Source: a virus
DNA length: 64,000 bases
Strand: one strand, 5' to 3'
Virus record (IMG/VR): IMGVR_UViG_3300045988_174094
Span: 44,932 to 108,931 of that record
Both the position numbers and the translations under genes were made by a program. Numbering within the stretch: the stretch's first letter is position 1; the number at the start of each line of letters is the position of its first letter. The notes beneath the pieces are model-generated. The model was not told the DNA's origin, ran no database searches, and worked only from the letters and a program-made list of their open reading frames with translations. Below, piece after piece: positions 1-64,000 of this stretch.

Positions 1-870
1 AAAATCTGTATAAGGTATTTCCAGATATTCAAATCCGTGTAAAAGTGCTTGAGATTTTTTCCATCTATCAACTTCTTGTTGTTCTTTCAATGTTCTATTG
101 AAAAAAGGTTCTTCTTGATAATGTTGTCTCCCCATATATTCAATCACTAAATTTTCTTGCGGCAGATAAAAATCATATCTTTTTTTCTCTGACCAATCAA
201 AGCTTTTTTCTCTTTCAACTTGTATGTTATTATTCTTGCACCAATCTAAAATTTTACTTTCTCCTTTAGAAATTTTCTTAGAACATTTGGGGCATCCGTA
301 TCCACTTCTAATTTCATGGGGAGTTACTTTCCAGATAAAACCACATTTTTCATGTCGAACAAGAACTTTTATATCGGTTCCTTTATAATCTTCTAATATA
401 GTATAGTCAGTAGGAAAAAGTTTTTGTATTCCAGAAGTCGTCAATTGCTTTCCACCAACGCAGCAACCTTGACAAACGGGATTTTTCAAAAAAGGTTCTA
501 CTTGTTTTTCAGAAACAAGCCCGCAATCTAAACATTTATATTTTATTGTTACTCTTTCACTTTTAGGATTCCATCCAAATTTTATGAAACTAAGATTTTT
601 TGATTTTTCGATTTTTTCTAAAGCTTGTTCTTTTTGTAATTTTCTCTTAGGAGAGCTTCCTCTTGAATACCAACAATTATTACACAGATGCTTCTTTTTC
701 AAAAGATCACCTGCGCTATAAATAGTTTCAGTATGATTACATATTTTACATCTATATGTTGCTGGTGTCTTGGAACGGCTATATTCTAAAATTTCAATTG
801 TTTGACTTTCTTCTGGAAAAACTTTTTTCAAATTTAATAAAAATTGTTCTTTTGTAACTGCACTAGGCAT
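1..870 (-). CDS. intron-encoded nuclease (homing-endonuclease candidate); N-terminus complete, C-terminus runs off the window
   Basis: ATG at 870 lies six nt after AAGGAGG. 290 codons are open to position 1; the ORF is missing from the track because it has no stop in the window. Repeated CxxC pairs are followed by GESKILDW..YDFYLP..IEYMGRQHY, a PD-(D/E)XK/Vsr-like signature. Lies inside terL intron 2. Confidence 0.7.
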   Translation of the reverse strand, partial: MPSAVTKEQFLLNLKKVFPEESQTIEILEYSRSKTPATYRCKICNHTETIYSAGDLLKKKHLCNNCWYSRGSSPKRKLQKEQALEKIEKSKNLSFIKFGWNPKSERVTIKYKCLDCGLVSEKQVEPFLKNPVCQGCCVGGKQLTTSGIQKLFPTDYTILEDYKGTDIKVLVRHEKCGFIWKVTPHEIRSGYGCPKCSKKISKGESKILDWCKNNNIQVEREKSFDWSEKKRYDFYLPQENLVIEYMGRQHYQEEPFFNRTLKEQQEVDRWKKSQALLHGFEYLEIPYTDF

Positions 871-1074
871 TATAGACCTCCTTATTTGGCTGCTGATTAT
901 CCTTTTTTATGGTTTAGGCTCTCACCATGCCACACCCTTTTCTTTTTTTCTACTTTCGTGGCTTTCAATTATTTTGGAGATAATAATTTGTAGCAGAAAA
1001 AGGATTTCGGACGTTCCAGCAATTAGAAAAGTTTATTACCCGTATATTACTATAGGGGAGGGCAACAAATTCGC
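1..1074 (-). mobile_element. group I intron 2 in terL (partial; 3' end outside window; 5' splice site only approximate)
   Basis: On the minus strand it carries CTAATTGCTGGAA (rc of 1014-1026) and GGATAATCAGCAGCC (rc of 888-902). The same core boxes occur in terL intron 1 and the gyrB intron. The exon 2 reading frame closes at TAA 1036-1038. Contains its own RBS and nuclease ORF. Confidence 0.55.
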
Positions 1075-1228
1075 CCCTTCGACAGTAAATAGCGAACCGT
1101 TTTTGAAATATGCTTCACCGACATCTTTTGACAAATTGATGTGAGGCTTACCCATAAAAACTTCAAGTTCTTTTTCAAGAAGCGGCCAAATCTTTAGTAT
1201 CTCAGCTATCTTTTCTTTGAAGATTTTT
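1075..1228 (-). CDS. terL: terminase large subunit, exon 2 (downstream boundary uncertain by about 15 nt)
   Basis: Joined to exon 1 it reads ..APVKTQG-V-KIFKEKIAEILKIWPLLEKELEVFMGKPHINLSKDVGEAYFKNGSLFTVE.., which resembles terminase sequence after the Walker A region. Not in the ORF track because it has no start codon of its own. Confidence 0.6.
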
Positions 1229-1505
1229 CATTTTATTAGCTTATGCTTTCACATAAGATTAGACTATATCTTTTACCATAAAGGTAAGACACCATTTCAT
1301 AATTTACTCCCGTAGGATAGTCGTTGAACCTCTCAAAATGAGTTGGATGCTGATTACCCATTATAAAAATCTTTAGGCTTTCACCGTAGACCATTCCAAA
1401 ACTTGTTTCTGCTTTCGCTCCATAAAAGGCATTTGGACTTTAGGGCTTCCCAGCAATTAGATGTCTGATTTATCTCCTTTTTACAAAGGAGAGGCGCAAA
1501 ATCTT
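1229..1505 (-). mobile_element. ORF-less group I intron 1 in terL (277 nt)
   Basis: 5' exon ends GGCGU and can pair with GCGCC eight nt downstream (P1 with U-G). Core boxes on the minus strand: CTAATTGCTGGG (rc 1450-1461), GGGTAATCAGCATCC (rc 1345-1359), GGTAAAAGATATAGTCT (rc 1261-1277, P7-like as in T4 td-type introns). Ends in G at 1229. Splicing restores the terL frame. Confidence 0.7.
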
Positions 1506-1894
1506 ACGCCTTGTGTTTTGACTGGCGCAATGAGGGAACATTTGTGGCCAGGGATGAAAACGCATTGTAAAAACATTCCTAGAACAGAAAGAAAAGATTT
1601 AGAGGCCGCGCGCGTTGCTGTTATATAAACTTGATTATAACGCATCAGAGACCTCAAGAAGCATCGCTGATACGGAAATAGATCAAATTGGCTATTTTCT
1701 GGCTGGATTGTGTCTAAGTATACGTCAGGGTATACGGTATAAAGTTGCGTCAAATCCGCAAAAAACTTTTCATTACGCAATAAAAAGTCTTCAGTAACTT
1801 CAACACCTTTTTCAAGTAAAATGCCATCTCGATAGATACGATTATCTTGGAGAAAAGGAGAAGTGGGCGGGCGCAATTGAATTACATTACTCAT
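1506..1894 (-). CDS. terL: terminase large subunit, exon 1
   Basis: Contains LFPYQRCFLRSLMRYNQVYITATRAASKSFLSVLG.., a Walker-A-like terminase ATPase N-terminus. The tail of track ORF 1481-1894 (VRFCASPL*) is intron read-through. Confidence 0.8.
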
Positions 1895-2886
1895 ATGCCC
1901 ATCTCTCCTTCTGTTTCAAAATCTTCTTCGTCTTCATCTTTGAAAACTTCTGCTTCGTAGAGGTCTGCGTCGAAATCTTTTTGCTCTGTCTCATAGAAGT
2001 TTTCGCTTTCTTGGACACTTTTGAGAGCTTGGAGACGCGCGGTAATTTCTTCACTTAGACTGCTTTCATTTACATAGAGACGCTGGTTCCAAGCTTGAAT
2101 ATTTTTGATAGTCTCGTCAATAACATCACGTGTCGCGCCATCGTAGAATTTATTTTGATTTCCGCGCTTTTCAAGCCAAAGTGCCAATTCACCAAAGCTA
2201 TCAAAGTCACGCGCGTTCTTTATATTTTTAGGTGTGAACTCAGCGGTTTTGACTAGCTTGTCATAGGTTGCCATAAATTTATCGACGTCTTTGTCTCCAG
2301 CGCGAATGCGGCTATCAATCTCATACGAAACTTTACAAAGTTTTTGAGCTTGGTCAATTTGAAGCGCGCCGACTACATTTTGAGACATCAAAAGTCCTTG
2401 ATAAAGGTTCTCAAGATAATCGAGAGCTTCTTCATCATAGTTCGCGCCCCACCGCGCGCGCAGCTCATCGAAATGCTTCTCCTTCAAAAGCGGAATCTCT
2501 TCTTCCACTAAACCGACTGCCTTTAGTTCTTGATATTGCTTGAAATAAGAGCCCCACCCAAGGCCCTCATAATCTTGCGAAGCAAAAACTTTGGAGTAAG
2601 CTGCCCACACGCTATCAGGAGAATTGAGTTCGCGCAATCTCTCCCATTCTTTTACAATAAATGGAATATCAGCCCATTGGCACAACTTATCAATAAAACC
2701 CCAATCAAAGTCGTGTTCGCGCAACATCGAAGTAACGCATGAATTACAAAGTGGAAGATGGTGGTCGGGATAGAATTCGCTGTGAGTAAAAGCGAAATCC
2801 TCTTCTGGTTGTTCTACCTGACATCGCGCGCACCGTTTTGAGAGAAACGAACGCTTAGGGCGAGGAATTTGAGGAATTACTGGCAT
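1891..2886 (-). CDS. hypothetical protein with N-terminal zinc-ribbon (CARC..CNSC) and acidic C-terminus; possible packaging partner of terL
   Basis: 331-aa ORF whose stop overlaps the terL start. Placing it as a terL partner rests on position only. Confidence 0.75.
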   Translation of the reverse strand: MPVIPQIPRPKRSFLSKRCARCQVEQPEEDFAFTHSEFYPDHHLPLCNSCVTSMLREHDFDWGFIDKLCQWADIPFIVKEWERLRELNSPDSVWAAYSKVFASQDYEGLGWGSYFKQYQELKAVGLVEEEIPLLKEKHFDELRARWGANYDEEALDYLENLYQGLLMSQNVVGALQIDQAQKLCKVSYEIDSRIRAGDKDVDKFMATYDKLVKTAEFTPKNIKNARDFDSFGELALWLEKRGNQNKFYDGATRDVIDETIKNIQAWNQRLYVNESSLSEEITARLQALKSVQESENFYETEQKDFDADLYEAEVFKDEDEEDFETEGEMGI

Positions 2887-3185
2887 TTGGAGGCCGCCTC
2901 CTCTTCAAGGGCCGCGCGCATTTCTTTATTGTCTTTTTCTACGCGGCGCAGCACTTTTATAAGTTCTCGTTTTTGCTTCCGCCCCATTTTCCCGAAAGCA
3001 ACAACTGTATCAATAAAGACATCCTCAAAAGGACGGTGATCGCGCGCTTCCGTAGTCAGCGGAACATTGAGAAGATTGGTAAGCCCCAAAAACTCCTCTA
3101 CTTCCAGCGACGCTGCGCGTGCGACAAACTCGTTTACTAAATCTAGTTTCAATTTTTCCTCCTTTCGCGCAACGCTTTTTCGCAA
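2877..3185 (-). CDS. hypothetical small protein (alternative TTG start at 3152 after AAAGGAGG)
   Basis: 102-aa ORF in a co-directional string. The TTG at 3152 overlaps the TGA of the upstream gene. Confidence 0.65.
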   Translation of the reverse strand: MRKSVARKEEKLKLDLVNEFVARAASLEVEEFLGLTNLLNVPLTTEARDHRPFEDVFIDTVVAFGKMGRKQKRELIKVLRRVEKDNKEMRAALEEEAASKCQ

Positions 3186-4447
3186 GCTTTACAACGGGGT
3201 GAAAAGCCATCTGAAGATTTTGCTTTGCGCATAAAGTAATCTGGAATCCTAAGTAGCGTGCGCGCGCAATCCTTACACGTTTTGAAGTTTTCGGGGAAAA
3301 ATAACTCCGACGTAACTTGGTAGTGCGCGGACGCCGCTGCGGCTATTTTCGGCAATATCTTTTGGCGATAAAGAGTTGAAATATAATTTTCGCCATAGGA
3401 TTTGCCGTATTTTGATGCTATCTTCTCTACAATTTTAGTGTTGGTTTCGTGTGCGACCTTCGCGCGCAATATATCGAGGTAGAGAGGCGAAAGTCGTGCG
3501 AGTTTTTGGTAATAGGTAAAAGTGGAAAAAAGAGCTTGAAGGCCTTCATCAGAGTTTTGGTCGGGCAAAAGCTCAGAATAAAGAGAGATAAAAGAAGCGA
3601 GGTGCGCGGGGTCACGGAAATCAAATGAGTTCGGCGCATTTGGGGGTTCGCGCCAGATAGTTTTGGAGAGAAGCTTTTCTTCGTCTGGGGTTAGAGTACC
3701 TGGAGTTGGAAACTCACCGGAGGAAGGGAAAATTTTTGGAGCCAGTTGAATTGGGAGGTTTCCGAGTGGAAGAATGGGGATATCTGCGTTTAGGAGTGGA
3801 GGAGGCACTGGGTCCTGGACGATAGTAGGGGTGTGGCGTTGGACTAGAGGGGTTGTGTATGTGTCACGCCATGGGTATTGTTCAGAGCGTTTTTCAACTA
3901 GAAGTTTTCGCTTCTTCAAGTAAGCGTATTCGGTTAGGGACTGAGCGTGCGCGCGGATTTCTTCTACTTCCGCTGAAGTAAAGCGTTCGAGGAGCTGACT
4001 ACGAGGGGGTTTCGTCGTTTTTCCGATGAAGTTTTCGTAGAAGCGGGTTTCGAGGTCGAGCGTATCAATTTCGCGCCAAAGGTCTTCAAGGTGCGCGAGC
4101 ACATAGGGAGAAGCGAGAGAGCGAGCTTCTTCACGAGAAAAGACTCGACGCGTTTTTTGAGTTTTTGGGGCGACGTAAGGAGAAGCGAGACGCGCTTCGA
4201 GGAAAGTGGGGTTTTCTCGTAACTCGTCAAGAGACTCGACTTTTTTTTCTTTCTTTTTCCAATAGGTTTCTAATTCGATGGCTTCATCAGAATTCTTATC
4301 TCCCCATAGAACATAGTCGGCCATTAGCTCTAGTTCGGATGAAGTTGGCGTAAACGCCAGGGAATCTAGGTATTTTGTGAGAAAAGTTTGACGCTCTTCT
4401 GCTGTAGGCAAAGAGAAGTCTAGTTGAAGGCGGTTTCGTTTAGGCAT
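3149..4447 (-). CDS. hypothetical protein with C-terminal CxxC..CxxC
   Basis: Long ORF. Start moved to ATG 4447, nine nt after AAGGAG, in frame with track start 4471. Confidence 0.8.
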   Translation of the reverse strand: MPKRNRLQLDFSLPTAEERQTFLTKYLDSLAFTPTSSELELMADYVLWGDKNSDEAIELETYWKKKEKKVESLDELRENPTFLEARLASPYVAPKTQKTRRVFSREEARSLASPYVLAHLEDLWREIDTLDLETRFYENFIGKTTKPPRSQLLERFTSAEVEEIRAHAQSLTEYAYLKKRKLLVEKRSEQYPWRDTYTTPLVQRHTPTIVQDPVPPPLLNADIPILPLGNLPIQLAPKIFPSSGEFPTPGTLTPDEEKLLSKTIWREPPNAPNSFDFRDPAHLASFISLYSELLPDQNSDEGLQALFSTFTYYQKLARLSPLYLDILRAKVAHETNTKIVEKIASKYGKSYGENYISTLYRQKILPKIAAAASAHYQVTSELFFPENFKTCKDCARTLLRIPDYFMRKAKSSDGFSPRCKACEKALRERRKN

Positions 4448-4512
4448 TTCTATTTTCTCCTTTGCGCCCAAAACTTGATTTTGGGTGCATTTTTCGTTCC
4501 TTTCTAATTTAG

Positions 4513-4541
4513 ATTATACGGGAATTTGGGGGCAAAATCAA
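4513..4541 (-). promoter_or_regulatory. class-B promoter (minus strand TTGATT-17-TATAAT)
   Basis: rc reads TTGATTttgcccccaaattcccgTATAAT. Lies upstream of gene 3149-4447. Confidence 0.6.
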
Positions 4542-4810
4542 ATTTCCTCGATGGCGAAGCCAGTTTCTTTGCGAAGCAAGTTTCTAATTTCAGTGAGAAA
4601 AGTTGCGAGGCCCCGAAATGTAACGCGTCATAGAAAAAGTAAAATTACTAAATGTACCCCGGTCTATATTTTGTCATATCAAACGACAAAACCCACCCCA
4701 TTATACGTCATTCTGCGGTTCGTCATTCTGCCCAAGAACCTACTATGTAACGCGACTTCAGTTTGTTAGAATTGACGGAATATTATGTGACAAACTAGTG
4801 AAAAAAGTTG

Positions 4811-4839
4811 TTGACATTGTTAGACGCCTGTGGTAAAAT
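4811..4839 (+). promoter_or_regulatory. early promoter TTGACA-17-TAAAAT with TG extension
   Basis: ttgacattgttagacgcctgtggtaaaat. A TTAGACG half-site (4820-4826) lies in the spacer. Confidence 0.65.
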
Positions 4840-4898
4840 ATGACCGTAAACAAAAACAAAACATCGACAGCGGGACAGACCGCGGAAAGGAAACTAAA

Positions 4899-5399
4899 AT
4901 GACAATTGAAAAGTATGGTTACGCCGACAGTGATTGCGGCCGCAATGGCAAGGCTTTTGAACGTCTCTGCAAAGAAAGATTGCATATGCAGTCTAAAGTG
5001 GCAGCGCCCGGCCGTACAGATATGCGCCGCGCCGCGCAGTGCTATGAAGTAAAAACCGGAGCAGGCGAGCTTGGCAAGTTAGGTGACAAGCTGGTCAAGG
5101 GGTCGCGTTATGTGATTTATTGTCCTGTCATCAATCCCGACAAAGAATTGACGGAACAGAGAGCCTATGTTATGACACGCGACACTTTCCTTGAAGTGCT
5201 TGCAGAGGCTGGGCTACTCCGTGAAAAGACTTCTACCAACGGTGAGCGTAAAGTGACAATTCAAACGTTTTGGAACAATAAGCTGAACGCACCGCACGGC
5301 AAGAAGTATTTCAAGTTACTTGACATTCTGGAGTTTTCTGTATCTGCGGGGCGGGCAATGCCGTTTTCCGATTGGCTGGACAATGGGTGGGCGCTCTAA
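4899..5399 (+). CDS. hypothetical early protein
   Basis: ATG 4899 follows GGAAAGGAAA. In frame with track ORF 4830-5399. Confidence 0.75.
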   Translation: MTIEKYGYADSDCGRNGKAFERLCKERLHMQSKVAAPGRTDMRRAAQCYEVKTGAGELGKLGDKLVKGSRYVIYCPVINPDKELTEQRAYVMTRDTFLEVLAEAGLLREKTSTNGERKVTIQTFWNNKLNAPHGKKYFKLLDILEFSVSAGRAMPFSDWLDNGWAL

Positions 5400-5435
5400 G
5401 CGCCCAGCCCCGTAAAATGAAAGGAGCTATGTGAC

Positions 5436-5672
5436 ATGGAAATGAATTTTAGACTGATTGTGCGCTATTACATGACAAAAGAAGTGACAGACCAGTATTT
5501 TGCAACGTTAGGCGACGCGGATACAGTAGTCACTTATCTTGACAAAGCTATAGAGAACGGCGCGCGTCTCGGCTTTGTCGTACAAGAAAAGGTCGCATCA
5601 GACGACATCGTAACCATAGATGAAAATGGGACTGACATTGGCGAGTGGCGCAACCTAAGATGGATTGTGTAA
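5436..5672 (+). CDS. hypothetical early protein
   Basis: AAAGGAG RBS; 78 aa. Confidence 0.75.
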   Translation: MEMNFRLIVRYYMTKEVTDQYFATLGDADTVVTYLDKAIENGARLGFVVQEKVASDDIVTIDENGTDIGEWRNLRWIV

Positions 5673-5726
5673 CCTAAAATGACATGATGCTGAGCTATCG
5701 GCATGACGGGCAGAAAGGAATATAAA

Positions 5727-5981
5727 ATGAAAAAAACTATTACTTTAGCTGACTTCTGCGACTATGTCGCGTATGCTTATCCCGAATACGTTTATGACGA
5801 TGAAACAGGCGCGGAATGGGTATATGACAATTCTAATTATGAGAACGACGGCTGCGGCCTCTATATCAACTCTGCAACAGGTGAAGTTCTCTTTCCCGAT
5901 GAGATTGAAAAATGGTACGTCAAAGGACTTGAGTTGACAAGAGACCATGAAATCATCGTTTATGTAGGAAAAGACGCGTAA
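5727..5981 (+). CDS. hypothetical early protein (ends ..KDA*)
   Basis: ATG 5727 follows AAAGGAA. The stop codon sits in the terminator loop. Confidence 0.75.
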   Translation: MKKTITLADFCDYVAYAYPEYVYDDETGAEWVYDNSNYENDGCGLYINSATGEVLFPDEIEKWYVKGLELTRDHEIIVYVGKDA

Positions 5982-5994
5982 AGCGTCTTTTCTT
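5970..5994 (+). terminator. intrinsic terminator, stop codon in loop
   Basis: aagacgc-gtaa-gcgtctt followed by a T-run. Confidence 0.7.
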
Positions 5995-6006
5995 ATATCA
6001 ATTGAT

Positions 6007-6021
6007 GTCACTTTACATGAC
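6007..6021. repeat. GTCAy-N5-rTGAC box
   Basis: gtcactttacatgac. Confidence 0.6.
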
Positions 6022-6059
6022 ATCACCCGGTCACGTCTAAAAGCAATGTAGTATGACTT

Positions 6060-6078
6060 TTAGACGTGGCTCGTCTAA
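6060..6078. repeat. TTAGACG-N5-CGTCTAA inverted repeat
   Basis: ttagacgtggctcgtctaa, perfect 7-bp arms. Confidence 0.9.
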
Positions 6079-6093
6079 GTCATCTTATGTGAC
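6079..6093. repeat. GTCAy-N5-rTGAC box
   Basis: gtcatcttatgtgac. Confidence 0.6.
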
Positions 6094-6105
6094 TTTTATT
6101 CATTT

Positions 6106-6124
6106 TTAGACGGAGTTCGTCTAA
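6106..6124. repeat. TTAGACG-N5-CGTCTAA inverted repeat
   Basis: ttagacggagttcgtctaa. An extra half-site lies at 6128-6134. Confidence 0.9.
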
Positions 6125-6156
6125 CTATTAGACGCCATTCTGCCATGTTAGATGAC

Positions 6157-6184
6157 TTGACTTTTCGCTATTATGTGATATAAT
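6157..6184 (+). promoter_or_regulatory. early promoter TTGACT-16-TATAAT (TG-extended)
   Basis: ttgacttttcgctattatgtgatataat. Confidence 0.65.
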
Positions 6185-6261
6185 ATAGGCAAGAACGGCG
6201 GGGAATGAATATTGCCCGAAATTTATTAGAATGTCGTATAACATGGAAGGAGTAATATATC

Positions 6262-6435
6262 ATGATAGTTTTGGTAGAACATAACAACGGCTTCAGGGGC
6301 CAGCATGGTATCAGCGAAGATAACATTGCTACTTTGGATGAACTGCCTTCTCTCATCCAAAGCTACATACAAGCTGGAAGCTGCGTTTATAAGCTGACAA
6401 TTTTGCCAGATCTAGAAGGAAAGAGCTTGACTTAG
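6262..6435 (+). CDS. hypothetical early protein, 57 aa (below ORF-track cutoff)
   Basis: GGAAGGAG RBS about 10 nt upstream. Translates MIVLVEHNNGFRGQHG... The stop lies inside hairpin gagcttgac-tta-gtcagctc. Confidence 0.6.
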   Translation: MIVLVEHNNGFRGQHGISEDNIATLDELPSLIQSYIQAGSCVYKLTILPDLEGKSLT

Positions 6436-6449
6436 TCAGCTCTAACTTC

Positions 6450-6468
6450 TTAGACGTAATTCGTCTAA
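6450..6468. repeat. TTAGACG-N5-CGTCTAA inverted repeat
   Basis: ttagacgtaattcgtctaa. Confidence 0.9.
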
Positions 6469-6477
6469 AAAATTTTC

Positions 6478-6506
6478 TTGACTTTTTCAAAAAATTCTGA
6501 TATAAT
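6478..6506 (+). promoter_or_regulatory. early promoter TTGACT-17-TATAAT
   Basis: Lies nine bp after the inverted repeat. Confidence 0.7.
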
Positions 6507-6529
6507 GTAATCAAAGAAAGGAGAAAACA

Positions 6530-6667
6530 ATGTATACTTACTTTATCCAGAACTTGGAAACCTTTGAATGCTCAATGATTTTTGGGCTAACTTTTGTGGA
6601 TGCAATGCAACGCGCAAATCTTTGTATTGGAGAGTGGATTTGTTATGCACAAGTTTATGAAGACTAA
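6530..6667 (+). CDS. hypothetical early peptide, 45 aa
   Basis: AAAGGAG RBS; MYTYFIQNLETFEC.. Confidence 0.5.
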   Translation: MYTYFIQNLETFECSMIFGLTFVDAMQRANLCIGEWICYAQVYED

Positions 6668-6806
6668 AAAATTTTTTGGAAATTTCTTTGGTGTAATTGG
6701 AATCCTTGTAATTCTTTGGCTTATTTTTTCTTATTTCAATGTAATTTTCGCGCGGCCATTTCTCGCAAATTGGAATATTTTCAAAATTTTTGAAGGGTGT
6801 TTTTGA
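6645..6806 (+). CDS. small membrane protein, 53 aa
   Basis: ATG 6645 follows GGAGAG. One hydrophobic helix, FFGVIGILVILWLIFSYF. Internal start of track ORF 6594-6806. Confidence 0.55.
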   Translation: MHKFMKTKKFFGNFFGVIGILVILWLIFSYFNVIFARPFLANWNIFKIFEGCF

Positions 6807-6807
6807 A

Positions 6808-7038
6808 ATGAAAGTTGAAAATATTACAATCAAAAGACGACAGATTTCTTTTTCAGACAAAGAATTTATTGATATCAGTAATGCGCGGCGTTGGTTGAGA
6901 AAAGCGTTGCAATTTACACAGGACAAAGGATTACAAAGAGCCGTTGATGAATTAGAAAATGTTTTGAACAATATCGAAATTCAAGACAATGGCAAATACT
7001 ACGTTTTTAGCGAAGAAATTTGGAGAGATGACGCATAA
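6808..7038 (+). CDS. hypothetical early protein (ends ..DDA*)
   Basis: ATG 6808 comes directly after the upstream TGA. In frame with track ORF 6790-7038. Confidence 0.7.
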   Translation: MKVENITIKRRQISFSDKEFIDISNARRWLRKALQFTQDKGLQRAVDELENVLNNIEIQDNGKYYVFSEEIWRDDA

Positions 7039-7052
7039 TGCGTCATTTCTCT
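7028..7052 (+). terminator. hairpin terminator with stop in loop (weak T-run)
   Basis: atgacgca-taa-tgcgtcat. Confidence 0.55.
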
Positions 7053-7063
7053 TCCAAAAAATT

Positions 7064-7082
7064 TTAGACGTTTATCGTCTAA
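7064..7082. repeat. TTAGACG-N5-CGTCTAA inverted repeat
   Basis: ttagacgtttatcgtctaa. Confidence 0.9.
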
Positions 7083-7092
7083 ATAAAAATTC

Positions 7093-7121
7093 TTGACAAA
7101 AGAAAAATTCTATGATATAAT
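7093..7121 (+). promoter_or_regulatory. early promoter TTGACA-17-TATAAT (TG-extended)
   Basis: ttgacaaaagaaaaattctatgatataat. Confidence 0.75.
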
Positions 7122-7150
7122 ACAAATACCAAATGAAAGGGGAATAAAAA

Positions 7151-7549
7151 ATGACTACTATCACAAAATATGTTTGCGATCTCTGCGGGCAGGTTTTTGA
7201 CAATGAAATTGAATGCCAGGGACATGAAATTTTAGAAAAAATCGGCGGCCATCTCAACGACGTTATCCTTTTCGATGGGAACAAGCAAGTTCTTTCTTTT
7301 GATACTGTAATTGCTAGTTTTTATGATGAAGTTTGGGGAATTTATATTGAAGATGAGAGCGCAATTCCTTTTGTAGAGGAAATTTTCAGATTCTGTGAAA
7401 TTATCTCTCCATGGAGTAGCGACGGCGGCAGTAATCGAAAAACGACGGGACTTTATCTTTATGATGACGAACATTATCGTTGGTATCTTCCCGCCGATAA
7501 AATCGAAGAACTGAAAAAAGAAATGAAAGAATACGGAGTTGACGCGTAA
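7151..7549 (+). CDS. hypothetical early protein, N-terminal CxxC..CxxH (ends ..VDA*)
   Basis: AAAGGGGA RBS; 132 aa. Confidence 0.8.
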   Translation: MTTITKYVCDLCGQVFDNEIECQGHEILEKIGGHLNDVILFDGNKQVLSFDTVIASFYDEVWGIYIEDESAIPFVEEIFRFCEIISPWSSDGGSNRKTTGLYLYDDEHYRWYLPADKIEELKKEMKEYGVDA

Positions 7550-7567
7550 TGCGTCAACTCTTTTTTT
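7537..7567 (+). terminator. intrinsic terminator, stop in loop
   Basis: gagttgacgc-gtaat-gcgtcaactc followed by T7. Confidence 0.8.
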
Positions 7568-7575
7568 ATATCAAT

Positions 7576-7594
7576 TTAGACGTTTCCCGTCTAA
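7576..7594. repeat. TTAGACG-N5-CGTCTAA inverted repeat
   Basis: ttagacgtttcccgtctaa. Confidence 0.9.
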
Positions 7595-7603
7595 AAGTTT
7601 TTC

Positions 7604-7631
7604 TTGACTTTTTCAGAAAATATGGTATAAT
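7604..7631 (+). promoter_or_regulatory. early promoter TTGACT-16-TATAAT
   Basis: First of a tandem promoter pair. No ORF follows it. Confidence 0.65.
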
Positions 7632-7700
7632 ATAGATAGTTAGAGGAAAGAATTTTAGAAAATTTTACAAAAATAATTTCCAGAAATTTTGAAATTCATC

Positions 7701-7729
7701 TTGACAAGCCGCGTGAAACGTGCTATAAT
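7701..7729 (+). promoter_or_regulatory. early promoter TTGACA-17-TATAAT (TG-extended)
   Basis: ttgacaagccgcgtgaaacgtgctataat. Confidence 0.7.
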
Positions 7730-7735
7730 AATTGC

Positions 7736-7890
7736 GTAATCAAGAGAAGATGGTTGTGGGTGGGTTAGGAAAAATCTTCTTTATTGATACTGTTTCCTCC
7801 TGATGGTTGGAGAAAATAGTACTCCTTTCTTTTGTGTTTTTGTTTTGTTTACATTGAAATGCGCGGGCAACCATCACCGCGCGTTTCTTC
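7736..7890 (+). ncRNA. candidate small non-coding RNA (promoter-to-terminator unit without ORF)
   Basis: No ORF with an RBS lies between the -10 at 7724-7729 and hairpin gcgcgg..ccgcgc plus gtttcttc (7861-7890). The 5' end, GCGTAATCAAGAGA, matches the leader of gene 9249. Internal stem agaagat..atcttct. Confidence 0.4.
7861..7890 (+). terminator. terminator of the ORF-less unit
   Basis: gcgcgg-N10-ccgcgc followed by gtttcttc. Confidence 0.55.
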
Positions 7891-7900
7891 TAGTGGGAAA

Positions 7901-7919
7901 TTAGACGTGGTTCGTCTAA
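7901..7919. repeat. TTAGACG-N5-CGTCTAA inverted repeat
   Basis: ttagacgtggttcgtctaa. Confidence 0.9.
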
Positions 7920-7929
7920 TAAAAAGTTC

Positions 7930-7957
7930 TTGACTTTTCTGAAAAATATGATATAAT
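7930..7957 (+). promoter_or_regulatory. early promoter TTGACT-16-TATAAT
   Basis: ttgacttttctgaaaaatatgatataat. Confidence 0.7.
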
Positions 7958-7991
7958 ATAATTACCAAACAAAAGAAAAGGAGATTCTAAA

Positions 7992-8357
7992 ATGGATTAC
8001 AAAGCAATTGAAGAAATGTACGGCGGTATTCCTGAAAAGACCGAAATGGACAAACTCATTGACTACTTGAAGATTTGCCCACCGGAAAAGTATACTTATT
8101 CAGTCACCGAGTGCTATGGACGTCCTCAAGTCATTTTTATGGACTTTCAGACAGGCGAACGAGTAGCCGATTGCGTTTGCCATAGCGGAAGTTATGGACA
8201 CGAGCGCGGACTGATTGAAGCAATGGGTGCGCCACTTGTCAATGAAGAAGAAGTTGGGGATGATGTCGAAGGATGGCTGAGTGCGGTTGACATTATGTCA
8301 AGAATTTGTGAACTGCCTCCCGATAATATTTTGAAAATCGTAGGGGAGGACGCGTAA
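7992..8357 (+). CDS. hypothetical early protein (ends ..EDA*)
   Basis: AAAAGGAG RBS; 121 aa. Confidence 0.8.
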   Translation: MDYKAIEEMYGGIPEKTEMDKLIDYLKICPPEKYTYSVTECYGRPQVIFMDFQTGERVADCVCHSGSYGHERGLIEAMGAPLVNEEEVGDDVEGWLSAVDIMSRICELPPDNILKIVGEDA

Positions 8358-8371
8358 AGCGTCCTCTTTTT
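8347..8371 (+). terminator. intrinsic terminator, stop in loop
   Basis: gaggacgc-gtaaa-gcgtcctc followed by T5. Confidence 0.75.
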
Positions 8372-8372
8372 A

Positions 8373-8391
8373 TTAGACGTCCATCGTCTAA
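8373..8391. repeat. TTAGACG-N5-CGTCTAA inverted repeat
   Basis: ttagacgtccatcgtctaa. Confidence 0.9.
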
Positions 8392-8407
8392 ACATTTCTC
8401 ACGCGAA

Positions 8408-8422
8408 GTCATCTTATATGAC
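8408..8422. repeat. GTCAy-N5-rTGAC box
   Basis: gtcatcttatatgac. Confidence 0.6.
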
Positions 8423-8441
8423 AAAAATTTCTAAAAAGTTC

Positions 8442-8470
8442 TTGACAAAAAAAGAAAACTATGATATAAT
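8442..8470 (+). promoter_or_regulatory. early promoter TTGACA-17-TATAAT
   Basis: ttgacaaaaaaagaaaactatgatataat. Confidence 0.75.
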
Positions 8471-8499
8471 TTAGATACAAAAAGAAAGGAGTTTTTGAA

Positions 8500-8952
8500 A
8501 TGGAAAAAATTATTAGTTTAGATATGGACGGCACAATTGTAGATTTCTACGGCGTTGAAAATTGGCTTCCGAAAATTCGTGCACATGACGCAAGCCCGTA
8601 CAGAGACGCGCGCGCACTTGTAAATCTTTCAAGGCTTGCGCGACGTTTGAACGCAATCCAGCGCAAGGGATGGAAAATTCGTGTGGTTTCGTGGGGAAGT
8701 AAAGACCGCGACAAAAATTTTCTTGAAGAAGTTCGTCGCGCAAAAATTGAATGGTTAGCGCGTCATTTGAAAAGTGTTCATTTTGATGAAATTTGTATTG
8801 TTCATTATGGAACGCCAAAAAGCAAAGTTGGCACGTTACGCGGCGGTTTTCTTTTTGATGATGAAAAGCCAAATCGTGAAGAATGGACACGCGCGGGAAT
8901 GACGGCATATGACGCGACAGAAATTTTTGACTTCCTTCGTTCGATTAGGTGA
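8500..8952 (+). CDS. HAD-superfamily phosphatase, 5'(3')-deoxyribonucleotidase-like
   Basis: N-terminal DMDGT (HAD motif I) and later FLFDDE. 150 aa. AAAGGAG RBS. Confidence 0.7.
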   Translation: MEKIISLDMDGTIVDFYGVENWLPKIRAHDASPYRDARALVNLSRLARRLNAIQRKGWKIRVVSWGSKDRDKNFLEEVRRAKIEWLARHLKSVHFDEICIVHYGTPKSKVGTLRGGFLFDDEKPNREEWTRAGMTAYDATEIFDFLRSIR

Positions 8953-8981
8953 TGCGTAAAGCGTCACCTTTTTTGTTTTTT
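8948..8981 (+). terminator. intrinsic terminator overlapping the stop codon
   Basis: ggtgatgc-gtaaa-gcgtcacc followed by a long T-run. Confidence 0.8.
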
Positions 8982-8984
8982 GTC

Positions 8985-9003
8985 TTAGACGTAGACCGTC
9001 TAA
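8985..9003. repeat. TTAGACG-N5-CGTCTAA inverted repeat
   Basis: ttagacgtagaccgtctaa. Confidence 0.9.
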
Positions 9004-9019
9004 ATATTTCTCGCGCGAA

Positions 9020-9034
9020 GTCACGTTATGTGAC
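9020..9034. repeat. GTCAy-N5-rTGAC box
   Basis: gtcacgttatgtgac. Confidence 0.6.
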
Positions 9035-9054
9035 AAAATTTCTAAAAATTCTTC

Positions 9055-9083
9055 TTGACTTCTCGCGCAGATTATGGTATAAT
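9055..9083 (+). promoter_or_regulatory. early promoter TTGACT-17-TATAAT (first of tandem pair)
   Basis: A 12-bp stem follows (gtcaagaggga..tttcctcttgac, 9091-9145). Its 3' arm carries the -35 of the second promoter. Confidence 0.65.
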
Positions 9084-9140
9084 CCATAATGTCAAGAGGG
9101 AAAGAAACAAAAAAGAAATTGAAAAAAGTGAAATTTCCTC

Positions 9141-9169
9141 TTGACAAATTCAAAAAACTATGGTATAAT
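9141..9169 (+). promoter_or_regulatory. early promoter TTGACA-17-TATAAT (second of tandem pair)
   Basis: ttgacaaattcaaaaaactatggtataat. Confidence 0.7.
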
Positions 9170-9248
9170 AAAAGCGTAATCAAGAGAGGAAACCTCTTGA
9201 ATATAAAAAATAGGGTGGCGACCGTCGCTAAAATGAAAGGAATCTATT

Positions 9249-9641
9249 ATGACTACTCGTGAATTCTACAATGCTGTCCTGTCCATGGAAAACGTTTCCG
9301 CTGAAATCTCTGAAAAGGCTGCCGCGCTCCTGTCCGCAATGGACAAAAAGAACGCTGAACGTTCCTCTAAGCCGACAAAGGCGCAGAAAGAAAACGAAGC
9401 GCTCCTGCCCATCATGCGCGAAGTCCTCGCAGCTGCCGACCATCCCATCACCGCGTCTGACCTCTTTGACGCAAAGCCGGAGCTGAAGAACGTTCAGAAG
9501 TGTTCCTCTCTGCTCCGTATGCTTGAGAAGTCCGGTGAAGTGACTTCTGTTGAAGTCAAGGTGAAAGGCAAGGGGAAGGTAAAGGGCTATTCCCTCGCGG
9601 ACGCAGAGCCGAGCGACACCGCGCCGAGCGACGCCGAGTAA
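9249..9641 (+). CDS. winged-helix-like DNA-binding protein, paralog of 12546-12914
   Basis: MTTREFYNAVLSMENVSAEI.. aligns by eye with MTKREFLNTIATAENLPAEL.. Codon usage is conspicuously richer in GC than in neighbouring genes. Confidence 0.8.
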   Translation: MTTREFYNAVLSMENVSAEISEKAAALLSAMDKKNAERSSKPTKAQKENEALLPIMREVLAAADHPITASDLFDAKPELKNVQKCSSLLRMLEKSGEVTSVEVKVKGKGKVKGYSLADAEPSDTAPSDAE

Positions 9642-9649
9642 ACGTAACG

Positions 9650-9679
9650 GGACGTCACATAATGTGACGTCCTTTTTTT
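9650..9679 (+). terminator. intrinsic terminator built on a GTCAC..GTGAC box
   Basis: ggacgtcaca-taa-tgtgacgtcc followed by T7. Confidence 0.8.
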
Positions 9680-9688
9680 CTGGGGTAT

Positions 9689-9707
9689 TTAGACGTCCAT
9701 CGTCTAA
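9689..9707. repeat. TTAGACG-N5-CGTCTAA inverted repeat
   Basis: ttagacgtccatcgtctaa. Confidence 0.9.
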
Positions 9708-9724
9708 AACTTTTCCGCGCAGGC

Positions 9725-9739
9725 GTCACTTCACATGAC
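9725..9739. repeat. GTCAy-N5-rTGAC box
   Basis: gtcacttcacatgac. Confidence 0.6.
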
Positions 9740-9767
9740 AAAATCTAAAAAATTTTTCTCTGAATAC

Positions 9768-9796
9768 TTGACTTTTTGAAAAAATTATGGTATAAT
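9768..9796 (+). promoter_or_regulatory. early promoter TTGACT-17-TATAAT
   Basis: ttgactttttgaaaaaattatggtataat. Confidence 0.75.
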
Positions 9797-9831
9797 CTAG
9801 TTACCAAATGAAAGAAAGGAAATCAAAAACT

Positions 9832-10215
9832 ATGGCAAGTAAAATTGAAACTGAAATCCGCGAGGAATTTATGTCTGCCGTGCGCGAACTGTTTGAGGGC
9901 AAGGGTGAGGACGTGTTACAGGTCAAAAGCGGGACTATTTCTATTCCGTGGGTGCGTGGTGATGACGAGGGATATTTGAATATCGCTTTCAGTATTCCGA
10001 AGGGCGAACGGGACAAAGAAAATAAATGTTATATTCCTTATGACGGTTACGAGGAAGCGCAGAACTACGCACAGGAAACCGAAGCAAAGCGCGCAAAGAA
10101 AGCCGAAACCGCAAAGAAGAAAGCCGAAAAAATCGCGCGTGACGAGAAGAACCGCGCCGAGGCAAAGCGCAAGCGCGAAGAACGCGAAAAGGAAAAGGAG
10201 GAGAGTGACGCGTAA
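9832..10215 (+). CDS. hypothetical early protein with K/E/R-rich tail (ends ..SDA*)
   Basis: ATG 9832 follows AAAGAAAGGAAA. In frame with track ORF 9808-10215. Confidence 0.75.
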   Translation: MASKIETEIREEFMSAVRELFEGKGEDVLQVKSGTISIPWVRGDDEGYLNIAFSIPKGERDKENKCYIPYDGYEEAQNYAQETEAKRAKKAETAKKKAEKIARDEKNRAEAKRKREEREKEKEESDA

Positions 10216-10234
10216 AGCGTCACCCTCTTTTTTT
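10201..10234 (+). terminator. intrinsic terminator, stop in loop
   Basis: gagagtgacgc-gtaaa-gcgtcaccctc followed by T7. Confidence 0.8.
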
Positions 10235-10241
10235 CGGAATT

Positions 10242-10260
10242 TTAGACGTAGATCGTCTAA
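10242..10260. repeat. TTAGACG-N5-CGTCTAA inverted repeat
   Basis: ttagacgtagatcgtctaa. Confidence 0.9.
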
Positions 10261-10269
10261 AAATTTCTC

Positions 10270-10298
10270 TTGATAAAATCAAAATCTTATGCTATAAT
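10270..10298 (+). promoter_or_regulatory. early promoter TTGATA-17-TATAAT
   Basis: ttgataaaatcaaaatcttatgctataat. Confidence 0.7.
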
Positions 10299-10344
10299 CT
10301 AATTATCAAATGAAAGAAACACCTAAAAGAAAGGAATCTAAAAA

Positions 10345-10527
10345 ATGAGATATTTTATCAATGAACGAAACGGCGCGATGACGAACACCACCGATAATCA
10401 AGAAGTAGAAAGATTGCTTGCTAATGGATACAAAGAAATTAGTGAAGAAGTTTATACCATGGAATACCGCAAGGCGTATTTCTATGCTATCGGCGATTTT
10501 GACAAGGCTTTTTCTGAGGACACATAA
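10345..10527 (+). CDS. hypothetical early protein, 60 aa
   Basis: AAAGGAA RBS. The stop lies in hairpin gaggacacataacatgtcctc. Confidence 0.7.
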   Translation: MRYFINERNGAMTNTTDNQEVERLLANGYKEISEEVYTMEYRKAYFYAIGDFDKAFSEDT

Positions 10528-10544
10528 CATGTCCTCTTTTTTTC
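10516..10544 (+). terminator. intrinsic terminator, stop in loop
   Basis: gaggaca..tgtcctc followed by T8. Confidence 0.8.
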
Positions 10545-10550
10545 AAGATT

Positions 10551-10569
10551 TTAGACGAAATACGTCTAA
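10551..10569. repeat. TTAGACG-N5-CGTCTAA inverted repeat
   Basis: ttagacgaaatacgtctaa. Confidence 0.9.
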
Positions 10570-10578
10570 AAATTCTTC

Positions 10579-10606
10579 TTGACAAATTATAAAATTATGG
10601 TATAAT
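10579..10606 (+). promoter_or_regulatory. early promoter TTGACA-16-TATAAT
   Basis: ttgacaaattataaaattatggtataat. Confidence 0.7.
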
Positions 10607-10634
10607 ACAAATACTAAAAGAAAGGGGAATGAAA

Positions 10635-10967
10635 ATGAATAAAGAATTTTTGGAAAGTCTCGCTAATTGTTTAGAAAATTTTATTTCTAATGAAGTCGAA
10701 AAACGTTGTAAAAAATTAGAAGACGAAAAAAATGCCGCGGAATGGAATTCACAACGTTATAAAGGATGGCTGCTTTTTCTCATAAAAGATAACTCTATCA
10801 ATCTTGATAAATTATATGAAGAAGCAGAAAGAGAATCCCGTGAATGGGAAGAAAGTGATGCTCATAACGGAGTATTTGGACTGTCAAAAGGGAGACTTGA
10901 AGCAGACGATAGAACATACATGTATAAATGTATCAAAAAATTCAAAGAATCTTATGAGGACGCATAA
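10635..10967 (+). CDS. hypothetical early protein (ends ..EDA*); alternative ATG at 10629
   Basis: AAAGGGGAA RBS; 110 aa. Confidence 0.75.
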   Translation: MNKEFLESLANCLENFISNEVEKRCKKLEDEKNAAEWNSQRYKGWLLFLIKDNSINLDKLYEEAERESREWEESDAHNGVFGLSKGRLEADDRTYMYKCIKKFKESYEDA

Positions 10968-10985
10968 CGCGTCCTCTTCTCATTC
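10956..10985 (+). terminator. hairpin with stop in loop (weak T-run)
   Basis: gaggacgc-ataa-cgcgtcctc. Confidence 0.5.
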
Positions 10986-10993
10986 GTTCTACC

Positions 10994-11012
10994 TTAGACG
11001 AAAAACGTCTAA
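10994..11012. repeat. TTAGACG-N5-CGTCTAA inverted repeat
   Basis: ttagacgaaaaacgtctaa. Confidence 0.9.
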
Positions 11013-11026
11013 ATCCTCTGCCGAGC

Positions 11027-11041
11027 GTCGTCTTACGTGAC
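11027..11041. repeat. GTCAy-N5-rTGAC box (degenerate left arm)
   Basis: gtcgtcttacgtgac. Confidence 0.5.
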
Positions 11042-11052
11042 AAAAAAAGTTC

Positions 11053-11081
11053 TTGACAAAATCCCTTTTCTATGCTATAAT
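11053..11081 (+). promoter_or_regulatory. early promoter TTGACA-17-TATAAT
   Basis: ttgacaaaatcccttttctatgctataat. Confidence 0.75.
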
Positions 11082-11140
11082 ATGGATACGTTGAGAGAGG
11101 ATGAACGACCCCTCAATGAAATATGAAAGGACTTTGAAAA

Positions 11141-11887
11141 ATGAAAATTTGTGTATTCGACACTGAAACGACCAGCCTTGAAAAACCGTATTGTTATAAC
11201 GTCGGCTATCTGATTCTTGATACAGAATCCCGCGCTTGTCTTGTAAAGCGTGAATTTGTCATTGAACAAATTTGGCACAATCTCCCGCTTTTCAATACTG
11301 CGTACTACGCAAACAAGCGTTCTATTTATGTAGGCGCTTTGAGAGCGCGAACTATCCGCATGGAAAAGTTCGGTTATGTGACACAGCAGATGCTCCGTGA
11401 TTTCCGCAATTATGAAGTTGAACGCGCGTTTGCTTACAATTCCGCTTTTGATGAAAAAGTTTTCAATTTCAATTGCGATTGGTTCAAAGTAATAAATCCT
11501 TTTGAAACTGTTCCTATTTCTGATATCCGCGGTTTTGTCCATCATTTTATGATTGATGACACATTCCGCGCATGGTGCGAAGAAAATAATGCTTTTACTG
11601 AAAGCGGGCAGTATTCGACAACTGCCGAAGTATTGACACGTTACATCCGTTCTGACACGTCATTTGTCGAAGACCATACCGCACTTTCTGATAGCGAAAT
11701 CGAAGCAGAAATTTTGTTTACTTGCCTTGACCGTGGCGCAGATTTGAACGGAAACTATCAGGCAAAGCGTTCTATTGAACGTAAAATGACGCGCGAGTTC
11801 ACTATTGACTTGCCGGGTGAAAAAATTATCGTCGAAGGAACGCGCGCGACGTATTACAAGACAAAGAATAAATTCGTGGTGCGTTGA
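11141..11887 (+). CDS. DEDDh 3'-5' exonuclease (DnaQ-like fold)
   Basis: Motifs FDTETT (Exo I), AYNSAFDEKV (Exo II), HTALSDSEIE (Exo III, H-x4-D). Confidence 0.8.
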   Translation: MKICVFDTETTSLEKPYCYNVGYLILDTESRACLVKREFVIEQIWHNLPLFNTAYYANKRSIYVGALRARTIRMEKFGYVTQQMLRDFRNYEVERAFAYNSAFDEKVFNFNCDWFKVINPFETVPISDIRGFVHHFMIDDTFRAWCEENNAFTESGQYSTTAEVLTRYIRSDTSFVEDHTALSDSEIEAEILFTCLDRGADLNGNYQAKRSIERKMTREFTIDLPGEKIIVEGTRATYYKTKNKFVVR

Positions 11888-11900
11888 CACATAAAGAGGA

Positions 11901-11929
11901 AAAGGACACATCATGTGTCCTTTTCTTTT
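11901..11929 (+). terminator. intrinsic terminator
   Basis: aaaggacaca-tca-tgtgtccttt followed by tctttt. Confidence 0.75.
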
Positions 11930-11939
11930 ACGCATCTTT

Positions 11940-11958
11940 TTAGACGTATGACGTCTAA
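11940..11958. repeat. TTAGACG-N5-CGTCTAA inverted repeat (no promoter follows)
   Basis: ttagacgtatgacgtctaa. Confidence 0.9.
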
Positions 11959-12051
11959 TTCATTTTATTGTCAAATTTTCAACTTTCATAACATCAAATG
12001 CCGCGTTACATTACATTTTCCACATTACATTACCAATACTCACCGTCAAGT

Positions 12052-12066
12052 GTCACGTTACGTGAT
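12052..12066. repeat. GTCAy-N5-rTGAC box
   Basis: gtcacgttacgtgat. Confidence 0.55.
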
Positions 12067-12099
12067 TTTTTCTATATTATGTGACATCGCGCGGCCTCT

Positions 12100-12114
12100 A
12101 TCACATTATGTGAT
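12100..12114. repeat. GTCAy-N5-rTGAC box (variant)
   Basis: atcacattatgtgat. Confidence 0.5.
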
Positions 12115-12134
12115 TCTTGATACTGAATTTTGAA

Positions 12135-12200
12135 ATAAGCTGCGTCTGCGCGACTGCGCCCGCTCATAAGCTGCATTTGTGTCAAATTTCATATAAGCTG
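12135..12200 (+). repeat. three direct ATAAGCTG boxes (fourth at 12454-12461)
   Basis: Copies at 12135, 12166 and 12193, spaced 31 and 27 bp. A GC-rich gcgtctgcgcgactgcgcc segment lies between the first two. Confidence 0.6.
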
Positions 12201-12315
12201 GATTTTCAATATTTCGGGCGCGTCAAATCTGTAGAGGTATCAATGGAAATTTCCTCTTAAAAAATAAAACGCATTTTTTGCGACTGTTGAGTTGGAAAAT
12301 TTGACAAAGAAAGAT

Positions 12316-12330
12316 GTCATTTTACATGAC
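12316..12330. repeat. GTCAy-N5-rTGAC box
   Basis: gtcattttacatgac. Confidence 0.6.
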
Positions 12331-12345
12331 AGCGCGCACCAAAAT

Positions 12346-12360
12346 GTCACGTAACGTGAC
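12346..12360. repeat. GTCAy-N5-rTGAC box
   Basis: gtcacgtaacgtgac. Confidence 0.6.
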
Positions 12361-12370
12361 CGGCGCAATT

Positions 12371-12399
12371 TTGAAAAATCAACGAAAATATAGTATAAT
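12371..12399 (+). promoter_or_regulatory. promoter TTGAAA-17-TATAAT
   Basis: ttgaaaaatcaacgaaaatatagtataat. Followed by a ~140-nt leader before gene 12546. Confidence 0.65.
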
Positions 12400-12545
12400 A
12401 TATATAGAAACTGAGGGAAGAAGAAACGAAACCTCCACATAGTGGAACCGCGCATAAGCTGCGACTTACGTTCGATTATCTTCTTCCATTTCTAAAATCG
12501 GGGATATAAACCCATCTATTAGAAAATTGAAAGAAGGATACTAGT

Positions 12546-12914
12546 ATGACTAAGAGAGAATTTCTGAACACTATCGCTACCGCTGAAAACCTGCCCGCTG
12601 AACTGGTTGAATTCGCCGCACACGAGCTGGAAGTAATGAACGCTGCAAACGAGAAGAACCGCGCCAAGGCAGCTGAGAAGCGCGCCACAAAGGACGCAGA
12701 GAAGGAGCCTATTCGTAACGCCATTATGGACGTTATGACGAATGAGCCGCAGACCGCCACTATGCTCATCGAGGCAGCTGGCCTCACCGAAACCGTGAAG
12801 CCTCAGTCTATCCCTTCTCTTCTGAAACCCCTCATCGAGGCAGGAACGCTTGAGAAGGTCGATATGAAGATTCCGGAGAAGAAGGGAACTCAGAAGGGCT
12901 ATAAGCTTTCCTAA
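12546..12914 (+). CDS. winged-helix-like DNA-binding protein, paralog of 9249-9641
   Basis: N-terminus and length match the paralog. GC-rich codons. RBS AAGAAGGA. Confidence 0.8.
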   Translation: MTKREFLNTIATAENLPAELVEFAAHELEVMNAANEKNRAKAAEKRATKDAEKEPIRNAIMDVMTNEPQTATMLIEAAGLTETVKPQSIPSLLKPLIEAGTLEKVDMKIPEKKGTQKGYKLS

Positions 12915-12926
12915 GCTCTCTACCCC

Positions 12927-12965
12927 TAAGCCCTGGCTTATTAGCTGGGGCTTATTCCTTATTCT
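12927..12965 (+). terminator. intrinsic terminator
   Basis: taagccc..gggctta followed by a T-rich tail. Confidence 0.6.
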
Positions 12966-12970
12966 TTGAT

Positions 12971-12985
12971 GTCATGTAACGTGAT
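12971..12985. repeat. GTCAy-N5-rTGAC box
   Basis: gtcatgtaacgtgat. Confidence 0.55.
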
Positions 12986-13022
12986 GTCAAATTTGCTGAC
13001 GCGATATCGTATAAATAATAAT

Positions 13023-13075
13023 TTGAATTTTTGAAATGAATTGAATTTTGAAATGAATTGAATTTTGAAACGAAA
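13023..13075 (+). repeat. tandem repeat, ~17-18 bp unit TTGAATTTT(T)GAAAyGAA x3
   Basis: ttgaatttttgaaatgaa / ttgaattttgaaatgaa / ttgaattttgaaacgaa. Confidence 0.85.
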
Positions 13076-13199
13076 CCTATCTCAACACATCTCAATCCGC
13101 CAATGGCCACAACCATTGATCGCCATCGTCCGGACACGTACTCTACCCCTCCCACGTGGGGAACTGTGCCATCCCTTCTATATATAAGCCATTGCTTCT

Positions 13200-13995
13200 A
13201 AGCCTTTGCGTCTAAGCTTCTCTTTTTTTCCTTTCTTTTGTCTTTTTGTTCCCCCTCTTTTTCTCTTTCTTTTCTACTCCCTTCTATTCTCCCCTTTTTT
13301 CTTCATTTTTCTCCCCTTTTTTCTTCATTTTTCTCCCCTTTTTTTTGGAATTTTTTCTGTTCTCCCCTTTTTTTTGGAATTTTTTCTGTTCTCCCCTTTT
13401 TTTTGGAATTTTTTTTCGTTTACACTTTTTCTACGTTTTTTTCTCTTCCTTCCCTCTATTCTCCCTTTTTCTTTTCTCCAATTTTACTTTTCCCCTCTTA
13501 TTAGTTCTATTGATTACACCCTTTTCTTTTTTCTTCTCTATTTCCTTCGTTTTTTCTTTTTCCCCTCTTTTTATCCTCTTCTTTTGTTTTTTTCTTTTAC
13601 GTCCTTCTATTTATACTCTTCTTTTATTTTTCTTTTTTCTTTCTCTCCTATCTTTTCTTCTTCTATTTCCCCCCTTTTATTACTCCCTCTTATATATATT
13701 CTTTCTCTAATTCTATTATTTACACCTTTCTATATAATTCTTCTTCTAATTTTTTTCTTTTCTCCCCCTTTTATTTTCCCCCTATTATTTTTTCTTCCTC
13801 TATATTTTCTACTTTTCCCTTTTTCTTTTTTCTTTCCTATTTTTTCTTTTTATTTTTATTTTTCTTTTTCTACTTCTTTTTTATTTCTATTCTCTCCTTT
13901 CTTCTATGCTCCCCTTACTTCTAAACCACTTTCTTCTACGAATTATTTCGTAAGCCCTATTTCTTACAAAAATATTCTTATCCGTTTTCTCTAAC
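13200..13995 (+). other. ~0.8 kb polypyrimidine (T/C) tract, non-coding
   Basis: Many 60-nt lines hold only 0-3 purines, and G is nearly absent. All three + frames are stop-free but translate to F/L/S/P strings without RBS. Confidence 0.9.
13289..13420 (+). repeat. tandem repeats inside the CT tract (22-bp unit x2, then 29-bp unit x~2.5)
   Basis: CTCCCC plus T6-8 boxes start at 13289, 13311, 13333, 13362 and 13391. They are separated by cttcattttt or ggaattttttctgtt. Confidence 0.9.
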
Positions 13996-14111
13996 AGATT
14001 TTTTTTATTTCCAGTTATAAGAGGTTTTTCTTTTATTCCTCTCAAAAATTTTGAGTCCTCAAATTTTCTTCCCTCTTTCTAACAGAAGAAAACTTACTAA
14101 AGGAGGCGCGT

Positions 14112-14483
14112 ATGCTTCGTTACCACAAAACATATACCGAAAACCTAGTAGCAAAAGCCCTAGATGAATGGGGCTTTCATTATGTAATGTTCTACACCTT
14201 CAAGGAGTTGCGCTCGGCTCACGGGGCGCCGACTGGTTATTCCTTTGGAATTCTAGACACGAGCTATGTCCCCTATCAGCTACTTCTACTAATTGATATC
14301 CATTACGAGAATGCAAAAGAACATACAAAGAAAAACTATGTGTTGAAAGAGGAATTCGCGCGCGACCATCAGCTAGGATTGGTTATAATAGAAAACGAGG
14401 TCGCGCGCTCTATGAGCTACGCCCAGTTTCGAGATTGGCTAGCAATGGCGATTGAGCAAAAAGAATTTTGCGAAGTAGAGTAA
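14112..14483 (+). CDS. hypothetical protein, possible PD-(D/E)XK-like nuclease fold
   Basis: AAAGGAGG RBS; 123 aa. LLLIDIHYE..K resembles a D..E.K core, but the match is weak. Confidence 0.7.
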   Translation: MLRYHKTYTENLVAKALDEWGFHYVMFYTFKELRSAHGAPTGYSFGILDTSYVPYQLLLLIDIHYENAKEHTKKNYVLKEEFARDHQLGLVIIENEVARSMSYAQFRDWLAMAIEQKEFCEVE

Positions 14484-14488
14484 AAGAA

Positions 14489-14518
14489 GCCAGAGAGCAC
14501 AAACTCTCTGGCCTTTTC
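14489..14518. terminator. bidirectional terminator at the convergence of + and - blocks
   Basis: gccagagag-cacaaa-ctctctggc with T-runs on both strands. Confidence 0.8.
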
Positions 14519-14636
14519 TATTGATATTACGCGAAGCGTTCTGACCCTTTAAGGTCAGACTAGTTGAATTATTATTTTTTCTTCTATTTCACTAATTATT
14601 GTTTCCTAATATTTTATATTATATTACTCAACCCTT

Positions 14637-14790
14637 TTTGACCCGCTTTTGTGTCAAAATGACCCAGCAGCGGGTCGTTTCGCCCCGATTTTATTAGATA
14701 ATTTGGGGCTTTTTGACACGCCTCCGTGTCGTTTTACCCCGCCTTGTGTCAAATTGACACAAAATTGGGTCGTTTTATCCCGCGGGCGGT
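14637..14790. repeat. array of direct and inverted repeats (GTCGTTTyryCCC x3, TTTGACmCGC x2, palindrome TTGTGTCAA-A-TTGACACAA)
   Basis: GTCGTTT copies at 14675, 14728 and 14769. The perfect palindrome is at about 14745-14763. Lies immediately 3' of gene 14775-15098. Confidence 0.75.
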
Positions 14791-15098
14791 TTCTGATAAA
14801 ACACTAGTTTTTCTCCTTCTTGTTTAAGGAAACCTTCATCAAAAAGTTCTTGTATTCCATTTCTAACTCCTTTTCGGCAATCAGTAGTTATACCATACCA
14901 ATTCAAAATAGCTTGTGGAGAAAGTTCTAACTCATATCTCTCCTTATTCTTATTCAGATAAAACCACACACGGATACCCCACAAACTAAGTTTACCTACC
15001 TTTATTGCCGTCTCATTGGTTAAGCGTTGATAAGTATGGACATTATCCATAGGTTCTTTATTGGCTATTACCACCGTCTTTTGGTTCGGAAATTTCAT
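14775..15098 (-). CDS. winged-helix protein resembling the N-terminal domain of initiator-like 47419-48105
   Basis: WFYLNKNKERYELELSPQAI..GVRNGIQELFDEGFL compares with LYLYLASNKDGYLLELSAAAV..AYHTALKDLEEKGYL. Confidence 0.75.
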   Translation of the reverse strand: MKFPNQKTVVIANKEPMDNVHTYQRLTNETAIKVGKLSLWGIRVWFYLNKNKERYELELSPQAILNWYGITTDCRKGVRNGIQELFDEGFLKQEGEKLVFYQKPPAG

Positions 15099-15122
15099 TT
15101 CATCGCACTCCGCACATAAAAA

Positions 15123-15308
15123 TTATTTTTTTCTATCTTTATCTTCAGTCGCTACCTCATCATAAATTTTTCTAAAGGAGGGAGTATCTTCAAAGATATA
15201 AATATTAAATTTAGGATTTTTAGCATCTTTTGCTGTTCTCAAAAAATTACAGCCGCGACGGATTAGTTGGTTCGCGCGCCGAGCAGAGAAAATAATATAT
15301 TCTTCCAT
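15123..15308 (-). CDS. small conserved protein, paralog of C-terminal part of 48109-48429
   Basis: AKNPKFNIYIFEDTP compares with TKNPNWDVWLFERTP. Confidence 0.7.
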   Translation of the reverse strand: MEEYIIFSARRANQLIRRGCNFLRTAKDAKNPKFNIYIFEDTPSFRKIYDEVATEDKDRKK

Positions 15309-15344
15309 TTGATTTTTCTCCTGAATTTGAATTTGATTTAGAAC

Positions 15345-15488
15345 TCAATTGTTCTTTAGATAAAACTCGATAGCGTCTCGCAAGAAATCACTAAGTCGAA
15401 CACCTTTTTCCTCACAATATCTATCAATCTCTTCTTTGACTTCTTTTGTAACATTTGTTCTTACTGGATTATCATATTTGATTTTCAT
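15345..15488 (-). CDS. ribbon-helix-helix (CopG/Arc-like) protein
   Basis: ATG 15488 follows GAGGTGAG. MKIKYDNPVRTNVTKEVKEEIDRYCEEKGVRLSDFLRDAIEFYL. Paralog of 48432-48584. Confidence 0.7.
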   Translation of the reverse strand: MKIKYDNPVRTNVTKEVKEEIDRYCEEKGVRLSDFLRDAIEFYLKNN

Positions 15489-15621
15489 TTTTCTCACCTC
15501 ATATATAAAGTAGCTAATTTCCGCGCGGACTCCAAAAATTTGGGTAAATTTTTTAGCAACGAGCACAAAAGTTAGTTTGACTGACTTTTATGATAAAAAG
15601 AGAGCTAAATTTCTTTAGCTC

Positions 15622-16101
15622 TCAACAAAAGATATCCACCTCTGTCAATCCAACCGACTGAAGCCATTTCTTCCCATGTTTGATAGCATCTCTCAGGACC
15701 TTCTCAGAAACAAAAGACGGCCCAAAAGAATGGGCATCTGTAATACAATAGTTATCCCATCCGTCCTTAAAACCCCAACAAGGGTAAAAATTTCCGGGGC
15801 CACCATTCTCTTCTGAAAAACGCCAAAGAATTCTCTCAAAGGTCTCGTAGTTCGCGCGCCTCGCCATCAATTCCTTATTTGAACAATAATTAGCAATTCC
15901 ATGGTGTAAGTTATCAATACACCGGCTTCGCTCTCCAGTACCACACAGAAGACCATCATCGCCAATAAACCAATAAGCTTCACCTTTTTCTCTTCTGTCA
16001 AAAGGAGATTTTGTTTCCAGTAAAACAGCATTACAAACCTCTTGATACTGTTCCGGTGTCAGCTCAATTTTCTGTCCATTCAGCACAAGATAGTTTTCCA
16101 T
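15622..16101 (-). CDS. hypothetical protein
   Basis: 159-aa ORF in a co-directional string. Confidence 0.75.
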   Translation of the reverse strand: MENYLVLNGQKIELTPEQYQEVCNAVLLETKSPFDRREKGEAYWFIGDDGLLCGTGERSRCIDNLHHGIANYCSNKELMARRANYETFERILWRFSEENGGPGNFYPCWGFKDGWDNYCITDAHSFGPSFVSEKVLRDAIKHGKKWLQSVGLTEVDIFC

Positions 16102-16102
16102 T

Positions 16103-16315
16103 TTACTCTACCTCCAATACTTCCATAAAGCAAACCCAACAATCCCATCGATCAAGAAAATCGTCCCACGTTACTTCCATAGCTTCCTCATCATCATCTT
16201 CGCTTTCCTCAATCAGTTCGCGCGCACATCTCTTAGCGTCAGATTCTTCATAGAAACAACGATAAGTTGGTTCACTTCCATCAAACTGATACTGACCAAT
16301 CAAATAAATCTCCAT
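16103..16315 (-). CDS. hypothetical acidic protein
   Basis: 70-aa ORF tightly packed against its neighbours. Confidence 0.65.
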   Translation of the reverse strand: MEIYLIGQYQFDGSEPTYRCFYEESDAKRCARELIEESEDDDEEAMEVTWDDFLDRWDCWVCFMEVLEVE

Positions 16316-16349
16316 TTTTCTTTCTCTCCTTCTTCAATCAAAAATCAAT

Positions 16350-16619
16350 TCAGTCATACGAATCATATAAACTAAAAAGTCCAACGAAATCATCAACCGA
16401 ATAACCGCAAAAGTTCCAAAGACGGTTAAAACTCTCGATATCATCGCTATCCTTATCATTAATGTCCCAATAGTCAATATACCTAACGCCATAACGCTCA
16501 TAGTGAGGAGATGCCAGCTCTTCAATAAAGTCATCAAAAGATAACGAAACAATCTGGCTTTGTTCTTCCTTTACTACCTCGATGTCATAATCTCTCTTCA
16601 TCACAAGATATCGTGCCAT
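16350..16619 (-). CDS. hypothetical protein
   Basis: 89-aa ORF, preferred over overlapping 16334-16552. Confidence 0.65.
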   Translation of the reverse strand: MARYLVMKRDYDIEVVKEEQSQIVSLSFDDFIEELASPHYERYGVRYIDYWDINDKDSDDIESFNRLWNFCGYSVDDFVGLFSLYDSYD

Positions 16620-16620
16620 T

Positions 16621-16905
16621 CTAAATTACCTCCAAGCTATGAATTTCTCTCCAGCCATTCTTCTCAATAATCTTTGCCCCAATGGTATTCTTCGAATGAA
16701 AATGGAAGAAATAACCAGTGTCAACAAACTTCGTCTCTTCAAGCCACTTCAAAATTTCAACGTCATTACCAATACTAATCACAATTGTATCCTCACCAGA
16801 AAACGCCCTCTCATAACATCTAATCGCTGCTTTGGCCTCGTTAGCTGTCTTAACCCGAACAAAATCAGTCGGCGCGGGACGGATATCATCAATCCAGAGT
16901 CTCAT
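16621..16905 (-). CDS. hypothetical protein
   Basis: 94-aa ORF, abuts neighbouring genes. Confidence 0.7.
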   Translation of the reverse strand: MRLWIDDIRPAPTDFVRVKTANEAKAAIRCYERAFSGEDTIVISIGNDVEILKWLEETKFVDTGYFFHFHSKNTIGAKIIEKNGWREIHSLEVI

Positions 16906-17107
16906 TCGAAGTCCTCCATTCCCTCGATGGTTCTAAAACTTTCGCCCACGCTTCATCATAAGAGCATCTCATTTCAGAAGGCGTCGGTACGTCTTTTTGC
17001 CACTGGCTCCAATAAAAATCCTTCTTTGAATTCTTCTGATTGCACGGAAGCTGAAGCAAACGCCAAAGAAGATAACGAGCTTTTTTGATGTAACGCTTTC
17101 TAGTCAT
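16889..17107 (-). CDS. hypothetical protein
   Basis: 72-aa ORF, first gene after promoter 17144-17172. Confidence 0.6.
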   Translation of the reverse strand: MTRKRYIKKARYLLWRLLQLPCNQKNSKKDFYWSQWQKDVPTPSEMRCSYDEAWAKVLEPSREWRTSNETLD

Positions 17108-17143
17108 ATTATTTCTTCCTTTCTTTTCTCATCTTGTATATAT

Positions 17144-17172
17144 ATTATACCAGATTTCCGGTTATTTTTCAA
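17144..17172 (-). promoter_or_regulatory. class-B promoter (TTGAAA-17-TATAAT + ATATATACAAG)
   Basis: Reverse complement of tatattataccagatttccggttatttttcaa. Confidence 0.65.
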
Positions 17173-17209
17173 ATCTGTCATATAAAATAGAAGTGGAGCT
17201 GAGGTCACT

Positions 17210-17764
17210 TTACGTTTCCTCAGCTCCAAAAATTTCATCCAGTGTTCTCGGCGCATAGTCCATATATGGCATCATACAGCCAGCATTTCTCATCTCACAA
17301 CGAATTCCCCACTCATTCATTCGCGCGCGAACGTCATCACAAATTTTTTCCTCCCATGTATTATGAACATGCCCATAGAGATGATACCAACCATCATAAT
17401 AGTGGTTCTTGAAGGCAAAAATTGGGTAGTGGCAAAGAATTACATGGCGCCCTTCATCCTTTACTTCTGTATAATCTGTGATGCGCGCGAAACACTTGTC
17501 AAAATTTCGGTCTCCAACTCTATCATGGTTTCCGCGCACAAGAAACTTATTGCCTTTTAGTTCTTTGAGAATAGGAATAGCTTCGTCTGCTTTCTTCCAA
17601 AACATATCGCCCAACACATAAACCTGGTCATCTTTATCAACAACCTCATTCCATCTTTTTACCAGCTCTCTGTCCATTTCTTCTATTGATTCAAAGGGAC
17701 GCATATCAAAGCGAATAATGTTAGAATGACCGAAATGAAGGTCACTAATATAACGAATTGCCAT
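17210..17764 (-). CDS. metallophosphoesterase (calcineurin-like)
   Basis: Motifs SDLHFGH, GDMF, GNHD, HYP, GHVH. Confidence 0.8.
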   Translation of the reverse strand: MAIRYISDLHFGHSNIIRFDMRPFESIEEMDRELVKRWNEVVDKDDQVYVLGDMFWKKADEAIPILKELKGNKFLVRGNHDRVGDRNFDKCFARITDYTEVKDEGRHVILCHYPIFAFKNHYYDGWYHLYGHVHNTWEEKICDDVRARMNEWGIRCEMRNAGCMMPYMDYAPRTLDEIFGAEET

Positions 17765-17875
17765 TTACTTATCTCCTTTTGTAACCCAGCCATAGATGGC
17801 CCAAGTCAAATAGAGAATTAGCGTTCCCACTGCGAGAACGCCAACTCCGCAAAGAATAGCTTGCCACCAGTTCAT
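17765..17875 (-). CDS. small membrane protein, 36 aa
   Basis: MNWWQAILCGVGVLAVGTLILYLTWAIYGWVTKGDK. Its ATG shares one base with the upstream TGA. Below the track cutoff. Confidence 0.5.
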   Translation of the reverse strand: MNWWQAILCGVGVLAVGTLILYLTWAIYGWVTKGDK

Positions 17876-18372
17876 CAGTTGTTTGCTCCCTGAGAAATAA
17901 GAGCTTCTCTTGTAAAATCTGCGCCATTATAAGAAGCATAAATGACGCCCTCTGTTTTACTATAAAGGGTAAGGAAAGTATCAACGTTTGTAACAGAGTT
18001 GCCCATCAAGCAAAGAAAATCAAGATTATCACGAGTTTCATTATTCACATCAAACTCATAGAATTCATCAAAAGTAAAATCGCACCAAATAGTGATGAAA
18101 TACGCATCGCCTTCATCAGACCACCAGAAAGAAACATTATCTTCACCAAAACTATCAATGAAAGTTTCTTCCAGTTCAACTAATCCATCTTCACGCGCGG
18201 TTGTTGTTTCTTCTACTTTTGCCTCCGCTTCTGGCTCAGTGGGCGCGGACGTCTCTGGCTCAGAAACAGTTGTCTCCGGCGCAGTCTCAATCGATGGCCG
18301 CGCGCACCCGTAAATCAGAGCCATAATCATCAGCAAACAAATAAAAACACAAATAAACTTTTTCATTTTCAA
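17875..18372 (-). CDS. putative lipoprotein
   Basis: Signal peptide with lipobox, MKMKKFICVFICLLMIMALIYGC. Confidence 0.75.
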   Translation of the reverse strand: MKMKKFICVFICLLMIMALIYGCARPSIETAPETTVSEPETSAPTEPEAEAKVEETTTAREDGLVELEETFIDSFGEDNVSFWWSDEGDAYFITIWCDFTFDEFYEFDVNNETRDNLDFLCLMGNSVTNVDTFLTLYSKTEGVIYASYNGADFTREALISQGANN

Positions 18373-18384
18373 AAATCCTTTCTA

Positions 18385-18522
18385 TTACTTTTCTTTTATT
18401 CTAAAACAATATCCTTCCGGGCCTTGGTCACTTTCCCAGCCATTTTCATCAACCCAAATATCACGAATTGAGTAAATGCAGAAGTCACAGCAGGGAGTAC
18501 AACCTTCTCCGCACAGTGTCAT
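18385..18522 (-). CDS. Cys-rich mini-protein, 45 aa (tentative)
   Basis: MTLCGEGCTPCCDFCIYSIRDIWVDENGWESDQGPEGYCFRIKEK. Weak RBS. Confidence 0.35.
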   Translation of the reverse strand: MTLCGEGCTPCCDFCIYSIRDIWVDENGWESDQGPEGYCFRIKEK

Positions 18523-18609
18523 CTATACCATGGCAATCCTTATAATTACATTCATCGACCTTATAACCAACTTGCATCGGGCATCTCCTGCCCGTACACT
18601 TATCCATAA

Positions 18610-18951
18610 TTATTCTCCTTTCGGCGGCTTTGGCAGAGGCATCCAGTGGGTCACTTCACCATCTTCATATTCGTTTACAAATTCGCTACCCCATCGACCA
18701 TCTTCACACCAACCAATGTCAACTGCTCCCCACCGCAAAGCGATAAGTAAACCTTCTTTTACGTTTTCGGGCAACCTATCCTTTACCGAAATCCACTCCT
18801 GCACCGTTACGTCGTTCATAATAAGGTGGTCAGCGATTCTTTGTACTTGCTCATCGCAGGAAAGCTGCAACGGATTGTCCCATCTTGGCAAATTACCGCA
18901 CCGTGGCAGGTTATCCGTCAGCAGCTCCACCAGCTTTTCTCTAACATCCAT
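18610..18951 (-). CDS. DUF551-like phage protein
   Basis: WISVKDRLPE ... VTHWMPLPKPP, the signature of that family. Confidence 0.7.
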   Translation of the reverse strand: MDVREKLVELLTDNLPRCGNLPRWDNPLQLSCDEQVQRIADHLIMNDVTVQEWISVKDRLPENVKEGLLIALRWGAVDIGWCEDGRWGSEFVNEYEDGEVTHWMPLPKPPKGE

Positions 18952-19277
18952 CAGTTAGCACCTCCGTCCATCTTAGCACCGCAGTTCGGACAATAATGCA
19001 TGGCTTTAGCGATTCTTTCCACAGTAGCGATTCCAGCGACTTCAAAGATATCAGTCCATTCACATTTTGAGCATTTTACATCAAAGTCGTCATTATTAAC
19101 ACCGATAATCCACTGTCCATGCACCACCGGCGCAACATCAGCGGCTGGTAAGTTCTCGGCGTATTCCAATACCGTTTCAATGCCGTTTATAAAATGCCTG
19201 TTGCCGTTCTTTCTATCATAATGATTACGACGGATGGGAAATTCCATCAGTTCTTCTAGTTTGATATATTCAGCCAT
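18951..19277 (-). CDS. hypothetical protein with C-terminal zinc ribbon
   Basis: CSKCEW..HYCPNCGAKM. Confidence 0.7.
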   Translation of the reverse strand: MAEYIKLEELMEFPIRRNHYDRKNGNRHFINGIETVLEYAENLPAADVAPVVHGQWIIGVNNDDFDVKCSKCEWTDIFEVAGIATVERIAKAMHYCPNCGAKMDGGAN

Positions 19278-19311
19278 TATTCTACCTCCTCATATGCCTC
19301 TCTAAGTGTAA

Positions 19312-19509
19312 TTATCGTCTATTCCACTCTTCCAATTCACTTTTGGTAGGCTTACAAACCAGCTCCACAGTATTTGCTGGAATTTCAATCCACAGAACAT
19401 TATCATCATCTTGTGCGCCGAGTGCCTTACAAATTTTACGCCACTGTCTCTTGGAGAAGTCATGATTCTCCAGCGTAATATCCGAATTAGTCTTGAATGA
19501 AACTACCAT
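19312..19509 (-). CDS. hypothetical protein
   Basis: 65-aa ORF, first gene after promoter 19542-19570. Confidence 0.6.
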   Translation of the reverse strand: MVVSFKTNSDITLENHDFSKRQWRKICKALGAQDDDNVLWIEIPANTVELVCKPTKSELEEWNRR

Positions 19510-19541
19510 TTTTTCTTTTCCTTTCCTTATCTTGTATAGAT

Positions 19542-19570
19542 ATTATACCATTTTTATGGCCAAAATTCAA
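19542..19570 (-). promoter_or_regulatory. class-B promoter (TTGAAT-17-TATAAT)
   Basis: Reverse complement of attataccatttttatggccaaaattcaa. Confidence 0.6.
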
Positions 19571-19600
19571 ATTTGTAACGTAAAAAAGACCTGTGAGAGC

Positions 19601-20005
19601 TTAGTCCCACAGGTAGAAGTAATATTCAGAGAAAAGGCGGAAAAATCTATTCTTGGCATGTTCGCGCGCACGATAGTCAACTCCATCTCTCATCTCACTA
19701 AGAGCAAGAGACATCTGGTCAATAATATTGTTCCATGTCTCCTCATTTTTTTGATTATCTTCTTCATCGATAAGATAAGGAACGCCAGAATGATTATTGC
19801 GAAAGTGGGTAAGAAGTTCGCTCATTACCTGACGATGCCACTCAAACATTTCAAATCTAGCCTGCGGGCAATATCCATGTCGAAGAAGAAAAATAAGCCT
19901 TCTAAACCAAATATATAGGTCTTTGAAGAAAACTAATGGGCGCCAACTAGTAAAAAGCGCCCAAGTTAGATGTGTAATGGGCTTCCCCATCAGGTCATCT
20001 CCCAA
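19601..20005 (-). CDS. hypothetical protein
   Basis: 134-aa ORF. Confidence 0.7.
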   Translation of the reverse strand: MGDDLMGKPITHLTWALFTSWRPLVFFKDLYIWFRRLIFLLRHGYCPQARFEMFEWHRQVMSELLTHFRNNHSGVPYLIDEEDNQKNEETWNNIIDQMSLALSEMRDGVDYRAREHAKNRFFRLFSEYYFYLWD

Positions 20006-20439
20006 TAGATATAGTTTTCAGGATCAATCTTAGGGTCGTCCGGATTAGCGTATTTCGCCATATCAATAAAATCCAAAAGGAATTCAAAGAAATTTGCACT
20101 GCGCGTGCAGTAGTCCATATCACACTTTTCCTCATCAATCATGTCATCGAGTTCAGTAATCAGACTATATTTTTCATCCATAGAATTCGTCCAGCTACCA
20201 ATTTCTTCCTGTCGTTTCTGATACTTACGAATCATTTCTTTATGCTCACGTGCGCGATTGTTTCTCTCAGTAGCCATCTGGCTCAGTTCCTCTTCATGAA
20301 GCGCTCGTTTATTGCTAAAGTTACTGCTTCCGAACTGGATGTTCAAAGCTTCGCCAACCATAGTACGGCCACCAAAAGAAGCAATCGGATAAAACTCTTC
20401 GTTAGTTGTCTTCATATAAAAGGTATAATCAATGCTCAT
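19990..20439 (-). CDS. hypothetical protein
   Basis: 149-aa ORF. Confidence 0.7.
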   Translation of the reverse strand: MSIDYTFYMKTTNEEFYPIASFGGRTMVGEALNIQFGSSNFSNKRALHEEELSQMATERNNRAREHKEMIRKYQKRQEEIGSWTNSMDEKYSLITELDDMIDEEKCDMDYCTRSANFFEFLLDFIDMAKYANPDDPKIDPENYIYWEMT

Positions 20440-20440
20440 A

Positions 20441-20692
20441 TTAGTCCTCCTTTGTTAGCCAAGCCTCTTCTTCTTCATTCGTTACATCATAAATGGGAGT
20501 ATCCATATCGTCAGTGTATTCGAGTGTGACGCTTTGAATTTCGTCGGCGCCATAATACTCTTCAATCTGGGCAATAGCTTCCTTAGAAGAAGGGCCAGAA
20601 GCTACTCCATTGAGAGTCTTTTCCTTATAAGTAGACTTGCCGCTATCGAGTGGATCTTCCCACCATCCAAGAACAACTTTGAAACGAACCAT
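20441..20692 (-). CDS. hypothetical protein
   Basis: ATG 20692 follows GGGAGGAG. In frame with track ORF 20441-20713. Confidence 0.7.
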   Translation of the reverse strand: MVRFKVVLGWWEDPLDSGKSTYKEKTLNGVASGPSSKEAIAQIEEYYGADEIQSVTLEYTDDMDTPIYDVTNEEEEAWLTKED

Positions 20693-20693
20693 T

Positions 20694-20939
20694 TTATTTC
20701 TCCTCCCATTCATGTTTCACGAGCCAATATACTCTCTGACCACTACCGTTATTAGAACAAGCAGCTTCTCCACGCGCCATCATTGCGCGCAGTACACCAG
20801 AAACTTGCGCCGGAGTTACCTCAATTCTGAATTTGCGCATTGCCATCGCGCTAATCGACTTAGAAGATTGACAACTACTTTCCTCAAGAATCTTTTTGAC
20901 TACCTCTTTTGTCTCCATTACATTGCCTCCACAAACCAA
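20694..20939 (-). CDS. small winged-helix-like protein (paralog of next gene)
   Basis: ..VTPAQVSGVLRAMMARGEA..GQRVYWL. Confidence 0.65.
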   Translation of the reverse strand: MVCGGNVMETKEVVKKILEESSCQSSKSISAMAMRKFRIEVTPAQVSGVLRAMMARGEAACSNNGSGQRVYWLVKHEWEEK

Positions 20940-21172
20940 TAACGCATACGGCCGTCCTTACCTTTCTCCTTACGAATCGTTCCCAAATCGCAAAGAGAAC
21001 TAAGACATCGCGCGAGCTTCTGCGGAGTGACTGATACTAGCTGGATATTAGTCGTGCGCAGTTCTTCGCATGTCATTGCGCGCTTCTCTTCGGAAAGAGT
21101 AAGCATCGCCTCGATTGTCCATCTCTGTGTATCCTCCACAGAATACTTCGACGTTCTACGATATCCAGCCAT
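20918..21172 (-). CDS. small winged-helix-like protein
   Basis: ..VTPQKLARCLSSLCDLGTIRKEKGKDGRMRYWF. Confidence 0.65.
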   Translation of the reverse strand: MAGYRRTSKYSVEDTQRWTIEAMLTLSEEKRAMTCEELRTTNIQLVSVTPQKLARCLSSLCDLGTIRKEKGKDGRMRYWFVEAM

Positions 21173-21206
21173 AGTATCAATCCTTTCTTATCTCATTTTC
21201 TAATAA

Positions 21207-21235
21207 AATTATACCATAATTTTACTAGAATTTCA
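21207..21235 (-). promoter_or_regulatory. class-B promoter (TTGAAA-17-TATAAT)
   Basis: Reverse complement of attataccataattttactagaatttcaa. Confidence 0.6.
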
Positions 21236-21237
21236 AA

Positions 21238-21486
21238 TTATTCGCAATCCTCGTCTCTACCATTCACCATATCTTCCATTTCATCATGCCACTCAAGAGT
21301 AATGCCGAATTCGGGTTTCTCGTGGTCATACTCAATTACAAAAATACCGACGCCAATATCATCCCAGTACGCCTTTACTTGATAGTCTGCATCCGTGAAC
21401 ATACGAATAGCATTGCCAATGGCGGTATTGAAGTCTTCCTTTGTTTTGAACTTGTTGCGATCAAGAACGAAAGTATTAGGCTTCAT
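21238..21486 (-). CDS. hypothetical protein
   Basis: ATG 21486 follows AAAGGGGAA. In frame with track ORF 21238-21534. Confidence 0.7.
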   Translation of the reverse strand: MKPNTFVLDRNKFKTKEDFNTAIGNAIRMFTDADYQVKAYWDDIGVGIFVIEYDHEKPEFGITLEWHDEMEDMVNGRDEDCE

Positions 21487-21487
21487 A

Positions 21488-21694
21488 TCAAATTCCCCTT
21501 TCAATTGTATCAATTTGATGATAGAGTGCACCAATCAGTTCTTTGTGCGCGATCGACACTTCTCGCATTGTATGCAACTCCTCTTCTTGATGGCGCAGTC
21601 TAGTAAGAGCTTCACGCGCGATTCTCTGAATATCAGTGTCCGGAACATTATTGATAATTTTATCAAGGTCCGCGCAAATTTCCTTAGTTGTCAT
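21488..21694 (-). CDS. hypothetical protein, 68 aa
   Basis: Internal ATG of track ORF 21488-21838 (MTTKEICADL..), preceded by AAAGGAGA. Confidence 0.6.
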   Translation of the reverse strand: MTTKEICADLDKIINNVPDTDIQRIAREALTRLRHQEEELHTMREVSIAHKELIGALYHQIDTIERGI

Positions 21695-21860
21695 CGCTCT
21701 TATCTCCTTTCCAGCAAGCAAAAATATAAACACCAAGCATCGTGAACTCAACAATGTAAATAAGCCAATGTGGATAATTATTGATAGTTGCCCACGCATT
21801 CCAACCAAAAATCGCGCCAAGATACCCAAGAATTCCAAAAATCAACATCTTCAACTTCAT
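21684..21860 (-). CDS. two-helix membrane protein, 58 aa
   Basis: MKLKMLIFGILGYLGAIFGWNAW..YIVEFTMLGVYIFACW. ATGA overlap with the upstream gene. Not in the track. Confidence 0.55.
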   Translation of the reverse strand: MKLKMLIFGILGYLGAIFGWNAWATINNYPHWLIYIVEFTMLGVYIFACWKGDKSDDN

Positions 21861-22108
21861 TTCTCCTCCTCTTCTTCAGAAAGCTCAATAAACTTTAGAC
21901 ATATATCAAGCCATTTATCAAAATTTCTTACGCTGTATGTTTGAATAATACGAGAGGTTATTGGGTCAATCTTCAAAGAACCACTTCGGATATCCCATCT
22001 AAGAATCATTACAACAGTACAGCTCTCAACTAGATTATTAGGAAACCACTGAACAATTTCCCACTTATGATCTTCTGTTTTTCTTAGTTCATAATTCTTG
22101 TATCTCAT
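21857..22108 (-). CDS. hypothetical protein
   Basis: 83-aa ORF. Confidence 0.65.
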   Translation of the reverse strand: MRYKNYELRKTEDHKWEIVQWFPNNLVESCTVVMILRWDIRSGSLKIDPITSRIIQTYSVRNFDKWLDICLKFIELSEEEEEK

Positions 22109-22114
22109 CTTATC

Positions 22115-22375
22115 TTATTGTTCCTTTACTTCACAAAGCAGCTGGAACAGATAATCCGCCACGTCTTCCCGACAAATTACATATTTTCCCTGTTCAAGGA
22201 GGTCGCGCACGATGCTAATCTCCTCTTCATATGCTTCAATAGTATCGGCAGGTGTCCATTTGTGGTCACGGATTTTTTGACAATACTCACGGAAGCAAAT
22301 TCCCTTCGGGGTAATCGTTGCATTCTTCATCTTCACATACTCCAGTTTCTGAGAAATTTTCTTGAAGATACTCAT
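22115..22375 (-). CDS. hypothetical protein
   Basis: 86-aa ORF, first gene after promoter 22403-22431. Confidence 0.7.
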   Translation of the reverse strand: MSIFKKISQKLEYVKMKNATITPKGICFREYCQKIRDHKWTPADTIEAYEEEISIVRDLLEQGKYVICREDVADYLFQLLCEVKEQ

Positions 22376-22402
22376 CGTTTTCCTCCTTCATTTTCTATAA
22401 AT

Positions 22403-22431
22403 ATTATATCAGATTTTTGGTCGTTTTTCAA
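22403..22431 (-). promoter_or_regulatory. class-B promoter (TTGAAA-17-TATAAT + ATTTATAGAAA)
   Basis: Reverse complement of attatatcagatttttggtcgtttttcaa. Confidence 0.65.
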
Positions 22432-22500
22432 ATTAGTCAAGTTACTAGATAGGAATCCCGCTTACTATAGTAGAGATATTATTTTTAAGAGGTGAAATAT

Positions 22501-22890
22501 ATGTCAAAGCAAGATGTTATAGACTATGTGATGGAAACGCCACATAATACTAATAGAGCAGTATTAGAGGGCTTAGTAGATACAGCGGTTGAAGAGAGTC
22601 AAGTTCAAGCAGATTGGGATCAGAATGACCCAACTGCTAAGGATTATATCAAAAACAAACCCACAATCGACACTGCTCTTTCCTCCACTTCTGAAAATGC
22701 AGTCCAGAATAAAGTGATCAAAATGGCGATTGATGAGGTACAGAATACGGTTAAGGAATATATTGGCAGTAAAGTTTCAGACAAAGAACTAATCCTCTTC
22801 TCTTCCACTGAAAACTCCACAAAAAAATTCAAAATAACCGTAAATGACTCCGGCACCATCTCCGCCAAAGAAGTCACAGAGGGTGCATAA
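22501..22890 (+). CDS. tail-fibre/fibre-associated protein
   Basis: ATG 22501 follows AAGAGG. The motif QADWDQNDPTAKDYIKNKP is common at phage fibre N-termini. Confidence 0.7.
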   Translation: MSKQDVIDYVMETPHNTNRAVLEGLVDTAVEESQVQADWDQNDPTAKDYIKNKPTIDTALSSTSENAVQNKVIKMAIDEVQNTVKEYIGSKVSDKELILFSSTENSTKKFKITVNDSGTISAKEVTEGA

Positions 22891-22986
22891 CTCTTAGCTG
22901 ATAAAATAACTGAATAATGTCAAGCCTCACAGATAATTTTCTACTTCCAAAAGAGAGAAATTATCTGTGAGGTGATTTTATCTAAA

Positions 22987-23460
22987 ATGGCACTTACAAA
23001 ACGAACATACGTCTCACGCGAGACAGCAATAACCGCGCAAAATCTCAACGAGATTCAAGACGCAATTATCGGACTAGAGAACACTCAAATACCGACTTCT
23101 CTAAAAAATCCCTACCCTATAAAAATAACCCAAGGCGCGGCTACTACAACCTATGATGGTAGTGAAGAAAAAACAATCACTGTACCTACAACAACCGACG
23201 TCAATGCAAATACAGCAGCGCGCCACTCTCACTCTAATAAATCTATCCTTGACCAAATAACAAAAGTTCCAACGGACTATACTCTCCCAACAGCATCTGC
23301 CTCTGTTCTAGGAGGAGTAAAACCAGTTGAAAAAACTAGCGCAATGACACAATCTGTTGGAGTAGACGCAAACGGTCTACTCTATACCGCGCCCGGTTCC
23401 TCTAGTGGAGGCGGCGCGACAATTACAATAAAAACTTGGACGAAGGCTGATGCGACATAA
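22987..23460 (+). CDS. tail-fibre protein
   Basis: ATG 22987 follows GAGGTGA. TAQNLNEIQDAIIGLE, and LKNP..TQGAATTTYDGS, which is shared with 28190-28798. Confidence 0.7.
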   Translation: MALTKRTYVSRETAITAQNLNEIQDAIIGLENTQIPTSLKNPYPIKITQGAATTTYDGSEEKTITVPTTTDVNANTAARHSHSNKSILDQITKVPTDYTLPTASASVLGGVKPVEKTSAMTQSVGVDANGLLYTAPGSSSGGGATITIKTWTKADAT

Positions 23461-23494
23461 TGACAACTCAAACTTCTTCTACCGAGGAAAACGA

Positions 23495-23759
23495 ATGAAA
23501 AAAAGACCAATTTTTCTCCATTATCCAAGACATTTATTCTTTCTATCTTTGGATAGAGTGCGTAGCAAACGAAACCCACCTAAATCTCTATGATACTCCA
23601 ATAGAGGAATTCGCAGATCAAATGGTGCGCCGGGTCGCTGAAAATTTTCCTGACACAGAACACGTAATTGAGCTAATCTTCCATTGGTTTTGGGTTGATT
23701 ATTGCTGTGCAGAAAAAATGGAAGAGCTATGGAACAAAATAAACCCCGAAGACAACTAA
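23495..23759 (+). pseudogene. small gene interrupted by a frame shift in an A7 run just after its ATG (or slippage/sequencing error)
   Basis: ATG 23495 plus AAAAAAA. With six A's the frame reads MKKDQFFSIIQDIYSFYLWIECVANETHL...ELWNKINPEDN* ending at 23759. As given, the frame stops after 32 codons. Confidence 0.5.
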
Positions 23760-23776
23760 AGTCTTCGGGGCTTTTC
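23744..23776. terminator. bidirectional terminator
   Basis: ccccgaagac-N7-gtcttcgggg with flanking T/A runs, between convergent genes. Confidence 0.8.
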
Positions 23777-23781
23777 TATAT

Positions 23782-24549
23782 TTACTTTAGAAGGAAGTTC
23801 CAGGAGTTCGCGCCGATGATGCCATCAACGCCAAGATTATGCTCTCTTTGCATCCTCTTTACGCCCTCTTCCATCTTCGCGCCAAATAGGTTATCCCAAG
23901 CAGGAATTGTATATGGATAATATCCCTTTTCCTTCATTAGAACCATCGCGGCGTGAACAGACTTATTGCTGCTGCCTTTCTTTAGGACTGGTAGTTCCAC
24001 GTTTACTTTTTCCTCCTTTACTGGTGTTGGGGTCGGATTAGAAGTCTCTGGTTCATATTTCGGTCGAATAATCATCATAATACAAGACTTGGGGCGAGTT
24101 CTAATTTGAACTTCGCCACCGTTTGAATTACTAGTAACTGAAGTATTGCCTTCAATCGTTTGATAAGAACCGTCGTCATTATGGGAAATAATAAGCCCAA
24201 CGTGGTCAGGTTGCGCATTAGCATTCCAGTCAAAAAGAACGATATCGCCACATTGGCCGCAATCTCGACCGACTTGGAGCTTTTGTTGCTGACCCCATGA
24301 TTGGATAGCGAAGCAACTGGCAGTTTTCTTTCCATAATAGAAAAGACTAGAAGCTCCAGCCATTCGGAAAATGTCCCAAACAAACGTAGCGCACCAAGGG
24401 AATGAGCAGCCCCACAGGCCATCATATACTTCGCGGCCATAGTAGTGAGTATTGAAGATTACGTTGTTGGAATTTGCGGGAGACTCTTTTGTTCCGACGT
24501 AAGTTTTTGCGAGTTTTATAATGTCACTAGCTTTTGCCAAGTTTTTCAC
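23782..24549 (-). CDS. endolysin: N-terminal CHAP domain + C-terminal peptidoglycan-binding domain
   Basis: CHAP-like WCATFVWD..GDIVLFDW..PDHVGLII..EGN. C-terminal GVDGIIGANSW is PG_binding_1-like. Confidence 0.8.
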   Translation of the reverse strand: MKNLAKASDIIKLAKTYVGTKESPANSNNVIFNTHYYGREVYDGLWGCSFPWCATFVWDIFRMAGASSLFYYGKKTASCFAIQSWGQQQKLQVGRDCGQCGDIVLFDWNANAQPDHVGLIISHNDDGSYQTIEGNTSVTSNSNGGEVQIRTRPKSCIMMIIRPKYEPETSNPTPTPVKEEKVNVELPVLKKGSSNKSVHAAMVLMKEKGYYPYTIPAWDNLFGAKMEEGVKRMQREHNLGVDGIIGANSWNFLLK

Positions 24550-24578
24550 ACTCCTTTCTTCTTTTATTTTCTATAGAT

Positions 24579-24607
24579 AGTATAGCATGGTTTTGAGAAT
24601 TTTTCAA
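24579..24607 (-). promoter_or_regulatory. class-B promoter (TTGAAA-17-TATACT)
   Basis: Reverse complement of agtatagcatggttttgagaatttttcaa. Confidence 0.55.
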
Positions 24608-25002
24608 ATTTTCTGGATTTCTTTTGTCTCCCAATTAGCCGCAGGCTCTTCTTTGAACCAAGGACTAATCCTCTTCCAGCTATAAGAGTATGGGAGCAAA
24701 GTATCATCATCAGGGTGTTGAATAATATTTGGAAACACAGTCAGCATTGGAATATGGTGAGTTCGAAAGTATTCAGTTATCATCAAATCATCATGTGGAA
24801 GAAGTTTCTCATTAGTTTGAGTATCTATCCAATCAAAACATGGTTTTATGAATTTCCTAGGAAGAATTATGCCTGGGCCATGAAGATAATTTGTACGGTA
24901 ATATGGCGACGTCTGCCCGGACCGGATCGCGATATACCGCCGTATCCCGTCGGTGTACCGCATCCCCTCCTCGATCCACATTCCCGGTTCAAAATAGATC
25001 AT
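24604..25002 (-). CDS. hypothetical protein
   Basis: 132-aa ORF. GC content rises toward its 5' end. Confidence 0.65.
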   Translation of the reverse strand: MIYFEPGMWIEEGMRYTDGIRRYIAIRSGQTSPYYRTNYLHGPGIILPRKFIKPCFDWIDTQTNEKLLPHDDLMITEYFRTHHIPMLTVFPNIIQHPDDDTLLPYSYSWKRISPWFKEEPAANWETKEIQKI

Positions 25003-25013
25003 GCTTGGCCCTC

Positions 25014-26138
25014 CTATCTTGTTATGATCCCAGATGGGTCCGTAAATGTTCCTTCTGCTACCTCTACAATAGGCGTATCAATTTTGTATGTTGCGATCGG
25101 CAGCCATGTTCCATCTTGCCCATTATCGATAAAGTCTCTCCCACGCAGTACCAGTTTGTCCTCGAAAACGTCGACCTGATATCCTTCTGAGTCCGCATAG
25201 ATCGTCGTAAGCGCTCCGCTCTGGATATCCCGCGGGACAGATAGTGACGGGATATGCACGGACTTGTACCCATCTGCGGCAGAATAATTTGCTTTCTTGT
25301 CGATTTCCTGTAGATAAAATTTCAGATGGGAGTGCCCGTGAAACCATACAACGTTTTTGTAGTGCTTCATGAGCGCCTCAAAGCAGTTCGCTTGCTTTTG
25401 GGTCGCCTCGGTGTCCCCCCTCCAGAAATTCGACTTGTAGTAGCCTCCGGCATTCCCGACTCCACCCCACGGAAATATGTGCTGGAACACGATGCAGCGT
25501 TTTCCGCGATTAGCTTCTAGCGTCTCGTACAGCCACTGCAATTCCGCGGCAGAAAACTGCTCACCTGGCAAGAAGTCTTTCGCGGTCTGGTTATAGCACG
25601 CGTAATTCCCAACCATTACAAAGACATCCTGCACAGTATCACTGTATGTCTTTCCAGTGTGCGAAAAATCATTTTCTTTCAGTTCGCCGTCCATCCCGAT
25701 ACCGTAGGAGTAGTACAACGGCTTCCCAGTATACTGCTGGATATAGCTGTCGACCACTGCTGCATTGATGGTCTCGTGATTCCCTGCGATCGCATACACG
25801 GGCTTTGTCGGAGCGTTTGCGTCAATGATGTTCTTGTACTGGCCCATTTGGCTTGCGGTCCCGTAGTCTGTTAGGTCCCCGCAGATACATGTAAATTTGA
25901 TGTCGTTGGCCTCCGCGAATTGCAAAGTCCGTTGGAAATCCTCCGCTGCTGTGTCATATGTGATATGCACGTCCGACAGAGCGAGGAAACTGTACTGCCG
26001 CCCGCTGGTTGGATATTTCATCCTCTGCGGGAGTTTTGACGCAGCGGTCTCCATTCCAAATTTATTCAGTAACCGCAGCCCTATTGCACCTGGTGGGGCT
26101 ATGTTTTCCGAGATAAACCCTTTATACGCATATGCCAT
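25014..26138 (-). CDS. metallophosphoesterase-domain protein in the fibre module
   Basis: ATG 26138 follows GGAGG. Motifs LSDVH, GDLTDYG, GNHE, GHSH. Confidence 0.75.
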   Translation of the reverse strand: MAYAYKGFISENIAPPGAIGLRLLNKFGMETAASKLPQRMKYPTSGRQYSFLALSDVHITYDTAAEDFQRTLQFAEANDIKFTCICGDLTDYGTASQMGQYKNIIDANAPTKPVYAIAGNHETINAAVVDSYIQQYTGKPLYYSYGIGMDGELKENDFSHTGKTYSDTVQDVFVMVGNYACYNQTAKDFLPGEQFSAAELQWLYETLEANRGKRCIVFQHIFPWGGVGNAGGYYKSNFWRGDTEATQKQANCFEALMKHYKNVVWFHGHSHLKFYLQEIDKKANYSAADGYKSVHIPSLSVPRDIQSGALTTIYADSEGYQVDVFEDKLVLRGRDFIDNGQDGTWLPIATYKIDTPIVEVAEGTFTDPSGIITR

Positions 26139-26139
26139 A

Positions 26140-27153
26140 CTATACCTCCGCGATCGGTTCGATATCTGCCATCGTCCCGTTGGTACTTGCATACACGACC
26201 GTCCCACTGCTTGGCATTTCCAGAGCGTTTGCCTGCGTGACGTAAGGGCTTCCCAACTGCTCCAGCACGATCTCGGCGATTGCCTCCTTGTCAGCCTGCG
26301 TCAGCGCTGCTTGCGCATATGTGATCCCGGTATCTACCCATGCGTTTGTAACGACCTCGGATGTCTCATTTGGGTTTTGATTGAGATAGATTTCGATTCC
26401 GTCCAGATTGGCCTCCGTCGCTACTGCTGGAGAATTGCTCCCCACAACCACAAGCATATTAAAGCGAATATACTTGATGTTGGAGTAAAAACTCAGCCTT
26501 TCCTCTGACGACGCGTCCATAGCTGTTGTCTCCGCATATCCCACCTTGAATTTTTTGTATGCGCCGTCATCGATCATGTTGACACTATTCAAGGTTGCTG
26601 GCGGAATGCTCATGTCATACCCCCCAAGGCACGCTTTACTTGCGTCGTAATAATATATTTTAGTATACAGAGGCCAACCTTCCGACGCTTTCAGATTCCA
26701 ACCCTTAAACCATAACCAGAACGGATCTGTGCTTAGATTCACCGGAATGTAGTCCGAAATTGCCATGCCGTTCTGGCCGCTCGTTGCAACACCATCTGAC
26801 TTGAGTCTCATATTGAGCTGTACGTTGGACTTAGAAAAAACATTTTCCGCGGTTTGCTGCTGCTCTGTAGATTGCTGATATGCCCACAGATGCCCGTTTT
26901 CCCCGATGTATACCTTGCTAGTATCTGTCATATCCGAAGTGCTCGCAGCAAATGCCGGAGCTGCCGCAAGCACTGCACTCCCCGTCCTAAGCTTTGTCGG
27001 AACGCCGTTCTCGTCAACTTGCACGATTTTGACCAGTTTCCCTGCGGATGCACCAGTGATGCCAAGGCCTATATCTGTACCAGTCTCCACCTGCACCGCC
27101 TTGCCCCCATACGTCGCAAACTTTCCGTCCTTGACCAGCACCTTAACCGCCAT
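26140..27153 (-). CDS. tail-fibre/receptor-binding candidate (GC-rich)
   Basis: 337-aa ORF abutting other fibre genes. No recognisable motif. Confidence 0.7.
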   Translation of the reverse strand: MAVKVLVKDGKFATYGGKAVQVETGTDIGLGITGASAGKLVKIVQVDENGVPTKLRTGSAVLAAAPAFAASTSDMTDTSKVYIGENGHLWAYQQSTEQQQTAENVFSKSNVQLNMRLKSDGVATSGQNGMAISDYIPVNLSTDPFWLWFKGWNLKASEGWPLYTKIYYYDASKACLGGYDMSIPPATLNSVNMIDDGAYKKFKVGYAETTAMDASSEERLSFYSNIKYIRFNMLVVVGSNSPAVATEANLDGIEIYLNQNPNETSEVVTNAWVDTGITYAQAALTQADKEAIAEIVLEQLGSPYVTQANALEMPSSGTVVYASTNGTMADIEPIAEV

Positions 27154-27694
27154 CGCTTACCACCTCGACGTAGAGTCCCACCAGCTCGCTCAGCGCGTGG
27201 TAGACCGGATTCCCAGTATCTCTTGTGCCCCGGTACAGCACGCCGCCCTGCGTGTAATACTTTCCTGCGTAGAGCTCCATGTTCCCCTCGTAGGGGATCG
27301 GGTCGTACTTTGTCCCGTCGTGCTCCTCGTCGATGCGGGCGTACAGGCTCTCCGTGCCCGCTGCGCCCGGCACCCACGTAGACTGTGACGTGTGCGCTTG
27401 CAGCACCTTGTAGAGCTTGCCGCCGGATACCAGCTTGTCTCCCGCCGCGTAGTCCTTGCCGCTCTCCCATGCAGGGTAAAAAGCAATCATCCGCAGCGCT
27501 GTCTGATCGTCCACCACCAGCGTGTTGATCTGCTGTTTGATAAGCATTGCACCGACCTCACCAACTGTAAGAGGTCTATTCTTCTCTGCTGCTTCGTAGC
27601 AGAGCCGCACCTCCTCCATCTCCGCGATTTCTTCCGCCGTCATGTCGCGGATCACGCCGTTTTCGTAAATTCTCACATTACATCCCCTCCTCAA
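27143..27694 (-). CDS. fibre-associated protein with CBM5/12-like carbohydrate-binding motif
   Basis: AWESGKDYAAGDKLVSGGKLYKVLQAHTSQSTWVPG. Probable GTG start a few codons inside the ORF. Confidence 0.65.
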   Translation of the reverse strand: MRRGCNVRIYENGVIRDMTAEEIAEMEEVRLCYEAAEKNRPLTVGEVGAMLIKQQINTLVVDDQTALRMIAFYPAWESGKDYAAGDKLVSGGKLYKVLQAHTSQSTWVPGAAGTESLYARIDEEHDGTKYDPIPYEGNMELYAGKYYTQGGVLYRGTRDTGNPVYHALSELVGLYVEVVSDGG

Positions 27695-28200
27695 TACATG
27701 ACCTGGACATCAAACTCAACATCCTTTGTGACTTGACCACTTGATTCAATCTTAACCGACTTAATTTGATTAAATAGCTTTAATGTTTGTCCATATCCAA
27801 TGATGGTAACAGAACTTTTAGTAAGATTGCCCAAATAATGAAGGTCTTCTTTGTTTATTGTCATCATCGTTGCAGGGAAATTGATTCTGTCTTCATTGTC
27901 TCGTTTAAAGTAACTTACGACAAGCTTTCCATTCTCCACAGTTAACAAAAGTCTCAAGTATCCAGCAGTGTTTCGAGCGAAGGTACCCAAGCTAAACACA
28001 TAGTCTCCGTTTACAGTCAAGGTTGCGGTCAGGTCCGCATCTATTGACGATACCGCAAGCGGACTGTATATAAACACTCCTTTAACTTGATGATCCGACA
28101 ATTTTTCCCCGTTTGGTGACATGGTGAAATCGAAAACATTCAACCCACCTTCCGGGACAATCACTTTATCCCATGTGTGCCACGACGCCTCAGCCGCCAC
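27691..28200 (-). CDS. hypothetical structural protein (AT-rich, unlike its neighbours)
   Basis: 169-aa ORF with overlapping stop and start to its neighbours. Confidence 0.7.
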   Translation of the reverse strand: MAAEASWHTWDKVIVPEGGLNVFDFTMSPNGEKLSDHQVKGVFIYSPLAVSSIDADLTATLTVNGDYVFSLGTFARNTAGYLRLLLTVENGKLVVSYFKRDNEDRINFPATMMTINKEDLHYLGNLTKSSVTIIGYGQTLKLFNQIKSVKIESSGQVTKDVEFDVQVMY

Positions 28201-28798
28201 CTGCGCCTACCACCTGATACACGCCCCGGTAGTCGTTCGTCGAAAGTCCGTATATCGCGAGGCCTTCGTTGACCAACGATACCTGATTGAGCTGGCTTAC
28301 TACCCCGTTTGTGATCACAAGCATATCGTTAACTGCGATCCAGGCATCCTGTATCGTCACGGTGCCTGTACACAGCTCCATGCTGCCGCCGGAGCCGAAG
28401 CACATCCATACCACGCCGTTTTCCGGTAAATCCGCCGCCGGAATGCCGATGTAGCCGCTCACGGCGCTCATCGCCTTGAGTGCTCCGCCGGAGCCGGAGC
28501 CGGAAGAGCCAGACCCGCCCGCCGGAATGTTTATCGTCAGCGCCGCAGAGCCGTCATAAGTCCCCGTCGCCGCGCCCGTAAACGTCAGAGCATTCGGATT
28601 TTTCAGCGCCGTCGGAAAGTCTGCAAGCGTGAACTCAATCCCATCAGCTATGACCTTTCCCGCGATCTCCGTCTTGTCAGCCTCGGTTAGTTCAGGTCCA
28701 GAATAATCCTCCAAGACATTTACGTCATTCGCGCCGAGACTCCCCTTCGCTTTTATCTTTTCATAAACTTCTCTATTTGGAAATTTATTTATTACCAA
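28190..28798 (-). CDS. tail-fibre protein (GC-rich, Gly/Ser linker)
   Basis: LKNPNALTFTGAATGTYDGSAALTINIP and GGSGSSGSGSGG. Confidence 0.7.
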   Translation of the reverse strand: MVINKFPNREVYEKIKAKGSLGANDVNVLEDYSGPELTEADKTEIAGKVIADGIEFTLADFPTALKNPNALTFTGAATGTYDGSAALTINIPAGGSGSSGSGSGGALKAMSAVSGYIGIPAADLPENGVVWMCFGSGGSMELCTGTVTIQDAWIAVNDMLVITNGVVSQLNQVSLVNEGLAIYGLSTNDYRGVYQVVGAGGG

Positions 28799-28846
28799 AT
28801 TAGAGGGCGTAATTGAAGTAGAAATTTTTCTCGCCTCCTTTTGAAC

Positions 28847-29596
28847 TTATGTTGAGATTGCTAACCAATCAAATTTTCTCGTTACCACACTAGAAAAACC
28901 ACTTTCAAGAATAGCAGTAAAACCTGTAGCACTAATATTATCTTTTAGTATCACAATATTTTTATCATTGAACACTTGGCTCACAATAACCTTCGGTACA
29001 GAAGAAAATGCAGTTGGAAAAGTTACAGTGACAGTAGAATTAGAGCCAGAAGTTTTAGTCGTAATACTTGCAGTGCCATATTGAATTCCTAGGTTTTTCT
29101 GCGCGCCACTCTTAGAAGTAGCACCAGTGCCTCCTCTTATAATAGGCAAAGTTCCAAACTTAGGTGAACCTGAGCCATCATAATATAATGCGCCAGCTTC
29201 GTTTGGAATTTGTCCAAGAGAACTTCCATTAGGAGAATAAACTATCTGGCCTTGAGTCCAAGAACTCCTACCAGTTCCACCTTTGTTTATTCTCAAAATT
29301 CCAGAAGTCCCACTAACCAAATCAGTCAGTGGGGTAAACCATTCCGAAGCTCCCTTCCTCTTTATTTTCATAAAGTAAATTTCTTCTTGCGCGCTATCAT
29401 CAAACCAAATCATATCTTTATCGCCAGTTGGTTCACTGCCTGAGATAAAAATTTGCGCAGGCGCGTTGATCGGCACTATTTGATTATTTTTCCTATAATA
29501 GAGCAAAAAATTTTTTGTATCTACGCCAAGACCATACTCTGGCAAATTTGAAATACCTGGCGCGCCATTACCATGAGGTAAAATAATTTGATTCAT
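28847..29596 (-). CDS. tail-fibre protein
   Basis: Two GGTG(R/A)(S/T) boxes (NKGGTGRSSW, RGGTGATSKSGAQKNLG), typical of phage fibres. Confidence 0.75.
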   Translation of the reverse strand: MNQIILPHGNGAPGISNLPEYGLGVDTKNFLLYYRKNNQIVPINAPAQIFISGSEPTGDKDMIWFDDSAQEEIYFMKIKRKGASEWFTPLTDLVSGTSGILRINKGGTGRSSWTQGQIVYSPNGSSLGQIPNEAGALYYDGSGSPKFGTLPIIRGGTGATSKSGAQKNLGIQYGTASITTKTSGSNSTVTVTFPTAFSSVPKVIVSQVFNDKNIVILKDNISATGFTAILESGFSSVVTRKFDWLAIST

Positions 29597-29605
29597 TACC
29601 CCTCC

Positions 29606-30160
29606 TTATGGAGAAGAAAAATAAACATTATCAATAGAACAAATTGGTGTTCCAAAAGGATGATAATAACTCGTTCTAAAGAACATTACTCCTTCAATCT
29701 TTCCTTCTCCCATCACATATTCAATTATATTATACTGCGTAGGAAGCGGGCTAGCATAATCAACATACGGCGCAACCGCCATGGTATTGATATCATGCGC
29801 AATATCCCAAATTGAACGGCCAGTATACTCTGACAAATTTAGAATGGCAGAACAAACATAAACCTGACAATCCCAGGAAGTCGCGCCCGCTTCACAAAAC
29901 AGTAATTTTGCTAGAATTTCAATTTCATTTTCTTCTTTCTCTATTTCTTCCCCACTTTTTGGCATTTCGCCATTAGCAGGAACGCTTGGAATTTGGAATG
30001 CGTCCAGAATAACTTTATTTGAAATTTTTAGTAGTTCACATTGTGTAATTGCTATTTGCGCGCGTGCCGTTGTCTCAATCTTTTTGAGGCAGTGCGCGCT
30101 GGCGTTAGAGAAGAGAAGAAAAGAAAGTATCAAAGCAATAATCACTTTTCTTACTTTCAT
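29606..30160 (-). CDS. secreted SleB-like cell-wall hydrolase
   Basis: Signal peptide MKVRKVIIALILSFLLFSNASA. AKLLFCEAG..QVYVCSAILNL resembles the Hydrolase_2 family. Confidence 0.6.
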   Translation of the reverse strand: MKVRKVIIALILSFLLFSNASAHCLKKIETTARAQIAITQCELLKISNKVILDAFQIPSVPANGEMPKSGEEIEKEENEIEILAKLLFCEAGATSWDCQVYVCSAILNLSEYTGRSIWDIAHDINTMAVAPYVDYASPLPTQYNIIEYVMGEGKIEGVMFFRTSYYHPFGTPICSIDNVYFSSP

Positions 30161-30231
30161 TTTTCCTCCTTTTCGACGAAATCAATAGAACCTTATTCTA
30201 AAGTGGGTTTTTCTTTAGTGTTCTCTAAAAA

Positions 30232-30888
30232 TTAGAAACCAGAAAAATCTATAATAACCGCGCGGCCGTTATCAAAACCGTAATTTCCAGAATGAAGGTC
30301 GTTGATATGAAATTTATTACAAAAACAATAAAGCTTATCAATGTCTTCAAGGTCATTTGTTTCTTCAAACATCGCGCGCAAAGAACTCTGGGTGGTTAGA
30401 TTAGAAGCCTCTTCATAAACGGCGTCATCAAATTCATCATCGGTATCATACTCGTAGCGACTTTCTTCCATCTGTCGGGCAGTCCAATCATAGAAGTTAT
30501 CACTAACATCACCCTCGCAGCAATAAACTTTTTTCTGAATATAAACTGGAATATTTGAAATTTCAGCAAAGAAAAAAGTGGGAGCAAAAAATCTCTCGAG
30601 TCCAGCCTCACAGGCAGCTTTGTAATTAGCGGCCTCAATTGCGCAAAAATCTTTTCTTTTCCCGTTGAGAATGGGAATTTTCAAAACCCAATCACCTAAT
30701 TTATCGCTTTCAATGACGATTTTTGTATAGCCATGAGCCATTTCAAAATGAGTATAGTTCTCTACCTCGTAAAACCAACAACTAATATCACTAGCACCGT
30801 CAAAAACATAGTCATAAATGTTACCATAATCAGTATCTTCAATAAGCTCATCAATAATAGAGGCAACCAGTTCAAAAGAAGGCTTCAT
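30232..30888 (-). CDS. hypothetical protein with kinase-like catalytic-loop motif
   Basis: C-terminal INDLHSGNYGFDNGRAVIIDFSGF resembles HxDLHxGN..IDF of APH and protein-kinase folds. Confidence 0.6.
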   Translation of the reverse strand: MKPSFELVASIIDELIEDTDYGNIYDYVFDGASDISCWFYEVENYTHFEMAHGYTKIVIESDKLGDWVLKIPILNGKRKDFCAIEAANYKAACEAGLERFFAPTFFFAEISNIPVYIQKKVYCCEGDVSDNFYDWTARQMEESRYEYDTDDEFDDAVYEEASNLTTQSSLRAMFEETNDLEDIDKLYCFCNKFHINDLHSGNYGFDNGRAVIIDFSGF

Positions 30889-30920
30889 GATATTCTCTTT
30901 CCTTTCTACTTTCTATAAAT

Positions 30921-30949
30921 AGAATATCATAAATTTTTTTGATTTTCAA
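30921..30949 (-). promoter_or_regulatory. class-B-like promoter (TTGAAA-17-TATTCT, weak -10)
   Basis: Reverse complement of agaatatcataaatttttttgattttcaa. Confidence 0.4.
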
Positions 30950-30950
30950 A

Positions 30951-32633
30951 TTATTGGCCGAGTGTGGTGATGAAAGAGCGGAATTCTCGGAAGAAACGAA
31001 CCGAAATTCGTGTGTTTTGAAGAGCTTGCTCGCGCTGGAAACTCCATGCTTCACTAGAAGTTGCCCTCTTTCTGGCCTGCCATTCCAGTTGCTCTGAATA
31101 AGTTTTAAATTCAATTTCAGGTGTCATAATAGCGACCTTCACAAAATCAGAAGGCTCACTTTCTGCTTGCTCGACTGCGTTAGCAAACATCGTCAAAAAG
31201 ACAGAAAGGGGTATCAATATATTACCTAAATTCATTATATGAATAGCACGAGCTCCTGCTTTCCCTCTAAAATCACCAATCGTTTTATAATCATCAAAAA
31301 GCATTATGGCAATATCCTCTGCGATAATTTCTGCTAAACGGTCCCGCGTTCCTTCGGTATCCATTATAGCTCCGCCAATTGTATTGACCAATAAACCAGT
31401 AAAAGTGCGTGCGTTCTTATTTACATTGCGCGTAACATCATAAAATGATTGAGCGGACAATGCCGATCCGGCAGAAAAACCAAATTGCTCACGAAATCTC
31501 TGATTCAAAGTATAATTTTTATCACTAGAATAAATTATAAAACCTTTATCTGCATTTTGCGTCAATTCTCCAAGACGTCGAATTCTTTCTATATTGTCTG
31601 CACGCGATGAATCAGAAATCTCCATAATGTCATCAAGCCATTCATCGATGATAGAAGGAGCAAGACCAATTGTCATAATATTATCTGCTTTCATATTACC
31701 AATCTTACCAGTATGAATGGTTCTAGCCATCCCACCATTGGCTTCTATTCTGTCTCCAACCATGTTGAAAACCATTTTCTCAATAGCTTCTAAGGTTAGT
31801 CCTCCGCGCGAAGCTGATTGAATTTCAACTGGCTTTTTAGCAGAATTTTTTAGTTTCTTTTCTATTTGTTTCTTTGTTATGTGTCCTTCACCTTTGATTT
31901 GCTCTGTAATACTGTCACTTAGCTTGTCTAGTTGATAAATTGAACGAATTCTTTCGATGATTTCATTTCTATATCTTGGAAGAGTCCTAATCGCGTCAAG
32001 CAATTCTTGGTAAGCTTTATTATATTTATTGTCTTCGCGCATATCCTTCATCTCAGCTCGCGCGGACAACATTCTCTCTATCGCTTCAATTGTTATATTA
32101 TCAATTCTTTTATTGACTTCTTTTTTCAAAGCATCTTCCAATGTAATTTTTCCTCGCGCGAACGTGTCACAAGTCGCTAAATAAATGTCCTCCCACTGTT
32201 CATTCCAAACTTGGAGAAAATAGGTTGGAAAGAAAGATACAACGCTTTTCATACCGCCCTTAGAAAGTTCCAAAGTTCGGACATTCCTATTATATACATC
32301 TTTTATATTCAAAACACTATTCAATGCCTCAATCAGCGACTTTACATCATTTTGGTCTTGAAGATTTATATGAAGGTCTTGCCCAAAGACCTCGCGCAAA
32401 AGAGCTAATTCCTTTTCCTTTTCTGCCTCAGCAATGCGCCGATAAGGTTCAACATTTTTTGAGATTTCTCTTATTTGATTCAAATGGCGATTGAAACTAT
32501 CTTCTGCCATTCCCTTCAAAACTGCTAGTGTAGGGCGCGCGGGATCTGTCCCAAGATAATTGTAAAAAACATCCATTTGAGAAAACATCTTTGACCTATC
32601 ATATTTTTTCCAATAGACAGATTGATATGCCAT
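30951..32633 (-). CDS. hypothetical large protein (560 aa)
   Basis: Long ORF with no motif recognised by eye. Confidence 0.8.
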   Translation of the reverse strand: MAYQSVYWKKYDRSKMFSQMDVFYNYLGTDPARPTLAVLKGMAEDSFNRHLNQIREISKNVEPYRRIAEAEKEKELALLREVFGQDLHINLQDQNDVKSLIEALNSVLNIKDVYNRNVRTLELSKGGMKSVVSFFPTYFLQVWNEQWEDIYLATCDTFARGKITLEDALKKEVNKRIDNITIEAIERMLSARAEMKDMREDNKYNKAYQELLDAIRTLPRYRNEIIERIRSIYQLDKLSDSITEQIKGEGHITKKQIEKKLKNSAKKPVEIQSASRGGLTLEAIEKMVFNMVGDRIEANGGMARTIHTGKIGNMKADNIMTIGLAPSIIDEWLDDIMEISDSSRADNIERIRRLGELTQNADKGFIIYSSDKNYTLNQRFREQFGFSAGSALSAQSFYDVTRNVNKNARTFTGLLVNTIGGAIMDTEGTRDRLAEIIAEDIAIMLFDDYKTIGDFRGKAGARAIHIMNLGNILIPLSVFLTMFANAVEQAESEPSDFVKVAIMTPEIEFKTYSEQLEWQARKRATSSEAWSFQREQALQNTRISVRFFREFRSFITTLGQ

Positions 32634-32726
32634 TTATCTCACTCCATAAAATAAGGAGAGGACTCACGCCCTCTCCCTACGATATATGAAAACAGCGCCG
32701 CAGGAAGTTCGGTACTGGTTTTTCAA

Positions 32727-33545
32727 TTATATAAGGTCAGCTAGTCTCGCTACCTCTGAACGTTCTGTAATTGGAGAATATATCATTTCAAATAGTGGAT
32801 TACCAGCTAAAGCATCAATGGTTGCGCGCAAACCATTATCTCCTTCATACATTCTTCTATCCACTTGACGGTAATCACCATTATACCAAATTTCGCTATT
32901 TTCCCCGATGCGAGAAATGATCAATCGAGCAACTTCTCTTGTAATATTTTGTGCTTCACTAACATATACAAGAGCGTTAGTAAAAGAACGACCTCTAATA
33001 TGAGGAAGTGGAACTAGTTCAATTTGTCCGTTTTGACACATTTGTTCAACAGTTTCACGCCCGCCAAATTTATCCCAAAGCGGAGCTAAGGTCCAGCTTA
33101 ACTTAGAGAATTCATCTCCTTTCAAATAGCCAATATCTGGAATATCTCCTAATGAAACATTTGGACGAATATAAACGAGCTTTTCAAAAATGCCTTTTTC
33201 GATTAAAGAGAGAGCCTGCGCGGACATTAAGAAGTCTTTACCTCCACCATAGACAGATGTAAAAACTTTTACTGGTGCTTTTCTATCATTCAACATATGT
33301 ATCGCGCATTCTTGATATGGATTGCGCGGTTTAATAGTGCCACAGAAATCATTTTTGATTGTAAGAAACGGAACTCTTTCTAAATGTCCCGCGCGCCAGA
33401 AGAACTTATCCACAATCTTACCGGTTTCATCACGAAGAAAAGCATATTGATTCTCCAATAAGTTGAGAATTGGAAAATCTCCTTGATAAAATTGAGCTAA
33501 TTCTTCTTGGGTAAGCGAGACTTCTCTAATTCCTGTATAGTCCAT
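32727..33545 (-). CDS. phoH: PhoH-like protein (P-loop degenerate)
   Basis: PLPHIRGRSFTNALVYVSEAQNITREVARLIISRIGENSEIWYNGDYRQVD matches the PhoH C-terminal signature. The Walker A position reads YGGGKD. Confidence 0.7.
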   Translation of the reverse strand: MDYTGIREVSLTQEELAQFYQGDFPILNLLENQYAFLRDETGKIVDKFFWRAGHLERVPFLTIKNDFCGTIKPRNPYQECAIHMLNDRKAPVKVFTSVYGGGKDFLMSAQALSLIEKGIFEKLVYIRPNVSLGDIPDIGYLKGDEFSKLSWTLAPLWDKFGGRETVEQMCQNGQIELVPLPHIRGRSFTNALVYVSEAQNITREVARLIISRIGENSEIWYNGDYRQVDRRMYEGDNGLRATIDALAGNPLFEMIYSPITERSEVARLADLI

Positions 33546-33555
33546 TTAGACCTCC

Positions 33556-34194
33556 TCAGATTAGTTCATCAATAGAAGAAATAATACCGTCATATACACC
33601 ACGCTCAATACCTTCGCGCGCGGATACATACCAATCGCTCTTCATCTTTTCATCTACTTCTTCTTTTGTAAATGAAGTTCTATCGAGAATAACCTGAGAA
33701 AGACGAGAAACCTGTTCATCATATTCTTTCATAAAATTAGCAATCTGATCATAAGTTCCCTGAATGCCGGAACAACTTCCTTGGTGGAAGAGAAGAGAGA
33801 CATCACTGCTCAAAGCATATCTCTTATGACACATTAGAAGTATCATCGCAGCAGCACTATAAGCGCACGAAATATTGATACCAATAACAGGAGTTTTTGA
33901 AAGACGAATAATATTGCCAATGGCAGTAAAAACATCAAGTTCTCCACCGGGACTAAAAATGAGAAGACGAATAGGCTTTCGCGCAGAAACCTCAATTTCC
34001 TTATCTTCACGGTTCCACTTCAAAATATAATGAATAATATTCAAGGAACAGCTATCAATTCCATCTGTTACCCAAAGTAATCGTTCTTCCAAATCATTGT
34101 AGAACGACAGGAGATTATCGTCGGGAAGTAAATAATTCGCGCTTTCTGGAATTTGGACTAGTGGTAGTAGTCCGAGATCTTCATTTTTCTTCAT
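33556..34194 (-). CDS. clpP: ClpP-family serine protease
   Basis: IFSPGGELDVFTAIGN..ISCAYSAAAMILL..LLFHQGS, S14-family motifs. Confidence 0.75.
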   Translation of the reverse strand: MKKNEDLGLLPLVQIPESANYLLPDDNLLSFYNDLEERLLWVTDGIDSCSLNIIHYILKWNREDKEIEVSARKPIRLLIFSPGGELDVFTAIGNIIRLSKTPVIGINISCAYSAAAMILLMCHKRYALSSDVSLLFHQGSCSGIQGTYDQIANFMKEYDEQVSRLSQVILDRTSFTKEEVDEKMKSDWYVSAREGIERGVYDGIISSIDELI

Positions 34195-34266
34195 TCTATT
34201 CTCCTTTTCTGGGATATATTTTCCTTTCTATCTCTAAGTAGTCGCGCGCAAAATAACCTTGATAAA

Positions 34267-34467
34267 TTAGCACCAAATAAAGAATTCTGTGTGGCTTCCA
34301 ACATCAATCCAAGTCTCATTGATATCATTCGTCCACTCTCTTGTATAAGGGGCTTTATAGTTATGCTCCTCTAAAAACTTGTAAACCAGTTGATAAGCAC
34401 TTTTCTTAGTGCTAGGGTGACCAATGGGCCGCCTCGGCTCATGTCCATTGTCAAAGTAAAGCGTCAT
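34267..34467 (-). CDS. hypothetical protein, 66 aa
   Basis: ATG 34467 follows AAAGGAGAA. In frame with track ORF 34267-34548. Confidence 0.65.
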   Translation of the reverse strand: MTLYFDNGHEPRRPIGHPSTKKSAYQLVYKFLEEHNYKAPYTREWTNDINETWIDVGSHTEFFIWC

Positions 34468-34532
34468 TTGTTTTCTCCTTTCTATTTCTATTTTGATAAA
34501 AAGAAAGCGCCCAGTCAAGGGCGCCGTTCCTA

Positions 34533-34823
34533 TTACATCCAACTCCAAAGAAAATCGAAAAGATTATCAGAAGAAATGGAGGTATGAAAAGTTCCGTAAT
34601 CATTACAGAATTTCTCAAGAGCTTCTGTATACGCCTTTCGTGCGTCTACGTAAGTCTTTCGCAGTTCATCAATTTCCTGCGCGCGAGCTTTGCGCTCGTC
34701 TGCACGCTTCTGTTCTGCCACTCTTTTCTCTTCTCGTTTTGCAATAACCTTCTTTTCAGCCTCTTCAAGGTCATCCATGCTATCATAGAGTTTGTTTGTA
34801 ATATCGCTATAAAATCTTGCCAT
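34533..34823 (-). CDS. hypothetical coiled-coil protein
   Basis: 96-aa ORF with GGAGAGGA RBS. Confidence 0.7.
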   Translation of the reverse strand: MARFYSDITNKLYDSMDDLEEAEKKVIAKREEKRVAEQKRADERKARAQEIDELRKTYVDARKAYTEALEKFCNDYGTFHTSISSDNLFDFLWSWM

Positions 34824-34859
34824 AATAGTTCCTCTCCTATCATTTCAAAATTTTGACGT

Positions 34860-35692
34860 TCCTTTCCGTCAAAAGGGATTTGTTCCCTGAAAATAAAATA
34901 TCTATGGGTTCTTCAACCTACCGAAAACTAACTTCAAGTATATTCAGTCAAGAGCACCATGGGGCTGAGCATACGCAGCGTCCCGCGCATACTTCCCATA
35001 GTCGCACCTTCGTGCGCGTAGTCTCTTCTGGATTGATTACCAGAACCTTTCACCAGCCATTCAGCAAGTTCTTGATTTTTATTATCAATAATCATTATTG
35101 TGCTTGTCTTTGGCTACTCAGAGGCCACATACACGTCTTATACACGAATTTCTTCGCTTCACAACAAACTGGCTTGTGGTTATTTCCTAATCAAATGATT
35201 TACCCACAGTCACCAACTAAGGGAGATTAGGATTCAGCTTTCAATTATCTTGAAAGCCTCTATTACGCCAGCGACGCGCGTCCTACCTTTACTCGCGTTA
35301 GTCTCGATGCCGCCTCTTAGGGTTGGGAGTCCATCCTCTATGGCACGCAACTCACGTCACGCGCGCCGGTCAGTATCCACAAGTATCCTTGTTCGTTGTC
35401 TGCCGCCCTTTCCAAGACGCCTCGACATTCCTAGTCACAGAATGTTTGTCATCGAGTTCTAAGATATTTTATTTTCAAGGAACAAATAGAGAATTTAGCG
35501 TTACCCAACATCTACCACGTGGAGGTATTCTCTTTTAGATGTCTTGCGCACGAACGAGTTGCACGTTGTCTCCAGATAATGAGTCTGGCGTCCTACTGTT
35601 AGACGACCTGCGCAGTATTTAGGTCATTTATCCTATAACTCCCACGACCAAGGATGCACTTTTGGTAGCATTTCCACCAGTCTAAAACTGGT
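34860..35692 (-). ncRNA. element B: ~830-nt ORF-free, GC-enriched candidate structured RNA downstream of tRNA(CAA)
   Basis: No RBS-linked ORF on either strand. The central part (35230-35460) is much richer in GC than the flanks. Shares boxes GAGTAGCCAAAGA (rc 35107-35119) and TAGTTGGT (rc 35212-35219) with element A. Confidence 0.35.
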
Positions 35693-35769
35693 TGGTAGCA
35701 CTGGTGGAATTCGAATCCACACTTTACGGATTTTGAATCCGCTATCTCTGCCAATTGGATTACAGTGCC
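35693..35769 (-). tRNA. tRNA with anticodon CAA (Leu by anticodon) but short 5-nt variable loop; CCA encoded
   Basis: rc reads GGCACTG-TA-ATCC..AGAT-A-GCGGA-TTCAAAA-TCCGT-AAAGT-GTGGA-TTCGAAT-TCCAC-CAGTGCT-A-CCA. Confidence 0.75.
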
Positions 35770-36164
35770 ATATACAAGCCTTTTGTTTCACATAGGAGGT
35801 AAAAGGCTCCAAAGACCCAGCATGAGTTTTATAGGTAAGCCCACGCATCGAAACTTCTGAACGTCACGCCATGTCAGATAGCGCCTATCTATTTATATTG
35901 CGCCGTAGGAACTGCGCGAGATGGTTTTTGAACTTCAGAACCACGAAACTGATTTGACTAACAAATTCCTTTTCTCCAATGGCGGCTCCCTAGTTTATCT
36001 TGGCTACTCCGAAGGTCGCGACTCCTTCGCCGTCGTTGTTTCATCAGACATCTCTACTGCCTGAAGACTTGTCTGTCTCGAAATTTTGGATATTACATTG
36101 GCCACTGTAATACCACTATTAGTCTCCCTCTGTGTTTATGCAGGCTTGGGACTGCTTACCAACT
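35770..36164 (-). ncRNA. element A: ~395-nt ORF-free spacer between two tRNAs, candidate structured RNA
   Basis: GC-enriched. Hairpin cgaagg-agtcgcga-ccttcg is followed by GAGTAGCCAAGA (rc 35998-36009). Confidence 0.3.
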
Positions 36165-36237
36165 ACCCGAAGGCCGGATTTGAACCGGAAGCTCCGCTTT
36201 ATCAATGCGGTATTCTAACCAGTTGAACTACATCGGA
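36165..36237 (-). tRNA. tRNA-Ile (anticodon GAT), several stem mismatches
   Basis: rc reads TCCGATG-TA-GTTC-AACTGGTTA-GAAT-A-CCGCA-TTGATAA-AGCGG-AGCT-TCCGG-TTCAAAT-CCGGC-CTTCGGG-T. Mismatches at 6:67, 31:39 and 49:65. Confidence 0.6.
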
Positions 36238-36324
36238 TAGTTTTCAAGTAAGCCACATTAGGACTTTCCGAGAGAGGAACTGGTAGAAAGGAAAAGACCA
36301 GTTCCTCTCTCATCTTGTATAAAT

Positions 36325-36353
36325 ATTATACCAAAATTTTAGGAATTTTTCAA
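36325..36353 (-). promoter_or_regulatory. class-B promoter driving tRNA-Ile(GAT)
   Basis: rc reads TTGAAA-17-TATAAT followed by ATTTATACAAG. The transcript begins with a 15-bp hairpin, gagagaggaactggt..accagttcctctctc. Confidence 0.65.
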
Positions 36354-36514
36354 ATTTCGTTTTCTTCTTTTTCTCGATTCTTATGTTTGATTTTGCGCGA
36401 ATATGGTTTTCGAGAAGGAAAAACTTGGCACTTTTTACGAAGTGCTGTCCACTTCTCAAGTTGTTCGGGAGACATTTTCTTTACTTCGGGCTTCCACGCG
36501 GTTTCAGTTTCCAT
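36350..36514 (-). CDS. small basic protein, 54 aa
   Basis: METETAWKPEVKKMSPEQLEKWTALRKKCQVFPSRKPYSRKIKHKNREKEENEI. GAGGGAAA RBS. Below the track cutoff. Confidence 0.5.
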   Translation of the reverse strand: METETAWKPEVKKMSPEQLEKWTALRKKCQVFPSRKPYSRKIKHKNREKEENEI

Positions 36515-36540
36515 TTTCGTTTCCCTCACTTTCTGTAAAT

Positions 36541-36569
36541 ATTATATCAAAAAATCAGAAAAATTTCAA
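36541..36569 (-). promoter_or_regulatory. class-B promoter
   Basis: rc reads TTGAAA-17-TATAAT followed by ATTTACAGAAA. Confidence 0.6.
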
Positions 36570-36649
36570 ACATTTACGAGAAGAAATTTTCAAATGTCCG
36601 GCTATTACGGGTCGCCCAAAGGTGGACAAGCTATTGATTCCAAATAAAA

Positions 36650-36725
36650 TGGTGCGCTTGGGGCAATTCGAATGCCCGACCCATTGCTTAAAAGGCAATT
36701 GCTACTACCACTGAGCTACAAGCGC
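36650..36725 (-). tRNA. tRNA-Lys (anticodon TTT), CCA encoded
   Basis: rc reads GCGCTTG-TA-GCTC..TAGC-A-ATTGC-CTTTTAA-GCAAT-GGGTC-GGGCA-TTCGAAT-TGCCC-CAAGCGC-A-CCA. Confidence 0.85.
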
Positions 36726-37068
36726 ATATAAAACCAGCTCAGCTTTATCTCGCCATTAACGACTGCTAGTGCGCCGGATACTATATACTCGTATCTTTAC
36801 CACTTCTAAAACAACTTACTAATCACGAGCAGCGATGATTAGTAATAAAAAATATTTAGGCAAGTTCGCTACGCTTACCCCGTGGAAGATCCACGCACGA
36901 TTTTCCCTGACACAGATTACCCTATCATATTAGCACCCCGATAGGTTCTCTCACTATATATCGTGTTCTTCCCCTTTCATTTTCTGCTTCGAAAGCCAAT
37001 CGCTTGCTCTCTACTCCAAGACTTCGGGCGGGAGATGGGGCGGTAGTTTAATGACTTGCCGAGGTCGA
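36726..37068 (-). ncRNA. element C: ~340-nt ORF-free spacer between tRNAs, candidate structured RNA
   Basis: GC-enriched. Contains GGAGTAGAGAGCAAGC (rc 37002-37017) and hairpins such as gtggatcttccac. Confidence 0.3.
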
Positions 37069-37144
37069 TGGTCCGGATGTCAAGATTTGAACTTGCATCT
37101 AGCGATTATAAGTCACTGGCTCTGACCAATTGAGCTACATCCGG
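37069..37144 (-). tRNA. tRNA-Ile (anticodon TAT, reads AUA), CCA encoded
   Basis: rc reads CCGGATG-TA-GCTC-AATTGGTCA-GAGC-C-AGTGA-CTTATAA-TCGCT-AGAT-GCAAG-TTCAAAT-CTTGA-CATCCGG-A-CCA. Confidence 0.75.
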
Positions 37145-37471
37145 ATAAAAGTGGAGATTTTCTTTCGGTGGCCTCCTACGAGGTAGACCCCTAGGCAATC
37201 TGTGGAAATCTCCTAACCCTCGACAAAAGCTCCATCATACTACCGAAATTGCCCCGGAAATATGACATCATAGCTTGGCCTAAGCGTCTTGCGCTTAACC
37301 CTATAATCGGTTTCTAGCTACGGGATAGCCAACTCCCGCCCACCTCTTTGCTTCCTCAAAGTGTAGCTAATACTTTGTCTTGATTGCTCGGTTTTTATAA
37401 AGCTGGTAAGCCTTCCCAACTGAGGCCACTTCGGACATTTACGGTAAGTTTCCGTCGTGCGCCTAAATAGC
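37145..37471 (-). ncRNA. element D: ~325-nt ORF-poor leader upstream of tRNA-Ile(TAT), candidate structured RNA
   Basis: Track ORF 37318-37572 lacks an RBS and overlaps the better-supported mini-gene. The sequence is GC-enriched. Confidence 0.25.
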
Positions 37472-37606
37472 TCAATAAGAGCTAGATAATAGCTTTCTAA
37501 GTCTTCGCTTGAGCTTTGCGAGAATTGGCGCGTTATCTCCGCGCTGTTCAAGAAGATGGATGCGATTTTCAAGAATTGATACTTCTGTCTTCCAATGATA
37601 AGTCAT
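37472..37606 (-). CDS. small coiled-coil protein, 44 aa
   Basis: MTYHWKTEVSILENRIHLLEQRGDNAPILAKLKRRLRKLLSSSY. RBS GAAAGGAAAAAG. First gene after promoter 37641-37669. Confidence 0.45.
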   Translation of the reverse strand: MTYHWKTEVSILENRIHLLEQRGDNAPILAKLKRRLRKLLSSSY

Positions 37607-37640
37607 TTCTTTTTCCTTTCCTCAACCATTTTGTATAAAT

Positions 37641-37669
37641 ATTATACTCGAAATTTAGCTATTTTTCAA
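37641..37669 (-). promoter_or_regulatory. class-B promoter at head of the tRNA island
   Basis: rc reads TTGAAA-17-TATAAT followed by ATTTATACAAA. Confidence 0.65.
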
Positions 37670-38572
37670 ATCTCGAAAACTTAGAGTATTCAATGTAATC
37701 TGATACATCAGCCAGTCATTATAACCAGGTAGTCTATAAAGTTGATTGAAAACCTCCTGCGACAGGCTTCTGTAAATCTTTGTAAAGTGCGTCGACACAT
37801 GCCAATCAAGGCCAAAATAAAATTCATCATTTACTGTAGTTTCAATCAAAGGTTCAAGCTTGTTATCAAAATAGCTCTCAACCATCGAAAGAATTACGAA
37901 GAAATCCTTCTCAGGCACTGGTTGGTTGAAGATTCTAAAAGAAGCATCCTTAATATCATCACAGAAAAGACAATGATGGCAATTCTTCAGAAAAGAAGAG
38001 TAATAGACCTCTTCACATCCAGAAGAACTGAAAATTCCGACGCAATTCTCAATACTATCAACTCGCGCGCACTTCTGACTTTTCTTCACATGCGATGCTT
38101 TATAAATTTCTTTTGAACTTTGAATGTCCATTCCAGTATCAACTAAACTACTATTCACAATATATTCTGACTTTAGAACGCCATCACTTCCCTCAACTGT
38201 AGCACTAGAAGCGACATAATTACTATTTCTAATATCACTACAATTGTCAATGTTTCCACTTAGATAAATGTGGTCAGAATGAATAACTTTTTCACTTTCT
38301 TCTACATCATAACTTTCATAGACGCTAGAAGAACTATCAATATTCAAAACTTCACAGTATTTTTCTTTTTCTTTGGTAGTCCAAGGTAGCATTCGGTAGC
38401 CCCAGTATAATGCCTCAAGCCATGGACTATAGTTACCAGCAATTGCTTCGGGGCCAATTTCTTCAAGAAAATCTAGTGCTTCAACACCATTTGGAAATCT
38501 TCCAACAAATTCTTGAATTTTCTCTTCGCGCGCGCTATATTTTCGTAGCAACTCAACTGTTAGATACATCAA
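37655..38572 (-). CDS. hypothetical protein with Ser/Asn-rich repetitive middle region
   Basis: 305-aa ORF. Confidence 0.75.
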   Translation of the reverse strand: MMYLTVELLRKYSAREEKIQEFVGRFPNGVEALDFLEEIGPEAIAGNYSPWLEALYWGYRMLPWTTKEKEKYCEVLNIDSSSSVYESYDVEESEKVIHSDHIYLSGNIDNCSDIRNSNYVASSATVEGSDGVLKSEYIVNSSLVDTGMDIQSSKEIYKASHVKKSQKCARVDSIENCVGIFSSSGCEEVYYSSFLKNCHHCLFCDDIKDASFRIFNQPVPEKDFFVILSMVESYFDNKLEPLIETTVNDEFYFGLDWHVSTHFTKIYRSLSQEVFNQLYRLPGYNDWLMYQITLNTLSFRDLKNS

Positions 38573-38924
38573 AATTCTCCTTTATGATTGACCCATCAAT
38601 TCTTTTTTCTAAACTGTATGGCTTCGCGCGCATATCCATAATCAATTCCATCCGCTTATTCAAAAGCTTTACCATCTGAAGGACTTCGGGCGTTTTTCTA
38701 AAATAAGCGCGAGGATAACGTTCACCTTTGCCCATAATCTTTGCTTCGAGGACGTCGCGCGCAAACCTCAAGAAGTCTGCATAATCTAATCCAAGAACCC
38801 GCGCAGCCATCATTGAATAAGAGCCTCTAATTCCATTTGGAAAAGGCATCTTCTCAATATTGGTATAAAGCATACAGTAAGTAGGAAGATAGGGACTTTC
38901 CTCAAGATAAAAATACTTCTCCAT
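38553..38924 (-). CDS. hypothetical protein
   Basis: ATG 38924 shares one base with the upstream TAA. In frame with track ORF 38553-38945. Confidence 0.7.
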   Translation of the reverse strand: MEKYFYLEESPYLPTYCMLYTNIEKMPFPNGIRGSYSMMAARVLGLDYADFLRFARDVLEAKIMGKGERYPRAYFRKTPEVLQMVKLLNKRMELIMDMRAKPYSLEKRIDGSIIKENFDVSNS

Positions 38925-39214
38925 TATAACGCCATCTCCTTCCAAAGCTCTTCAATGCGCGCGGCCTCTTCTACCATATATTCACAGAATGAAGCCCAAT
39001 CCTCTTTTTGAACAAAAATCATTGGGTCAAACTTAGGCAAAGGTCTATCAAATTTTTCTACTTTGACTGTCTCTGTTGGCTGATACCCTGTAATTATATA
39101 CTTCTTTACTGTAGAGGCAGAAAAACCAGTCTGCCGAGCAGTTTCTGCATAAGTTCGACATTTATAATAAACATCATTAATATGAATTATATCCTCTTGT
39201 GTTACACGAGCCAT
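38924..39214 (-). CDS. helix-turn-helix protein (possible transcription regulator)
   Basis: YAETARQTGFSASTVKKYI is a classic HTH. Confidence 0.7.
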   Translation of the reverse strand: MARVTQEDIIHINDVYYKCRTYAETARQTGFSASTVKKYIITGYQPTETVKVEKFDRPLPKFDPMIFVQKEDWASFCEYMVEEAARIEELWKEMAL

Positions 39215-39243
39215 TCTTTCTGCCTCCTTTATTTTCTATAAAT

Positions 39244-39272
39244 ATTATATCAAAATTTTTCAAAAGTTTCAA
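39244..39272 (-). promoter_or_regulatory. class-B promoter
   Basis: rc reads TTGAAA-17-TATAAT followed by ATTTATAGAAA. Confidence 0.65.
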
Positions 39273-39339
39273 ATTTATGGATTATGGTATATGTGCGACC
39301 TCTTTTCTTTAGAAATATTTCTGAATGGAGGAATGAAGT

Positions 39340-39621
39340 ATGGAAATGCTAACTCTTATTATTGCTCTTTCCACTATTATGTGGTTCATAATTGAAAAAT
39401 TTCATCCAATCTGGAAAAACTTTACCTATGGCAAGTATATTACAATGGCTGTTTCCGCAGTATTTGCTTTTGCTCTCGTCTTCTCCTTCAATCTTGACCT
39501 TATTCTCGCCTGTGGTCTTGTTGAAGTGACAACTATTGCTGGCAAAATTATTACTAGCCTAGTTCTAATGTCAGGTTCCAGCGCAGTGGCTGAAATCATT
39601 GAGCGCGTAAAAGGTAAGTAA
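39340..39621 (+). CDS. putative holin (three hydrophobic segments)
   Basis: GGAGGAA RBS. MLTLIIALSTIMWFII..ITMAVSAVFAFALVF..ITSLVLMSGSSAVAEII. Lone + strand gene ending at a bidirectional terminator. Confidence 0.6.
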   Translation: MEMLTLIIALSTIMWFIIEKFHPIWKNFTYGKYITMAVSAVFAFALVFSFNLDLILACGLVEVTTIAGKIITSLVLMSGSSAVAEIIERVKGK

Positions 39622-39623
39622 AT

Positions 39624-39660
39624 AAAAAAGGACACGTCTTTCGATGTGTCCTTTCTTTTT
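39624..39660. terminator. bidirectional terminator
   Basis: aaaggacac-N10-gtgtccttt with A-run and T-run flanks. Confidence 0.75.
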
Positions 39661-40117
39661 ATTCCCTCAAATCTTTGTCATTATTAACAATTGGCCAAGT
39701 TTTCATTTCATTATATATGTCTTCAATGAAACTATTACCACCTTGGTCGTGATAATCATGAAATAGCTTATTCAAAAGCTCGTGGCTATGTTGAAGCATT
39801 TTCTTATGTGGAAGATAACGATAATAAATTTTTACTATTTCCGCGCGCATCATATCATTAGAAGAATGAATAAGACAATTCAATTTTCTATCTTGCTCAC
39901 TGTCTCTTTCTTTTAGTTCCAAAAGCATTGGCTCAATTACTTCTTTGATAGTCTCTTTGAGCTGCTTTTTATTTTCTTCTTCCTTTTGTTTTTGACGCTC
40001 TTTTCGACGTTTACTGAACCATTCCTTATCTCCACAAAATTTTACAACAACTTGCCACACTAAATAAATTAGAACAAGGAACCCGCCAATTGCACTGGCA
40101 ATACTAGAAAAATTCAA
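39659..40117 (-). CDS. membrane-anchored coiled-coil protein
   Basis: N-terminal helix IASAIGGFLVLIYLVWQVVV followed by a K/E-rich region. Confidence 0.7.
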   Translation of the reverse strand: MNFSSIASAIGGFLVLIYLVWQVVVKFCGDKEWFSKRRKERQKQKEEENKKQLKETIKEVIEPMLLELKERDSEQDRKLNCLIHSSNDMMRAEIVKIYYRYLPHKKMLQHSHELLNKLFHDYHDQGGNSFIEDIYNEMKTWPIVNNDKDLRE

Positions 40118-40161
40118 TTAGAACTCCTCCCGATTACTTCTTCCCGAAGAGAAGTCGAAAA

Positions 40162-40581
40162 TTATTTAGATTCCTTCATTCTTTTGCGATATTCTCGATA
40201 GATGTCGTCATTATGATATTTTGAATGGACAAGAAACTTCTCTTGAAATAAGTCCTCTATACAATTGAGATTATCCATTTCCCAATAAGGAATTCGATAA
40301 AGAGGTATCTTATGCGCAAGACAGTAAGAATTTTTTATACGGTCACGCTCTTGTGCTTTTGTAAAGTCACTTCGCTTTTTGTGGAAAAATTTTGTATACT
40401 CAAAGTGCTGGAATCCGTCTAATTCACAACAGACCTCTTTTTGAGGGAAATAGAAATCAAAACGAAGATAGCCGTGCTTGAGGTCTTTGAAAGTCTTTTC
40501 TCTTATAAAAGGAACGCGCGCATCTGTAAGGATACGCGCGATTTTTTCTTCAAATTTACTCAACCAAAAATTGTCTCCCAC
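40162..40581 (-). CDS. PD-(D/E)XK-type endonuclease-like protein (free-standing)
   Basis: LRFDFYFPQKEVCCELDGFQHF.. matches the YDFYLP..IEYMGRQHY core of the terL intron ORF. Confidence 0.65.
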   Translation of the reverse strand: MGDNFWLSKFEEKIARILTDARVPFIREKTFKDLKHGYLRFDFYFPQKEVCCELDGFQHFEYTKFFHKKRSDFTKAQERDRIKNSYCLAHKIPLYRIPYWEMDNLNCIEDLFQEKFLVHSKYHNDDIYREYRKRMKESK

Positions 40582-41654
40582 TGGCAGTCACGCGGGACTT
40601 TATCCAAACGCCAACTAACGAATTTTGGATGACGAAGACCTTGCGTTTCACGCATAACTTCCATCGCAGTAATTTCTGCGACCTTCCCAATATAGTCCTT
40701 CCAATTCAACAAAATTTCATCATCTAAGCCGCTCAAATTACCAATCTGAACCGGTTTTCCATCCTTATACGCACCAATCTTTAGACTACCAGCACCACGC
40801 ATATAATACATTTTTGTGACGGGTTCAATTGTATCACCCTCAAAATATTCCTTATAATAGTCTCCGCACATAAGTTCATGCGTAACAGTATTTTGCCAAT
40901 ACTGCCAGTTTTCGATTTCTTTCCCAGAATAAAGACGGGTCGGAGGATTCCCACCATAGATAAAGACATCAAGTGTTTCTTGAAGTTCTTTCTTCAGTTT
41001 AAGAGTCTTCCGCGCGCTGCGTTTACCTGGTTGTGGTTTAGAGTCACGTCGAGTAATAACAACACCTTCTCCACCTTCAGCCAAAATTTCTTGATATTTC
41101 TGCCACAACTCAGCGCCTTCATAGTATTGAGCAAACTCAACATAATCTGACTTAGGAAGGTTCTGAATCATTGTAAAACGCTCTTCTGCTGTCTTATTCA
41201 AATAGCTTTCTCCGTCATAAGCCCAAATATCAAAAACATAATAGTGAAGTTTTTCTCCTGCTTCTTGGCGCGCGATTGCCTTAGGCGCAAGGCAACCCAT
41301 GATTGTCGTAGTATTATAGGAACCCTCATTCTTTGGGAAATAGACTTCGCCAAGTAGACAAGTTCCTCGCGGAAGAGCTTCAAAGAATGGCTTCAAATGA
41401 GGAACCCAATCAACCTTATTTAGATATCCTCCCTTTACGGACTTAGACCGACCCTGTAAACGAAGTTCACCATCTTCAGAAATTATGGCGCGATAGTATG
41501 CTCCATCCATCTTACGCGCCCCAAGATAATCTCCAGAATAGACCATGTTGATTGCTTCTCGTTTCTTTCTTTCAGGCGTATAGGAAGAAGTAAAACTCCA
41601 ATACTTCTCAGCTTCAAGATTTTCAAAGTCAATTTTATCAATTACAAAACTCAT
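40560..41654 (-). CDS. ATP-dependent DNA ligase
   Basis: ATG 41654 (ATGA overlap). Motif I ARKMDG, motif III LLGEVYF, motif IV EGVVITR, motif V LKLKK. Confidence 0.8.
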   Translation of the reverse strand: MSFVIDKIDFENLEAEKYWSFTSSYTPERKKREAINMVYSGDYLGARKMDGAYYRAIISEDGELRLQGRSKSVKGGYLNKVDWVPHLKPFFEALPRGTCLLGEVYFPKNEGSYNTTTIMGCLAPKAIARQEAGEKLHYYVFDIWAYDGESYLNKTAEERFTMIQNLPKSDYVEFAQYYEGAELWQKYQEILAEGGEGVVITRRDSKPQPGKRSARKTLKLKKELQETLDVFIYGGNPPTRLYSGKEIENWQYWQNTVTHELMCGDYYKEYFEGDTIEPVTKMYYMRGAGSLKIGAYKDGKPVQIGNLSGLDDEILLNWKDYIGKVAEITAMEVMRETQGLRHPKFVSWRLDKVPRDCQWETIFG

Positions 41655-41917
41655 TTCAGAAGCTCCTCCTTCGTATAAGCCCAAGTCTGTCCATAATCTT
41701 TTCTCAAATAGGTATTATAATCAGGGCCAGGCCATCCCCAGACAAATAAAAATTCTTCAGAAGCTACTTCTGGATTAGCAGGCCATTCAATTTCTTTTGT
41801 CTTAATTTCAATAATTTGGTCTTCGGGCGTTCGATAATGCTTCAAATTATAAACAGGGCGGCCATACATATAACCATAAATATATTCATGGCTCATAACA
41901 TCTTCTCTAAAACTCAT
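41651..41917 (-). CDS. hypothetical protein
   Basis: 88-aa ORF, first gene after promoter 41944-41972. Confidence 0.7.
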   Translation of the reverse strand: MSFREDVMSHEYIYGYMYGRPVYNLKHYRTPEDQIIEIKTKEIEWPANPEVASEEFLFVWGWPGPDYNTYLRKDYGQTWAYTKEELLK

Positions 41918-41943
41918 TTCAAAAGTTCTCTTCTTTTTCTTTT

Positions 41944-41972
41944 ATTATATAATAAAATAGAATAAAAATCAA
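41944..41972 (-). promoter_or_regulatory. class-B promoter (TTGATT-17-TATAAT)
   Basis: Reverse complement of attatataataaaatagaataaaaatcaa. Confidence 0.55.
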
Positions 41973-42199
41973 ATTTCTATTCCTAATTCCTTCATTTGCC
42001 CTTTGACGCATCGTGCGAAGGAATCCGCACAAGCTGGGCAAAGCTCAATTATCTTATAGCGTAAATAAGAACCAAACTCACCAATAAGCTTTCCATTTAC
42101 ATAAGTGCCCTCTTTTTGATAAAAAGGAATTTGAATATACCAAATATCTTTTTCTTCCTTGATATCCTTTTTACACAAATCACAGATAAATTTCTTCAT
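41969..42199 (-). CDS. zinc-ribbon protein, 76 aa
   Basis: MKKFICDLCKK...ELCPACADSF. Internal start of track ORF 41969-42238. Confidence 0.65.
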   Translation of the reverse strand: MKKFICDLCKKDIKEEKDIWYIQIPFYQKEGTYVNGKLIGEFGSYLRYKIIELCPACADSFARCVKGQMKELGIEI

Positions 42200-42431
42200 T
42201 ATTGTTCCACTCCCACCTTGTTTTATCGTCAACATCAATTACAAAATATTCTTTGTCAATCTGGTCAATTCGGAGTTGATGAATTCCATAGGTATTAAGT
42301 TCAGGTAAAAAGTATGCTAAATCTTCAATATTAAGACAAACATCGCCTTCTATTAGTTGACCATAAATATCATCATTTACTCTTTTTCTTTCTTCATAAT
42401 AATCTTTATATTCATTACTCATATTACCCAA
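42180..42431 (-). CDS. hypothetical protein
   Basis: 83-aa ORF. Confidence 0.65.
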   Translation of the reverse strand: MGNMSNEYKDYYEERKRVNDDIYGQLIEGDVCLNIEDLAYFLPELNTYGIHQLRIDQIDKEYFVIDVDDKTRWEWNNNEEIYL

Positions 42432-43350
42432 CCCTCATATTCAACTGTTTTTGCGTCCCATAAAGCTCAATATAAAATTTTTCTCTTTCTGTTTGCTTTT
42501 CGCGCGCAACCTCTTCCAAAATTTCAAAAGTATAGTTTTGAATTCCATGAGAAGCCATATGTACATGAAGAGTTGAACGAGCAACTTTCTCCATACCAAG
42601 CGCGGTTTGGACGTGTGATTGCCAACGTGTTCCAAAATCAGTCGTTTTCCCAATATAAGATTCACCAGTTGGAATATAGGTAATCTTGTAAATACCACCA
42701 ACTGCGCGACCACCTGTTACTCGCTTTATCATTTCCTTCGTCGCGCGCGAAACCATTGTATCCCACATTAGTTTTGGAACTATTTCACGATGCCGAAGCT
42801 TTGGTGCCAAACTTTTCAAGACTTCTATATCTTCGATTTCTTCTGGTAAAAGACAAATGCGATAGAAATCCTCTTTTTCCTCAACTTCACGCTCGCGCCG
42901 GATCGCTTCATTCACCGCTTGACGTTTTGCTTGAAATTGAGAAAGTTCGCACTTCACCTTTTCAAGTTCTAATTCATAATCTCTTTTATCTTGGTCAATT
43001 TGCGCTTTATCTATGATGAGCTGATTTTGAAGTTGCTGGAGTTTTTGTAAACGGAGTTCTTGGATTTCTTCTTCAATTGAAGATTTTCTATTCACTTGAA
43101 AAGTTTCTTGCTTAGCAATAATTTCATTCAATTGCTGAAGTCGCTCATTTCTCTTTTTGTGATTATCTTCATAAACTTTTTGTTCTGCCACATCCAAATC
43201 TTTCCAAAAATTTTCAGCATCTTTTTTATTCTTTTCTTTTAGTTGCTCAATTTCATAATTTTTTTGCTTTATTTTCTTTTTTTGTCCAATGAAAAGAATT
43301 AGGAAAACAACAGCAGAAACCATAAAAAGTAGTGCTGATATTTTTTCCAT
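42424..43350 (-). CDS. membrane-anchored coiled-coil protein with C-terminal GIY-YIG/T5orf172-like nuclease domain
   Basis: ATG 43350 follows GGGAG. TM helix ISALLFMVSAVVFLILFIG, about 150 aa of coiled coil, then GGIYKITYIPTGESYIGKTTDFGTRWQSH. Confidence 0.75.
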   Translation of the reverse strand: MEKISALLFMVSAVVFLILFIGQKKKIKQKNYEIEQLKEKNKKDAENFWKDLDVAEQKVYEDNHKKRNERLQQLNEIIAKQETFQVNRKSSIEEEIQELRLQKLQQLQNQLIIDKAQIDQDKRDYELELEKVKCELSQFQAKRQAVNEAIRREREVEEKEDFYRICLLPEEIEDIEVLKSLAPKLRHREIVPKLMWDTMVSRATKEMIKRVTGGRAVGGIYKITYIPTGESYIGKTTDFGTRWQSHVQTALGMEKVARSTLHVHMASHGIQNYTFEILEEVAREKQTEREKFYIELYGTQKQLNMRVG

Positions 43351-43352
43351 AT

Positions 43353-44408
43353 TTACTCCCAACTCATCACTGAGTTTCTTCGAGGTTTCTTTTTTACGAC
43401 TGGTTTAGTAAACCAAATTAGGCGATCACGCGCGCGAGTCGCCGCAACATAAGAAATACAGACTTCTTCTTCGTTCCACATTCGGCTATCATAGACAGCT
43501 ACATAGCGTGTCTCAAGTCCTTTGCTTGAGTGAATGGTAAGAACCTTCACAGTATCTGCTTTCATCTTCTCGCTTAGCTCATCTTTTGACAGGTCACCTT
43601 GCTTGAATGTATCACATGGAATTCCAGCATCAGTCAACTTATCAAAAATATCATCTACTTCCGCATTTGTGCGCGCGAGCACCATCCAATCGCCATAATT
43701 GGAAGTAGACTTGATTTCATCAACAAGATACTTGATAGAAAAAGGAACTTCAATGACCCTCCCGCGCACTCCACGCATCGGAATAGATAAATCACTCATT
43801 TTATTTTTTCTAATAATATCCCGCGCAAAATCAAGAATGTCACTACCATTACGATAGTTTTCATCCATTGAGTATATCGTCGCACCGAGTTTTTCCGCCC
43901 ATTCCATCAATAGGTCTGGCCGGCTGCCATTCCAACGATAGATACACTGGCGCAAGTCATAGACAACAAAATATTCAGCACTTTTTATAATAGAAAAAAT
44001 AAAGTCAAACTGGTCTTTATTGCTATCTTGCGCCTCATCCAAAAGACAAATATCAAGAGAAGGAAAAGCATTTGGATGTTGAAGAGCTAGCTTGAATAGG
44101 TCATCAAAACGTTCATCAGCAAGATACTTTCCTGCCTCTGTAACACCCGCGCGCAGTAGACATCTTGCGCAATAGGAGTGAATGGTTCCAATCCAAATTA
44201 CGTCACTATTTTCAACATTCAATCTACTGCGAATTTCCGCCGCAGCCATGTTTGTAAAGGTAAAAGCGACCAGCTTCTTCGCGCACGAAATAGATTGACG
44301 GATTTTCTCGGTTAGTAATCTCGTTTTCCCGCTACTTGCACAAGATTGAACAAATACAACAGACGCTGACGAAGCCAAAATTTCTTCTTGTGTTTTGCTT
44401 AGCTCCAA
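43353..44408 (-). CDS. UvrD/Rep-like superfamily-1 DNA helicase
   Basis: CASSGKT (Walker A), LLDEAQD, NYRNGSDIL, TIHSSKGLE, YVAATRARDRL. Confidence 0.85.
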   Translation of the reverse strand: MELSKTQEEILASSASVVFVQSCASSGKTRLLTEKIRQSISCAKKLVAFTFTNMAAAEIRSRLNVENSDVIWIGTIHSYCARCLLRAGVTEAGKYLADERFDDLFKLALQHPNAFPSLDICLLDEAQDSNKDQFDFIFSIIKSAEYFVVYDLRQCIYRWNGSRPDLLMEWAEKLGATIYSMDENYRNGSDILDFARDIIRKNKMSDLSIPMRGVRGRVIEVPFSIKYLVDEIKSTSNYGDWMVLARTNAEVDDIFDKLTDAGIPCDTFKQGDLSKDELSEKMKADTVKVLTIHSSKGLETRYVAVYDSRMWNEEEVCISYVAATRARDRLIWFTKPVVKKKPRRNSVMSWE

Positions 44409-44432
44409 ATTCTCTCACTTCCTTTTTCTTTT

Positions 44433-44461
44433 ATTATATCAAAAAGAAGGGAAGAATTCAA
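44433..44461 (-). promoter_or_regulatory. class-B promoter (TTGAAT-17-TATAAT)
   Basis: Reverse complement of attatatcaaaaagaagggaagaattcaa. Confidence 0.55.
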
Positions 44462-44736
44462 ATTTCTTCCCTTTTAGCATCTAGCCACATTTCAATCAGC
44501 TCTTCATCTGTCAAATCTGCCACTCCGTATGGACACTCATCCACTTCAAACTCACATGGTGCAAACGACTGATCGCAGTCGTGACCCTCCAAGCGTCCTA
44601 TAATTGGAGGACATTTCTTACAATATTCCTTATCCAACCACTGAAGCCATGGTGCGTTCTCAACTAGTTCAAAACCGGCGAGCCATCTCACAAAATCCTT
44701 CTCAGAAAAATTTTTCAAAAATTCTCGATTAGTCAA
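44458..44736 (-). CDS. hypothetical Cys-rich protein
   Basis: 92-aa ORF. Confidence 0.7.
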   Translation of the reverse strand: MTNREFLKNFSEKDFVRWLAGFELVENAPWLQWLDKEYCKKCPPIIGRLEGHDCDQSFAPCEFEVDECPYGVADLTDEELIEMWLDAKREEI

Positions 44737-45332
44737 AAATTTAGCTCCTTTTCTACTTCAATAACTTCACCACTATCTTTTACATGAAAAGTAACCCAAT
44801 GCCTGAATGTCAAATCTTCATCCTCAATAAATTTCAAAGCTTCAAAAGCCAAATCTTTCAGAGAACCATTATTCTCAATTTCAATATCGTATTTGTAATC
44901 AAGAATCTCTGCATCAGCATGATTTGAAACTTCTTCACATTCAGCGCTGTCCCGCCTTACAAGAATCGTCCTCGCGTTCAGCCGTTCAACAATTTTTTTT
45001 ATTTCCTCTGGTTCACGACACATAATAAAAATTGCGCATCTTTTACTATCAATTCCGTAATAATCCCAGTCCTCTGTTGTTTCATATACTTTTTTCTGGA
45101 TATCTTTAAAGGGAATATCGTTCCATTCGGTCAAAAGGTCCTTCAAGTCACTGAGAAATTTACGCGCGCGAGGTGTCTTTTCTCCATTCCATCCAAATGC
45201 ACTGGCCGCAATTGTTTTTATATAATCAACAGTAGAATAAACTCTTACATATCCTTCTCCCATAAATTTGGCGACCATCGAACAAAAGGTATCCTTGCCA
45301 GAGCGAGGAGCACCATTTACAACATAAATCAT
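44733..45332 (-). CDS. P-loop kinase, dNMP-kinase-like
   Basis: VVNGAPRSGKDTF P-loop, typical of phage deoxynucleotide monophosphate kinases. Confidence 0.65.
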   Translation of the reverse strand: MIYVVNGAPRSGKDTFCSMVAKFMGEGYVRVYSTVDYIKTIAASAFGWNGEKTPRARKFLSDLKDLLTEWNDIPFKDIQKKVYETTEDWDYYGIDSKRCAIFIMCREPEEIKKIVERLNARTILVRRDSAECEEVSNHADAEILDYKYDIEIENNGSLKDLAFEALKFIEDEDLTFRHWVTFHVKDSGEVIEVEKELNF

Positions 45333-46294
45333 TTTTTATCCTCCATTATATAGTTAGTGATAAAATCAACGAAACGTAATTTGTAGAAGTATACCACATC
45401 ATTATCATATATGCACGCAGCCTTCACGTTATTGACAAAATAGGGCCAGTTGTTTCCGTCTTTTAGAAAATCTTGAATAAATGAATTCTGTTTTAGAGAA
45501 AGAAGTTCATCTAAATAAGAATAGTCATCAACCTTACGATAGACTTGCTCCATCATAGCATTGTAAATATTGATGAGAGTCTGACATAAAACTGGTGCAG
45601 GAATGTCTCCTCTAATCTCATAAATTTTTTTCAAGCCCTTTACCTGACCATAGATGTATTGACCATTACTGCGTTGGAAAAAAGTTCCTTTGTCTTGACG
45701 AGTAAGCGAATTTGGGTTTGAGCGCCAAATATAAAAGTATTCGTCTACTTTATACATCTTATCAGTACAGTTACAAGCTACTAAATTGAAATAACTGTCT
45801 TCATTGAGTCGAAGTTCAGGGAGAAAACGGATATTATTTTTTCTCAAATAATCAAGACGATATACTTTGGCATGTAGCCATGTACAAGGAATTTTATCTA
45901 CTGGGAGAGGATGCCCTGGCCCAAAATTCTCTTCATGTATAAATGAGCCACAAACTACATCAGCGTTATTTCGCTTTGCTTCGCGATAAAGTTGTTCAAC
46001 TGCACGAGGTTGGAGGATGTCATCACTATCACAAAACATAATGTAGTCACTCTGGGTTTCATTGTCAATAATTGTTTGACGCGCGACGCCTGGTCCGCTA
46101 TTTCCAGGAGTAGAAATTAGACGAATATGAAGCCCGCGCGCACGATATGTCTCAATAATATCGCTATAATCTTCTCCGTCACAGTCTTGACACAAAGTAA
46201 CTAGGAACATTTTGCGCGTTTGAGCTACTAAAGCATCAAGGCAATAGGGAAGAGTGTCGCGTGCTTTATAGACAGGAATACCTATAGTAATCAT
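45329..46294 (-). CDS. family-2 glycosyltransferase
   Basis: ITIGIPVYKARDTL..QDCDGED..FCDSDD (DxD). Confidence 0.8.
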   Translation of the reverse strand: MITIGIPVYKARDTLPYCLDALVAQTRKMFLVTLCQDCDGEDYSDIIETYRARGLHIRLISTPGNSGPGVARQTIIDNETQSDYIMFCDSDDILQPRAVEQLYREAKRNNADVVCGSFIHEENFGPGHPLPVDKIPCTWLHAKVYRLDYLRKNNIRFLPELRLNEDSYFNLVACNCTDKMYKVDEYFYIWRSNPNSLTRQDKGTFFQRSNGQYIYGQVKGLKKIYEIRGDIPAPVLCQTLINIYNAMMEQVYRKVDDYSYLDELLSLKQNSFIQDFLKDGNNWPYFVNNVKAACIYDNDVVYFYKLRFVDFITNYIMEDKK

Positions 46295-46755
46295 ACTTTT
46301 CCCTCCTTTGCTTTTACAGCAAGTCTATCTACATAATCATTCCAATCTTTTTCGCCAGAATGACCCTTTACCTTCTCAAAAGAAAAACGTGGATTTTCAA
46401 AATAAGGAATGAGACGTTCCCAAAGTTCACGATTTGCAACTGGTTCTTTCTTTGAGTTGCGCCAACCGTTAGTTTGCCACTTTTTATACCACTTTTGAGT
46501 AATACAATTGATAATATAGGCGCTATCACTATAAATGGTAGCGGTGTCCTCTATGGGGGTGTAAGCATCGAAGAAGCTACAAGCTCCAAAAACAGCAGAA
46601 AGTTCACAAATATTATTAGTAGCATTTTCTACAGGCATAGCATATTCATATTTGAGTGTGTCTTCATTATCAATAATAATAAAAGCAAAACCTCCGACAG
46701 CATTTTCTTTCCCATTGCCAGAACACGCGCCATCCGTGTAAATTGAATAATTCAT
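46291..46755 (-). CDS. rnhA: ribonuclease HI
   Basis: ATG 46755 follows AAGGAG. YTDGACSGNG..TNNICELSAV..IYSDSAY..KVKGHSGEKDWNDYVDRLA. Confidence 0.85.
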   Translation of the reverse strand: MNYSIYTDGACSGNGKENAVGGFAFIIIDNEDTLKYEYAMPVENATNNICELSAVFGACSFFDAYTPIEDTATIYSDSAYIINCITQKWYKKWQTNGWRNSKKEPVANRELWERLIPYFENPRFSFEKVKGHSGEKDWNDYVDRLAVKAKEGKV

Positions 46756-47111
46756 TGAGCGTAATACTCCTTCCAAATTTCTTCATATGAGATACCTTCA
46801 AATCCCATCTTAGTAAAATCAAGAAATTCTTGAATATTGATGCCATCTTCAGCTGCACGAACTGACTGCACGCAACGAATACGTTTCGGCGCGAAAATTT
46901 TTCTATACCATGGCATCTCTAGTTTTAGTGTAATTTTCTCATGTTCATAATTATTAGAAGCAATGGCCGCCATTTCAAACATAAAAAGATGAATAATATT
47001 ATGAGGATGAAAATTTTTGAGGATAATTTCGTTGTTATGTCTGCGCGCGAGGCTAATTAGATTGATAATCGCACGCGAGATGATTGTATCGTAAATTTCA
47101 TATTTTGTCAT
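46752..47111 (-). CDS. hypothetical protein
   Basis: 119-aa ORF; its stop overlaps the RNase H start. Confidence 0.7.
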   Translation of the reverse strand: MTKYEIYDTIISRAIINLISLARRHNNEIILKNFHPHNIIHLFMFEMAAIASNNYEHEKITLKLEMPWYRKIFAPKRIRCVQSVRAAEDGINIQEFLDFTKMGFEGISYEEIWKEYYAQ

Positions 47112-47122
47112 ATTTTTTCTCC

Positions 47123-47356
47123 TTAGAGCAAAGATTTGCCTAGAAAATCAAGCGGTTCTCCATTTTTACATTTATCAATGCGCTCTTGCCATTTTTCGAT
47201 GAGCAAGTAGCAATGCGCAGTATCTTTGTCGGGGTCGCGCTTTGTGCGACGATTTTTTGCTTTATTGTTTGCATTTTTTTGAATACGCTTTTGAAGGTAA
47301 CGAATCTGGCCTTCGTAACCTTTGATTAGCTGTTCGCGCTTTTCAATATCTTCCAT
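47123..47356 (-). CDS. hypothetical basic protein, 77 aa
   Basis: ATG 47356 follows AAAGGAG. In frame with track ORF 47123-47392. Confidence 0.65.
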   Translation of the reverse strand: MEDIEKREQLIKGYEGQIRYLQKRIQKNANNKAKNRRTKRDPDKDTAHCYLLIEKWQERIDKCKNGEPLDFLGKSLL

Positions 47357-47418
47357 TTTAGCTCCTTTCGAGTTCATATTACGGCACATCATGATGCTAT
47401 GCCGGCTAGAATAAAATT

Positions 47419-48105
47419 CTAATTCAAAATTTTATCAACCACATATTCCGCTTGTATCGCAGTCAATCCAAAAATCGAAGTAGAAGAAAGCACTTCAATC
47501 TGTTTCTCGCGCGCGAGACCATAAAAATTAGGGATATAGGTGTCAATCCATCCTTCCCCCTTGAGGAGTGCGCCATCCTTTCCGAACAATCCTTCCAATT
47601 TTTCCTTTTCGATATCTGTAATATCTGTTTTATTTATTTTATTTATATTATCTATTTCTATATCGCGCCCGCGAACTTCTAAGTTCGCATTTGCGGAGTA
47701 GGGAGTTCGCGTTTGCGGAGTAGGGAGTTCGCATTTGCGAACCTCTAAGTTCGTGTTTGCGGAGTTCGCAATTGCGGAGTTCGTATTTGCGAACTTCGGC
47801 GAAGGTGAAAAAGCATAGGTGTTTCCTTGCTCTTTCTTCAAATATCCTTTTTCTTCCAAATCTTTGAGAGCAGTATGGTACGCGGTTTTCTTTATTCCGA
47901 TTTCTCGCTCGACTGCCGCGGCGCTAAGCTCTAATAAATATCCATCTTTATTTGAAGCCAAGTATAAATACAAACCAAATACAGTTGGCCTCATAGACTG
48001 AAAAGCCTTTTTCCATTGTTCATCACCAATTTGAAGAAATCTACTTTGATATTTGTCTTTTTCTATTCTAATAATTTTTTGATTTGGAACACTCACAGTC
48101 TTCAC
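47419..48105 (-). CDS. replication-initiator-like winged-helix protein with internal iterons
   Basis: N-terminal wHTH (GIKKTAYHTALKDLEEKGYL). The repetitive middle, ANTNSAIANSANTNLEVR.., is encoded by the DNA repeats at 47668-47797. Confidence 0.7.
   Translation of the reverse strand: MKTVSVPNQKIIRIEKDKYQSRFLQIGDEQWKKAFQSMRPTVFGLYLYLASNKDGYLLELSAAAVEREIGIKKTAYHTALKDLEEKGYLKKEQGNTYAFSPSPKFANTNSAIANSANTNLEVRKCELPTPQTRTPYSANANLEVRGRDIEIDNINKINKTDITDIEKEKLEGLFGKDGALLKGEGWIDTYIPNFYGLAREKQIEVLSSTSIFGLTAIQAEYVVDKILN
47668..47797. repeat. iteron array: six-plus copies of AGTTCGyrTTTGCGrA, some forming GTTCGCA-TT-TGCGAAC palindromes
   Basis: gcgaacttctaagttcgcatttgcggagtagggagttcgcgtttgcggagtagggagttcgcatttgcgaacc..gttcgtgtttgcggagttcgcaattgcggagttcgtatttgcgaac. 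Confidence 0.85.
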
Positions 48106-48108
48106 TCC

Positions 48109-48429
48109 TTACTTCTTGCGGTGAGAATACTCAGACTGCGCGCGTTCAATATCTGGCGTCCGTTCAAAAAGCCAAACATCCCAATTTGGATTTTTTGTGT
48201 TAGGACGAGTTCCAATAATTTGGAAGCCCTTTTTAGTTAGAAAGTTTGAAAGGCCGATGCTATAACATTCAAAGACTTTTTCTTTTTCTTTTTTTTGCTT
48301 TTCTGATTTTTCAAAAGCATTATCAAGAAGATCAAAGGCAAAGCCCATAGCATAGTCATCTCCAAAACGCTCTCGAACTTCATCCATTCTCAAATATTCT
48401 TTTTTATCAATCAAAAGATAGTCTTTCAT
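48109..48429 (-). CDS. hypothetical protein (C-terminal part paralogous to 15123-15308)
   Basis: ATG 48429 follows GAGGAG. Confidence 0.7.
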   Translation of the reverse strand: MKDYLLIDKKEYLRMDEVRERFGDDYAMGFAFDLLDNAFEKSEKQKKEKEKVFECYSIGLSNFLTKKGFQIIGTRPNTKNPNWDVWLFERTPDIERAQSEYSHRKK

Positions 48430-48431
48430 GT

Positions 48432-48584
48432 TCACTCCTCTTCTGTCGGGTGATTTTTCATATACTCGCGCGCGGCTACTCTCAAAAAATAACTAATCTT
48501 CATATCATTTTCTTCACAATATTCGCGAATTCGTGTGTCTAACTCTGCATCAAGCATAAAACGAATTATCATATCTTTTTTCAC
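48432..48584 (-). CDS. ribbon-helix-helix protein, 50 aa
   Basis: VKKDMIIRFMLDAELDTRIREYCEENDMKISYFLRVAAREYMKNHP. GTG 48584 follows AAGGTG. Not in the track. Paralog of 15345-15488. Confidence 0.55.
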   Translation of the reverse strand: MKKDMIIRFMLDAELDTRIREYCEENDMKISYFLRVAAREYMKNHPTEEE

Positions 48585-48614
48585 ATTTTCACCTTCTTTC
48601 TAGTTTCTATCTAT

Positions 48615-48643
48615 ATTATAGTCCTTTTTCAGGCTTTTTTCAA
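48615..48643 (-). promoter_or_regulatory. class-B promoter
   Basis: rc reads TTGAAA-17-TATAAT followed by ATAGATAGAAA. Confidence 0.6.
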
Positions 48644-48729
48644 ATTTTTTCAAATAGAAATTTGATTTTTGAATGAATTTAGATTACGCGCAGGCGCGAC
48701 GCGCGCATTTATAATGAATATAGGATAAT

Positions 48730-48758
48730 TTGATTTTTTCTCTAAAATATGGTATACT
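48730..48758 (+). promoter_or_regulatory. promoter TTGATT-17-TATACT (TG-extended) of the replication block
   Basis: ttgattttttctctaaaatatggtatact. Confidence 0.65.
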
Positions 48759-48787
48759 AAAAGAAAATGGATAGAAAGGAGATTCAG

Positions 48788-48964
48788 ATGAAAAAGTTTA
48801 CTACACTTGAAGAAGTGAAAGAAAAATATCCCCTAGACCTGATTGTTTTTTCAAATACAAAACCGCCGTTAGGAATTGTTGGATATTTCTGTGATGGCGA
48901 ATTCTATTACCCAATGTATCACGATAGATTTGAAGGATATCAAATTTTGGAGGAAGACAAATGA
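48788..48964 (+). CDS. hypothetical small protein
   Basis: ATG 48788 follows GAAAGGAG. Its stop overlaps the gyrB ATG. Confidence 0.65.
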   Translation: MKKFTTLEEVKEKYPLDLIVFSNTKPPLGIVGYFCDGEFYYPMYHDRFEGYQILEEDK

Positions 48965-49299
48965 GTTATGACGCTAATTCGATAGAAACACTTTCATTCC
49001 GTGACGCAATACGCTCGCGCGCGGCCATGTATATGGGTAGTGAAGACAATCAAGGTGTTCTTCAATGTATCCGTGAAATTATTACGAATTCCATAGACGA
49101 AGCGACTATGGGCTATGGCAATGAAATTGAAGTTACTCTTTCTAAAGATAATCGAGTTACAATTCGTGATAATGGACGCGGTGCGCCGTTTGGTAAACGC
49201 GAAGATGGAACAGAAGCACTTGAGGCTATTTACACAATGCCACACTCTGGTGGCAAATTCTCTGATAAAGTTTATCAGAACGTAGCCGGATTGAACGGT
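48961..49299 (+). CDS. gyrB: type IIA topoisomerase ATPase subunit (GyrB/ParE-like), exon 1
   Basis: GHKL motifs EIITNSIDEA, DNGRGAP, HSGGKF..AGLNG. The frame stops one codon after GLNG. Confidence 0.85.
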
Positions 49300-50171
49300 T
49301 AACACCATAGCCGTTCTAAAAACTCTTAAATTGCTGGAAAATCCAAATTGGATAATCAGCAGCGAAGTGTCTAATTCATAATATTATAGAAAAAGGTGAT
49401 ATTATGAAAGAATTAGTTCTCAAATGTGGTGCAGTAGTCTTATTAGATGACGAAGACTATGAAAGGATTCCTAAAACAGGCTGGTATTTATCTAAAAAGG
49501 AATGTCATAATCCAAATACGGACTATGCTCAACATGATAAATATGGAAAAATGCACAGGTGGATTTTAGGAATATTGCCAAATGAAAAGCCAAAATTAGT
49601 TGTTGACCACATCAACAGAAATGGCTTAGATAATAGAAAAGAAAATTTACGACTTATTACAACATCTTTAAACAAGAGAAATCAAAGTACAACAAAGAAT
49701 AATTGCGTAAATTTTTCAGGTATTGGACTGGAAATAAACAAAAAATATCGTACTTATCGGTTTAGAGTCAGGTGGAGTGAAGGAGAACCAATTATCGATA
49801 AAAGAGATAATAAGCCAAGGGCAAAGCAAAAAACAAAGAATTTTTTCTTTAATCTTAATGACCTTGACTCTATAAAATCTGCTCTTAAGAAAGCTATTTT
49901 ATTTCGAGTTCAAAAAATGAGAGACAATAATTATGAATTAGACGAACGTTCAACGACTATCGAACGAATGATTTTAGAAAATGAAGATATTGATATTGAA
50001 AAGATATTAAATATCAATCTTTCTAAAATTATATCAAGTAGAGTAGAAGCAAGCGCTTCAAAAAAGGAGTCCCCCCCAATAAGGGGTGAAGATATAGTCT
50101 GTTCTCTATGGAAACATAGAGCTGCGCGTCATGGCGCGGGTATAGTGTAGCGAGCTATACTGAACATAAAG
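49300..50171 (+). mobile_element. group I intron (872 nt) with HNH endonuclease ORF
   Basis: P1 is AACGGU paired with GCCGUU nine nt downstream (U-G at the splice site). Core boxes AAATTGCTGG and GGATAATCAGCAGC (49328-49365) and GAAGATATAGTCT (50088-50100). Ends in G at 50171. Splicing gives GLNG-IGAKGTAL. Confidence 0.8.
49404..50150 (+). CDS. HNH homing endonuclease
   Basis: HRWILG..VVDHINRNGLDNRKENLRLITTSLN. Own RBS AAAGGTGA. The 3' end of the ORF runs into the intron core. Confidence 0.85.
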   Translation: MKELVLKCGAVVLLDDEDYERIPKTGWYLSKKECHNPNTDYAQHDKYGKMHRWILGILPNEKPKLVVDHINRNGLDNRKENLRLITTSLNKRNQSTTKNNCVNFSGIGLEINKKYRTYRFRVRWSEGEPIIDKRDNKPRAKQKTKNFFFNLNDLDSIKSALKKAILFRVQKMRDNNYELDERSTTIERMILENEDIDIEKILNINLSKIISSRVEASASKKESPPIRGEDIVCSLWKHRAARHGAGIV

Positions 50172-51704
50172 ATTGGGGCGAAAGGCACTGCACTCACTAG
50201 TGATATCTTTGAAGTGTGGAGCACTCGTGATGGACAAGTGGCTTATCTCCATCTAGAAAAAGGTATCAAAGAAAGTTTTACAATTTCTCCCACTGATTCA
50301 AAATATCATGGAACAATTGTTTCCTTCATTCCATCTCAAGAAGTATATCATCTTGAGCCAATTTCAATAAAATTTGAAGATATCAAAAAAATGTGCCGTG
50401 ATTGGTCATATCTTTATCCTCAAATTATTTTTATTCTCAATAATGATTTGACAGGTGAAAAAATAGAGTACCAATCTAAAAATGGTTTACTTGATTTTCT
50501 CAAAAATAGTGGTGCGAAAACGATTCACAAAACTCCACTTCATATTGTTCTAAAAGAAGAACAAATTGAGGCTGAAATCGTAATGGAATGGACAGATAGT
50601 CGTGCTGAAACTTCTTTTACTTTTACGAATGGACTTGAAAATTCAAATGGTGGGACATCTCTAACTGGTGTAAAAACAGCTTTGACAAACTTCTTCAAGA
50701 AGAAAATCAAAGGAGAGGGTTCTCCTGACACTTTACGCAAAGGTTTACTTTATGCCGTCAGTTGTAAAGTGCCGAACCCCTCTTTTGCCAATCAAACCAA
50801 GACGAAGGTAAATACGCCTGAGCTTAGGGGTCTTTGCCAGCGCGCGACCACCCAAATGCTTGAAGATTTTGAGCGAAAACATTCTGATGAATTTCAGAAA
50901 ATTTTGGACTTACTTTTGAAAGAAGTAAAAGCCGACGCTGCTGCGGAACGTGCGCGTCGCCAAGTCTTAGAAACAGAAAAAGAAATCAACAACGAAAAGA
51001 AAAAACGGGCAATCCTTGCCGATAAGCTGAAAGACTGCCAAATTCATGGGCCAGAGAACGGCTCAATTCTAGCCATAACGGAGGGAGATAGTGCTCTTGG
51101 CGCACTCGCTCAAGGTCGGCCCATCGATCGAGTAGCTCTTCTCCCCATCCGAGGTAAAATCATTTCTGCTTTGAAGCATGACCAAGAAAAAATTCTACAG
51201 AATGAGGAAGTCAAAGCAATTTTTTCTGCGCTAGGCTGCGGCTTCTTCAACAATTATAACTCGAAAAAGCTTCGTTATCAATACGTTGCTTGCGCTTCTG
51301 ACGCTGACGTTGATGGTGCATCCATTTCAAATCTAATTACAACGCTTTTCTTCTATATGTGTCCTCAGTTTATAAAAGAAGGGCGTTTGTTTAGAATGAA
51401 AATGCCCCTTTTTGTTTTACGATATAAAGATAAGACCCTTTATGCGTTTAGTGAAGAAGAAAGAGATATGCTTCTAAAGAAAAATGGAAAGCCGAAAGAA
51501 ATTAGTCGTAAAAAAGGTATTGGTGAGAATACGCCTCAAGAAACAAAAGAAAGTGTTTTTGGCGCCCAGCGCAGGTGGGAACGCGTTCAAATTGGAGACT
51601 TTGAAAGATATTCAGAAATGATGAATATGCTGATGGGACCAAACGTAGAAGAAAGAAAGCAATTTATTATGAAAAATGTTGATTTTTCAAATATTTGTGA
51701 ATAA
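50172..51704 (+). CDS. gyrB: type IIA topoisomerase subunit B, exon 2 (transducer + TOPRIM)
   Basis: Starts IGAKGTALTS. TOPRIM motifs ITEGDSALGALAQGR and SDADVDGASI. Confidence 0.85.
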   Translation: MGAKGTALTSDIFEVWSTRDGQVAYLHLEKGIKESFTISPTDSKYHGTIVSFIPSQEVYHLEPISIKFEDIKKMCRDWSYLYPQIIFILNNDLTGEKIEYQSKNGLLDFLKNSGAKTIHKTPLHIVLKEEQIEAEIVMEWTDSRAETSFTFTNGLENSNGGTSLTGVKTALTNFFKKKIKGEGSPDTLRKGLLYAVSCKVPNPSFANQTKTKVNTPELRGLCQRATTQMLEDFERKHSDEFQKILDLLLKEVKADAAAERARRQVLETEKEINNEKKKRAILADKLKDCQIHGPENGSILAITEGDSALGALAQGRPIDRVALLPIRGKIISALKHDQEKILQNEEVKAIFSALGCGFFNNYNSKKLRYQYVACASDADVDGASISNLITTLFFYMCPQFIKEGRLFRMKMPLFVLRYKDKTLYAFSEEERDMLLKKNGKPKEISRKKGIGENTPQETKESVFGAQRRWERVQIGDFERYSEMMNMLMGPNVEERKQFIMKNVDFSNICE

Positions 51705-51715
51705 GGAGGATTATA

Positions 51716-54076
51716 GTGGAAGATTTTATTGATAGAGATGCACAAGAAGTCTTTGAGGAAGATTTCCTCGATTTTGCTGGCTATAACCTCCAACGCCGCG
51801 CCCTACCTGACGCGCGCGATGGCTGTAAGTGGGGCGCGCGAAAGCTTCTTCATGCGCAATATCTCGCAAAGCTCACTTATGATAAGCCTTTCAAAAAGGC
51901 AGCAAAGTCAGTCGCGCAGGCTACTAGCTTTAGTTATACACATGGCCCGGCCTCTGCATATGGCACACTTATTCGTATGGCTAAACCTTTTGCTTATCGA
52001 GTTCCTCTCCAAGAAGCTAATGGCAACTATGGTACTTTGATGAACCCGAATGACCACTCTGCTGACCGTTATGTTGAACTGCGCGGGTCTGAAATTGCAT
52101 ATCAACTTTTGAAAGACTTGGAAAAAGGAATTATTGATGAATGGGAAGACACTTATGATATGGAAGGAAAATTCCCAAAAGTACTTCCCGCGAAAGGTTT
52201 TTGGAATGGCGTCAATGGTTGTATTTCGATTGGCAGTGGTATGTCAAGTAGTTTGCCACCACTTAATCTTAGAGAAACCAATGAAGCAATGATAAAGCTT
52301 CTTTGGAACCCCAATATTCCAGATGATGAAATTCTTTGTTATCCAGACTTTCCAACAGGCGCGACACTTCTAAATAAAGATGAAGTTAGAAAAAGCCTTT
52401 TGGCTGGAAATGGTCCTGCGTGTAAAGTGCGCGCGAGCATTGAATGGGAACCAAAAGATAGATGTTTTATTGTTAGAGAAATGCCGTATTCAACTTTTAC
52501 AAATACTATCTGTAAGGAGCTTGCAAACCTAATTGAAGAAGATGAAAGCTGCGGCATTCGTGATTTTGCTGACTATACTGGTGAGCGCGCAGACTTGAGA
52601 ATTTTCCTCTCAAAAGGCGCTTCCCCTGAGAAAGTTTTGAAATATCTTTATAAGAATACTTCTCTTGAAACTTTCTTTGCCATCAATATGACCGTCCTTG
52701 ATAAGGGCCTCTATCCTGTTGTGATGGGGCAGCGTGCGCTATTCCAATCGCATCTTGACCACGAGAAAACTGTTTATATAAATTGTTTTCAGTTTGACCG
52801 TCGGAAAATTCGTGCGCGACTTCATATCCTTGAAGCACTTATCAAAGCAATTTCAATGATCGATGAAGTAGTCAAAACTATCAAGCAAGCTGCGGATACA
52901 AAAAATGCATCAATTGGGCTTCAGCGCCTGTTATGTATTGATGAAACGCAAGCAAAAGCAATTCTTGACCTAAAGCTCTCTCGTCTCACCCATCTTGATG
53001 TTTCTAAGTTGATGAGTGAAAAAGCCGAGCTAGAGAAAGAACTCGCGCGCATTGAAGCTATTCTTGCCGATGAGAATCTTTTGAAGAAAGAGATTGAAAA
53101 GGGGCTGCGTGAAGTAGCTGAAAAATTTGGTGATGCGCGCCGGACAAAAATTTTGAATATTTCCAATGAAGAAGAAACGGTCGAGCGGAAGCAGTTGGCT
53201 CTTTCTTTTACGAATGAGGGCGCAGTTTTCGTGAATGAAACATCTACTCTCTATTCTCAACGGCGAAATGGCGTTGGCCAAAAATTCAAACTCGATAAAG
53301 GCGAATATGTAGTTGACACGCTTGTTGGAGAAACCACAGATGGAATTCTTTTCTTTACAGATAAGGGGCGTTTTTACTCTACAAAAATGGGTAATTTCTC
53401 TATTGGAGAAAAGCAATACCTAAACAGCCTTGTACCATTCCAGCCCGATGAACAAGTGCGCGCAAGCGTTATTATCTCGAAAGAACAACAAGCCTCTAAC
53501 ATCGTATTCATTACAAAGAATGGAATTTTGAAGAAATCTTCTTTGTCTGAGTATAACCTAAAAAGAGGTAATGGTGCGCAGGCAATAAAACTCGACGAAA
53601 ATGATACAATTGTCTCTGTTTTGATTTTAAGAGATGAAAATATTGGAATCTTGTCTCATTCTGGCAACTTTATTATGATTTCCACTTCTGATATCCGTCC
53701 GATTGGACGAGTCGCGCGCGGCGTTGTAGGAATGAAGCTCAATGAAGGAGACTGTGTTGTTTCCGCGCGAGTTATTCCAAAAGAGACTAAAGAGATTTTA
53801 TCAATTTCTGAAGATGGTTCAGCAAAACGAACTTCAATTGGAGAATTTGGGCTGACCGGCCGCGCAACAAAAGGAAAATCAATTCAGCAATCAGATAAAC
53901 TTTGTGATTTCTTACCGCTAATTGATGATAAAGAAGTTTTGGTAGTCTCTAATGTTTCTCAAATTCGGCTAAAGATAAATGAAATTCCTTTATTATCGCG
54001 CGCAGCAATGGGTGTGAAGGTAATGAAATTGAAAGATAAAGAAAAAATTCAGAATTTAGTTGGATTGAATTCTTGA
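51716..54076 (+). CDS. gyrA: type IIA topoisomerase subunit A (GyrA/ParC-like)
   Basis: GTG start follows AAGGAGG. LPDARDGCKWGARKLL, and active-site region SADRYVELRG (compare AAMRYTE). Confidence 0.85.
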   Translation: MEDFIDRDAQEVFEEDFLDFAGYNLQRRALPDARDGCKWGARKLLHAQYLAKLTYDKPFKKAAKSVAQATSFSYTHGPASAYGTLIRMAKPFAYRVPLQEANGNYGTLMNPNDHSADRYVELRGSEIAYQLLKDLEKGIIDEWEDTYDMEGKFPKVLPAKGFWNGVNGCISIGSGMSSSLPPLNLRETNEAMIKLLWNPNIPDDEILCYPDFPTGATLLNKDEVRKSLLAGNGPACKVRASIEWEPKDRCFIVREMPYSTFTNTICKELANLIEEDESCGIRDFADYTGERADLRIFLSKGASPEKVLKYLYKNTSLETFFAINMTVLDKGLYPVVMGQRALFQSHLDHEKTVYINCFQFDRRKIRARLHILEALIKAISMIDEVVKTIKQAADTKNASIGLQRLLCIDETQAKAILDLKLSRLTHLDVSKLMSEKAELEKELARIEAILADENLLKKEIEKGLREVAEKFGDARRTKILNISNEEETVERKQLALSFTNEGAVFVNETSTLYSQRRNGVGQKFKLDKGEYVVDTLVGETTDGILFFTDKGRFYSTKMGNFSIGEKQYLNSLVPFQPDEQVRASVIISKEQQASNIVFITKNGILKKSSLSEYNLKRGNGAQAIKLDENDTIVSVLILRDENIGILSHSGNFIMISTSDIRPIGRVARGVVGMKLNEGDCVVSARVIPKETKEILSISEDGSAKRTSIGEFGLTGRATKGKSIQQSDKLCDFLPLIDDKEVLVVSNVSQIRLKINEIPLLSRAAMGVKVMKLKDKEKIQNLVGLNS

Positions 54077-54101
54077 TTTTCTTTTGAATTTTGAGTATAA
54101 T
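54073..54101 (+). promoter_or_regulatory. promoter TTGATT-17-TATAAT
   Basis: ttgattttcttttgaattttgagtataat, overlapping the gyrA stop. Confidence 0.6.
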
Positions 54102-54201
54102 ATTATTACAAAGTGAGTTGAGAGACAACTTATTTGATATGGAATAAATGAGACACCGTCTCGTTTATAATAAAATATTTTATAATAAAAAGGAGTAAAA
54201 A

Positions 54202-54456
54202 ATGCAACTAACAGCTAAGTCCAATGAGGTTTTTGAGTATCTAAAGAATAATGGCGGTAAAGTGTCTATCGAGGAGCTAGCTAACGCTACTGGTCGCTCT
54301 GCCCGTTCTATCGGCGCGAACGTTCTCGACCTTACTAAGAAGGGTCTTGTCGTTCGTGAGAAGAAAGAGGTTGAGGGCGCCGAGAAGCCCGTCGCATATG
54401 CTATTCTAACTGACGCTGGCAAGACTTTTGTCCCTTCTGACGACGACGCAGAGTAA
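54202..54456 (+). CDS. small winged-helix DNA-binding protein (GC-rich codons, related to C-terminal parts of 9249 and 12546)
   Basis: VSIEELANATGRSARSIGANVLDLTKKGLVVRE. Confidence 0.75.
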   Translation: MQLTAKSNEVFEYLKNNGGKVSIEELANATGRSARSIGANVLDLTKKGLVVREKKEVEGAEKPVAYAILTDAGKTFVPSDDDAE

Positions 54457-54470
54457 ATTGAATTCATATA

Positions 54471-54499
54471 GGCGAGGCTATTATTGGCCTCGCCATTTG
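54471..54499 (+). terminator. hairpin terminator (short T-run)
   Basis: ggcgaggc-N8-gcctcgcc followed by atttg. Confidence 0.55.
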
Positions 54500-54542
54500 A
54501 AGAGCCTAATATAATAATAATTGAAAAGGAGAAAAAAAATAA

Positions 54543-55463
54543 ATGCTAAAGCAAGCTGAAAATAGAGGTAAGATTGAAGGTATTCTACTAGAGACAAATC
54601 TAAAATATGGCTCTTTTGAGAAGAATGGACAGAAGATTGATACTGTCGGCGGTGAGATTACTGTTGAAGTCGACAAGGAAGTCAACGGTGCACCTGCCAC
54701 TTATCAGATTCCAGTTTCTCTTTATGCTCAGAAGTATAAGAAGGATGGGAAGACCCTAAATCCCGCTTACACGAGTATTGAGACTGTGATGAAGGAGTAT
54801 AAGTCTGTTGCCGCCGTTGGCAGAGAAGAGGCTGATCGTGTTCGTATCACTGGCGCGACTCTTAAGATGAATGAATTCTACGCGCAGGATGGTCGTTTTG
54901 TTTCTACCCCACGTATTCAGGCTTCTTTCGTAAATAAGGCGACTGGCGAATTCAAGCCATCCTGTGAGTTTACTATTATGTTTGCTATTTCTAGTATCAA
55001 GCCGATGGTTGATGAGCAGGGTGTTGAACTTGACCCCAAGAAGCTTGAGATTACTGCTATTGTTCCGCAGTATGGCGGCAAGGTCGATATTATGAAGCTT
55101 CATGCTACCAATCCCAACGTCGTTGCAGCAATTGAGCAGTATTGGGAGACCGATAAGACTTTTAAGGCAACAGTTCGTCTCAACTTCTCCTCTACAACTG
55201 AGAAGATTATTGAGCAGATTGGCTTTGGTGAGCCGCAGGAGCGTATGAAGACCACTTCTGTGAAGGAGCTGGTTGTAATTGCTGGTTCTCAGGAGCCGTT
55301 TGAGGGTGATGCCGCATATGATATGGATGACCTTGTCCAGGCAATGCGCGAACGCAAGGCTCGTCTTGACCAGATGAAGGCAGATGCAGGCAAGAAGAGT
55401 GCTCATAAGGCTCCCGCGCAAACTAGTTCCCTTTCTAATGTTGGAGCCGACCTAGGCTTCTAA
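54543..55463 (+). CDS. putative ssDNA-binding protein
   Basis: The call rests on position, just before the recombinase-like ATPase, and on the C-terminal ..ADLGF tail, which recalls the SSB tip. No firm motif. Confidence 0.7.
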   Translation: MLKQAENRGKIEGILLETNLKYGSFEKNGQKIDTVGGEITVEVDKEVNGAPATYQIPVSLYAQKYKKDGKTLNPAYTSIETVMKEYKSVAAVGREEADRVRITGATLKMNEFYAQDGRFVSTPRIQASFVNKATGEFKPSCEFTIMFAISSIKPMVDEQGVELDPKKLEITAIVPQYGGKVDIMKLHATNPNVVAAIEQYWETDKTFKATVRLNFSSTTEKIIEQIGFGEPQERMKTTSVKELVVIAGSQEPFEGDAAYDMDDLVQAMRERKARLDQMKADAGKKSAHKAPAQTSSLSNVGADLGF

Positions 55464-55475
55464 TTTTAGGGGGTA

Positions 55476-55565
55476 ATGGGAATGGGTATTGATATTCTTT
55501 CTTTACAGCCGAACGTTATTTCGAGAGACCTTCGTGGCAAGTATTTGCTCTTGGCAGGCGCGCCT
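55476..55565 (+). CDS. Sak4-like (AAA_24) ATPase, exon 1
   Basis: AGGGGG RBS. MGMGIDILSLQPNVISRDLRGKYLLLAGAP, breaking off inside the Walker A motif. Confidence 0.65.
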
Positions 55566-55817
55566 TCGACCATAATCTGGGGCGGTTGATTGGTAACAAT
55601 CAATAGAGAAACGCGGAGAAAAACTGGAAAGCTGAGATGCTAATCAGAGGTGAAGGACTGACAAAGTCAGTTCAGCCGCAACGCATAGATGGTGAAAAGA
55701 TATAATCCATCCAAGAGGCCGCGTCCCCGCACAATGGCGGGTGGAAAGATATGCTGAACTTATACGAAATGAAGTATAAGAAGTAAAGGATAAAAAGCCT
55801 TTACGATAACAATTTTG
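55566..55817 (+). mobile_element. ORF-less group I intron (252 nt) inside the P-loop codons
   Basis: P1 is CGCCU paired with GGGCG (U-G). Boxes GCTAATCAGAGG and AAGATATAATCC. Ends in G at 55817. Splicing creates GAPKIGKT, which is GxxxxGKT. Confidence 0.7.
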
Positions 55818-56720
55818 AAGATAGGTAAAACGGAATTTTGTTGCCAAAGCGACAAAGCTCTAATCATAGCCACGGAGATTGGAACCAACGCTCAAGGCAA
55901 CGCAATGGTTCAACCAATTACCACTTGGAGCGAGTGGAAACTTGTTCTTCGACAGCTTGAAAAGCCACAGGCGAAGGAACTATATCAGACAATTTGTATT
56001 GACACTGTCGGCATATTGTTTGATTTATGCGAACAATTTATTTGCGCGCAGAATGGAGTATCTAAGATCGGAGACGTGCCCTTCGGCGGGGGATATGCTC
56101 AACTGTCGAAAGAATTTGAAAATTCCCTCCGCAAAATTACTATGATGCGGTATGGCCTTCTTATGACGTGTCACTTGAAAGAGACTTATGATGAAGAAGG
56201 TAAACTTATTAGCGCAAAACCTGACCTCAATAATCGTTGTCTAAAAATCGTCAATAGTCTTGTCGACGTCATTGCAATTATCACTCAAACATGGAATGAA
56301 AAGGGCGAGAGCGAACGCTGGATTCAAACTCGTTCTACTCCAACAGTTACAGCAGGAAGCCGCTTCCGTTTCTTAGCTCCACGTATCCCCTTTGGGTTCC
56401 ATGAGTTTGAAACAGCTCTGGCTAAAGCAATTGATATGGAGGAGCAAAATGGTGCACGCGTTGTCGATAACGCTCCAATTATCACTAATGAAAAGCATGA
56501 TTTCAACGCTACCATGAGTGAGGCTCGTGAAATTTGGACTTCACTTGTAAATAAGGCACAAACGGACGAGGATAAGACGGATATTGTTCGCACGATGTCA
56601 AAGAAGGTTGAGATGATTTTTGGCCGAAAGATAAAACTCTCAGAAGTTACTGAAGACCAAGTTGATTTGTTATATCTTGCACTTCTTGACCTGCGCGACC
56701 TGCGTGATAGCATGAACTAA
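55818..56720 (+). CDS. Sak4-like (AAA_24) ATPase, exon 2
   Basis: KIGKTEF.., Walker B ICIDTV. Overall resembles phage Sak4/AAA_24 recombination ATPases. Confidence 0.8.
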   Translation, partial: KIGKTEFCCQSDKALIIATEIGTNAQGNAMVQPITTWSEWKLVLRQLEKPQAKELYQTICIDTVGILFDLCEQFICAQNGVSKIGDVPFGGGYAQLSKEFENSLRKITMMRYGLLMTCHLKETYDEEGKLISAKPDLNNRCLKIVNSLVDVIAIITQTWNEKGESERWIQTRSTPTVTAGSRFRFLAPRIPFGFHEFETALAKAIDMEEQNGARVVDNAPIITNEKHDFNATMSEAREIWTSLVNKAQTDEDKTDIVRTMSKKVEMIFGRKIKLSEVTEDQVDLLYLALLDLRDLRDSMN

Positions 56721-56732
56721 ATAGATATATGT

Positions 56733-56776
56733 TCAGAGGCATAGTGTAAGACTATGCCTCTGAATTTGTATTTTTA
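56733..56776 (+). terminator. intrinsic terminator
   Basis: ttcagaggcatagt-gtaag-actatgcctctgaa followed by a T-rich tail. Confidence 0.75.
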
Positions 56777-56794
56777 CGAAATTTATGATATAAT
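56766..56794 (+). promoter_or_regulatory. promoter TTGTAT-17-TATAAT
   Basis: ttgtatttttacgaaatttatgatataat. Confidence 0.55.
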
Positions 56795-56825
56795 ATTAGA
56801 AAGGAAAAGAATTGGAGTTGATAGA

Positions 56826-57365
56826 GTGAAACACGAAGTCAAATGCCGACTATGTGGGCAATATTTTGATGCTCAACTTGATGGGTTAGACACTGTCTAT
56901 GTGATGCCCGCAAAGAATTATTATTATCATAAAACCTGTTATGACAATTGGAAGAAAGCGAATCTAAATGAGGACGATCAATGGCGCGACCGTATTTATG
57001 ACTATCTCGCGCACGACCTAAAAATCAAATATGATTTTTTCAAATGCGAAGCCTTCTTCAAAAGTTTTATCAAATCAGAGAAAAAAGGAACATATAAAGG
57101 ATGTTATTTTGCTTTGAAATATTTTTATGAAATTCAAGGTGGAGATAGGGAGAAAAGCTATGGCGGCCTTGGAATTATTCCATATGTTTATGCCAAATCT
57201 ACCGAATACTGGTCGCGCAAAGAACAAGAAAATCGCGGCATCGTTGCTTCTATTGAAGAAGAAATCAAAAAACGTGAAGAGCTCCGCGCGAAAGCTCCTC
57301 TCCGTAAAGTCAAAAAAGAAAAGACTCAAGCAAGACCAAAGTGGAACTTGGAGGACATTGAATGA
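56826..57365 (+). CDS. zinc-finger protein (possible helicase-associated factor)
   Basis: GTG 56826 follows GGAG. CRLCGQ..HKTC. The track start at 56754 lies inside the terminator and promoter. Confidence 0.7.
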   Translation: MKHEVKCRLCGQYFDAQLDGLDTVYVMPAKNYYYHKTCYDNWKKANLNEDDQWRDRIYDYLAHDLKIKYDFFKCEAFFKSFIKSEKKGTYKGCYFALKYFYEIQGGDREKSYGGLGIIPYVYAKSTEYWSRKEQENRGIVASIEEEIKKREELRAKAPLRKVKKEKTQARPKWNLEDIE

Positions 57366-58924
57366 CAGATAAAAATACAGTGCTGCAAGTTCTCGGCGCG
57401 CTTATGGCAAAGCCCCAATATCTTAGCCATACAGACAAATATATACTAACTCCGGATGACTTTCAAACAAAACTTGATAAATATATTTTTGCTGCAATTG
57501 ACGGTCTTTACCGAAATGGCGCGACACGTATTGCTCCTATTGATATTGAAGGTTATCTAAAAAATAATGCGTCCGCGCGCGTTACTTTTGAAACGGCTCA
57601 TGGTATCGAATACCTCCAAGATGCGCAATATTATACAGATGAAGATAACTTTCTTCTTTATTATCGCCGTCTAAAAAAGATTAGCTTATTGAATTCTCTT
57701 CAAAAAATGGGCGTTGACACAAGTGAGTTTTTTATTGAAGATGAAACAAAGCAAGAAGCATTTGAAGTCAACAAGAACTTTGAAGAATTAACAATTGAAA
57801 AAATCCTTCAAAAGGTCAAGTCTAAAATTCTAAAGCTAGAACAAAATTATAGCGAAAATGATGAAATACAGTCGTGGAACCTAGAAGAAGAAGTAGATGA
57901 TGTGATTGATAGCTTCGGAGCTCCAGAAGGAATTGGTCTTCCAGTAAACGGAGATATTTTTTCTCATATCATAAATGGCGCGGAACTTGGTGCGCTAACT
58001 ATCCGTAGTAGTGGAAGTGGCGGAGGTAAGAGTGCGCAGGCTGTAGCTGATGCTTGTCGATTAGCATTTCCTTTTTATTATGATGACTATAAAAGAAAAT
58101 GGGTTAGAGTAGGTAATACAGAGCCAGTTCTCTTTATAATGACAGAACAAAAACCAGAACAAATTATCCAAATGGTTCTAGGATATTTGACCGGAATTGA
58201 AAGAAGTAGATTCCGTTATGGAGATTTTTCAAAAGACGAATTAGAGAGAATAGAGACTGCGCGCAAGATTATCAAGCATTATAAGACATTGAAGTTGATG
58301 AGAATTCCTGACCCATCAATTGAACAAATCAAGAATATAGTGCGCGAACAGGTAATTCTTTATGGAAGTCGATATGTATTTTATGATTATATCTTTATTT
58401 CTCCAAAACTGCTTGAAGAATTTCGTGGGCACTCATTACGTAATGATGAGCTGCTACTCCTCATGGCCACAGCGCTCAAAGACCTTGCAATTGAACAAAA
58501 CGTCTGTGTCTTTACTTCAACTCAAGTCAATGCAAAAGCTGATGATAATACTGATATACGAAACGAAGCTTCTCTTGCTGGTGGTCGAGCAACCATCAAC
58601 AAAGCAGACAATGGTGTAATCTGTGCGCGACCAACAAAAGACGAAATTGAAATTCTCAACCAAGATGGAGTTCTTGACCAAGGTATTATTCCAGATATGG
58701 TAACAGACGTTTTCAAAGTTCGTTCTGGTCGATGGACACAGGTTAGAATTTGGAGCCAATTCAATGCTGGCACGCTTCGTAAACGCGACCTTTTTGCGAC
58801 AGATCGTTATATGCGACCTATACCAGAACTCACAGAGGATGAGGCGCGCAGCCTCGTAAATTGGGAACTTTCAAAAGAAGATGAAGAGTTCTTAGAAGAA
58901 ATCAACAAGAAAGGAAAGAACTGA
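57362..58924 (+). CDS. dnaB: DnaB-family replicative helicase
   Basis: N-terminal VLGALMAKPQYL..DFQTKLDKYIFAAI and Walker A SGSGGGKS. Confidence 0.8.
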   Translation: MTDKNTVLQVLGALMAKPQYLSHTDKYILTPDDFQTKLDKYIFAAIDGLYRNGATRIAPIDIEGYLKNNASARVTFETAHGIEYLQDAQYYTDEDNFLLYYRRLKKISLLNSLQKMGVDTSEFFIEDETKQEAFEVNKNFEELTIEKILQKVKSKILKLEQNYSENDEIQSWNLEEEVDDVIDSFGAPEGIGLPVNGDIFSHIINGAELGALTIRSSGSGGGKSAQAVADACRLAFPFYYDDYKRKWVRVGNTEPVLFIMTEQKPEQIIQMVLGYLTGIERSRFRYGDFSKDELERIETARKIIKHYKTLKLMRIPDPSIEQIKNIVREQVILYGSRYVFYDYIFISPKLLEEFRGHSLRNDELLLLMATALKDLAIEQNVCVFTSTQVNAKADDNTDIRNEASLAGGRATINKADNGVICARPTKDEIEILNQDGVLDQGIIPDMVTDVFKVRSGRWTQVRIWSQFNAGTLRKRDLFATDRYMRPIPELTEDEARSLVNWELSKEDEEFLEEINKKGKN

Positions 58925-59979
58925 TGGCAATCAATTATAAAGAAATAATTGAGAGTCTTGAGCCAGAGGACATTGAAAAAATTTTAGATAAGTTAGACGT
59001 CCCTTGGATTGATAAAGGAGACTTTTTGCTTTGTAAAACAGCTTGTCACAACCTAAATGTAGACGAGGCTTCTTGGAAACTTTATTACTATAAGAATACT
59101 CATCTTTTTTATTGCTATAGCTCGTGCGGTGCAATGTCAATATTTCAATTTGTTGAACATTGGTATGAGACGCGTGAAGTAGTCTTTGATTGGTATCAAG
59201 ATATTTATAGTTTTATCCAAAGCTATAACCAATCTTACTTTGCCGAGGAAAAAGAACTAAAAACAAAATATAAAAGTAATAAAGATAAGTATGTAGGACA
59301 AAAACTTCGGCGTGAGCTTCCAGAATTTTCTTCTAAGGTTCTTGAAACTTTTCAACATTATTATCCAGTTGAATGGTTGGAAGAAGGAATCACGGAACAA
59401 ACAATGGATAAGTATGAGATACTTTATTCACCAACTCAAAATAAAATTATTATTCCTCATTTTGATGTAAATGGAAGATTAGTTGGAATTAGAGGGCGCG
59501 CGCTCGATGAATGGGAAGTTGAAAATGTTGGTAAATATATGCCAATTCAGGTAGAAAATACTTGGTATTCTCATCCTCTCTCTTTCAATTTATATGGACT
59601 TTTTCAGAATAGGAAAAATATTGAAGAAAGAGGCGTTTGCTATGTATTTGAAGCGGAAAAATCTGTACTTCTTTCTGAAAATTTTTCTACACCGAATTGT
59701 GCGGTGGCCATTTGTGGTAGTCAGTTCAATAAATACCAAGTTGACCTTTTGATGCGGTTCGCGCGCCCAAGAGAAATTATTCTTTGTTTGGATAACGAAG
59801 AAAAAGAAGGAAGCACAGAATATTTTGAAAAACTTTGGAAGATTTGTAATAAATATAAAAATTATTGTAGATTTTCTTTTGTTTATGATAGAAAAAATAT
59901 AACAAAAAAGAAAGATAGCCCAGCTGATGAAGGAGAAGAAGTCTTTCGCCAGCTGATAAAGGAGAGAGTAAAAGTGTAA
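58924..59979 (+). CDS. dnaG: DNA primase (zinc-binding + TOPRIM)
   Basis: CKTACHN..CYSSCG zinc site, then VFEAEKSVL and LDNEE TOPRIM motifs. Confidence 0.8.
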   Translation: MAINYKEIIESLEPEDIEKILDKLDVPWIDKGDFLLCKTACHNLNVDEASWKLYYYKNTHLFYCYSSCGAMSIFQFVEHWYETREVVFDWYQDIYSFIQSYNQSYFAEEKELKTKYKSNKDKYVGQKLRRELPEFSSKVLETFQHYYPVEWLEEGITEQTMDKYEILYSPTQNKIIIPHFDVNGRLVGIRGRALDEWEVENVGKYMPIQVENTWYSHPLSFNLYGLFQNRKNIEERGVCYVFEAEKSVLLSENFSTPNCAVAICGSQFNKYQVDLLMRFARPREIILCLDNEEKEGSTEYFEKLWKICNKYKNYCRFSFVYDRKNITKKKDSPADEGEEVFRQLIKERVKV

Positions 59980-60359
59980 TGAGATATCGACTAAAAAATC
60001 CAGAAATAAAAGAAAATTTTGGAGAAAACCTCCTTCGCGCGAGAGGAGTCCAAGACATTCAAGAGTTTTGTCATCCAGACGAAAATTGCCTTCAAAGCTG
60101 GCGCGACTTAGAAAATATTGAAAGAGCAGTGAAAGCGATAGAGCTAACAATCAATGATGTACGTCCATATGCACTAATTGCTGATTGCGACGTTGATGGC
60201 GCAACATCATCTGCCATTATCTATCAATATTTGAAAAGGCTAAATCCAAAAAAAGAAATTCAATACTTTATTCATTCTGGAAAACAGCATGGCTTTTCTG
60301 ATTTGATGGAACAGTTAGAAGATAAAGATTGGAGTATAATTATTGCGCCAGATGCAGGT
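59979..60359 (+). CDS. DHH-family (RecJ-like) phosphoesterase/exonuclease, exon 1
   Basis: ADCDVDG (DHH motif I) .. IIAPDAG, then the frame stops. Confidence 0.8.
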
Positions 60360-61324
60360 AGAATTACTGCCTAAAAATAGCTTTGCCCTTTCGTAAAGGG
60401 GGTCATTTGATAAAATGGCTAACGGGGAAGCCTAAACCAGAAAAGGCATGGTAATCCCGTTGGAAAAGAAAGATAAGTGGTTATTTTATAAAGGAGGAAG
60501 GTAAATATGCCAGAAATATATAAAATAACTAACTTGATAAATCAAAAAATATATATAGGATATACAAAACATACCGCGCAATATCGTTTTCAGCAGCATT
60601 GGCAAGGTAGAAATGAAAAAGATGGCAGCTTATTGCATAAAGCTCTAAAAAAATTTGGAAAAAATAATTTTTCTGTTGAAACTGTCGAGCGTATCTCTGA
60701 AGATGAGTGGGCAGAAAAGGAACAGTATTATATTGAATTTTATAATTCTTTAGTCCCAAATGGCTATAATATTATTCCTGGTGGAAACAAGCCACCTCTT
60801 AAAGATAGAGAAAAAAATCCTAAAGCTAAATTGACAAACGAAAAAATTCTTGAACTGTATTCGGATTTGGAAAGTTATGATTTAGATATGGGACAAATAG
60901 CTGTAAAATATGGTATTTCACAAAGCCAAGTTGAAAAAATAAATAGCGGTGCTTTTTGGAGGCAAGAAGAACGAGACTATCCTATCAGGAAACTCAAGCG
61001 AGATCAATATATTATTTCTTGTATTATTGAAGATTTGAAATTTGGAAAAACTCAAGATTATATTGAAGAAAAATATCAAATCAAGTCAAGAACAAGATTA
61101 TATAATATAAATATGGGGAAAGTTGGGAGAAAATTATTTCCCCAAGATTTCTATCCGATCCAACCAGGTATAATAAATCGTATACCACTTTATCTTTCTA
61201 AACCTGTAGAGACTATCCCCGCAATTGGGGAGTAAGGATATTATTTACACATATCCTGAAATGGCTATTCATATTTTTATATGTAAAAGATAGTCCAAAC
61301 TCGGAGGAAACTCCGAGGTATTTG
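60360..61324 (+). mobile_element. group I intron (965 nt) with GIY-YIG endonuclease ORF
   Basis: P1 is AGGU paired with GCCU. Boxes AATGGCTAACGGGGAAGCCTAAACC, GGTAATCCCGTTGG and AAAAGATAGTCC (61285-61296). Ends in G at 61324. Splicing gives PDAG-SNDGEY. Confidence 0.75.
60507..61235 (+). CDS. GIY-YIG homing endonuclease (I-TevI/Seg-like)
   Basis: IYKITNLINQKIYIGYT..RFQQH..NGYNIIPGG. RBS AAAGGAGG. Confidence 0.85.
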   Translation: MPEIYKITNLINQKIYIGYTKHTAQYRFQQHWQGRNEKDGSLLHKALKKFGKNNFSVETVERISEDEWAEKEQYYIEFYNSLVPNGYNIIPGGNKPPLKDREKNPKAKLTNEKILELYSDLESYDLDMGQIAVKYGISQSQVEKINSGAFWRQEERDYPIRKLKRDQYIISCIIEDLKFGKTQDYIEEKYQIKSRTRLYNINMGKVGRKLFPQDFYPIQPGIINRIPLYLSKPVETIPAIGE

Positions 61325-62191
61325 AGTAATGACGGCGAATATATTTCCCGTTTTAGTTGTCCGGTATTGTGCGTGGACCACCATATCAAGGAAGAGAATA
61401 CAATTATTCCTTCAAATATGATTTTAGTAAATAATCAAACTTCACCTAATTATAAGAATAAAGATTTGTGTGGAGCTGGTGTCACTTGGCAGTTGTGTCG
61501 CGCGCTTGACTACTTTTTTATAAAAGACCTTGCTTGGGAATATATTGATTTATGTGCTTTAGGCATTGTCGCAGATATGATGTCAATGTTAGAGGTTGAA
61601 AATCAATATCTCGTTCAAACTGGCTTCAAAAATATCAAGAATAAAATGTTTAAGACTTTGCTTGAGAAGCAAGATTATTCAATGGGCGGGAAGATTACTC
61701 CAACCACAGTTGCTTTCTATATTGTGCCGCTAATCAATGCTATGATTAGAGTTGGGTCAATGGATGAGAAAGAACGCTTATATCTATCCTTCGTGATGCC
61801 AGAAGTAATGGTTGATTGTCATAAGCGAGGAGCGAAAGGCACAAAAGAACGTCTTTGTGTTGAGAGCACGCGCGAATGCGTGAATGCTAAGTCTCACCAA
61901 GATAAAATGAAAGAGCAAATGGTTGAAAAACTTGAAGCCAAAATTTTCAAAAAAGACTTATTATCCAACCAAGTTCTCTTCATTCGGCTAGATGACGATG
62001 ATGTATTTCCCGCAGAACTGAATGGACTTATAGCAATGAGCATCGCATCGAAGTATAAACGGCCTACAATCGTAGCTCGTCTCAATGATGAAGGATATAT
62101 CCGGGGTAGTGCTCGCGCGCCGGGCCACATTGAATTGTCTTCTTTTAAAGACTTTCTAAATCAAACAAATTTATTTGAATATACGTTGGGT
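61325..62191 (+). CDS. DHH-family exonuclease, exon 2
   Basis: CVDHH (DHH motif III) ... ends ..EYTLG just before the GH of the DHHA1 motif. Confidence 0.8.
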
Positions 62192-63144
62192 TAGTAATAT
62201 GGCCCGTAACATCTTTTCCGCCTCATCAGCGGGGTTATTTTAGAATGGCTAACGAGGAAACCTCAGCATGTAATGGTGGTGGTAATCTCGTGGGAAACTT
62301 GACTTAGAAAAAAGAAGAAAAAGGAGGTGAAAGATAGTGAAAAAAGCAATTTATAAAATAGAAAACAAAATAAATCATAAGATTTATATTGGGCAATCTA
62401 TTCATCCTGAATATCGTTTTTTAGAACATTCAAGAGGGAATAATGAAAAAAATAGTCCAATTCATAGAGCCTTCAGGAAGTATGGAAAAGAGAACTTCTC
62501 TCTTGAAATATTAGGTTGGTTTGAAGATTATAATGAAAAAGAAAAGGAGTATATTATTAAATATAATTCAAGAGTGCCGAATGGATATAATGTCCAACCT
62601 GGAGGGAATGAGCCTCCAGTCCTAAAAGCAGAAAACAATTATAACACAAAAATTACTAGAGAATTAGCTGATATAGTTATTCAAGATATATTAGATTGGA
62701 GAATTCCAAGAAAAACAATTGTAAAAACAAGAGGTATCACTTCAGATATTTTTCGTCATATCAACGAAGGTAATTCTTGGAGAAAAGAAGAACTGATTTA
62801 TCCTCTTCGTCCTTCAGAAAAAGAATTAGATGAATACCGAGCTTTATATGTACAATGGCTTTGCTGTAACTCTGATATCCCTCTAAATCACATTGGAGCA
62901 AAGGTTGGATGGAATAGGTCTTCTGCCAAAATGATAAATCAAGGGAATAACCATTTTGATGAGCGACTAAAATATCCTATTCGGAACAATCGAGATTATA
63001 ATAAAAAAATTCTAAGTCAAGAAACCTGTATCGACTATCTCCACTTTGGAGAGTAAGGCAACTATTGATACGTTGCTTGAAATGGATGTTCATAGAAATT
63101 CTATGTAAAAAATAGTCAGGTCCTTTAGAAATAAAGGATAACCG
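62192..63144 (+). mobile_element. group I intron (953 nt) with GIY-YIG endonuclease ORF, paralog of the previous intron
   Basis: P1 is UGGGU paired with GCCCG. Boxes AATGGCTAACGAGGAAACC, GGTAATCTCGTGGG and AAAAAATAGTCAGG. Ends in G at 63144. Splicing gives TLG-HDSAFG. Confidence 0.75.
62337..63056 (+). CDS. GIY-YIG homing endonuclease
   Basis: GTG start follows AAAGGAGG. IYKIENKINHKIYIGQS..RFLEH..NGYNVQPGG. Confidence 0.85.
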   Translation: MKKAIYKIENKINHKIYIGQSIHPEYRFLEHSRGNNEKNSPIHRAFRKYGKENFSLEILGWFEDYNEKEKEYIIKYNSRVPNGYNVQPGGNEPPVLKAENNYNTKITRELADIVIQDILDWRIPRKTIVKTRGITSDIFRHINEGNSWRKEELIYPLRPSEKELDEYRALYVQWLCCNSDIPLNHIGAKVGWNRSSAKMINQGNNHFDERLKYPIRNNRDYNKKILSQETCIDYLHFGE

Positions 63145-63615
63145 CATGATAGTGCTTTTGGTATTAGCCTTTTAGATAAAAACCTATCAAAATTTCATGA
63201 AATCGCCAATGAAGAGCTCTCAAAAATTGATTTCGGCGAAAATTACTATGACGTAGATTTTGTGATGCGCGCCGACTACCCAAAAATTGGTGAAGCCATT
63301 GAAGAGCTTTGCGCGATCGAACAGGTTTATGGGCAACAAAATGAAGAACCAGTTATGGCAATCACCAATTTGAATGTGTCTCAGAACGATGTAAAAATTA
63401 TTGGAAAAAATTTAGATACTTTACGAATTGAGAAGAATGGAATTACCTATGTAAAGTTCCGCGCGAAAGATTTGATTAGAGAGCTAAAAGACTTTCCAGG
63501 TGATATGGATATTACTTTAGTTGGCAAGCCAAATCTTAACATTTGGGGAGGCAAAATAACCCCTCAAATTTTTATAACCGATTTGGAGATTGAAGATAGT
63601 AGATTTGCTTTTTAG
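63145..63615 (+). CDS. DHH-family exonuclease, exon 3 (DHHA1 end)
   Basis: Starts HDSAFGISL (GHxxAxG once spliced). In frame with track ORF 63262-63615. Confidence 0.75.
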   Translation, partial: HDSAFGISLLDKNLSKFHEIANEELSKIDFGENYYDVDFVMRADYPKIGEAIEELCAIEQVYGQQNEEPVMAITNLNVSQNDVKIIGKNLDTLRIEKNGITYVKFRAKDLIRELKDFPGDMDITLVGKPNLNIWGGKITPQIFITDLEIEDSRFAF

Positions 63616-63664
63616 AGAAATTTGTGATATAATAAAATAAGAAAATTGGAAAGGAAATTTTCTT

Positions 63665-64000
63665 ATGGATTTATCAAAAATTACTTCTGTCTCAGAATTG
63701 AGACAAATTATTGCAGAATGTGAAAAAAGAATTTCAGAATTAAATCCTTATGGAAACTTAAAAAGTTTATCCAATAAAGCCTTTGGTGAAGAATGGAGCG
63801 AGCCGTATATTCTTAGCCAGGTTCCAGCTCTGAGAAAAGATAACTCCGCTGGTCATGATATGTTTTCTGAAAAATATGGTAGAGTAGAGGTCAAATCTGC
63901 TCGGCTGCCGCTGAAAACAATTACTTATAATCAATGCCATCCATATAGAGGTATGATATGGGAAAAATCGCAAATGATAAATATTATACTGAAGATAGTA
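63665..64000 (+). CDS. PD-(D/E)XK-like nuclease candidate, 3' end outside window
   Basis: ATG 63665 follows AAAGGAAA. 112 codons are open to the window edge. GHDMF..YGRVEVKSAR resembles a D..E-x-K core. Confidence 0.55.
   Translation, partial: MDLSKITSVSELRQIIAECEKRISELNPYGNLKSLSNKAFGEEWSEPYILSQVPALRKDNSAGHDMFSEKYGRVEVKSARLPLKTITYNQCHPYRGMIWEKSQMINIILKIV

Follow-up and report, generated by a model that had tools for sequence, protein, structure and literature searches.

A perfect palindrome repeated at the early promoters of an uncultured phage, a probable operator of a shared regulator

The window studied here, a stretch of viral DNA of 64,000 nucleotides taken at its full length, carries thirteen perfect copies of the palindrome TTAGACG-N5-CGTCTAA, all confined to one 6-kb block and tied to the −35 box of early promoters. 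We propose that this palindrome is probably a protein operator, and probably the docking site of one master regulator. The complete explanation, an operator of the early regulon read by a dimeric protein and most likely used for shut-off, is one to which we give an even chance. The palindrome probably also marks the seams where related phages gain, lose and exchange early-gene units.

All thirteen copies were recovered at the starts given in a sequence-only reading of the same DNA, where dinucleotide-preserving shuffles expect 0.00, and each of the 13 has, as claimed there, identical 7-bp arms around 5 variable central bases. The 64-kb window contains no other full copy, in agreement with the restriction to 6-12 kb. 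A search of the window tolerating up to 3 mismatches yielded zero near-copies with 1-2 mismatches and two matches with 3, at 4820 and 23362, for a chance level of 2.2; as only chance-level matches are added, the palindrome set is all-or-none. The half-sites noticed at 4820, 6034, 6128 and 13209 are all real, and six others are found elsewhere in the window, at about chance density. Among the 13 units, identity is 100% at the 14 arm positions, against 36% for the 5 central bases and 35-57% for the flanks, from which we conclude that the arms are under selection, and are not the remnant of a recent duplication.

The block contains 15 near-consensus plus-strand promoters, and its ORFs are mostly orphans. 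Its features are, in order of position:

4811..11958, plus strand: early-gene block of short units (promoter, small ORF, terminator), all 13 palindromes inside
4820..4826, plus strand: type-1 half-site, in the spacer of the first early promoter (4811-4839)
6007..6156: dense control region upstream of P6157, palindromes 1 and 2 inside
6007-6021, 6079-6093, 6142-6156 (the last degenerate): type-2 palindromes of the P6157 control region
6034-6040, 6128-6134: type-1 half-sites of the P6157 control region
6060..6078: palindrome 1, centre TGGCT, distal site of the P6157 control region, 78 bp before −35
6106..6124: palindrome 2, centre GAGTT, 32-bp gap to −35 at 6157, site centre about −77
6157..6184, plus strand: promoter TTGACT-16-TATAAT, TG-extended (P6157)
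6450..6468: palindrome 3, centre TAATT, 9-bp gap to −35 at 6478, site centre about −54
6478..6506, plus strand: promoter TTGACT-17-TATAAT
7028..7055, plus strand: intrinsic terminator before palindrome 4, stop codon within the loop (read from the sequence)
7064..7082: palindrome 4, centre TTTAT, 10-bp gap to −35 at 7093
7093..7121, plus strand: promoter TTGACA-17-TATAAT
7535..7568, plus strand: intrinsic terminator before palindrome 5
7576..7594: palindrome 5, centre TTTCC, 9-bp gap to −35 at 7604
7604..7631, plus strand: promoter TTGACT-16-TATAAT
7861..7892, plus strand: intrinsic terminator before palindrome 6, ending an ORF-less unit
7901..7919: palindrome 6, centre TGGTT, 10-bp gap to −35 at 7930
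7930..7957, plus strand: promoter TTGACT-16-TATAAT
8346..8371, plus strand: intrinsic terminator before palindrome 7
8373..8391: palindrome 7, centre TCCAT, 50-bp gap to −35 at 8442, type-2 palindrome 8408-8422 between, site centre about −95
8442..8470, plus strand: promoter TTGACA-17-TATAAT
8947..8982, plus strand: intrinsic terminator before palindrome 8
8985..9003: palindrome 8, centre TAGAC, 51-bp gap to −35 at 9055, type-2 palindrome 9020-9034 between
9055..9083, plus strand: promoter TTGACT-17-TATAAT
9649..9680, plus strand: intrinsic terminator before palindrome 9
9689..9707: palindrome 9, centre TCCAT, 60-bp gap to −35 at 9768, type-2 palindrome 9725-9739 between
9768..9796, plus strand: promoter TTGACT-17-TATAAT
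10201..10235, plus strand: intrinsic terminator before palindrome 10
10242..10260: palindrome 10, centre TAGAT, 9-bp gap to −35 at 10270
10270..10298, plus strand: promoter TTGATA-17-TATAAT
10516..10543, plus strand: intrinsic terminator before palindrome 11
10551..10569: palindrome 11, centre AAATA, 9-bp gap to −35 at 10579
10579..10606, plus strand: promoter TTGACA-16-TATAAT
10956..10986, plus strand: intrinsic terminator before palindrome 12
10994..11012: palindrome 12, centre AAAAA, 40-bp gap to −35 at 11053, type-2 palindrome 11027-11041 between, site centre about −85
11053..11081, plus strand: promoter TTGACA-17-TATAAT
11899..11931, plus strand: intrinsic terminator before palindrome 13
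11940..11958: palindrome 13, centre TATGA, block end, after the terminator of an exonuclease-like gene, no downstream promoter

As described earlier, six copies (6450, 7064, 7576, 7901, 10242 and 10551) end 9-10 bp before a −35, and the promoters that follow them match the consensus at 11-12 of 12 positions and have a TG-extended −10. The last copy, at 11940, is indeed devoid of promoter; in relatives, extra units are inserted exactly at this palindrome. A second element before the promoter is present as well, but in six cases (6060, 6106, 8373, 8985, 9689 and 10994) rather than the five first counted. The location just downstream of an intrinsic terminator is correct for 10 of the 13 copies, the exceptions being 6450, with only a weak hairpin lacking a T-run upstream, and 6060 and 6106, 64 and 110 nt downstream of the nearest terminator. 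Relative to nominal transcription start sites, site centres in the window are at about −54/−55 (six copies), −77, −85, −95/−96 and −105.

The palindrome occurs throughout the clade: in 62 related viral stretches, 511 perfect copies were found, together with 15 copies having one mismatch and 2 having two, and the spacer was 5 bp long in 511 copies, versus any other length in 4. Over a set of 704 non-redundant units, a sigma-A-type promoter, scored as present if within 110 bp of the palindrome, was found downstream in some 83%, the remaining ∼17%, conserved block-end copy included, having no detectable one. An intrinsic terminator precedes the palindrome by 6-17 nt in ∼65% of units, and the orientation of the palindrome relative to promoters is constant within each locus. 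The most frequent gap to −35 is 9 bp with TTAGACG arms (179 units) and also with TTAGATG arms, and 8 bp with TCGTACG arms; secondary gaps in the 704-unit set are 20, 29 and 39 bp. Gaps of at least 14 bp have a period of 9.5-11.5 bp, with R ∼0.33-0.36 compared to ∼0.1 at 7, 8 and 13 bp, related units being counted as independent in these values. The idea of an operator, already put forward from the letters of the window, gains from this comparison, with its fixed distance of ∼9 bp before −35 in hundreds of units, its ∼10-bp phasing and its lineage-specific palindromes; the readers suggested along with it do not (see below).

Other arms are found in the orthologous early blocks of more distant phages (TTAGATG, TTGGATG, TCGTACG, TTATCTG, TTACTGT and CTATATG), the terminator-palindrome-promoter layout being common to all arm types; a 6-bp spacer version occurs for TTAGACG and TTAGATG arms. 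Only 2 loci of 225 have mixed arm types; otherwise each genome is uniform, both arms switching jointly. The dyad symmetry of several lineages continues across the centre, as in TTGGATGTA-N-TACATCCAA and TTAGACGAA-N-TTCGTCTAA. Uniformity within genomes, joint change of the arms and symmetry into the centre point to a dyad-symmetric, dimeric protein that would read the double-stranded site, rather than to a hairpin.

A hairpin could act as a back-up terminator or insulator in read-through RNA, as an RNA processing site, or as a cruciform in supercoiled DNA, and would fit with the location 6-17 nt past an intrinsic terminator, with several copies being terminator-like by simple scan, and with arms that co-vary between lineages, as stems do. 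We nevertheless find it hardly credible: its stability is low (−6 to −7 kcal/mol), A's and not a T-run come after it, one sequence is kept in all copies of a genome, beyond what structure requires, and properly terminated transcripts never include the site. Moreover, the 15 one-mismatch variants have no compensating change in the opposite arm within a lineage, 11 of them are not wobble-compatible, and the symmetry down to a 1-nt centre in several lineages permits no loop.

Nearly every early promoter has one copy, which under the operator hypothesis would be read by a dyad-symmetric, sequence-specific protein. The site normally spans about −63 to −45, just upstream of the A/T tract and −35, and is shifted upstream by roughly whole helical turns when a second element is inserted. 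The bound protein would sit on one helix face, on the upstream DNA to which the RNA polymerase alpha C-terminal domains normally bind, and a single factor could damp or shut off the whole early regulon together, either by blocking these contacts or by holding the polymerase at the promoter. Protein p4 of phage phi29 represses strong early promoters from upstream: it contacts the alpha C-terminal domain and over-stabilises RNA polymerase. Its sites are few, however, and lack perfect palindromic symmetry. Because early promoters need no help to fire, the role is most likely negative and global, and we lean slightly towards repression over activation. That a protein binds the site, that this protein is dimeric and acts on RNA polymerase, and in which direction it does so, we infer from sequence comparisons.

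An upstream site on one helical face, moved by ∼10-bp increments, is also the geometry of class-I activators such as CRP, so that the palindrome might be an activator or recruitment site, with a dimer at about −54 plus whole turns contacting RNA polymerase and boosting early expression upon infection. The factor could be host-encoded and hijacked, or delivered by the virion, the arm type following the host or the delivered factor. TTAGACG arms are retained even where exonuclease identity between phages is only ∼50%, which demands a reader far more conserved than any DNA-binding protein near the block; no phage protein tracks arm type; and the preferred −10, TATACT in TTAGATG and TTGGATG lineages and TATAAT in TTAGACG lineages, fits with different hosts. 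This reading is all the same rather unlikely. An activator should be superfluous at near-consensus promoters that already have a TG-extended −10 and an A/T tract, and the promoters of palindrome-free lineages are just as strong and carry plain A-tracts in the same place. In bacterial genomes, multi-copy matches to the palindrome-plus-promoter pattern were found only on short phage-like contigs binned into MAGs, in a search that required the adjacent TTGAC and that a host regulon lacking it would escape.

Between the window and its 90-98% relatives, synteny is lost at the palindromes, with HSP ends at 8392, 9004, 9709-9713, 10262 and 11958, and whole units are present or absent, 10345-10527 being found only in L124 and 10629-10967 only in L122. 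Since the site recurs in every unit, after the terminator and ahead of the next promoter, palindromes can be the seams of unit exchange. The proposed resemblance to the PeSL (promoter-early stem-loop) cassettes of T4-type phages, reportedly described by Arbiol et al. 2010, is borne out by this unit-wise presence and absence. In both, a terminator stem-loop and a near-consensus sigma-70 early promoter form a unit that recurs between small, variable ORFs, with indels or replacements between close relatives at the motif, whose sequence is lineage-dependent. Here, however, a separate invariant 7-N5-7 palindrome lies between terminator and promoter, whereas the PeSL stem-loop is the terminator itself and is degenerate; the window phage is unrelated to T4, and its units share too little sequence for homology alone.

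T4-like PeSL elements are composite terminator-promoter repeats flanking variable ORFs (Comeau et al. 2014, PMC4122927), and together with the unit-wise indels and replacements at the motif they lend something to the view that the palindrome is a passive, reader-less part of such a module, offering only homology for recombination and kept uniform by gene conversion. We regard this as very improbable. Apart from the 14 arm bases, identity between units is only 35-57% and the centre varies, so that the longest exact shared stretch, ∼7-9 bp, is too short to be maintained by homologous recombination or conversion; conversion should also homogenise centre and flanks, and the same arms are found across phages diverged to ∼50% protein identity.

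The synteny breaks and the single units gained or lost would also be expected if an enzyme cut or paired flanking palindromes, mobilising units between co-infecting phages in an integron- or homing-like manner. Invariant arms, a free spacer of fixed length and the lack of degenerate copies recall the sites of type II enzymes that recognise interrupted palindromes, for example BglI and SfiI with their N5 spacer; a phage would yet avoid such restriction sites in its own genome, and here they are enriched. A PD-(D/E)xK-like protein is the first early gene (4899-5399), and is present in most TTAGACG, TCGTACG and TTAGATG loci with the region available, and in 0 of 13 motif-free loci. However, phages that have the identical TCGTACG site and exonucleases 86-94% identical share only 36-43% identity in this protein, which does not track the site. 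Crossover sites of tyrosine and serine recombinases need matching overlaps, with which central bases varying from copy to copy are incompatible, the early block yielded no recombinase, HUH or homing-endonuclease domain, and mobility leaves the strict 9-bp distance to −35 and the phasing unexplained. A nuclease or recombinase site is thus improbable.

Returning to the operator and its reader, the winged-helix and RHH proteins first suggested are not backed; winged-helix recognition-helix classes do not partition by palindrome type. No residue separating TTAGACG from TCGTACG genomes was found in the winged-helix paralogs, the g9832 family, the sigma-like protein, the YonG_N protein, the nucleotidase or the exonuclease, so that by this comparison no conserved early protein tracks arm type. 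Two further proteins, the early PD-(D/E)xK one and a winged-helix one at 47419-48105, are hypervariable among phages with the same palindrome. The reader may be a host factor. Besides these results on possible readers, three observations count against an operator: most operator sets are less strict than the all-or-none conservation of 14 bp seen here, which rather resembles the recognition site of an enzyme; the centre near −54 misses the core promoter, where most repressors bind; and ∼17% of units lack a detectable promoter.

Among known systems, KorB of the IncP plasmid RK2 is a dimeric global repressor of the ParB family that acts on RNA polymerase from upstream, through about a dozen nearly identical palindromic operators OB (TTTAGCSGCTAAA) at set distances upstream of many promoters. 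The uniformity and set distances are as in our phage, but RK2 is a plasmid, and the window proved to have no ParB-like domain; the outer bases TTTAG...CTAAA shared with KorB operators are probably a coincidence. SPO1 groups about a dozen strong early promoter-terminator units with small genes in one block, its host-takeover module, but these promoters have no shared invariant palindrome. REP elements, linked to RAYT transposases, are extragenic palindromes uniform within a genome and different between lineages, as here, whereas the present copies stand in one 6-kb block and are tied to −35. Neither a RAYT or HUH gene nor homologs of p4, p6 or TF1 were detected.

A precedent for the operator reading is phage SPbeta, which has a 15-bp repeated element (SPBRE) in ∼10 early promoter regions, bound by the master repressor MrpR (PMC10516654). 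The likeness lies in one short conserved element at many early-gene promoters of a large Firmicute phage, and the window phage encodes a protein with a YonG_N domain, named after SPbeta yonG. The ∼10 SPBRE copies are, however, spread over the prophage and maintain lysogeny, whereas here 13-40 copies stand in one block at a fixed distance to −35, and no MrpR-like (tyrosine-recombinase-fold) protein was found among ∼70 window proteins scanned. The host is probably a Firmicute. The window phage, whose best cultured-phage protein match is ∼33% identical, is an abundant, uncultured phage of the gut or rumen.

All thirteen TTAGACG-N5-CGTCTAA palindromes that the sequence-only reading had placed between 6060 and 11958 proved exact in sequence and position, against 0.00 copies expected in the window by chance (100 dinucleotide-preserving shuffles). 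When up to 3 mismatches were permitted, just two extra matches appeared, both with 3 mismatches, for a chance level of 2.2 in the 64-kb window, so that there are no degenerate copies of the palindrome. The half-sites at 4820, 6034, 6128 and 13209 were recovered as well, and six further ones are scattered at about chance density across the other 50 kb. Among the thirteen copies, the 14 arm positions are 100% identical and the five central bases 36% identical. Identity between units is 35-39% over the 20 nt upstream and ~50% in the promoter spacers, and 35-57% overall outside the arms. Since the arms are invariant while centre and flanks diverge, the copies did not arise by recent duplication, and selection is acting on the arms.

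The early block consists of short plus-strand units, each made of a promoter (TTGACw-16/17-TGnTATAAT), one or a few small ORFs, most of them orphans, and an intrinsic terminator. The palindrome marks the early promoters, 11 of the 15 in the window having a copy upstream, and so provides a simple and exact handle on the early regulon. Six palindromes end 9-10 bp ahead of the -35, and the last copy (11940) is followed by no promoter, both as first described. In six units, rather than the five initially counted, extra sequence or a member of a second palindrome family intervenes between palindrome and promoter. Similarly, the proposal that each copy lies just downstream of a terminator holds for 10 of the 13, which have a convincing terminator directly before them, and fails for the other 3; the order terminator, palindrome, promoter is found in 10 of 13 units. 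Relative to nominal start sites, site centres fall at about -54/-55 (six copies), -77, -85, -95/-96, -105 and -123.

The second palindrome family, GTCAY-N5-RTGAC, gave 32 strand-hits in the window for 1.6 expected. At the promoters of conserved early genes (nucleotidase, winged-helix, g9832 and exonuclease), its copies occupy the stretch from the main palindrome to the -35, and others flank the promoter of the winged-helix gene 12546-12914 on both sides. Its sequence differs by lineage (for example TACAC-N5-GTGTA in the related locus L148), and on account of this variation it is plausibly the operator of the winged-helix paralogs.

GTCAY-N5-RTGAC sites in the window
6007-6021, 6079-6093, 6142-6156, 8408-8422, 9020-9034, 9725-9739
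11027-11041, 12052-12066, 12100-12114, 12316-12330, 12346-12360, 12971-12985

The palindrome was then followed outside the window, where the case for it became far stronger than the sequence-only reading could show. A scan of IMG/VR for the exact motif matched at least 119 stretches, at least 62 of them with three or more copies. These 62 contain 511 perfect palindromes, 15 with one mismatch and 2 with two. In the imperfect copies, a mismatch on one arm is never matched by a compensating change on the other. As for spacer length, 511 copies have 5 bp, 3 have 4 bp and 1 has 7 bp. On contigs of 100-120 kb the matching stretches are contiguous, forming a single cluster per genome among the matches listed. 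Within each locus, promoters are always on the same side of it. Spacing was measured on 704 non-redundant units of four arm types, of which ~83% have a promoter within 110 bp and ~65% a terminator upstream. For TTAGACG arms, the gap between palindrome and -35 peaks at 9 bp (179 units, with 8 bp in 37 and 12 bp in 63); TCGTACG units peak at 8 bp and TTAGATG units at 9 bp. Gaps also cluster at 20, 29 and 39 bp, and there is a separate class at 12 and 23 bp. From 14 bp upward, gap lengths show a period of 9.5-11.5 bp, with a vector strength of ~0.33-0.36 that ignores kinship among units, so that p-values are not trustworthy; the same gaps, from units that are related and non-independent, show no periodicity at 7, 8 or 13 bp (vector strength ~0.1).

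The exonuclease-like gene (11141-11887) served as an anchor for comparing the orthologous neighbourhoods of 79 contigs, relatives being sampled ~10 kb on either side of it. In phages whose exonuclease is 45-60% identical, the order terminator, palindrome, ~9 bp, -35 is kept and the arms are TCGTACG, TTGGATG, TTAGATG, TTATCTG, TTACTGT or CTATATG, with up to 40 TTAGATG copies per 20 kb. Arm types are exemplified by the IMG/VR contigs 3300045988_178038 (TTAGACG), 3300028591_000102 (TTAGATG), 3300031994_000011 (TTGGATG), 3300033463_000286 (TCGTACG), 3300018493_000099 (TTATCTG), 3300021400_001201 (TTACTGT) and 3300029305_005185 (CTATATG). Variants with a 6-bp spacer exist for TTAGACG and TTAGATG, and a few lineages have different upstream motifs, or A-tracts alone. 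Arm types are mixed in only 2 of 225 loci, genomes being otherwise uniform. One of the mixed loci, L198 (IMGVR_UViG_3300028805_000070), carries 22 TTAGATG and 9 TTGGATG copies, and may be an intermediate in a specificity switch. The dyad symmetry often extends into the centre, as in the lineage consensus sequences TTAGACGAA-N-TTCGTCTAA, TTGGATGTA-N-TACATCCAA and TTATCTGTT-N-AACAGATAA; it is most relaxed in the window's own lineage.

Other elements were noted at the early blocks of relatives. In L188 (900-9400), a GCGCCCGGGCGC palindrome and a TTCACAA-like motif stand in place of the usual palindrome, and in L202 (2200-5950) it is replaced by arrays of GCGGTCGGGT repeats abutting the -35. Beside the early block of relatives with TCGTACG or TTAGACGTA arms, LexA-box-like Firmicute sequences (CGAACATATGTTCG) were seen, and a TTGTTAATAA-T-TTATTAACAA palindrome too.

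LexA-box-like or TTGTTAATAA-T-TTATTAACAA sites in relatives
L145, 15270-15380
L143, ~13290
L146, ~5500 and 14420

A single sequence per genome, arms that switch together between lineages, and symmetry reaching into what would be the loop of a hairpin jointly speak for a dyad-symmetric reader that recognises the specific sequence of the palindrome in duplex DNA. Formation of an intrinsic terminator by the palindrome itself was considered and rejected: its stem has 3 G-C pairs (-6 to -7 kcal/mol) and is followed by a run of A (consensus TCTAAAAaat), and a true terminator already lies upstream. The weak stem, the A's after it and its transcription by read-through only all speak against a hairpin. 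The true terminators have a peculiarity of their own, as many early ORFs have their stop codon in the hairpin loop (GACGCGTAAAGCGTC type), their proteins thus ending in ...DA; TAA is found in the terminator loops of relatives too.

Terminators of the window with a stop codon in the loop
5971-5996, 7028-7055, 7535-7568, 8346-8371, 10201-10235, 10516-10543, 10956-10986

The operator proposed in the sequence-only reading is thus supported by comparative evidence, short of proof; its suggested readers, winged-helix or RHH proteins, are not. Two winged-helix paralogs are encoded in the window (9249-9641 and 12546-12914) and two to five per relative, with a family profile that matches MarR-type structures (1ku9, E = 1.2e-5; AdcR; ZitR). 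Sorting the paralogs by recognition helix does not reproduce the grouping by arm type. The QxIPSLLKP helix of the g12546 class is seemingly constant with TTAGACG, yet it also occurs in L183 (TCGTACG) and L188 (GCGCCCGGGCGC), and the helices of the g9249 class vary among TTAGACG lineages. A third winged-helix protein (47419-48105, MarR_2/TrmB) falls to 44-58% identity between phages whose palindrome is the same and whose exonucleases are 96-97% identical. In a specificity test on seven families, including exonuclease, nucleotidase, g9832, sigma-like, YonG_N and winged-helix proteins, no alignment column separated 35 TTAGACG loci from 5 TCGTACG loci. What makes the comparison informative is that L145 (set against L143 and L146) and L183 depart from the backbone phylogeny.

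Two families are almost confined to palindrome-bearing lineages. The g9832 family, which 64 of 80 loci and nearly all such lineages contain, was discarded as its core is almost unchanged in L145 (TTAGACG), L146 (TCGTACG) and L181 (no such palindrome); the single-sequence AlphaFold model of g9832 is poor (pLDDT 65). The other is the product of the first early gene (4899-5399, plus strand), which has a PD-(D/E)xK-like motif (D41, E50, K52) and a promoter with a palindrome half-site in its spacer. It was rejected as reader, being 36-43% identical across phages with an identical TCGTACG site and 86-94% identical exonucleases; such hypervariability suggests an arms-race function for the family. Searches of ~70 window proteins with Pfam and PHROGs gave no MrpR-like, ParB-like, recombinase or HUH protein, and the literature yielded nothing relevant on the motif or on upstream palindromes at phage early promoters. 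With no reader found, it would be encoded beyond the ~10 kb around the exonuclease, or be unusually conserved, or be a host protein.

What such a reader would do can be approached from the promoters. Their sequences are close to consensus and include an A/T tract and a TG-extended -10, so that no activator is needed. Palindrome-less lineages have plain A-tracts across the same -45 to -63 stretch, which is where the alpha C-terminal domains of RNA polymerase bind upstream elements. A dimer on a fixed helical face at -45 to -63 could block these contacts, or it could retain polymerase at a promoter that is strong to begin with, the way phi29 p4 works at promoter A2c. We favour a reader acting as a global negative switch of the early regulon, through shut-off or feedback. 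A precedent exists in SPbeta, a large Firmicute phage whose master repressor MrpR binds a 15-bp element, SPBRE, located at about ten early promoter regions (PMC10516654). The likeness lies in a single conserved motif recurring at the promoters of many operons, here with a gap that is fixed clade-wide. A plasmid analogue of such a global-repressor operator set is KorB with its OB sites on RK2. Chief among the rivals is that a factor, perhaps from the host, activates the promoters or recruits polymerase in class-I-like fashion. A class-I activator site would lie on one helical face upstream of the -35 and be tolerated at about 10.5-bp increments. Site centres at about -54/-55, -77, -85, -95/-96 and -105, counted from nominal start sites, and the 9.5-11.5-bp periodicity among related, non-independent units may fit this, but the 12/23-bp gap class exists as well; strong promoters of the kind described would not need such help.

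When nine relatives with a 90-98% identical exonuclease were aligned to the window, the alignments repeatedly broke at palindromes. HSPs end at 8392, 9004, 9709-9713, 10262, 10992 and 11958, and neighbouring HSPs overlap by the terminator-palindrome stretch only. Whole units come and go: unit 10345-10527 is present in L124 alone and unit 10629-10967 in L122 alone, and copy number ranges from 11 to 17 among close relatives. The same unit-wise gain and loss at a motif has been described for the PeSL cassettes of T4-type phages (PMC4122927). Likewise, the window units repeat a terminator stem-loop together with a sigma-70 early promoter close to consensus, lie around variable orphan ORFs, and place the breakpoints of indels and replacements at the motif, so that the PeSL-like modularity first proposed is borne out. 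Unlike PeSL, they do not have enough repeated sequence for homologous recombination; sharing so little outside the arms, they leave neither the seams nor the invariance explained by homologous recombination or gene conversion. We infer that the early units can probably be exchanged between related phages.

Exchange might then be driven by a nuclease acting at the palindromes, to which we give a low probability. Strict arms around a sequence-free spacer of fixed length, with 17 imperfect copies for 511 perfect ones, would suit it, since all-or-none conservation with a free N5 fits an enzyme recognition site too; against it, the PD-(D/E)xK-like first early protein does not co-vary with the site. 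A tyrosine or serine recombinase core, or an integron attC, was rejected: core sites of these recombinases need matching overlaps, the centres here differ between copies (36% identity), and no integrase or recombinase domain was found in the early block. A long terminal repeat was also considered, as many contigs end nearby, and dropped because the ~39% of loci that are cut within 10 kb is close to what random contig ends give.

More speculatively, and rather improbably in our estimate, the palindrome could be a lineage-private 'address' for the entire early regulon, read by a factor of an unrecognised kind or by a hijacked host factor, and licensing the exchange of units only between phages with the same code. 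Specificity would then shift in discrete steps (TTAGACG, TTAGATG, TTGGATG, TCGTACG, TTATCTG, TTACTGT, CTATATG), with all 13-40 sites of a genome following each switch. If true, lytic phages would have an integron-like gene-cassette economy, with heteroimmunity-like barriers between codes.

The system joins two known kinds, early-promoter operators and PeSL-type cassettes. Unusual are its perfect invariance, its strict geometry and the way its specificity switches in steps within a phage clade that is abundant and uncultured. The palindrome delimits exchangeable units of host-takeover genes, and sorts hundreds of related contigs into 'code' groups. If a single factor reads the site, it would be a master switch for early transcription, and the natural arm variants, at least 7, would form a ready-made data set on the joint change of specificity in a regulator and dozens of sites. 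The promoter-operator-terminator units are compact, insulated parts that might find reuse in Firmicutes.

The window is part of a large phage, encoding topoisomerase II subunits, a DnaB-like helicase, primase, ligase, a sigma-like protein, a CHAP endolysin, tail-fibre-like proteins, a PhoH-like protein, a ClpP-like protease and four tRNAs. Three RNA features scored above the Rfam gathering score.

34887-35480 (-), full-length ROOL RNA, 285 bits
37149-37276 (-), drum RNA adjoining the tRNA cluster
1240-1515 (-), group I intron within a terminase-like ORF

Megablast matched the window to no cultured phage, and its topoisomerase II subunit reaches no more than 33% identity with cultured phages; the phage is thus not a T4-type myovirus. 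It turns up very abundantly in public assemblies, where an early protein is found on 155 contigs (up to ~120 kb) at 99% identity, and a homologue search with g9832 returned only sequences 95-99% identical. In bacterial genome collections, multi-copy matches to palindrome plus promoter occur on short contigs only, binned into ruminant-gut Clostridia, Acutalibacteraceae and Ruminococcus MAGs, which are presumably phage contigs. This binning, the sigma-A-type extended -10 promoters and the CHAP lysin point to a Firmicute host of the Oscillospirales kind.

Within the replication gene blocks, three GIY-YIG ORFs and one HNH ORF resemble homing endonucleases.

42424-43362, minus strand, GIY-YIG or HNH ORF
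49404-50150, plus strand, GIY-YIG or HNH ORF
60507-61235, plus strand, GIY-YIG or HNH ORF
62337-63056, plus strand, GIY-YIG or HNH ORF

A dNMP-kinase-like gene adjoins a family-2 glycosyltransferase gene (44733-46294, minus strand). Their proximity suggests that the phage DNA may contain a hypermodified base, possibly glycosylated; such a base, if present, would bear on any DNA-binding test.

Lastly, several features of the early transcripts were observed. Tandem promoters are found at 7604/7701 and at 9055/9141 (second region 9141-9248), and a leader, GCGTAATCAAGAGA, is repeated at 7732 and 9174. The unit 7701-7895 (plus strand) has no ORF and runs from a promoter (7701-7729) through a terminator (7861-7892); its 160-nt RNA folds better than shuffled sequences (z = -2.9). 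In the related loci L149 and L150, a conserved leader starts the transcripts downstream of most early promoters, and is made of a short stem-loop (e.g. AAGTGAAGGAAAACACTT) followed by AAACCAGAA, upstream of the ribosome-binding site. Where the early block meets the long block of minus-strand genes, some 900 bp (13023-13923) consist of C/T-rich tandem repeats with periods of 12-58 and no credible ORF.

What the first reader, a model, noticed from the sequence alone, without database searches (positions are those of the whole stretch)
13200..13995. ~0.8 kb almost purine-free (T/C-only) tract with nested tandem repeats at the end of the early block
For about 800 bp roughly nine of ten + strand bases are T or C, judged by eye. 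Several 60-nt lines contain 0-3 purines, and G is almost absent.

Because stop codons need purines, all three + frames are open (track ORFs 13206-13994, 13238-13504, 13246-13710). They translate to F/L/S/P strings and have no RBS, so I read the tract as non-coding.

Inside it, CTCCCC plus T6-8 boxes recur at 13289, 13311, 13333, 13362 and 13391. This gives a 22-bp unit twice, then a 29-bp unit about 2.5 times. The tract lies after terminator 12927-12965 and before ORF 14112. I could find no convincing promoter on either side.

No standard feature class explains such strand asymmetry. Hypotheses, all inference:
(a) A rightward transcript would be a C-containing, G-free, unstructured RNA. That is an ideal Rho-loading (rut-like) platform or Rho decoy. 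It could also be a sponge of CUCC/CCUC anti-SD-like sites.
(b) A leftward transcript would be purine-only and packed with GGAG/GAGG SD-like sites, acting as a 30S sponge.
(c) A DNA-level role: triplex or i-motif structure, a replication, packaging or injection-pause signal, or a terminal-repeat boundary.
Basis: partly seen in the sequence, partly recalled or inferred. Interest (0 to 1): 0.85.

Follow-up and report, generated by a model that had tools for sequence, protein, structure and literature searches.

The report
Purine-poor repeat tract in gut phage
A 0.3-0.9 kb non-coding stretch made almost only of T and C on one strand is conserved in composition, but not in sequence, at one spot in a family of uncultured human-gut phages. 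It most likely makes a structure-free pyrimidine RNA leader, though its function is unproven.

Summary
Window 13200-13995 is 85.6% pyrimidine on the + strand, with 3.3% G. It is the only such stretch in the 64 kb. It holds perfect 22-bp (x2.6) and 29-bp (x2.9) tandem arrays.

It is not an assembly artefact, because more than 20 independent assemblies carry it between the same two small genes. The internal arrays are unresolved, though: one scaffold has an N gap inside the 29-mer array, and at least ten contigs end inside the tract.

Relatives keep the composition (10-19% purine over 311-882 bp) while the sequence becomes unalignable. Substitutions are almost all C<->T: 88 versus 15 columns, against 26 versus 35 at fourfold sites (p = 2e-8). 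So pyrimidine content itself appears constrained.

The tract is non-coding. Either strand would be unfolded as a single strand. It is the longest C-rich, G-poor stretch and the least stable duplex in the window.

A sister clade has a shorter, milder version preceded by a conserved sigma-70-type promoter reading into it.

Best guess (confidence about 0.35): an untranslated, unstructured pyrimidine RNA leader of the downstream gene that acts as a Rho or RNA-binding-protein platform.

Not supported: anti-SD or SD sponge, G4/i-motif, H-DNA, terminal-repeat boundary.

The parts
12546..12914 (+). Gene A: the 122-aa last gene of the early block and left anchor of the locus. It is probably a helix-turn-helix DNA-binding protein.
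   Evidence: ORF. No Pfam hit. Its sister-clade counterpart hits the PHROG 'HTH DNA binding protein' at E = 4e-4. 456 variants are known, many on tiny contigs.
12927..12954 (+). Intrinsic terminator hairpin after gene A. The stem has 12 pairs and the T-tract is interrupted (TTCCTTATTC).
   Evidence: Conserved in all close relatives.
12961..12990 (-). Leftward sigma-70-like site TTGACA-18-AAGAAT. Its spacer holds the early-block operator-like palindrome (12971-12985). It reads away from the tract.
   Evidence: Present in 12 of the 17 intergenic sequences scanned (two of them are the window and its near-identical scaffold copy).
13023..13074 (+). 17-bp tandem repeat TTGAATTTTGAAATGAA x3. Copy number and sequence vary between strains. 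In five relatives the repeats form TTGAAA-type sigma-70-like sites (16-17 nt spacer, TG before the second hexamer).
13075..13190 (+). Short variable 9-10-bp repeats (ATCTCAACA type), followed by a roughly 100-bp block that is nearly invariant in close relatives (CCAATGGCCACAACCATTG...CCCACGTGGGGAACTGTGCCATCCCTTCTATATATAAGCC).
   Evidence: Alignments. The block is unique in the window.
13185..13217 (+). 14-bp repeat TAAGCCATTGCTTC x2.4 (2-4 copies in relatives), at the left edge of the tract.
13217..13925 (+). Core pyrimidine tract: about 86-90% T+C, non-coding, 72% A+T, with C in runs of 4-6.
13287..13344 (+). 22-bp tandem repeat x2.6 (TTCTCCCCTTTTTTCTTCATTT).
13331..13414 (+). 29-bp tandem repeat x2.9 (TTCTCCCCTTTTTTTTGGAATTTTTTCTG). 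The true copy number is unresolved. It carries the motif 'T-run, GGAA, T-run' found in nearly all main-clade tracts.
13926..14111 (+). Conserved right-flank block. It includes TTACAAAAATATTCTTAT...TAACAGATTTTTTTTATTTCCAGTTATAAGAGG, the palindrome CTCAAAAATTTTGAG and the Shine-Dalgarno sequence AAAGGAGG. Parts of it are kept even in the most diverged relatives.
14112..14483 (+). Gene B: 123 aa, confined to this phage clade, and right anchor of the locus. The fold is alpha-beta-beta-beta-alpha-beta and the function is unassigned.
   Evidence: Weak PHROG 'homing endonuclease' hit at E = 0.0025.
14487..14514 (.). Bidirectional terminator hairpin that closes the + strand unit against the converging - strand gene block.

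Best explanation
The tract is a fast-evolving non-coding spacer that grows by tandem-repeat slippage. It appears constrained to stay pyrimidine-only on the sense strand of the early region.

The most likely reason is that it is transcribed rightward as a long untranslated leader, or non-coding RNA, in front of gene B (14112-14483). Such an RNA has almost no G and little A. It therefore cannot fold, has no Shine-Dalgarno sequence and is not covered by ribosomes. It is C-rich and G-poor over hundreds of nucleotides.

From established knowledge of Rho-dependent termination, that is the substrate on which Rho, or another protein that binds single-stranded pyrimidine RNA, loads. The tract would then act as an RNA-level attenuator, insulator or protein-loading platform between the early block and gene B.

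Shown here: the composition, its conservation, the C<->T-only substitution pattern, the non-coding status, the lack of structure, and a conserved promoter reading into the homologous region in the sister clade.

Inferred: that the main-clade tract is transcribed in this direction, that Rho or another RNA-binding protein is the partner, and what the consequence is for gene B.
For: 1. The strand-specific composition is conserved while the sequence turns over.
- All main-clade relatives carry a tract of 311-882 bp at 10-19% purine at the same site and on the same strand.
- Relatives whose gene B is only 76-79% identical to the window's have tracts that cannot be aligned with it.

2. Substitutions point to a constraint on pyrimidine content.
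- In the well-aligned part of the tract, 88 majority-pyrimidine columns vary only C<->T and 15 admit a purine.
- At fourfold-degenerate sites of five flanking genes the counts are 26 and 35 (Fisher p = 1.8e-8).
- In the adjacent non-coding flank they are 26 and 17 (p = 0.002).

3. G is depleted more strongly than A: 3.3% against 11% in the tract, compared with 18.7% and 30% in the window. This fits avoidance of RNA pairing, start codons and SD sequences, and Rho's G-poor preference.

4. Predicted RNA folding energy per nucleotide is 0 to -0.03 kcal/mol, against -0.22 +/- 0.05 elsewhere in the window.

5. The tract is the longest C-rich, G-poor stretch of the window by a wide margin.

6. Sister clade. 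The syntenic intergenic region has a milder pyrimidine-rich stretch (minimum 150-bp purine fraction 17-21%). All 9 members scanned keep a TTGACA-17-TA(G/A)AAT site with TG before the second hexamer, reading rightward into it. The scan of one member (L088) finds only one weak terminator-like hairpin, and no strong terminator, before the gene B-like ORF.

7. The layout fits a rightward unit: tract, then gene B, then a terminator at 14489-14512. No conserved leftward promoter lies to the right of the tract. By my reading of the sequence, the gene A hairpin has no T-run on the - strand, so it would not stop a leftward transcript.
Against: - In the window itself no sigma-70-type promoter precedes the tract. 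The site homologous to the sister-clade promoter looks decayed (TTGCTG, 11 nt, TATAAA). Transcription would then depend on read-through of the terminator at 12927-12954 or on an unrecognised promoter type.
- The well-conserved block at 13926-14111 could hold gene B's own promoter, which would make a leader role unnecessary.
- A rut site needs only about 80 nt. That does not explain 300-900 nt, the near-exclusion of A, the clustering of C into runs (CCCC 17 against 3.4 expected), or the conserved motif 'T-run, GGAA/CTAGAA, T-run'.
- The host is unknown, so whether Rho is present and used cannot be said.
- No transcript data were available.
- The C<->T excess could partly reflect a mutational bias or alignment of low-complexity sequence.
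Confidence: 0.35

Rival explanations
1. A DNA-level replication element: an extended duplex-unwinding or R-loop zone next to iteron-like repeats. Either the pyrimidine strand is bound as single-stranded DNA, or a leftward purine-rich RNA forms an unusually stable RNA:DNA hybrid on the pyrimidine template and primes or blocks replication.
For: - The tract is the least stable duplex of the whole 64 kb at the 300-bp and 700-bp scales and is 72% A+T.
- Directly upstream lie tandem repeats (17 bp x3, 9-10 bp units, 14 bp x2.4), a nearly invariant block and a small HTH-protein gene.
- 'Any pyrimidine will do' is also what a purine-RNA:pyrimidine-DNA hybrid, or binding of one single strand, would require.
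- C runs, which are G runs in a leftward RNA, are clustered: 17 against 3.4 expected.
Against: - There is no DnaA-box cluster.
- No conserved leftward promoter lies to the right of the tract.
- G content of a leftward RNA would be 26%, and by my reading only one pair of C runs is spaced by 10 nt or less. This is below the usual criteria for R-loop-forming sequences.
- The site sits next to a convergent transcription junction and about 36 kb from the replication genes. That is not where origins usually lie.
- Gene A is too small to be a typical initiator.
Confidence: 0.2
2. A largely non-adaptive by-product. A pyrimidine-rich seed, like the sister-clade spacers, expanded by replication slippage into a variable low-complexity spacer. 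Its composition is kept by the repeat turnover itself and by a transition-biased mutation process, with no function beyond spacing.
For: - Length varies from 311 to more than 880 bp.
- Arrays are strain-specific: a 9-bp unit CTACTTCTC in at least 14 copies, a 22-mer, and a 29-mer in at least 4-6 copies.
- Indels are numerous.
- The sister clade manages with about 200 bp at 24% purine, and more distant relatives have no tract at all.
Against: - The well-aligned, repeat-poor half of the tract varies about as often as neighbouring neutral sites, yet almost only by C<->T (88:15 against 26:35). That is hard to obtain without selection against purines.
- C is kept at 26% in conserved runs rather than decaying to T.
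- Lineages with unalignable tracts converge on the same 10-19% purine and the same punctuation motifs.
Confidence: 0.15
3. A DNA-entry, packaging or genome-end signal. By analogy with the non-coding repeat region that ends the first-step-transfer DNA of phage T5, the tract would pause DNA injection after the early block or mark the inner edge of a long terminal repeat.
For: - The tract closes a + strand block whose scanned part (8.4-12.4 kb) holds small genes driven by eight consensus or near-consensus sigma-70 promoters, each gene followed by a terminator. This is a typical host-takeover layout.
- It lies in a non-coding region of 1.2 kb, or 1.75 kb in the relative L071, full of direct repeats.
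- Many contig ends fall in or near the tract.
Against: - The contig ends are explained by the tandem arrays.
- One genome-length contig closes on itself through an exact 55-bp overlap elsewhere, and the conserved block next to the tract occurs once per contig.
- There are no DnaA-box pairs.
- The T5 region is highly conserved in sequence, whereas this tract is not.
Confidence: 0.07

Closest known systems
Rho utilisation (rut) regions, or 'C>G bubbles', in untranslated bacterial and phage leaders (for example lambda tR1)
   Same: C-rich, G-poor, unstructured, untranslated RNA on the sense strand upstream of a gene. The tract is the strongest such region in the window.
   Different: - It is 4-10 times longer than a functional rut site.
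- A is also largely excluded.
- It contains tandem arrays and conserved punctuation motifs.
- Transcription and any dependence on Rho are not shown, and the host is unknown.
Injection stop signal region of phage T5
   Same: A non-coding region of more than 1 kb, packed with repeats, directly after a block of early genes driven by host-type promoters.
   Different: - The T5 region lies in a long terminal repeat, is strongly conserved in sequence and has 8 paired DnaA boxes.
- Here there are no DnaA boxes and no assembled terminal repeat.
- Here the sequence is variable and the strand bias extreme, which is not described for T5.
Iteron plus A+T-rich unwinding-element origins (phage lambda ori, plasmid origins) and R-loop origins (ColE1, T4 oriF/oriG)
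   Same: Tandem short repeats next to the least stable duplex of the region. Purine/pyrimidine strand asymmetry is known, from my own recollection, for the A+T-rich part of lambda ori.
   Different: - Unwinding elements are tens of base pairs long, not 300-900.
- There is no recognisable initiator, no DnaA boxes and no suitably placed promoter for an R-loop.
- The position is at a convergent junction.
Long polypurine.polypyrimidine tracts that form H-DNA (for example in eukaryotic introns)
   Same: Extended strand segregation of purines and pyrimidines.
   Different: - Pure pyrimidine runs are short: 27 nt at most in the window and 58 nt at most in relatives.
- Mirror symmetry is not above chance.

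Membership tests
Rho-dependent terminator / rut site | At least about 80 nt of C-rich, G-poor RNA | tested here: met
   13209-13971 has at least 15 C per 78 nt and (C+1)/(G+1) of at least 5, apart from a short dip at 13376-13405. Other such stretches in the window are 78-119 nt.
Rho-dependent terminator / rut site | RNA unstructured and not translated | tested here: met
   Folding energy per nucleotide is 0 to -0.03 kcal/mol against -0.22 +/- 0.05 in the background. Indels between relatives shift the frame. No RBS and no Pfam hit.
Rho-dependent terminator / rut site | The region is transcribed in the C-rich orientation | tested here: inconclusive
   A rightward promoter is conserved in all 9 sister-clade members scanned. 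None is recognisable in the window.
Rho-dependent terminator / rut site | Termination depends on Rho of the host | not testable with these tools
   The host is unknown. The only genome hit is a metagenome-assembled genome contig at 52% identity.
H-DNA (intramolecular triplex) | Homopurine.homopyrimidine mirror repeat | tested here: not met
   The longest exact mirror arm is 14 nt, against 10.3 +/- 1.6 (maximum 15) in shuffles.
G-quadruplex / i-motif | Four runs of at least 3 C (or G) with loops of 12 nt or less | tested here: not met
   No match in the tract.
T5-type injection stop region | Paired DnaA boxes and location inside a long terminal repeat | tested here: not met
   No DnaA-box cluster near the tract. 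The adjacent conserved block is single-copy per contig, and one contig closes as a circle.
T5-type injection stop region | Non-coding repeat-rich region of more than 1 kb ending the block of first-expressed genes | tested here: met
Iteron / unwinding-element replication origin | Tandem binding-site repeats beside the least stable duplex | tested here: met
   Repeats at 13023-13074 and 13185-13217. The least stable 300-bp and 700-bp windows of the 64 kb start at 13607 and 13396, inside the tract.
Iteron / unwinding-element replication origin | Origin activity and a cognate initiator | not testable with these tools
   Gene A is only a 122-aa HTH-like protein.
Type III toxin-antitoxin antitoxin RNA (ToxI-like repeats) | Tandem repeats that fold into pseudoknots, next to a ToxN-like toxin gene | tested here: not met
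   The 29-nt units lie in a 300-nt stretch predicted to be almost structure-free. The neighbouring proteins have no such annotation.
Any Rfam RNA family | Match to a covariance model | tested here: not met
   The only hit is a chance-level miRNA match outside the tract.

The most novel reading that the evidence does not exclude
The tract encodes a new kind of phage product: an abundant, purine-free 'naked' RNA. It is made early from a repeat array whose length the phage can tune by slippage, and it titrates a host single-stranded-RNA machine (Rho, cold-shock proteins or a ribonuclease). Alternatively, the same tract acts as a new strand-specific DNA element that is read as single-stranded pyrimidine DNA.
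Probability: 0.15. Interest if true: 0.85.

Novelty: new variant of a known kind. Interest (0 to 1): 0.62.

Why it matters
If the constraint on 'pyrimidines only' is real, this is a rare case in which selection acts on strand composition rather than on sequence in a phage genome. It would point to a function carried out by a single strand, either RNA or DNA.

Such a function would give a handle on how a widespread but uncultured family of 100-120 kb human-gut phages separates its early host-takeover programme from what follows.

There is also a practical point. The tract and its arrays are a systematic breakpoint for short-read assemblies of these phages. Genome-length contigs of this family are therefore often cut or collapsed here.

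Tried and rejected
- DNA similarity to GenBank phages, in both near and distant modes, found nothing. Gene A as a protein also found nothing.
- Pfam on the flanking proteins and on the tract ORF found nothing.
- Rfam found nothing.
- Gene B: a PDB sequence-profile search found nothing. The AlphaFold model has mean pLDDT 71, and Foldseek against the PDB gave no hit below E = 0.018. I therefore dropped my guess that it is a PD-(D/E)xK nuclease. Only a weak PHROG 'homing endonuclease' hit remains.
- I considered an ECF-sigma-like promoter (GGGGAAC, 16 nt, TATAAG) in the conserved left block. The motif is unique in the window and not enriched.
- The right-block motifs TCTAACAGA and CAGA...TATAAG are not enriched elsewhere, so they give no evidence for a repeated phage promoter.
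- A search for a coding reading was rejected.
- The anti-SD or SD sponge idea was rejected.
- A-tract phasing and curvature show only weak periodicities of 10.5-14 nt.
- A scan with the motif 'T-run, GGAA, T-run' listed about 80 loci, essentially all unrelated; the only listed hit from a relative was L041.
- Literature searches for polypyrimidine tracts in phage genomes found nothing relevant.
- The genome-collection scan for a host gave only one distant metagenome-assembled genome contig.
Full report
**1. What is there**

Window 13200-13995 contains T 473, C 208, A 89 and G 26, which is 14.4% purine. The window as a whole averages 48.6% purine per 100 nt (sd 8.8). The interval 13161-13971 is the only one where a 100-nt window drops below 25%. 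Between 13700 and 13899 there is no G at all.

Tandem Repeats Finder reports a perfect 22-bp unit x2.6 at 13287-13344 and a perfect 29-bp unit x2.9 at 13331-13414. Many degenerate 6-18-bp periodicities run through the rest of the tract.

The C residues are clustered. CCCC occurs 17 times against 3.4 expected, and TCCCC 12 times against 1.9. The few purines sit in recurring contexts: TTCTA 14 times against 3.9 expected, and GGAA flanked by T-runs.

**2. Context**

The window comes from an uncultured phage of about 100-120 kb found in human-gut metagenomes.
- It has no DNA match in GenBank phages.
- It encodes topoisomerase II, a DnaB-like helicase (30% identical to SPbeta-group helicases), a primase, a ligase, a sigma-like protein and a CHAP/PG_binding_1 lysin. 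This suggests a Firmicutes host.

The tract lies in a 1197-bp non-coding interval. On its left is gene A (12546-12914, 122 aa, HTH-like) with its terminator at 12927-12954. On its right is gene B (14112-14483, 123 aa), which is followed by a bidirectional terminator at 14487-14514. Beyond that lies a long block of converging - strand genes.

Upstream, the + strand block (scanned over 8.4-12.4 kb) carries eight consensus or near-consensus sigma-70 promoters, each with a small gene and a terminator. It also carries an operator-like palindrome, GTCACGTTACGTGAC, found 23 times against 0.5 expected and confined to 5073-12985, apart from one 3-mismatch hit at 17204. This is a typical early host-takeover module.

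**3. Not an artefact, but hard to assemble**

The two flanking proteins retrieve the same locus from ENA, JGI, Logan and IMG/VR assemblies of many samples. Every main-clade contig that spans the interval has a pyrimidine tract there.

One genome-length IMG/VR contig closes on itself through an exact 55-bp overlap about 1.2 kb to the left of the tract, which is a k-mer-sized circularisation. The conserved block next to the tract occurs once per contig. The tract is therefore internal and single-copy in assembled genomes.

The arrays inside it are not resolved, however.
- ENA scaffold_183, otherwise identical to the window, has 100 N inside the 29-mer array, with 2 copies on one side and 4 on the other.
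- At least ten contigs from different samples start or stop inside the tract.
- Other strains carry a different array at the left edge, the 9-bp unit CTACTTCTC in at least 14 copies, and contigs break in it.
- Gene A is often found on contigs of only 0.6-2 kb.

The 2.9 copies in the window should be read as a minimum.

**4. Comparative evidence**

Among close relatives (gene A 89-98% and gene B 94-98% identical) the flanks are almost invariant while the tract is riddled with indels and segment replacements. The intergenic interval is 997-1381 bp in these relatives and 701 bp in the diverged relative L016.

More diverged members have tracts that cannot be aligned with the window's, yet they keep the composition. 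In the table, identity is that of gene B to the window's gene B.

| Relative | Gene B identity | Tract length | Purine |
|---|---|---|---|
| L068 | 85% | 582 bp | 18.6% |
| L063 | 79% | 311 bp | 12.2% |
| L071 | 76% | 766 bp | 10.3% |
| L016 | 76% | 426 bp | 16.7% |

G is always the rarest base.

The motif 'T-run, GGAA or CTAGAA, T-run' recurs 1-6 times in nearly all of these tracts. In the window it occurs only inside the tract.

A sister clade, whose neighbouring 248-aa exonuclease-like protein is 66-68% identical, keeps the same gene order. In the member examined, L088, the interval is about 790 bp, and only about 200 bp of it is pyrimidine-rich (24% purine; 17-21% in the best 150 bp across members). 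It is built from TATAAGTACGCC boxes with pyrimidine-rich spacers.

More distant homologues of gene A or of the 248-aa protein have no such tract nearby.

**5. Is the composition selected?**

I classified alignment columns whose majority base is a pyrimidine.

| Region | Vary only C<->T | Include a purine | Fisher p against tract |
|---|---|---|---|
| Tract, well-aligned part (13440-13800) | 88 | 15 | - |
| Fourfold-degenerate sites, five flanking genes | 26 | 35 | 1.8e-8 |
| Non-coding flank to the left | 26 | 17 | 0.002 |

The fraction of variable columns is similar in the tract (34%) and at fourfold sites (40%). The tract therefore changes about as fast as neutral sites, but almost only between C and T.

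Pairwise indels are mostly not multiples of three (8-15 per pair), which rules out a coding reading.

Caveats: alignment of low-complexity sequence favours pyrimidine-pyrimidine matches, the sequences are phylogenetically related, and a transition-biased mutation process cannot be excluded.

**6. Physical properties**

As single strands, both the + and the - version are essentially unfolded. Predicted energy per nucleotide is 0 to -0.03 kcal/mol for 300-nt pieces, against -0.22 +/- 0.05 for the rest of the window.

No G-quadruplex or i-motif pattern with loops of 12 nt or less exists in the tract. Mirror symmetry, which H-DNA requires, is not above shuffles (14 against 10.3 +/- 1.6).

By nearest-neighbour energies the tract is the least stable duplex of the 64 kb at the 300-bp and 700-bp scales. 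It is also by far the longest stretch that meets a simple rut-like criterion of at least 15 C per 78 nt and (C+1)/(G+1) of at least 5.

**7. Direction of transcription**

In the window there is no sigma-70-type site on the + strand in front of the tract.

The sister clade is different. All nine members scanned have a TTGACA-17-TA(G/A)AAT site with TG before the second hexamer, placed right after gene A's terminator and about 350 bp upstream of the pyrimidine-rich minimum. The scan of L088 finds only one weak terminator-like hairpin between this site and the gene B-like ORF.

In the main clade the homologous site looks decayed (TTGCTG, 11 nt, TATAAA). Five members gain TTGAAA-type sigma-70-like sites (16-17 nt spacer, TG before the second hexamer) from the 17-bp repeats. 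A leftward TTGACA-18-AAGAAT site with an operator in its spacer, present in 12 of the 17 intergenic sequences scanned, reads away from the tract.

No conserved leftward promoter lies to the right of the tract. By my reading of the sequence, the gene A hairpin has no T-run on the - strand, so it would not stop a leftward transcript. The layout therefore fits a rightward unit of tract, gene B and terminator better than a leftward one. For the main clade this is inference.

**8. Interpretation**

A constraint that accepts any pyrimidine but rejects purines, on one strand only, with free length, points to a function exerted by a single strand.

I consider the most likely reading to be an untranslated, unstructured pyrimidine RNA leader or non-coding RNA in front of gene B. 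By established knowledge of Rho, such an RNA is an ideal loading substrate. It could equally load another protein that binds single-stranded pyrimidine RNA. My confidence is about 0.35.

That G is depleted about twice as strongly as A relative to genome frequencies fits an RNA-level constraint. G pairs with both C and U, and it is needed for every start codon and for the Shine-Dalgarno sequence.

This reading does not explain the great length, the C runs or the conserved punctuation motifs.

The rivals are:
- a DNA-level unwinding, R-loop or replication element next to iteron-like repeats (0.2);
- a mostly neutral slippage-born spacer (0.15);
- a T5-like injection stop or terminal-repeat boundary (0.07).

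The remaining probability goes to something not considered here.

CCTCC/GGAGG is absent (0 against 2 expected) and CCTC is not enriched.

**9. Comparison with known systems**

The tract works most like an oversized rut region. Membership of that class cannot be claimed, because neither transcription nor Rho dependence is shown.

It shares with the T5 injection-stop region only the position and the richness in repeats. The T5 region has paired DnaA boxes, lies in a terminal repeat and is strongly conserved (10.1101/866236). None of these holds here.

I found no description of a comparable purine-depleted tract in a phage genome in the literature searched, and no Rfam family matches.

**10. Verdict**

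This is a real, conserved, non-coding feature whose composition appears constrained, in an uncharacterised gut-phage family. Its function is open. I rate it as a new variant of a known kind (an extreme rut-like leader), with a meaningful chance that it is something new. Interest: 0.62.

Noticed in passing
window 5073-12985: The 15-bp palindrome GTCACGTTACGTGAC and close variants occur 23 times against 0.5 expected. All but one 3-mismatch hit (17204) lie in the early + strand block, often just upstream of or inside sigma-70-type promoters. It looks like the operator of an early-gene repressor.
   Followed up: partly
window 8442-12399: Eight consensus or near-consensus sigma-70 promoters (TTGACA, 17 nt, TATAAT, mostly with TG before the second hexamer), each followed by a small ORF and a terminator. 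This is a host-takeover-like early module. Second palindromes of the form TTAGACG, 5 nt, CGTCTAA sit just upstream of several promoters and also occur in the sister clade (L088 4800-4818 and 5124-5142).
   Followed up: partly
window 13023-13097, and the same place in L007-L015, L065 and L068: A hypervariable zone of short tandem repeats lies left of the conserved block. It holds a 17-bp unit in about 2-4 copies and strain-specific 9-10-bp units (ATCTCAACA, CAATGGAAC, ATCAATAAAA).
   Followed up: partly
window 14515-14775: The 260-bp gap at the convergent junction after gene B is packed with repeated TTTTTGAC(C/A)C and GTGTCAAA motifs and small hairpins. Its function is unknown.
   Followed up: no
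window 10104-10218 (inside ORF 9808-10215): This is the only stretch of the window with more than 75% purine per 100 nt. Relatives show comparable purine-rich windows upstream of their 248-aa gene (for example L077 3340-3489), though I did not check that these are homologous. It is probably a low-complexity coding segment.
   Followed up: no
window 42424-44408: A UvrD-like helicase ORF of only 351 aa abuts an ORF that ends in a GIY-YIG nuclease domain. The helicase gene may be interrupted or accompanied by a homing endonuclease.
   Followed up: no
L074, L075 and L076, last 120-150 bases: In some strains the left edge of the tract carries the 9-bp unit CTACTTCTC in at least 14 tandem copies. 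Contigs end inside this array.
   Followed up: yes
L066 and L067, about 6.4-7.1 kb; L001 4784-5068: The - strand block beside the locus encodes Thg1-like, cREC_REC and metallophosphoesterase domains in some relatives. This hints at an RNA repair or modification module.
   Followed up: no
window 12008-12035, and the start of L009: Two genome-length contigs from different phages (scaffold_183 and IMG/VR 178625) are cut at nearly the same place, near window 12012-12022 by my alignment. The cut falls in a zone of roughly 19-bp repeats (GCCGCGTTACATTACATTT type). For 178625 the cut is a 55-bp circular overlap. Why both cuts fall here is unexplained.
   Followed up: partly
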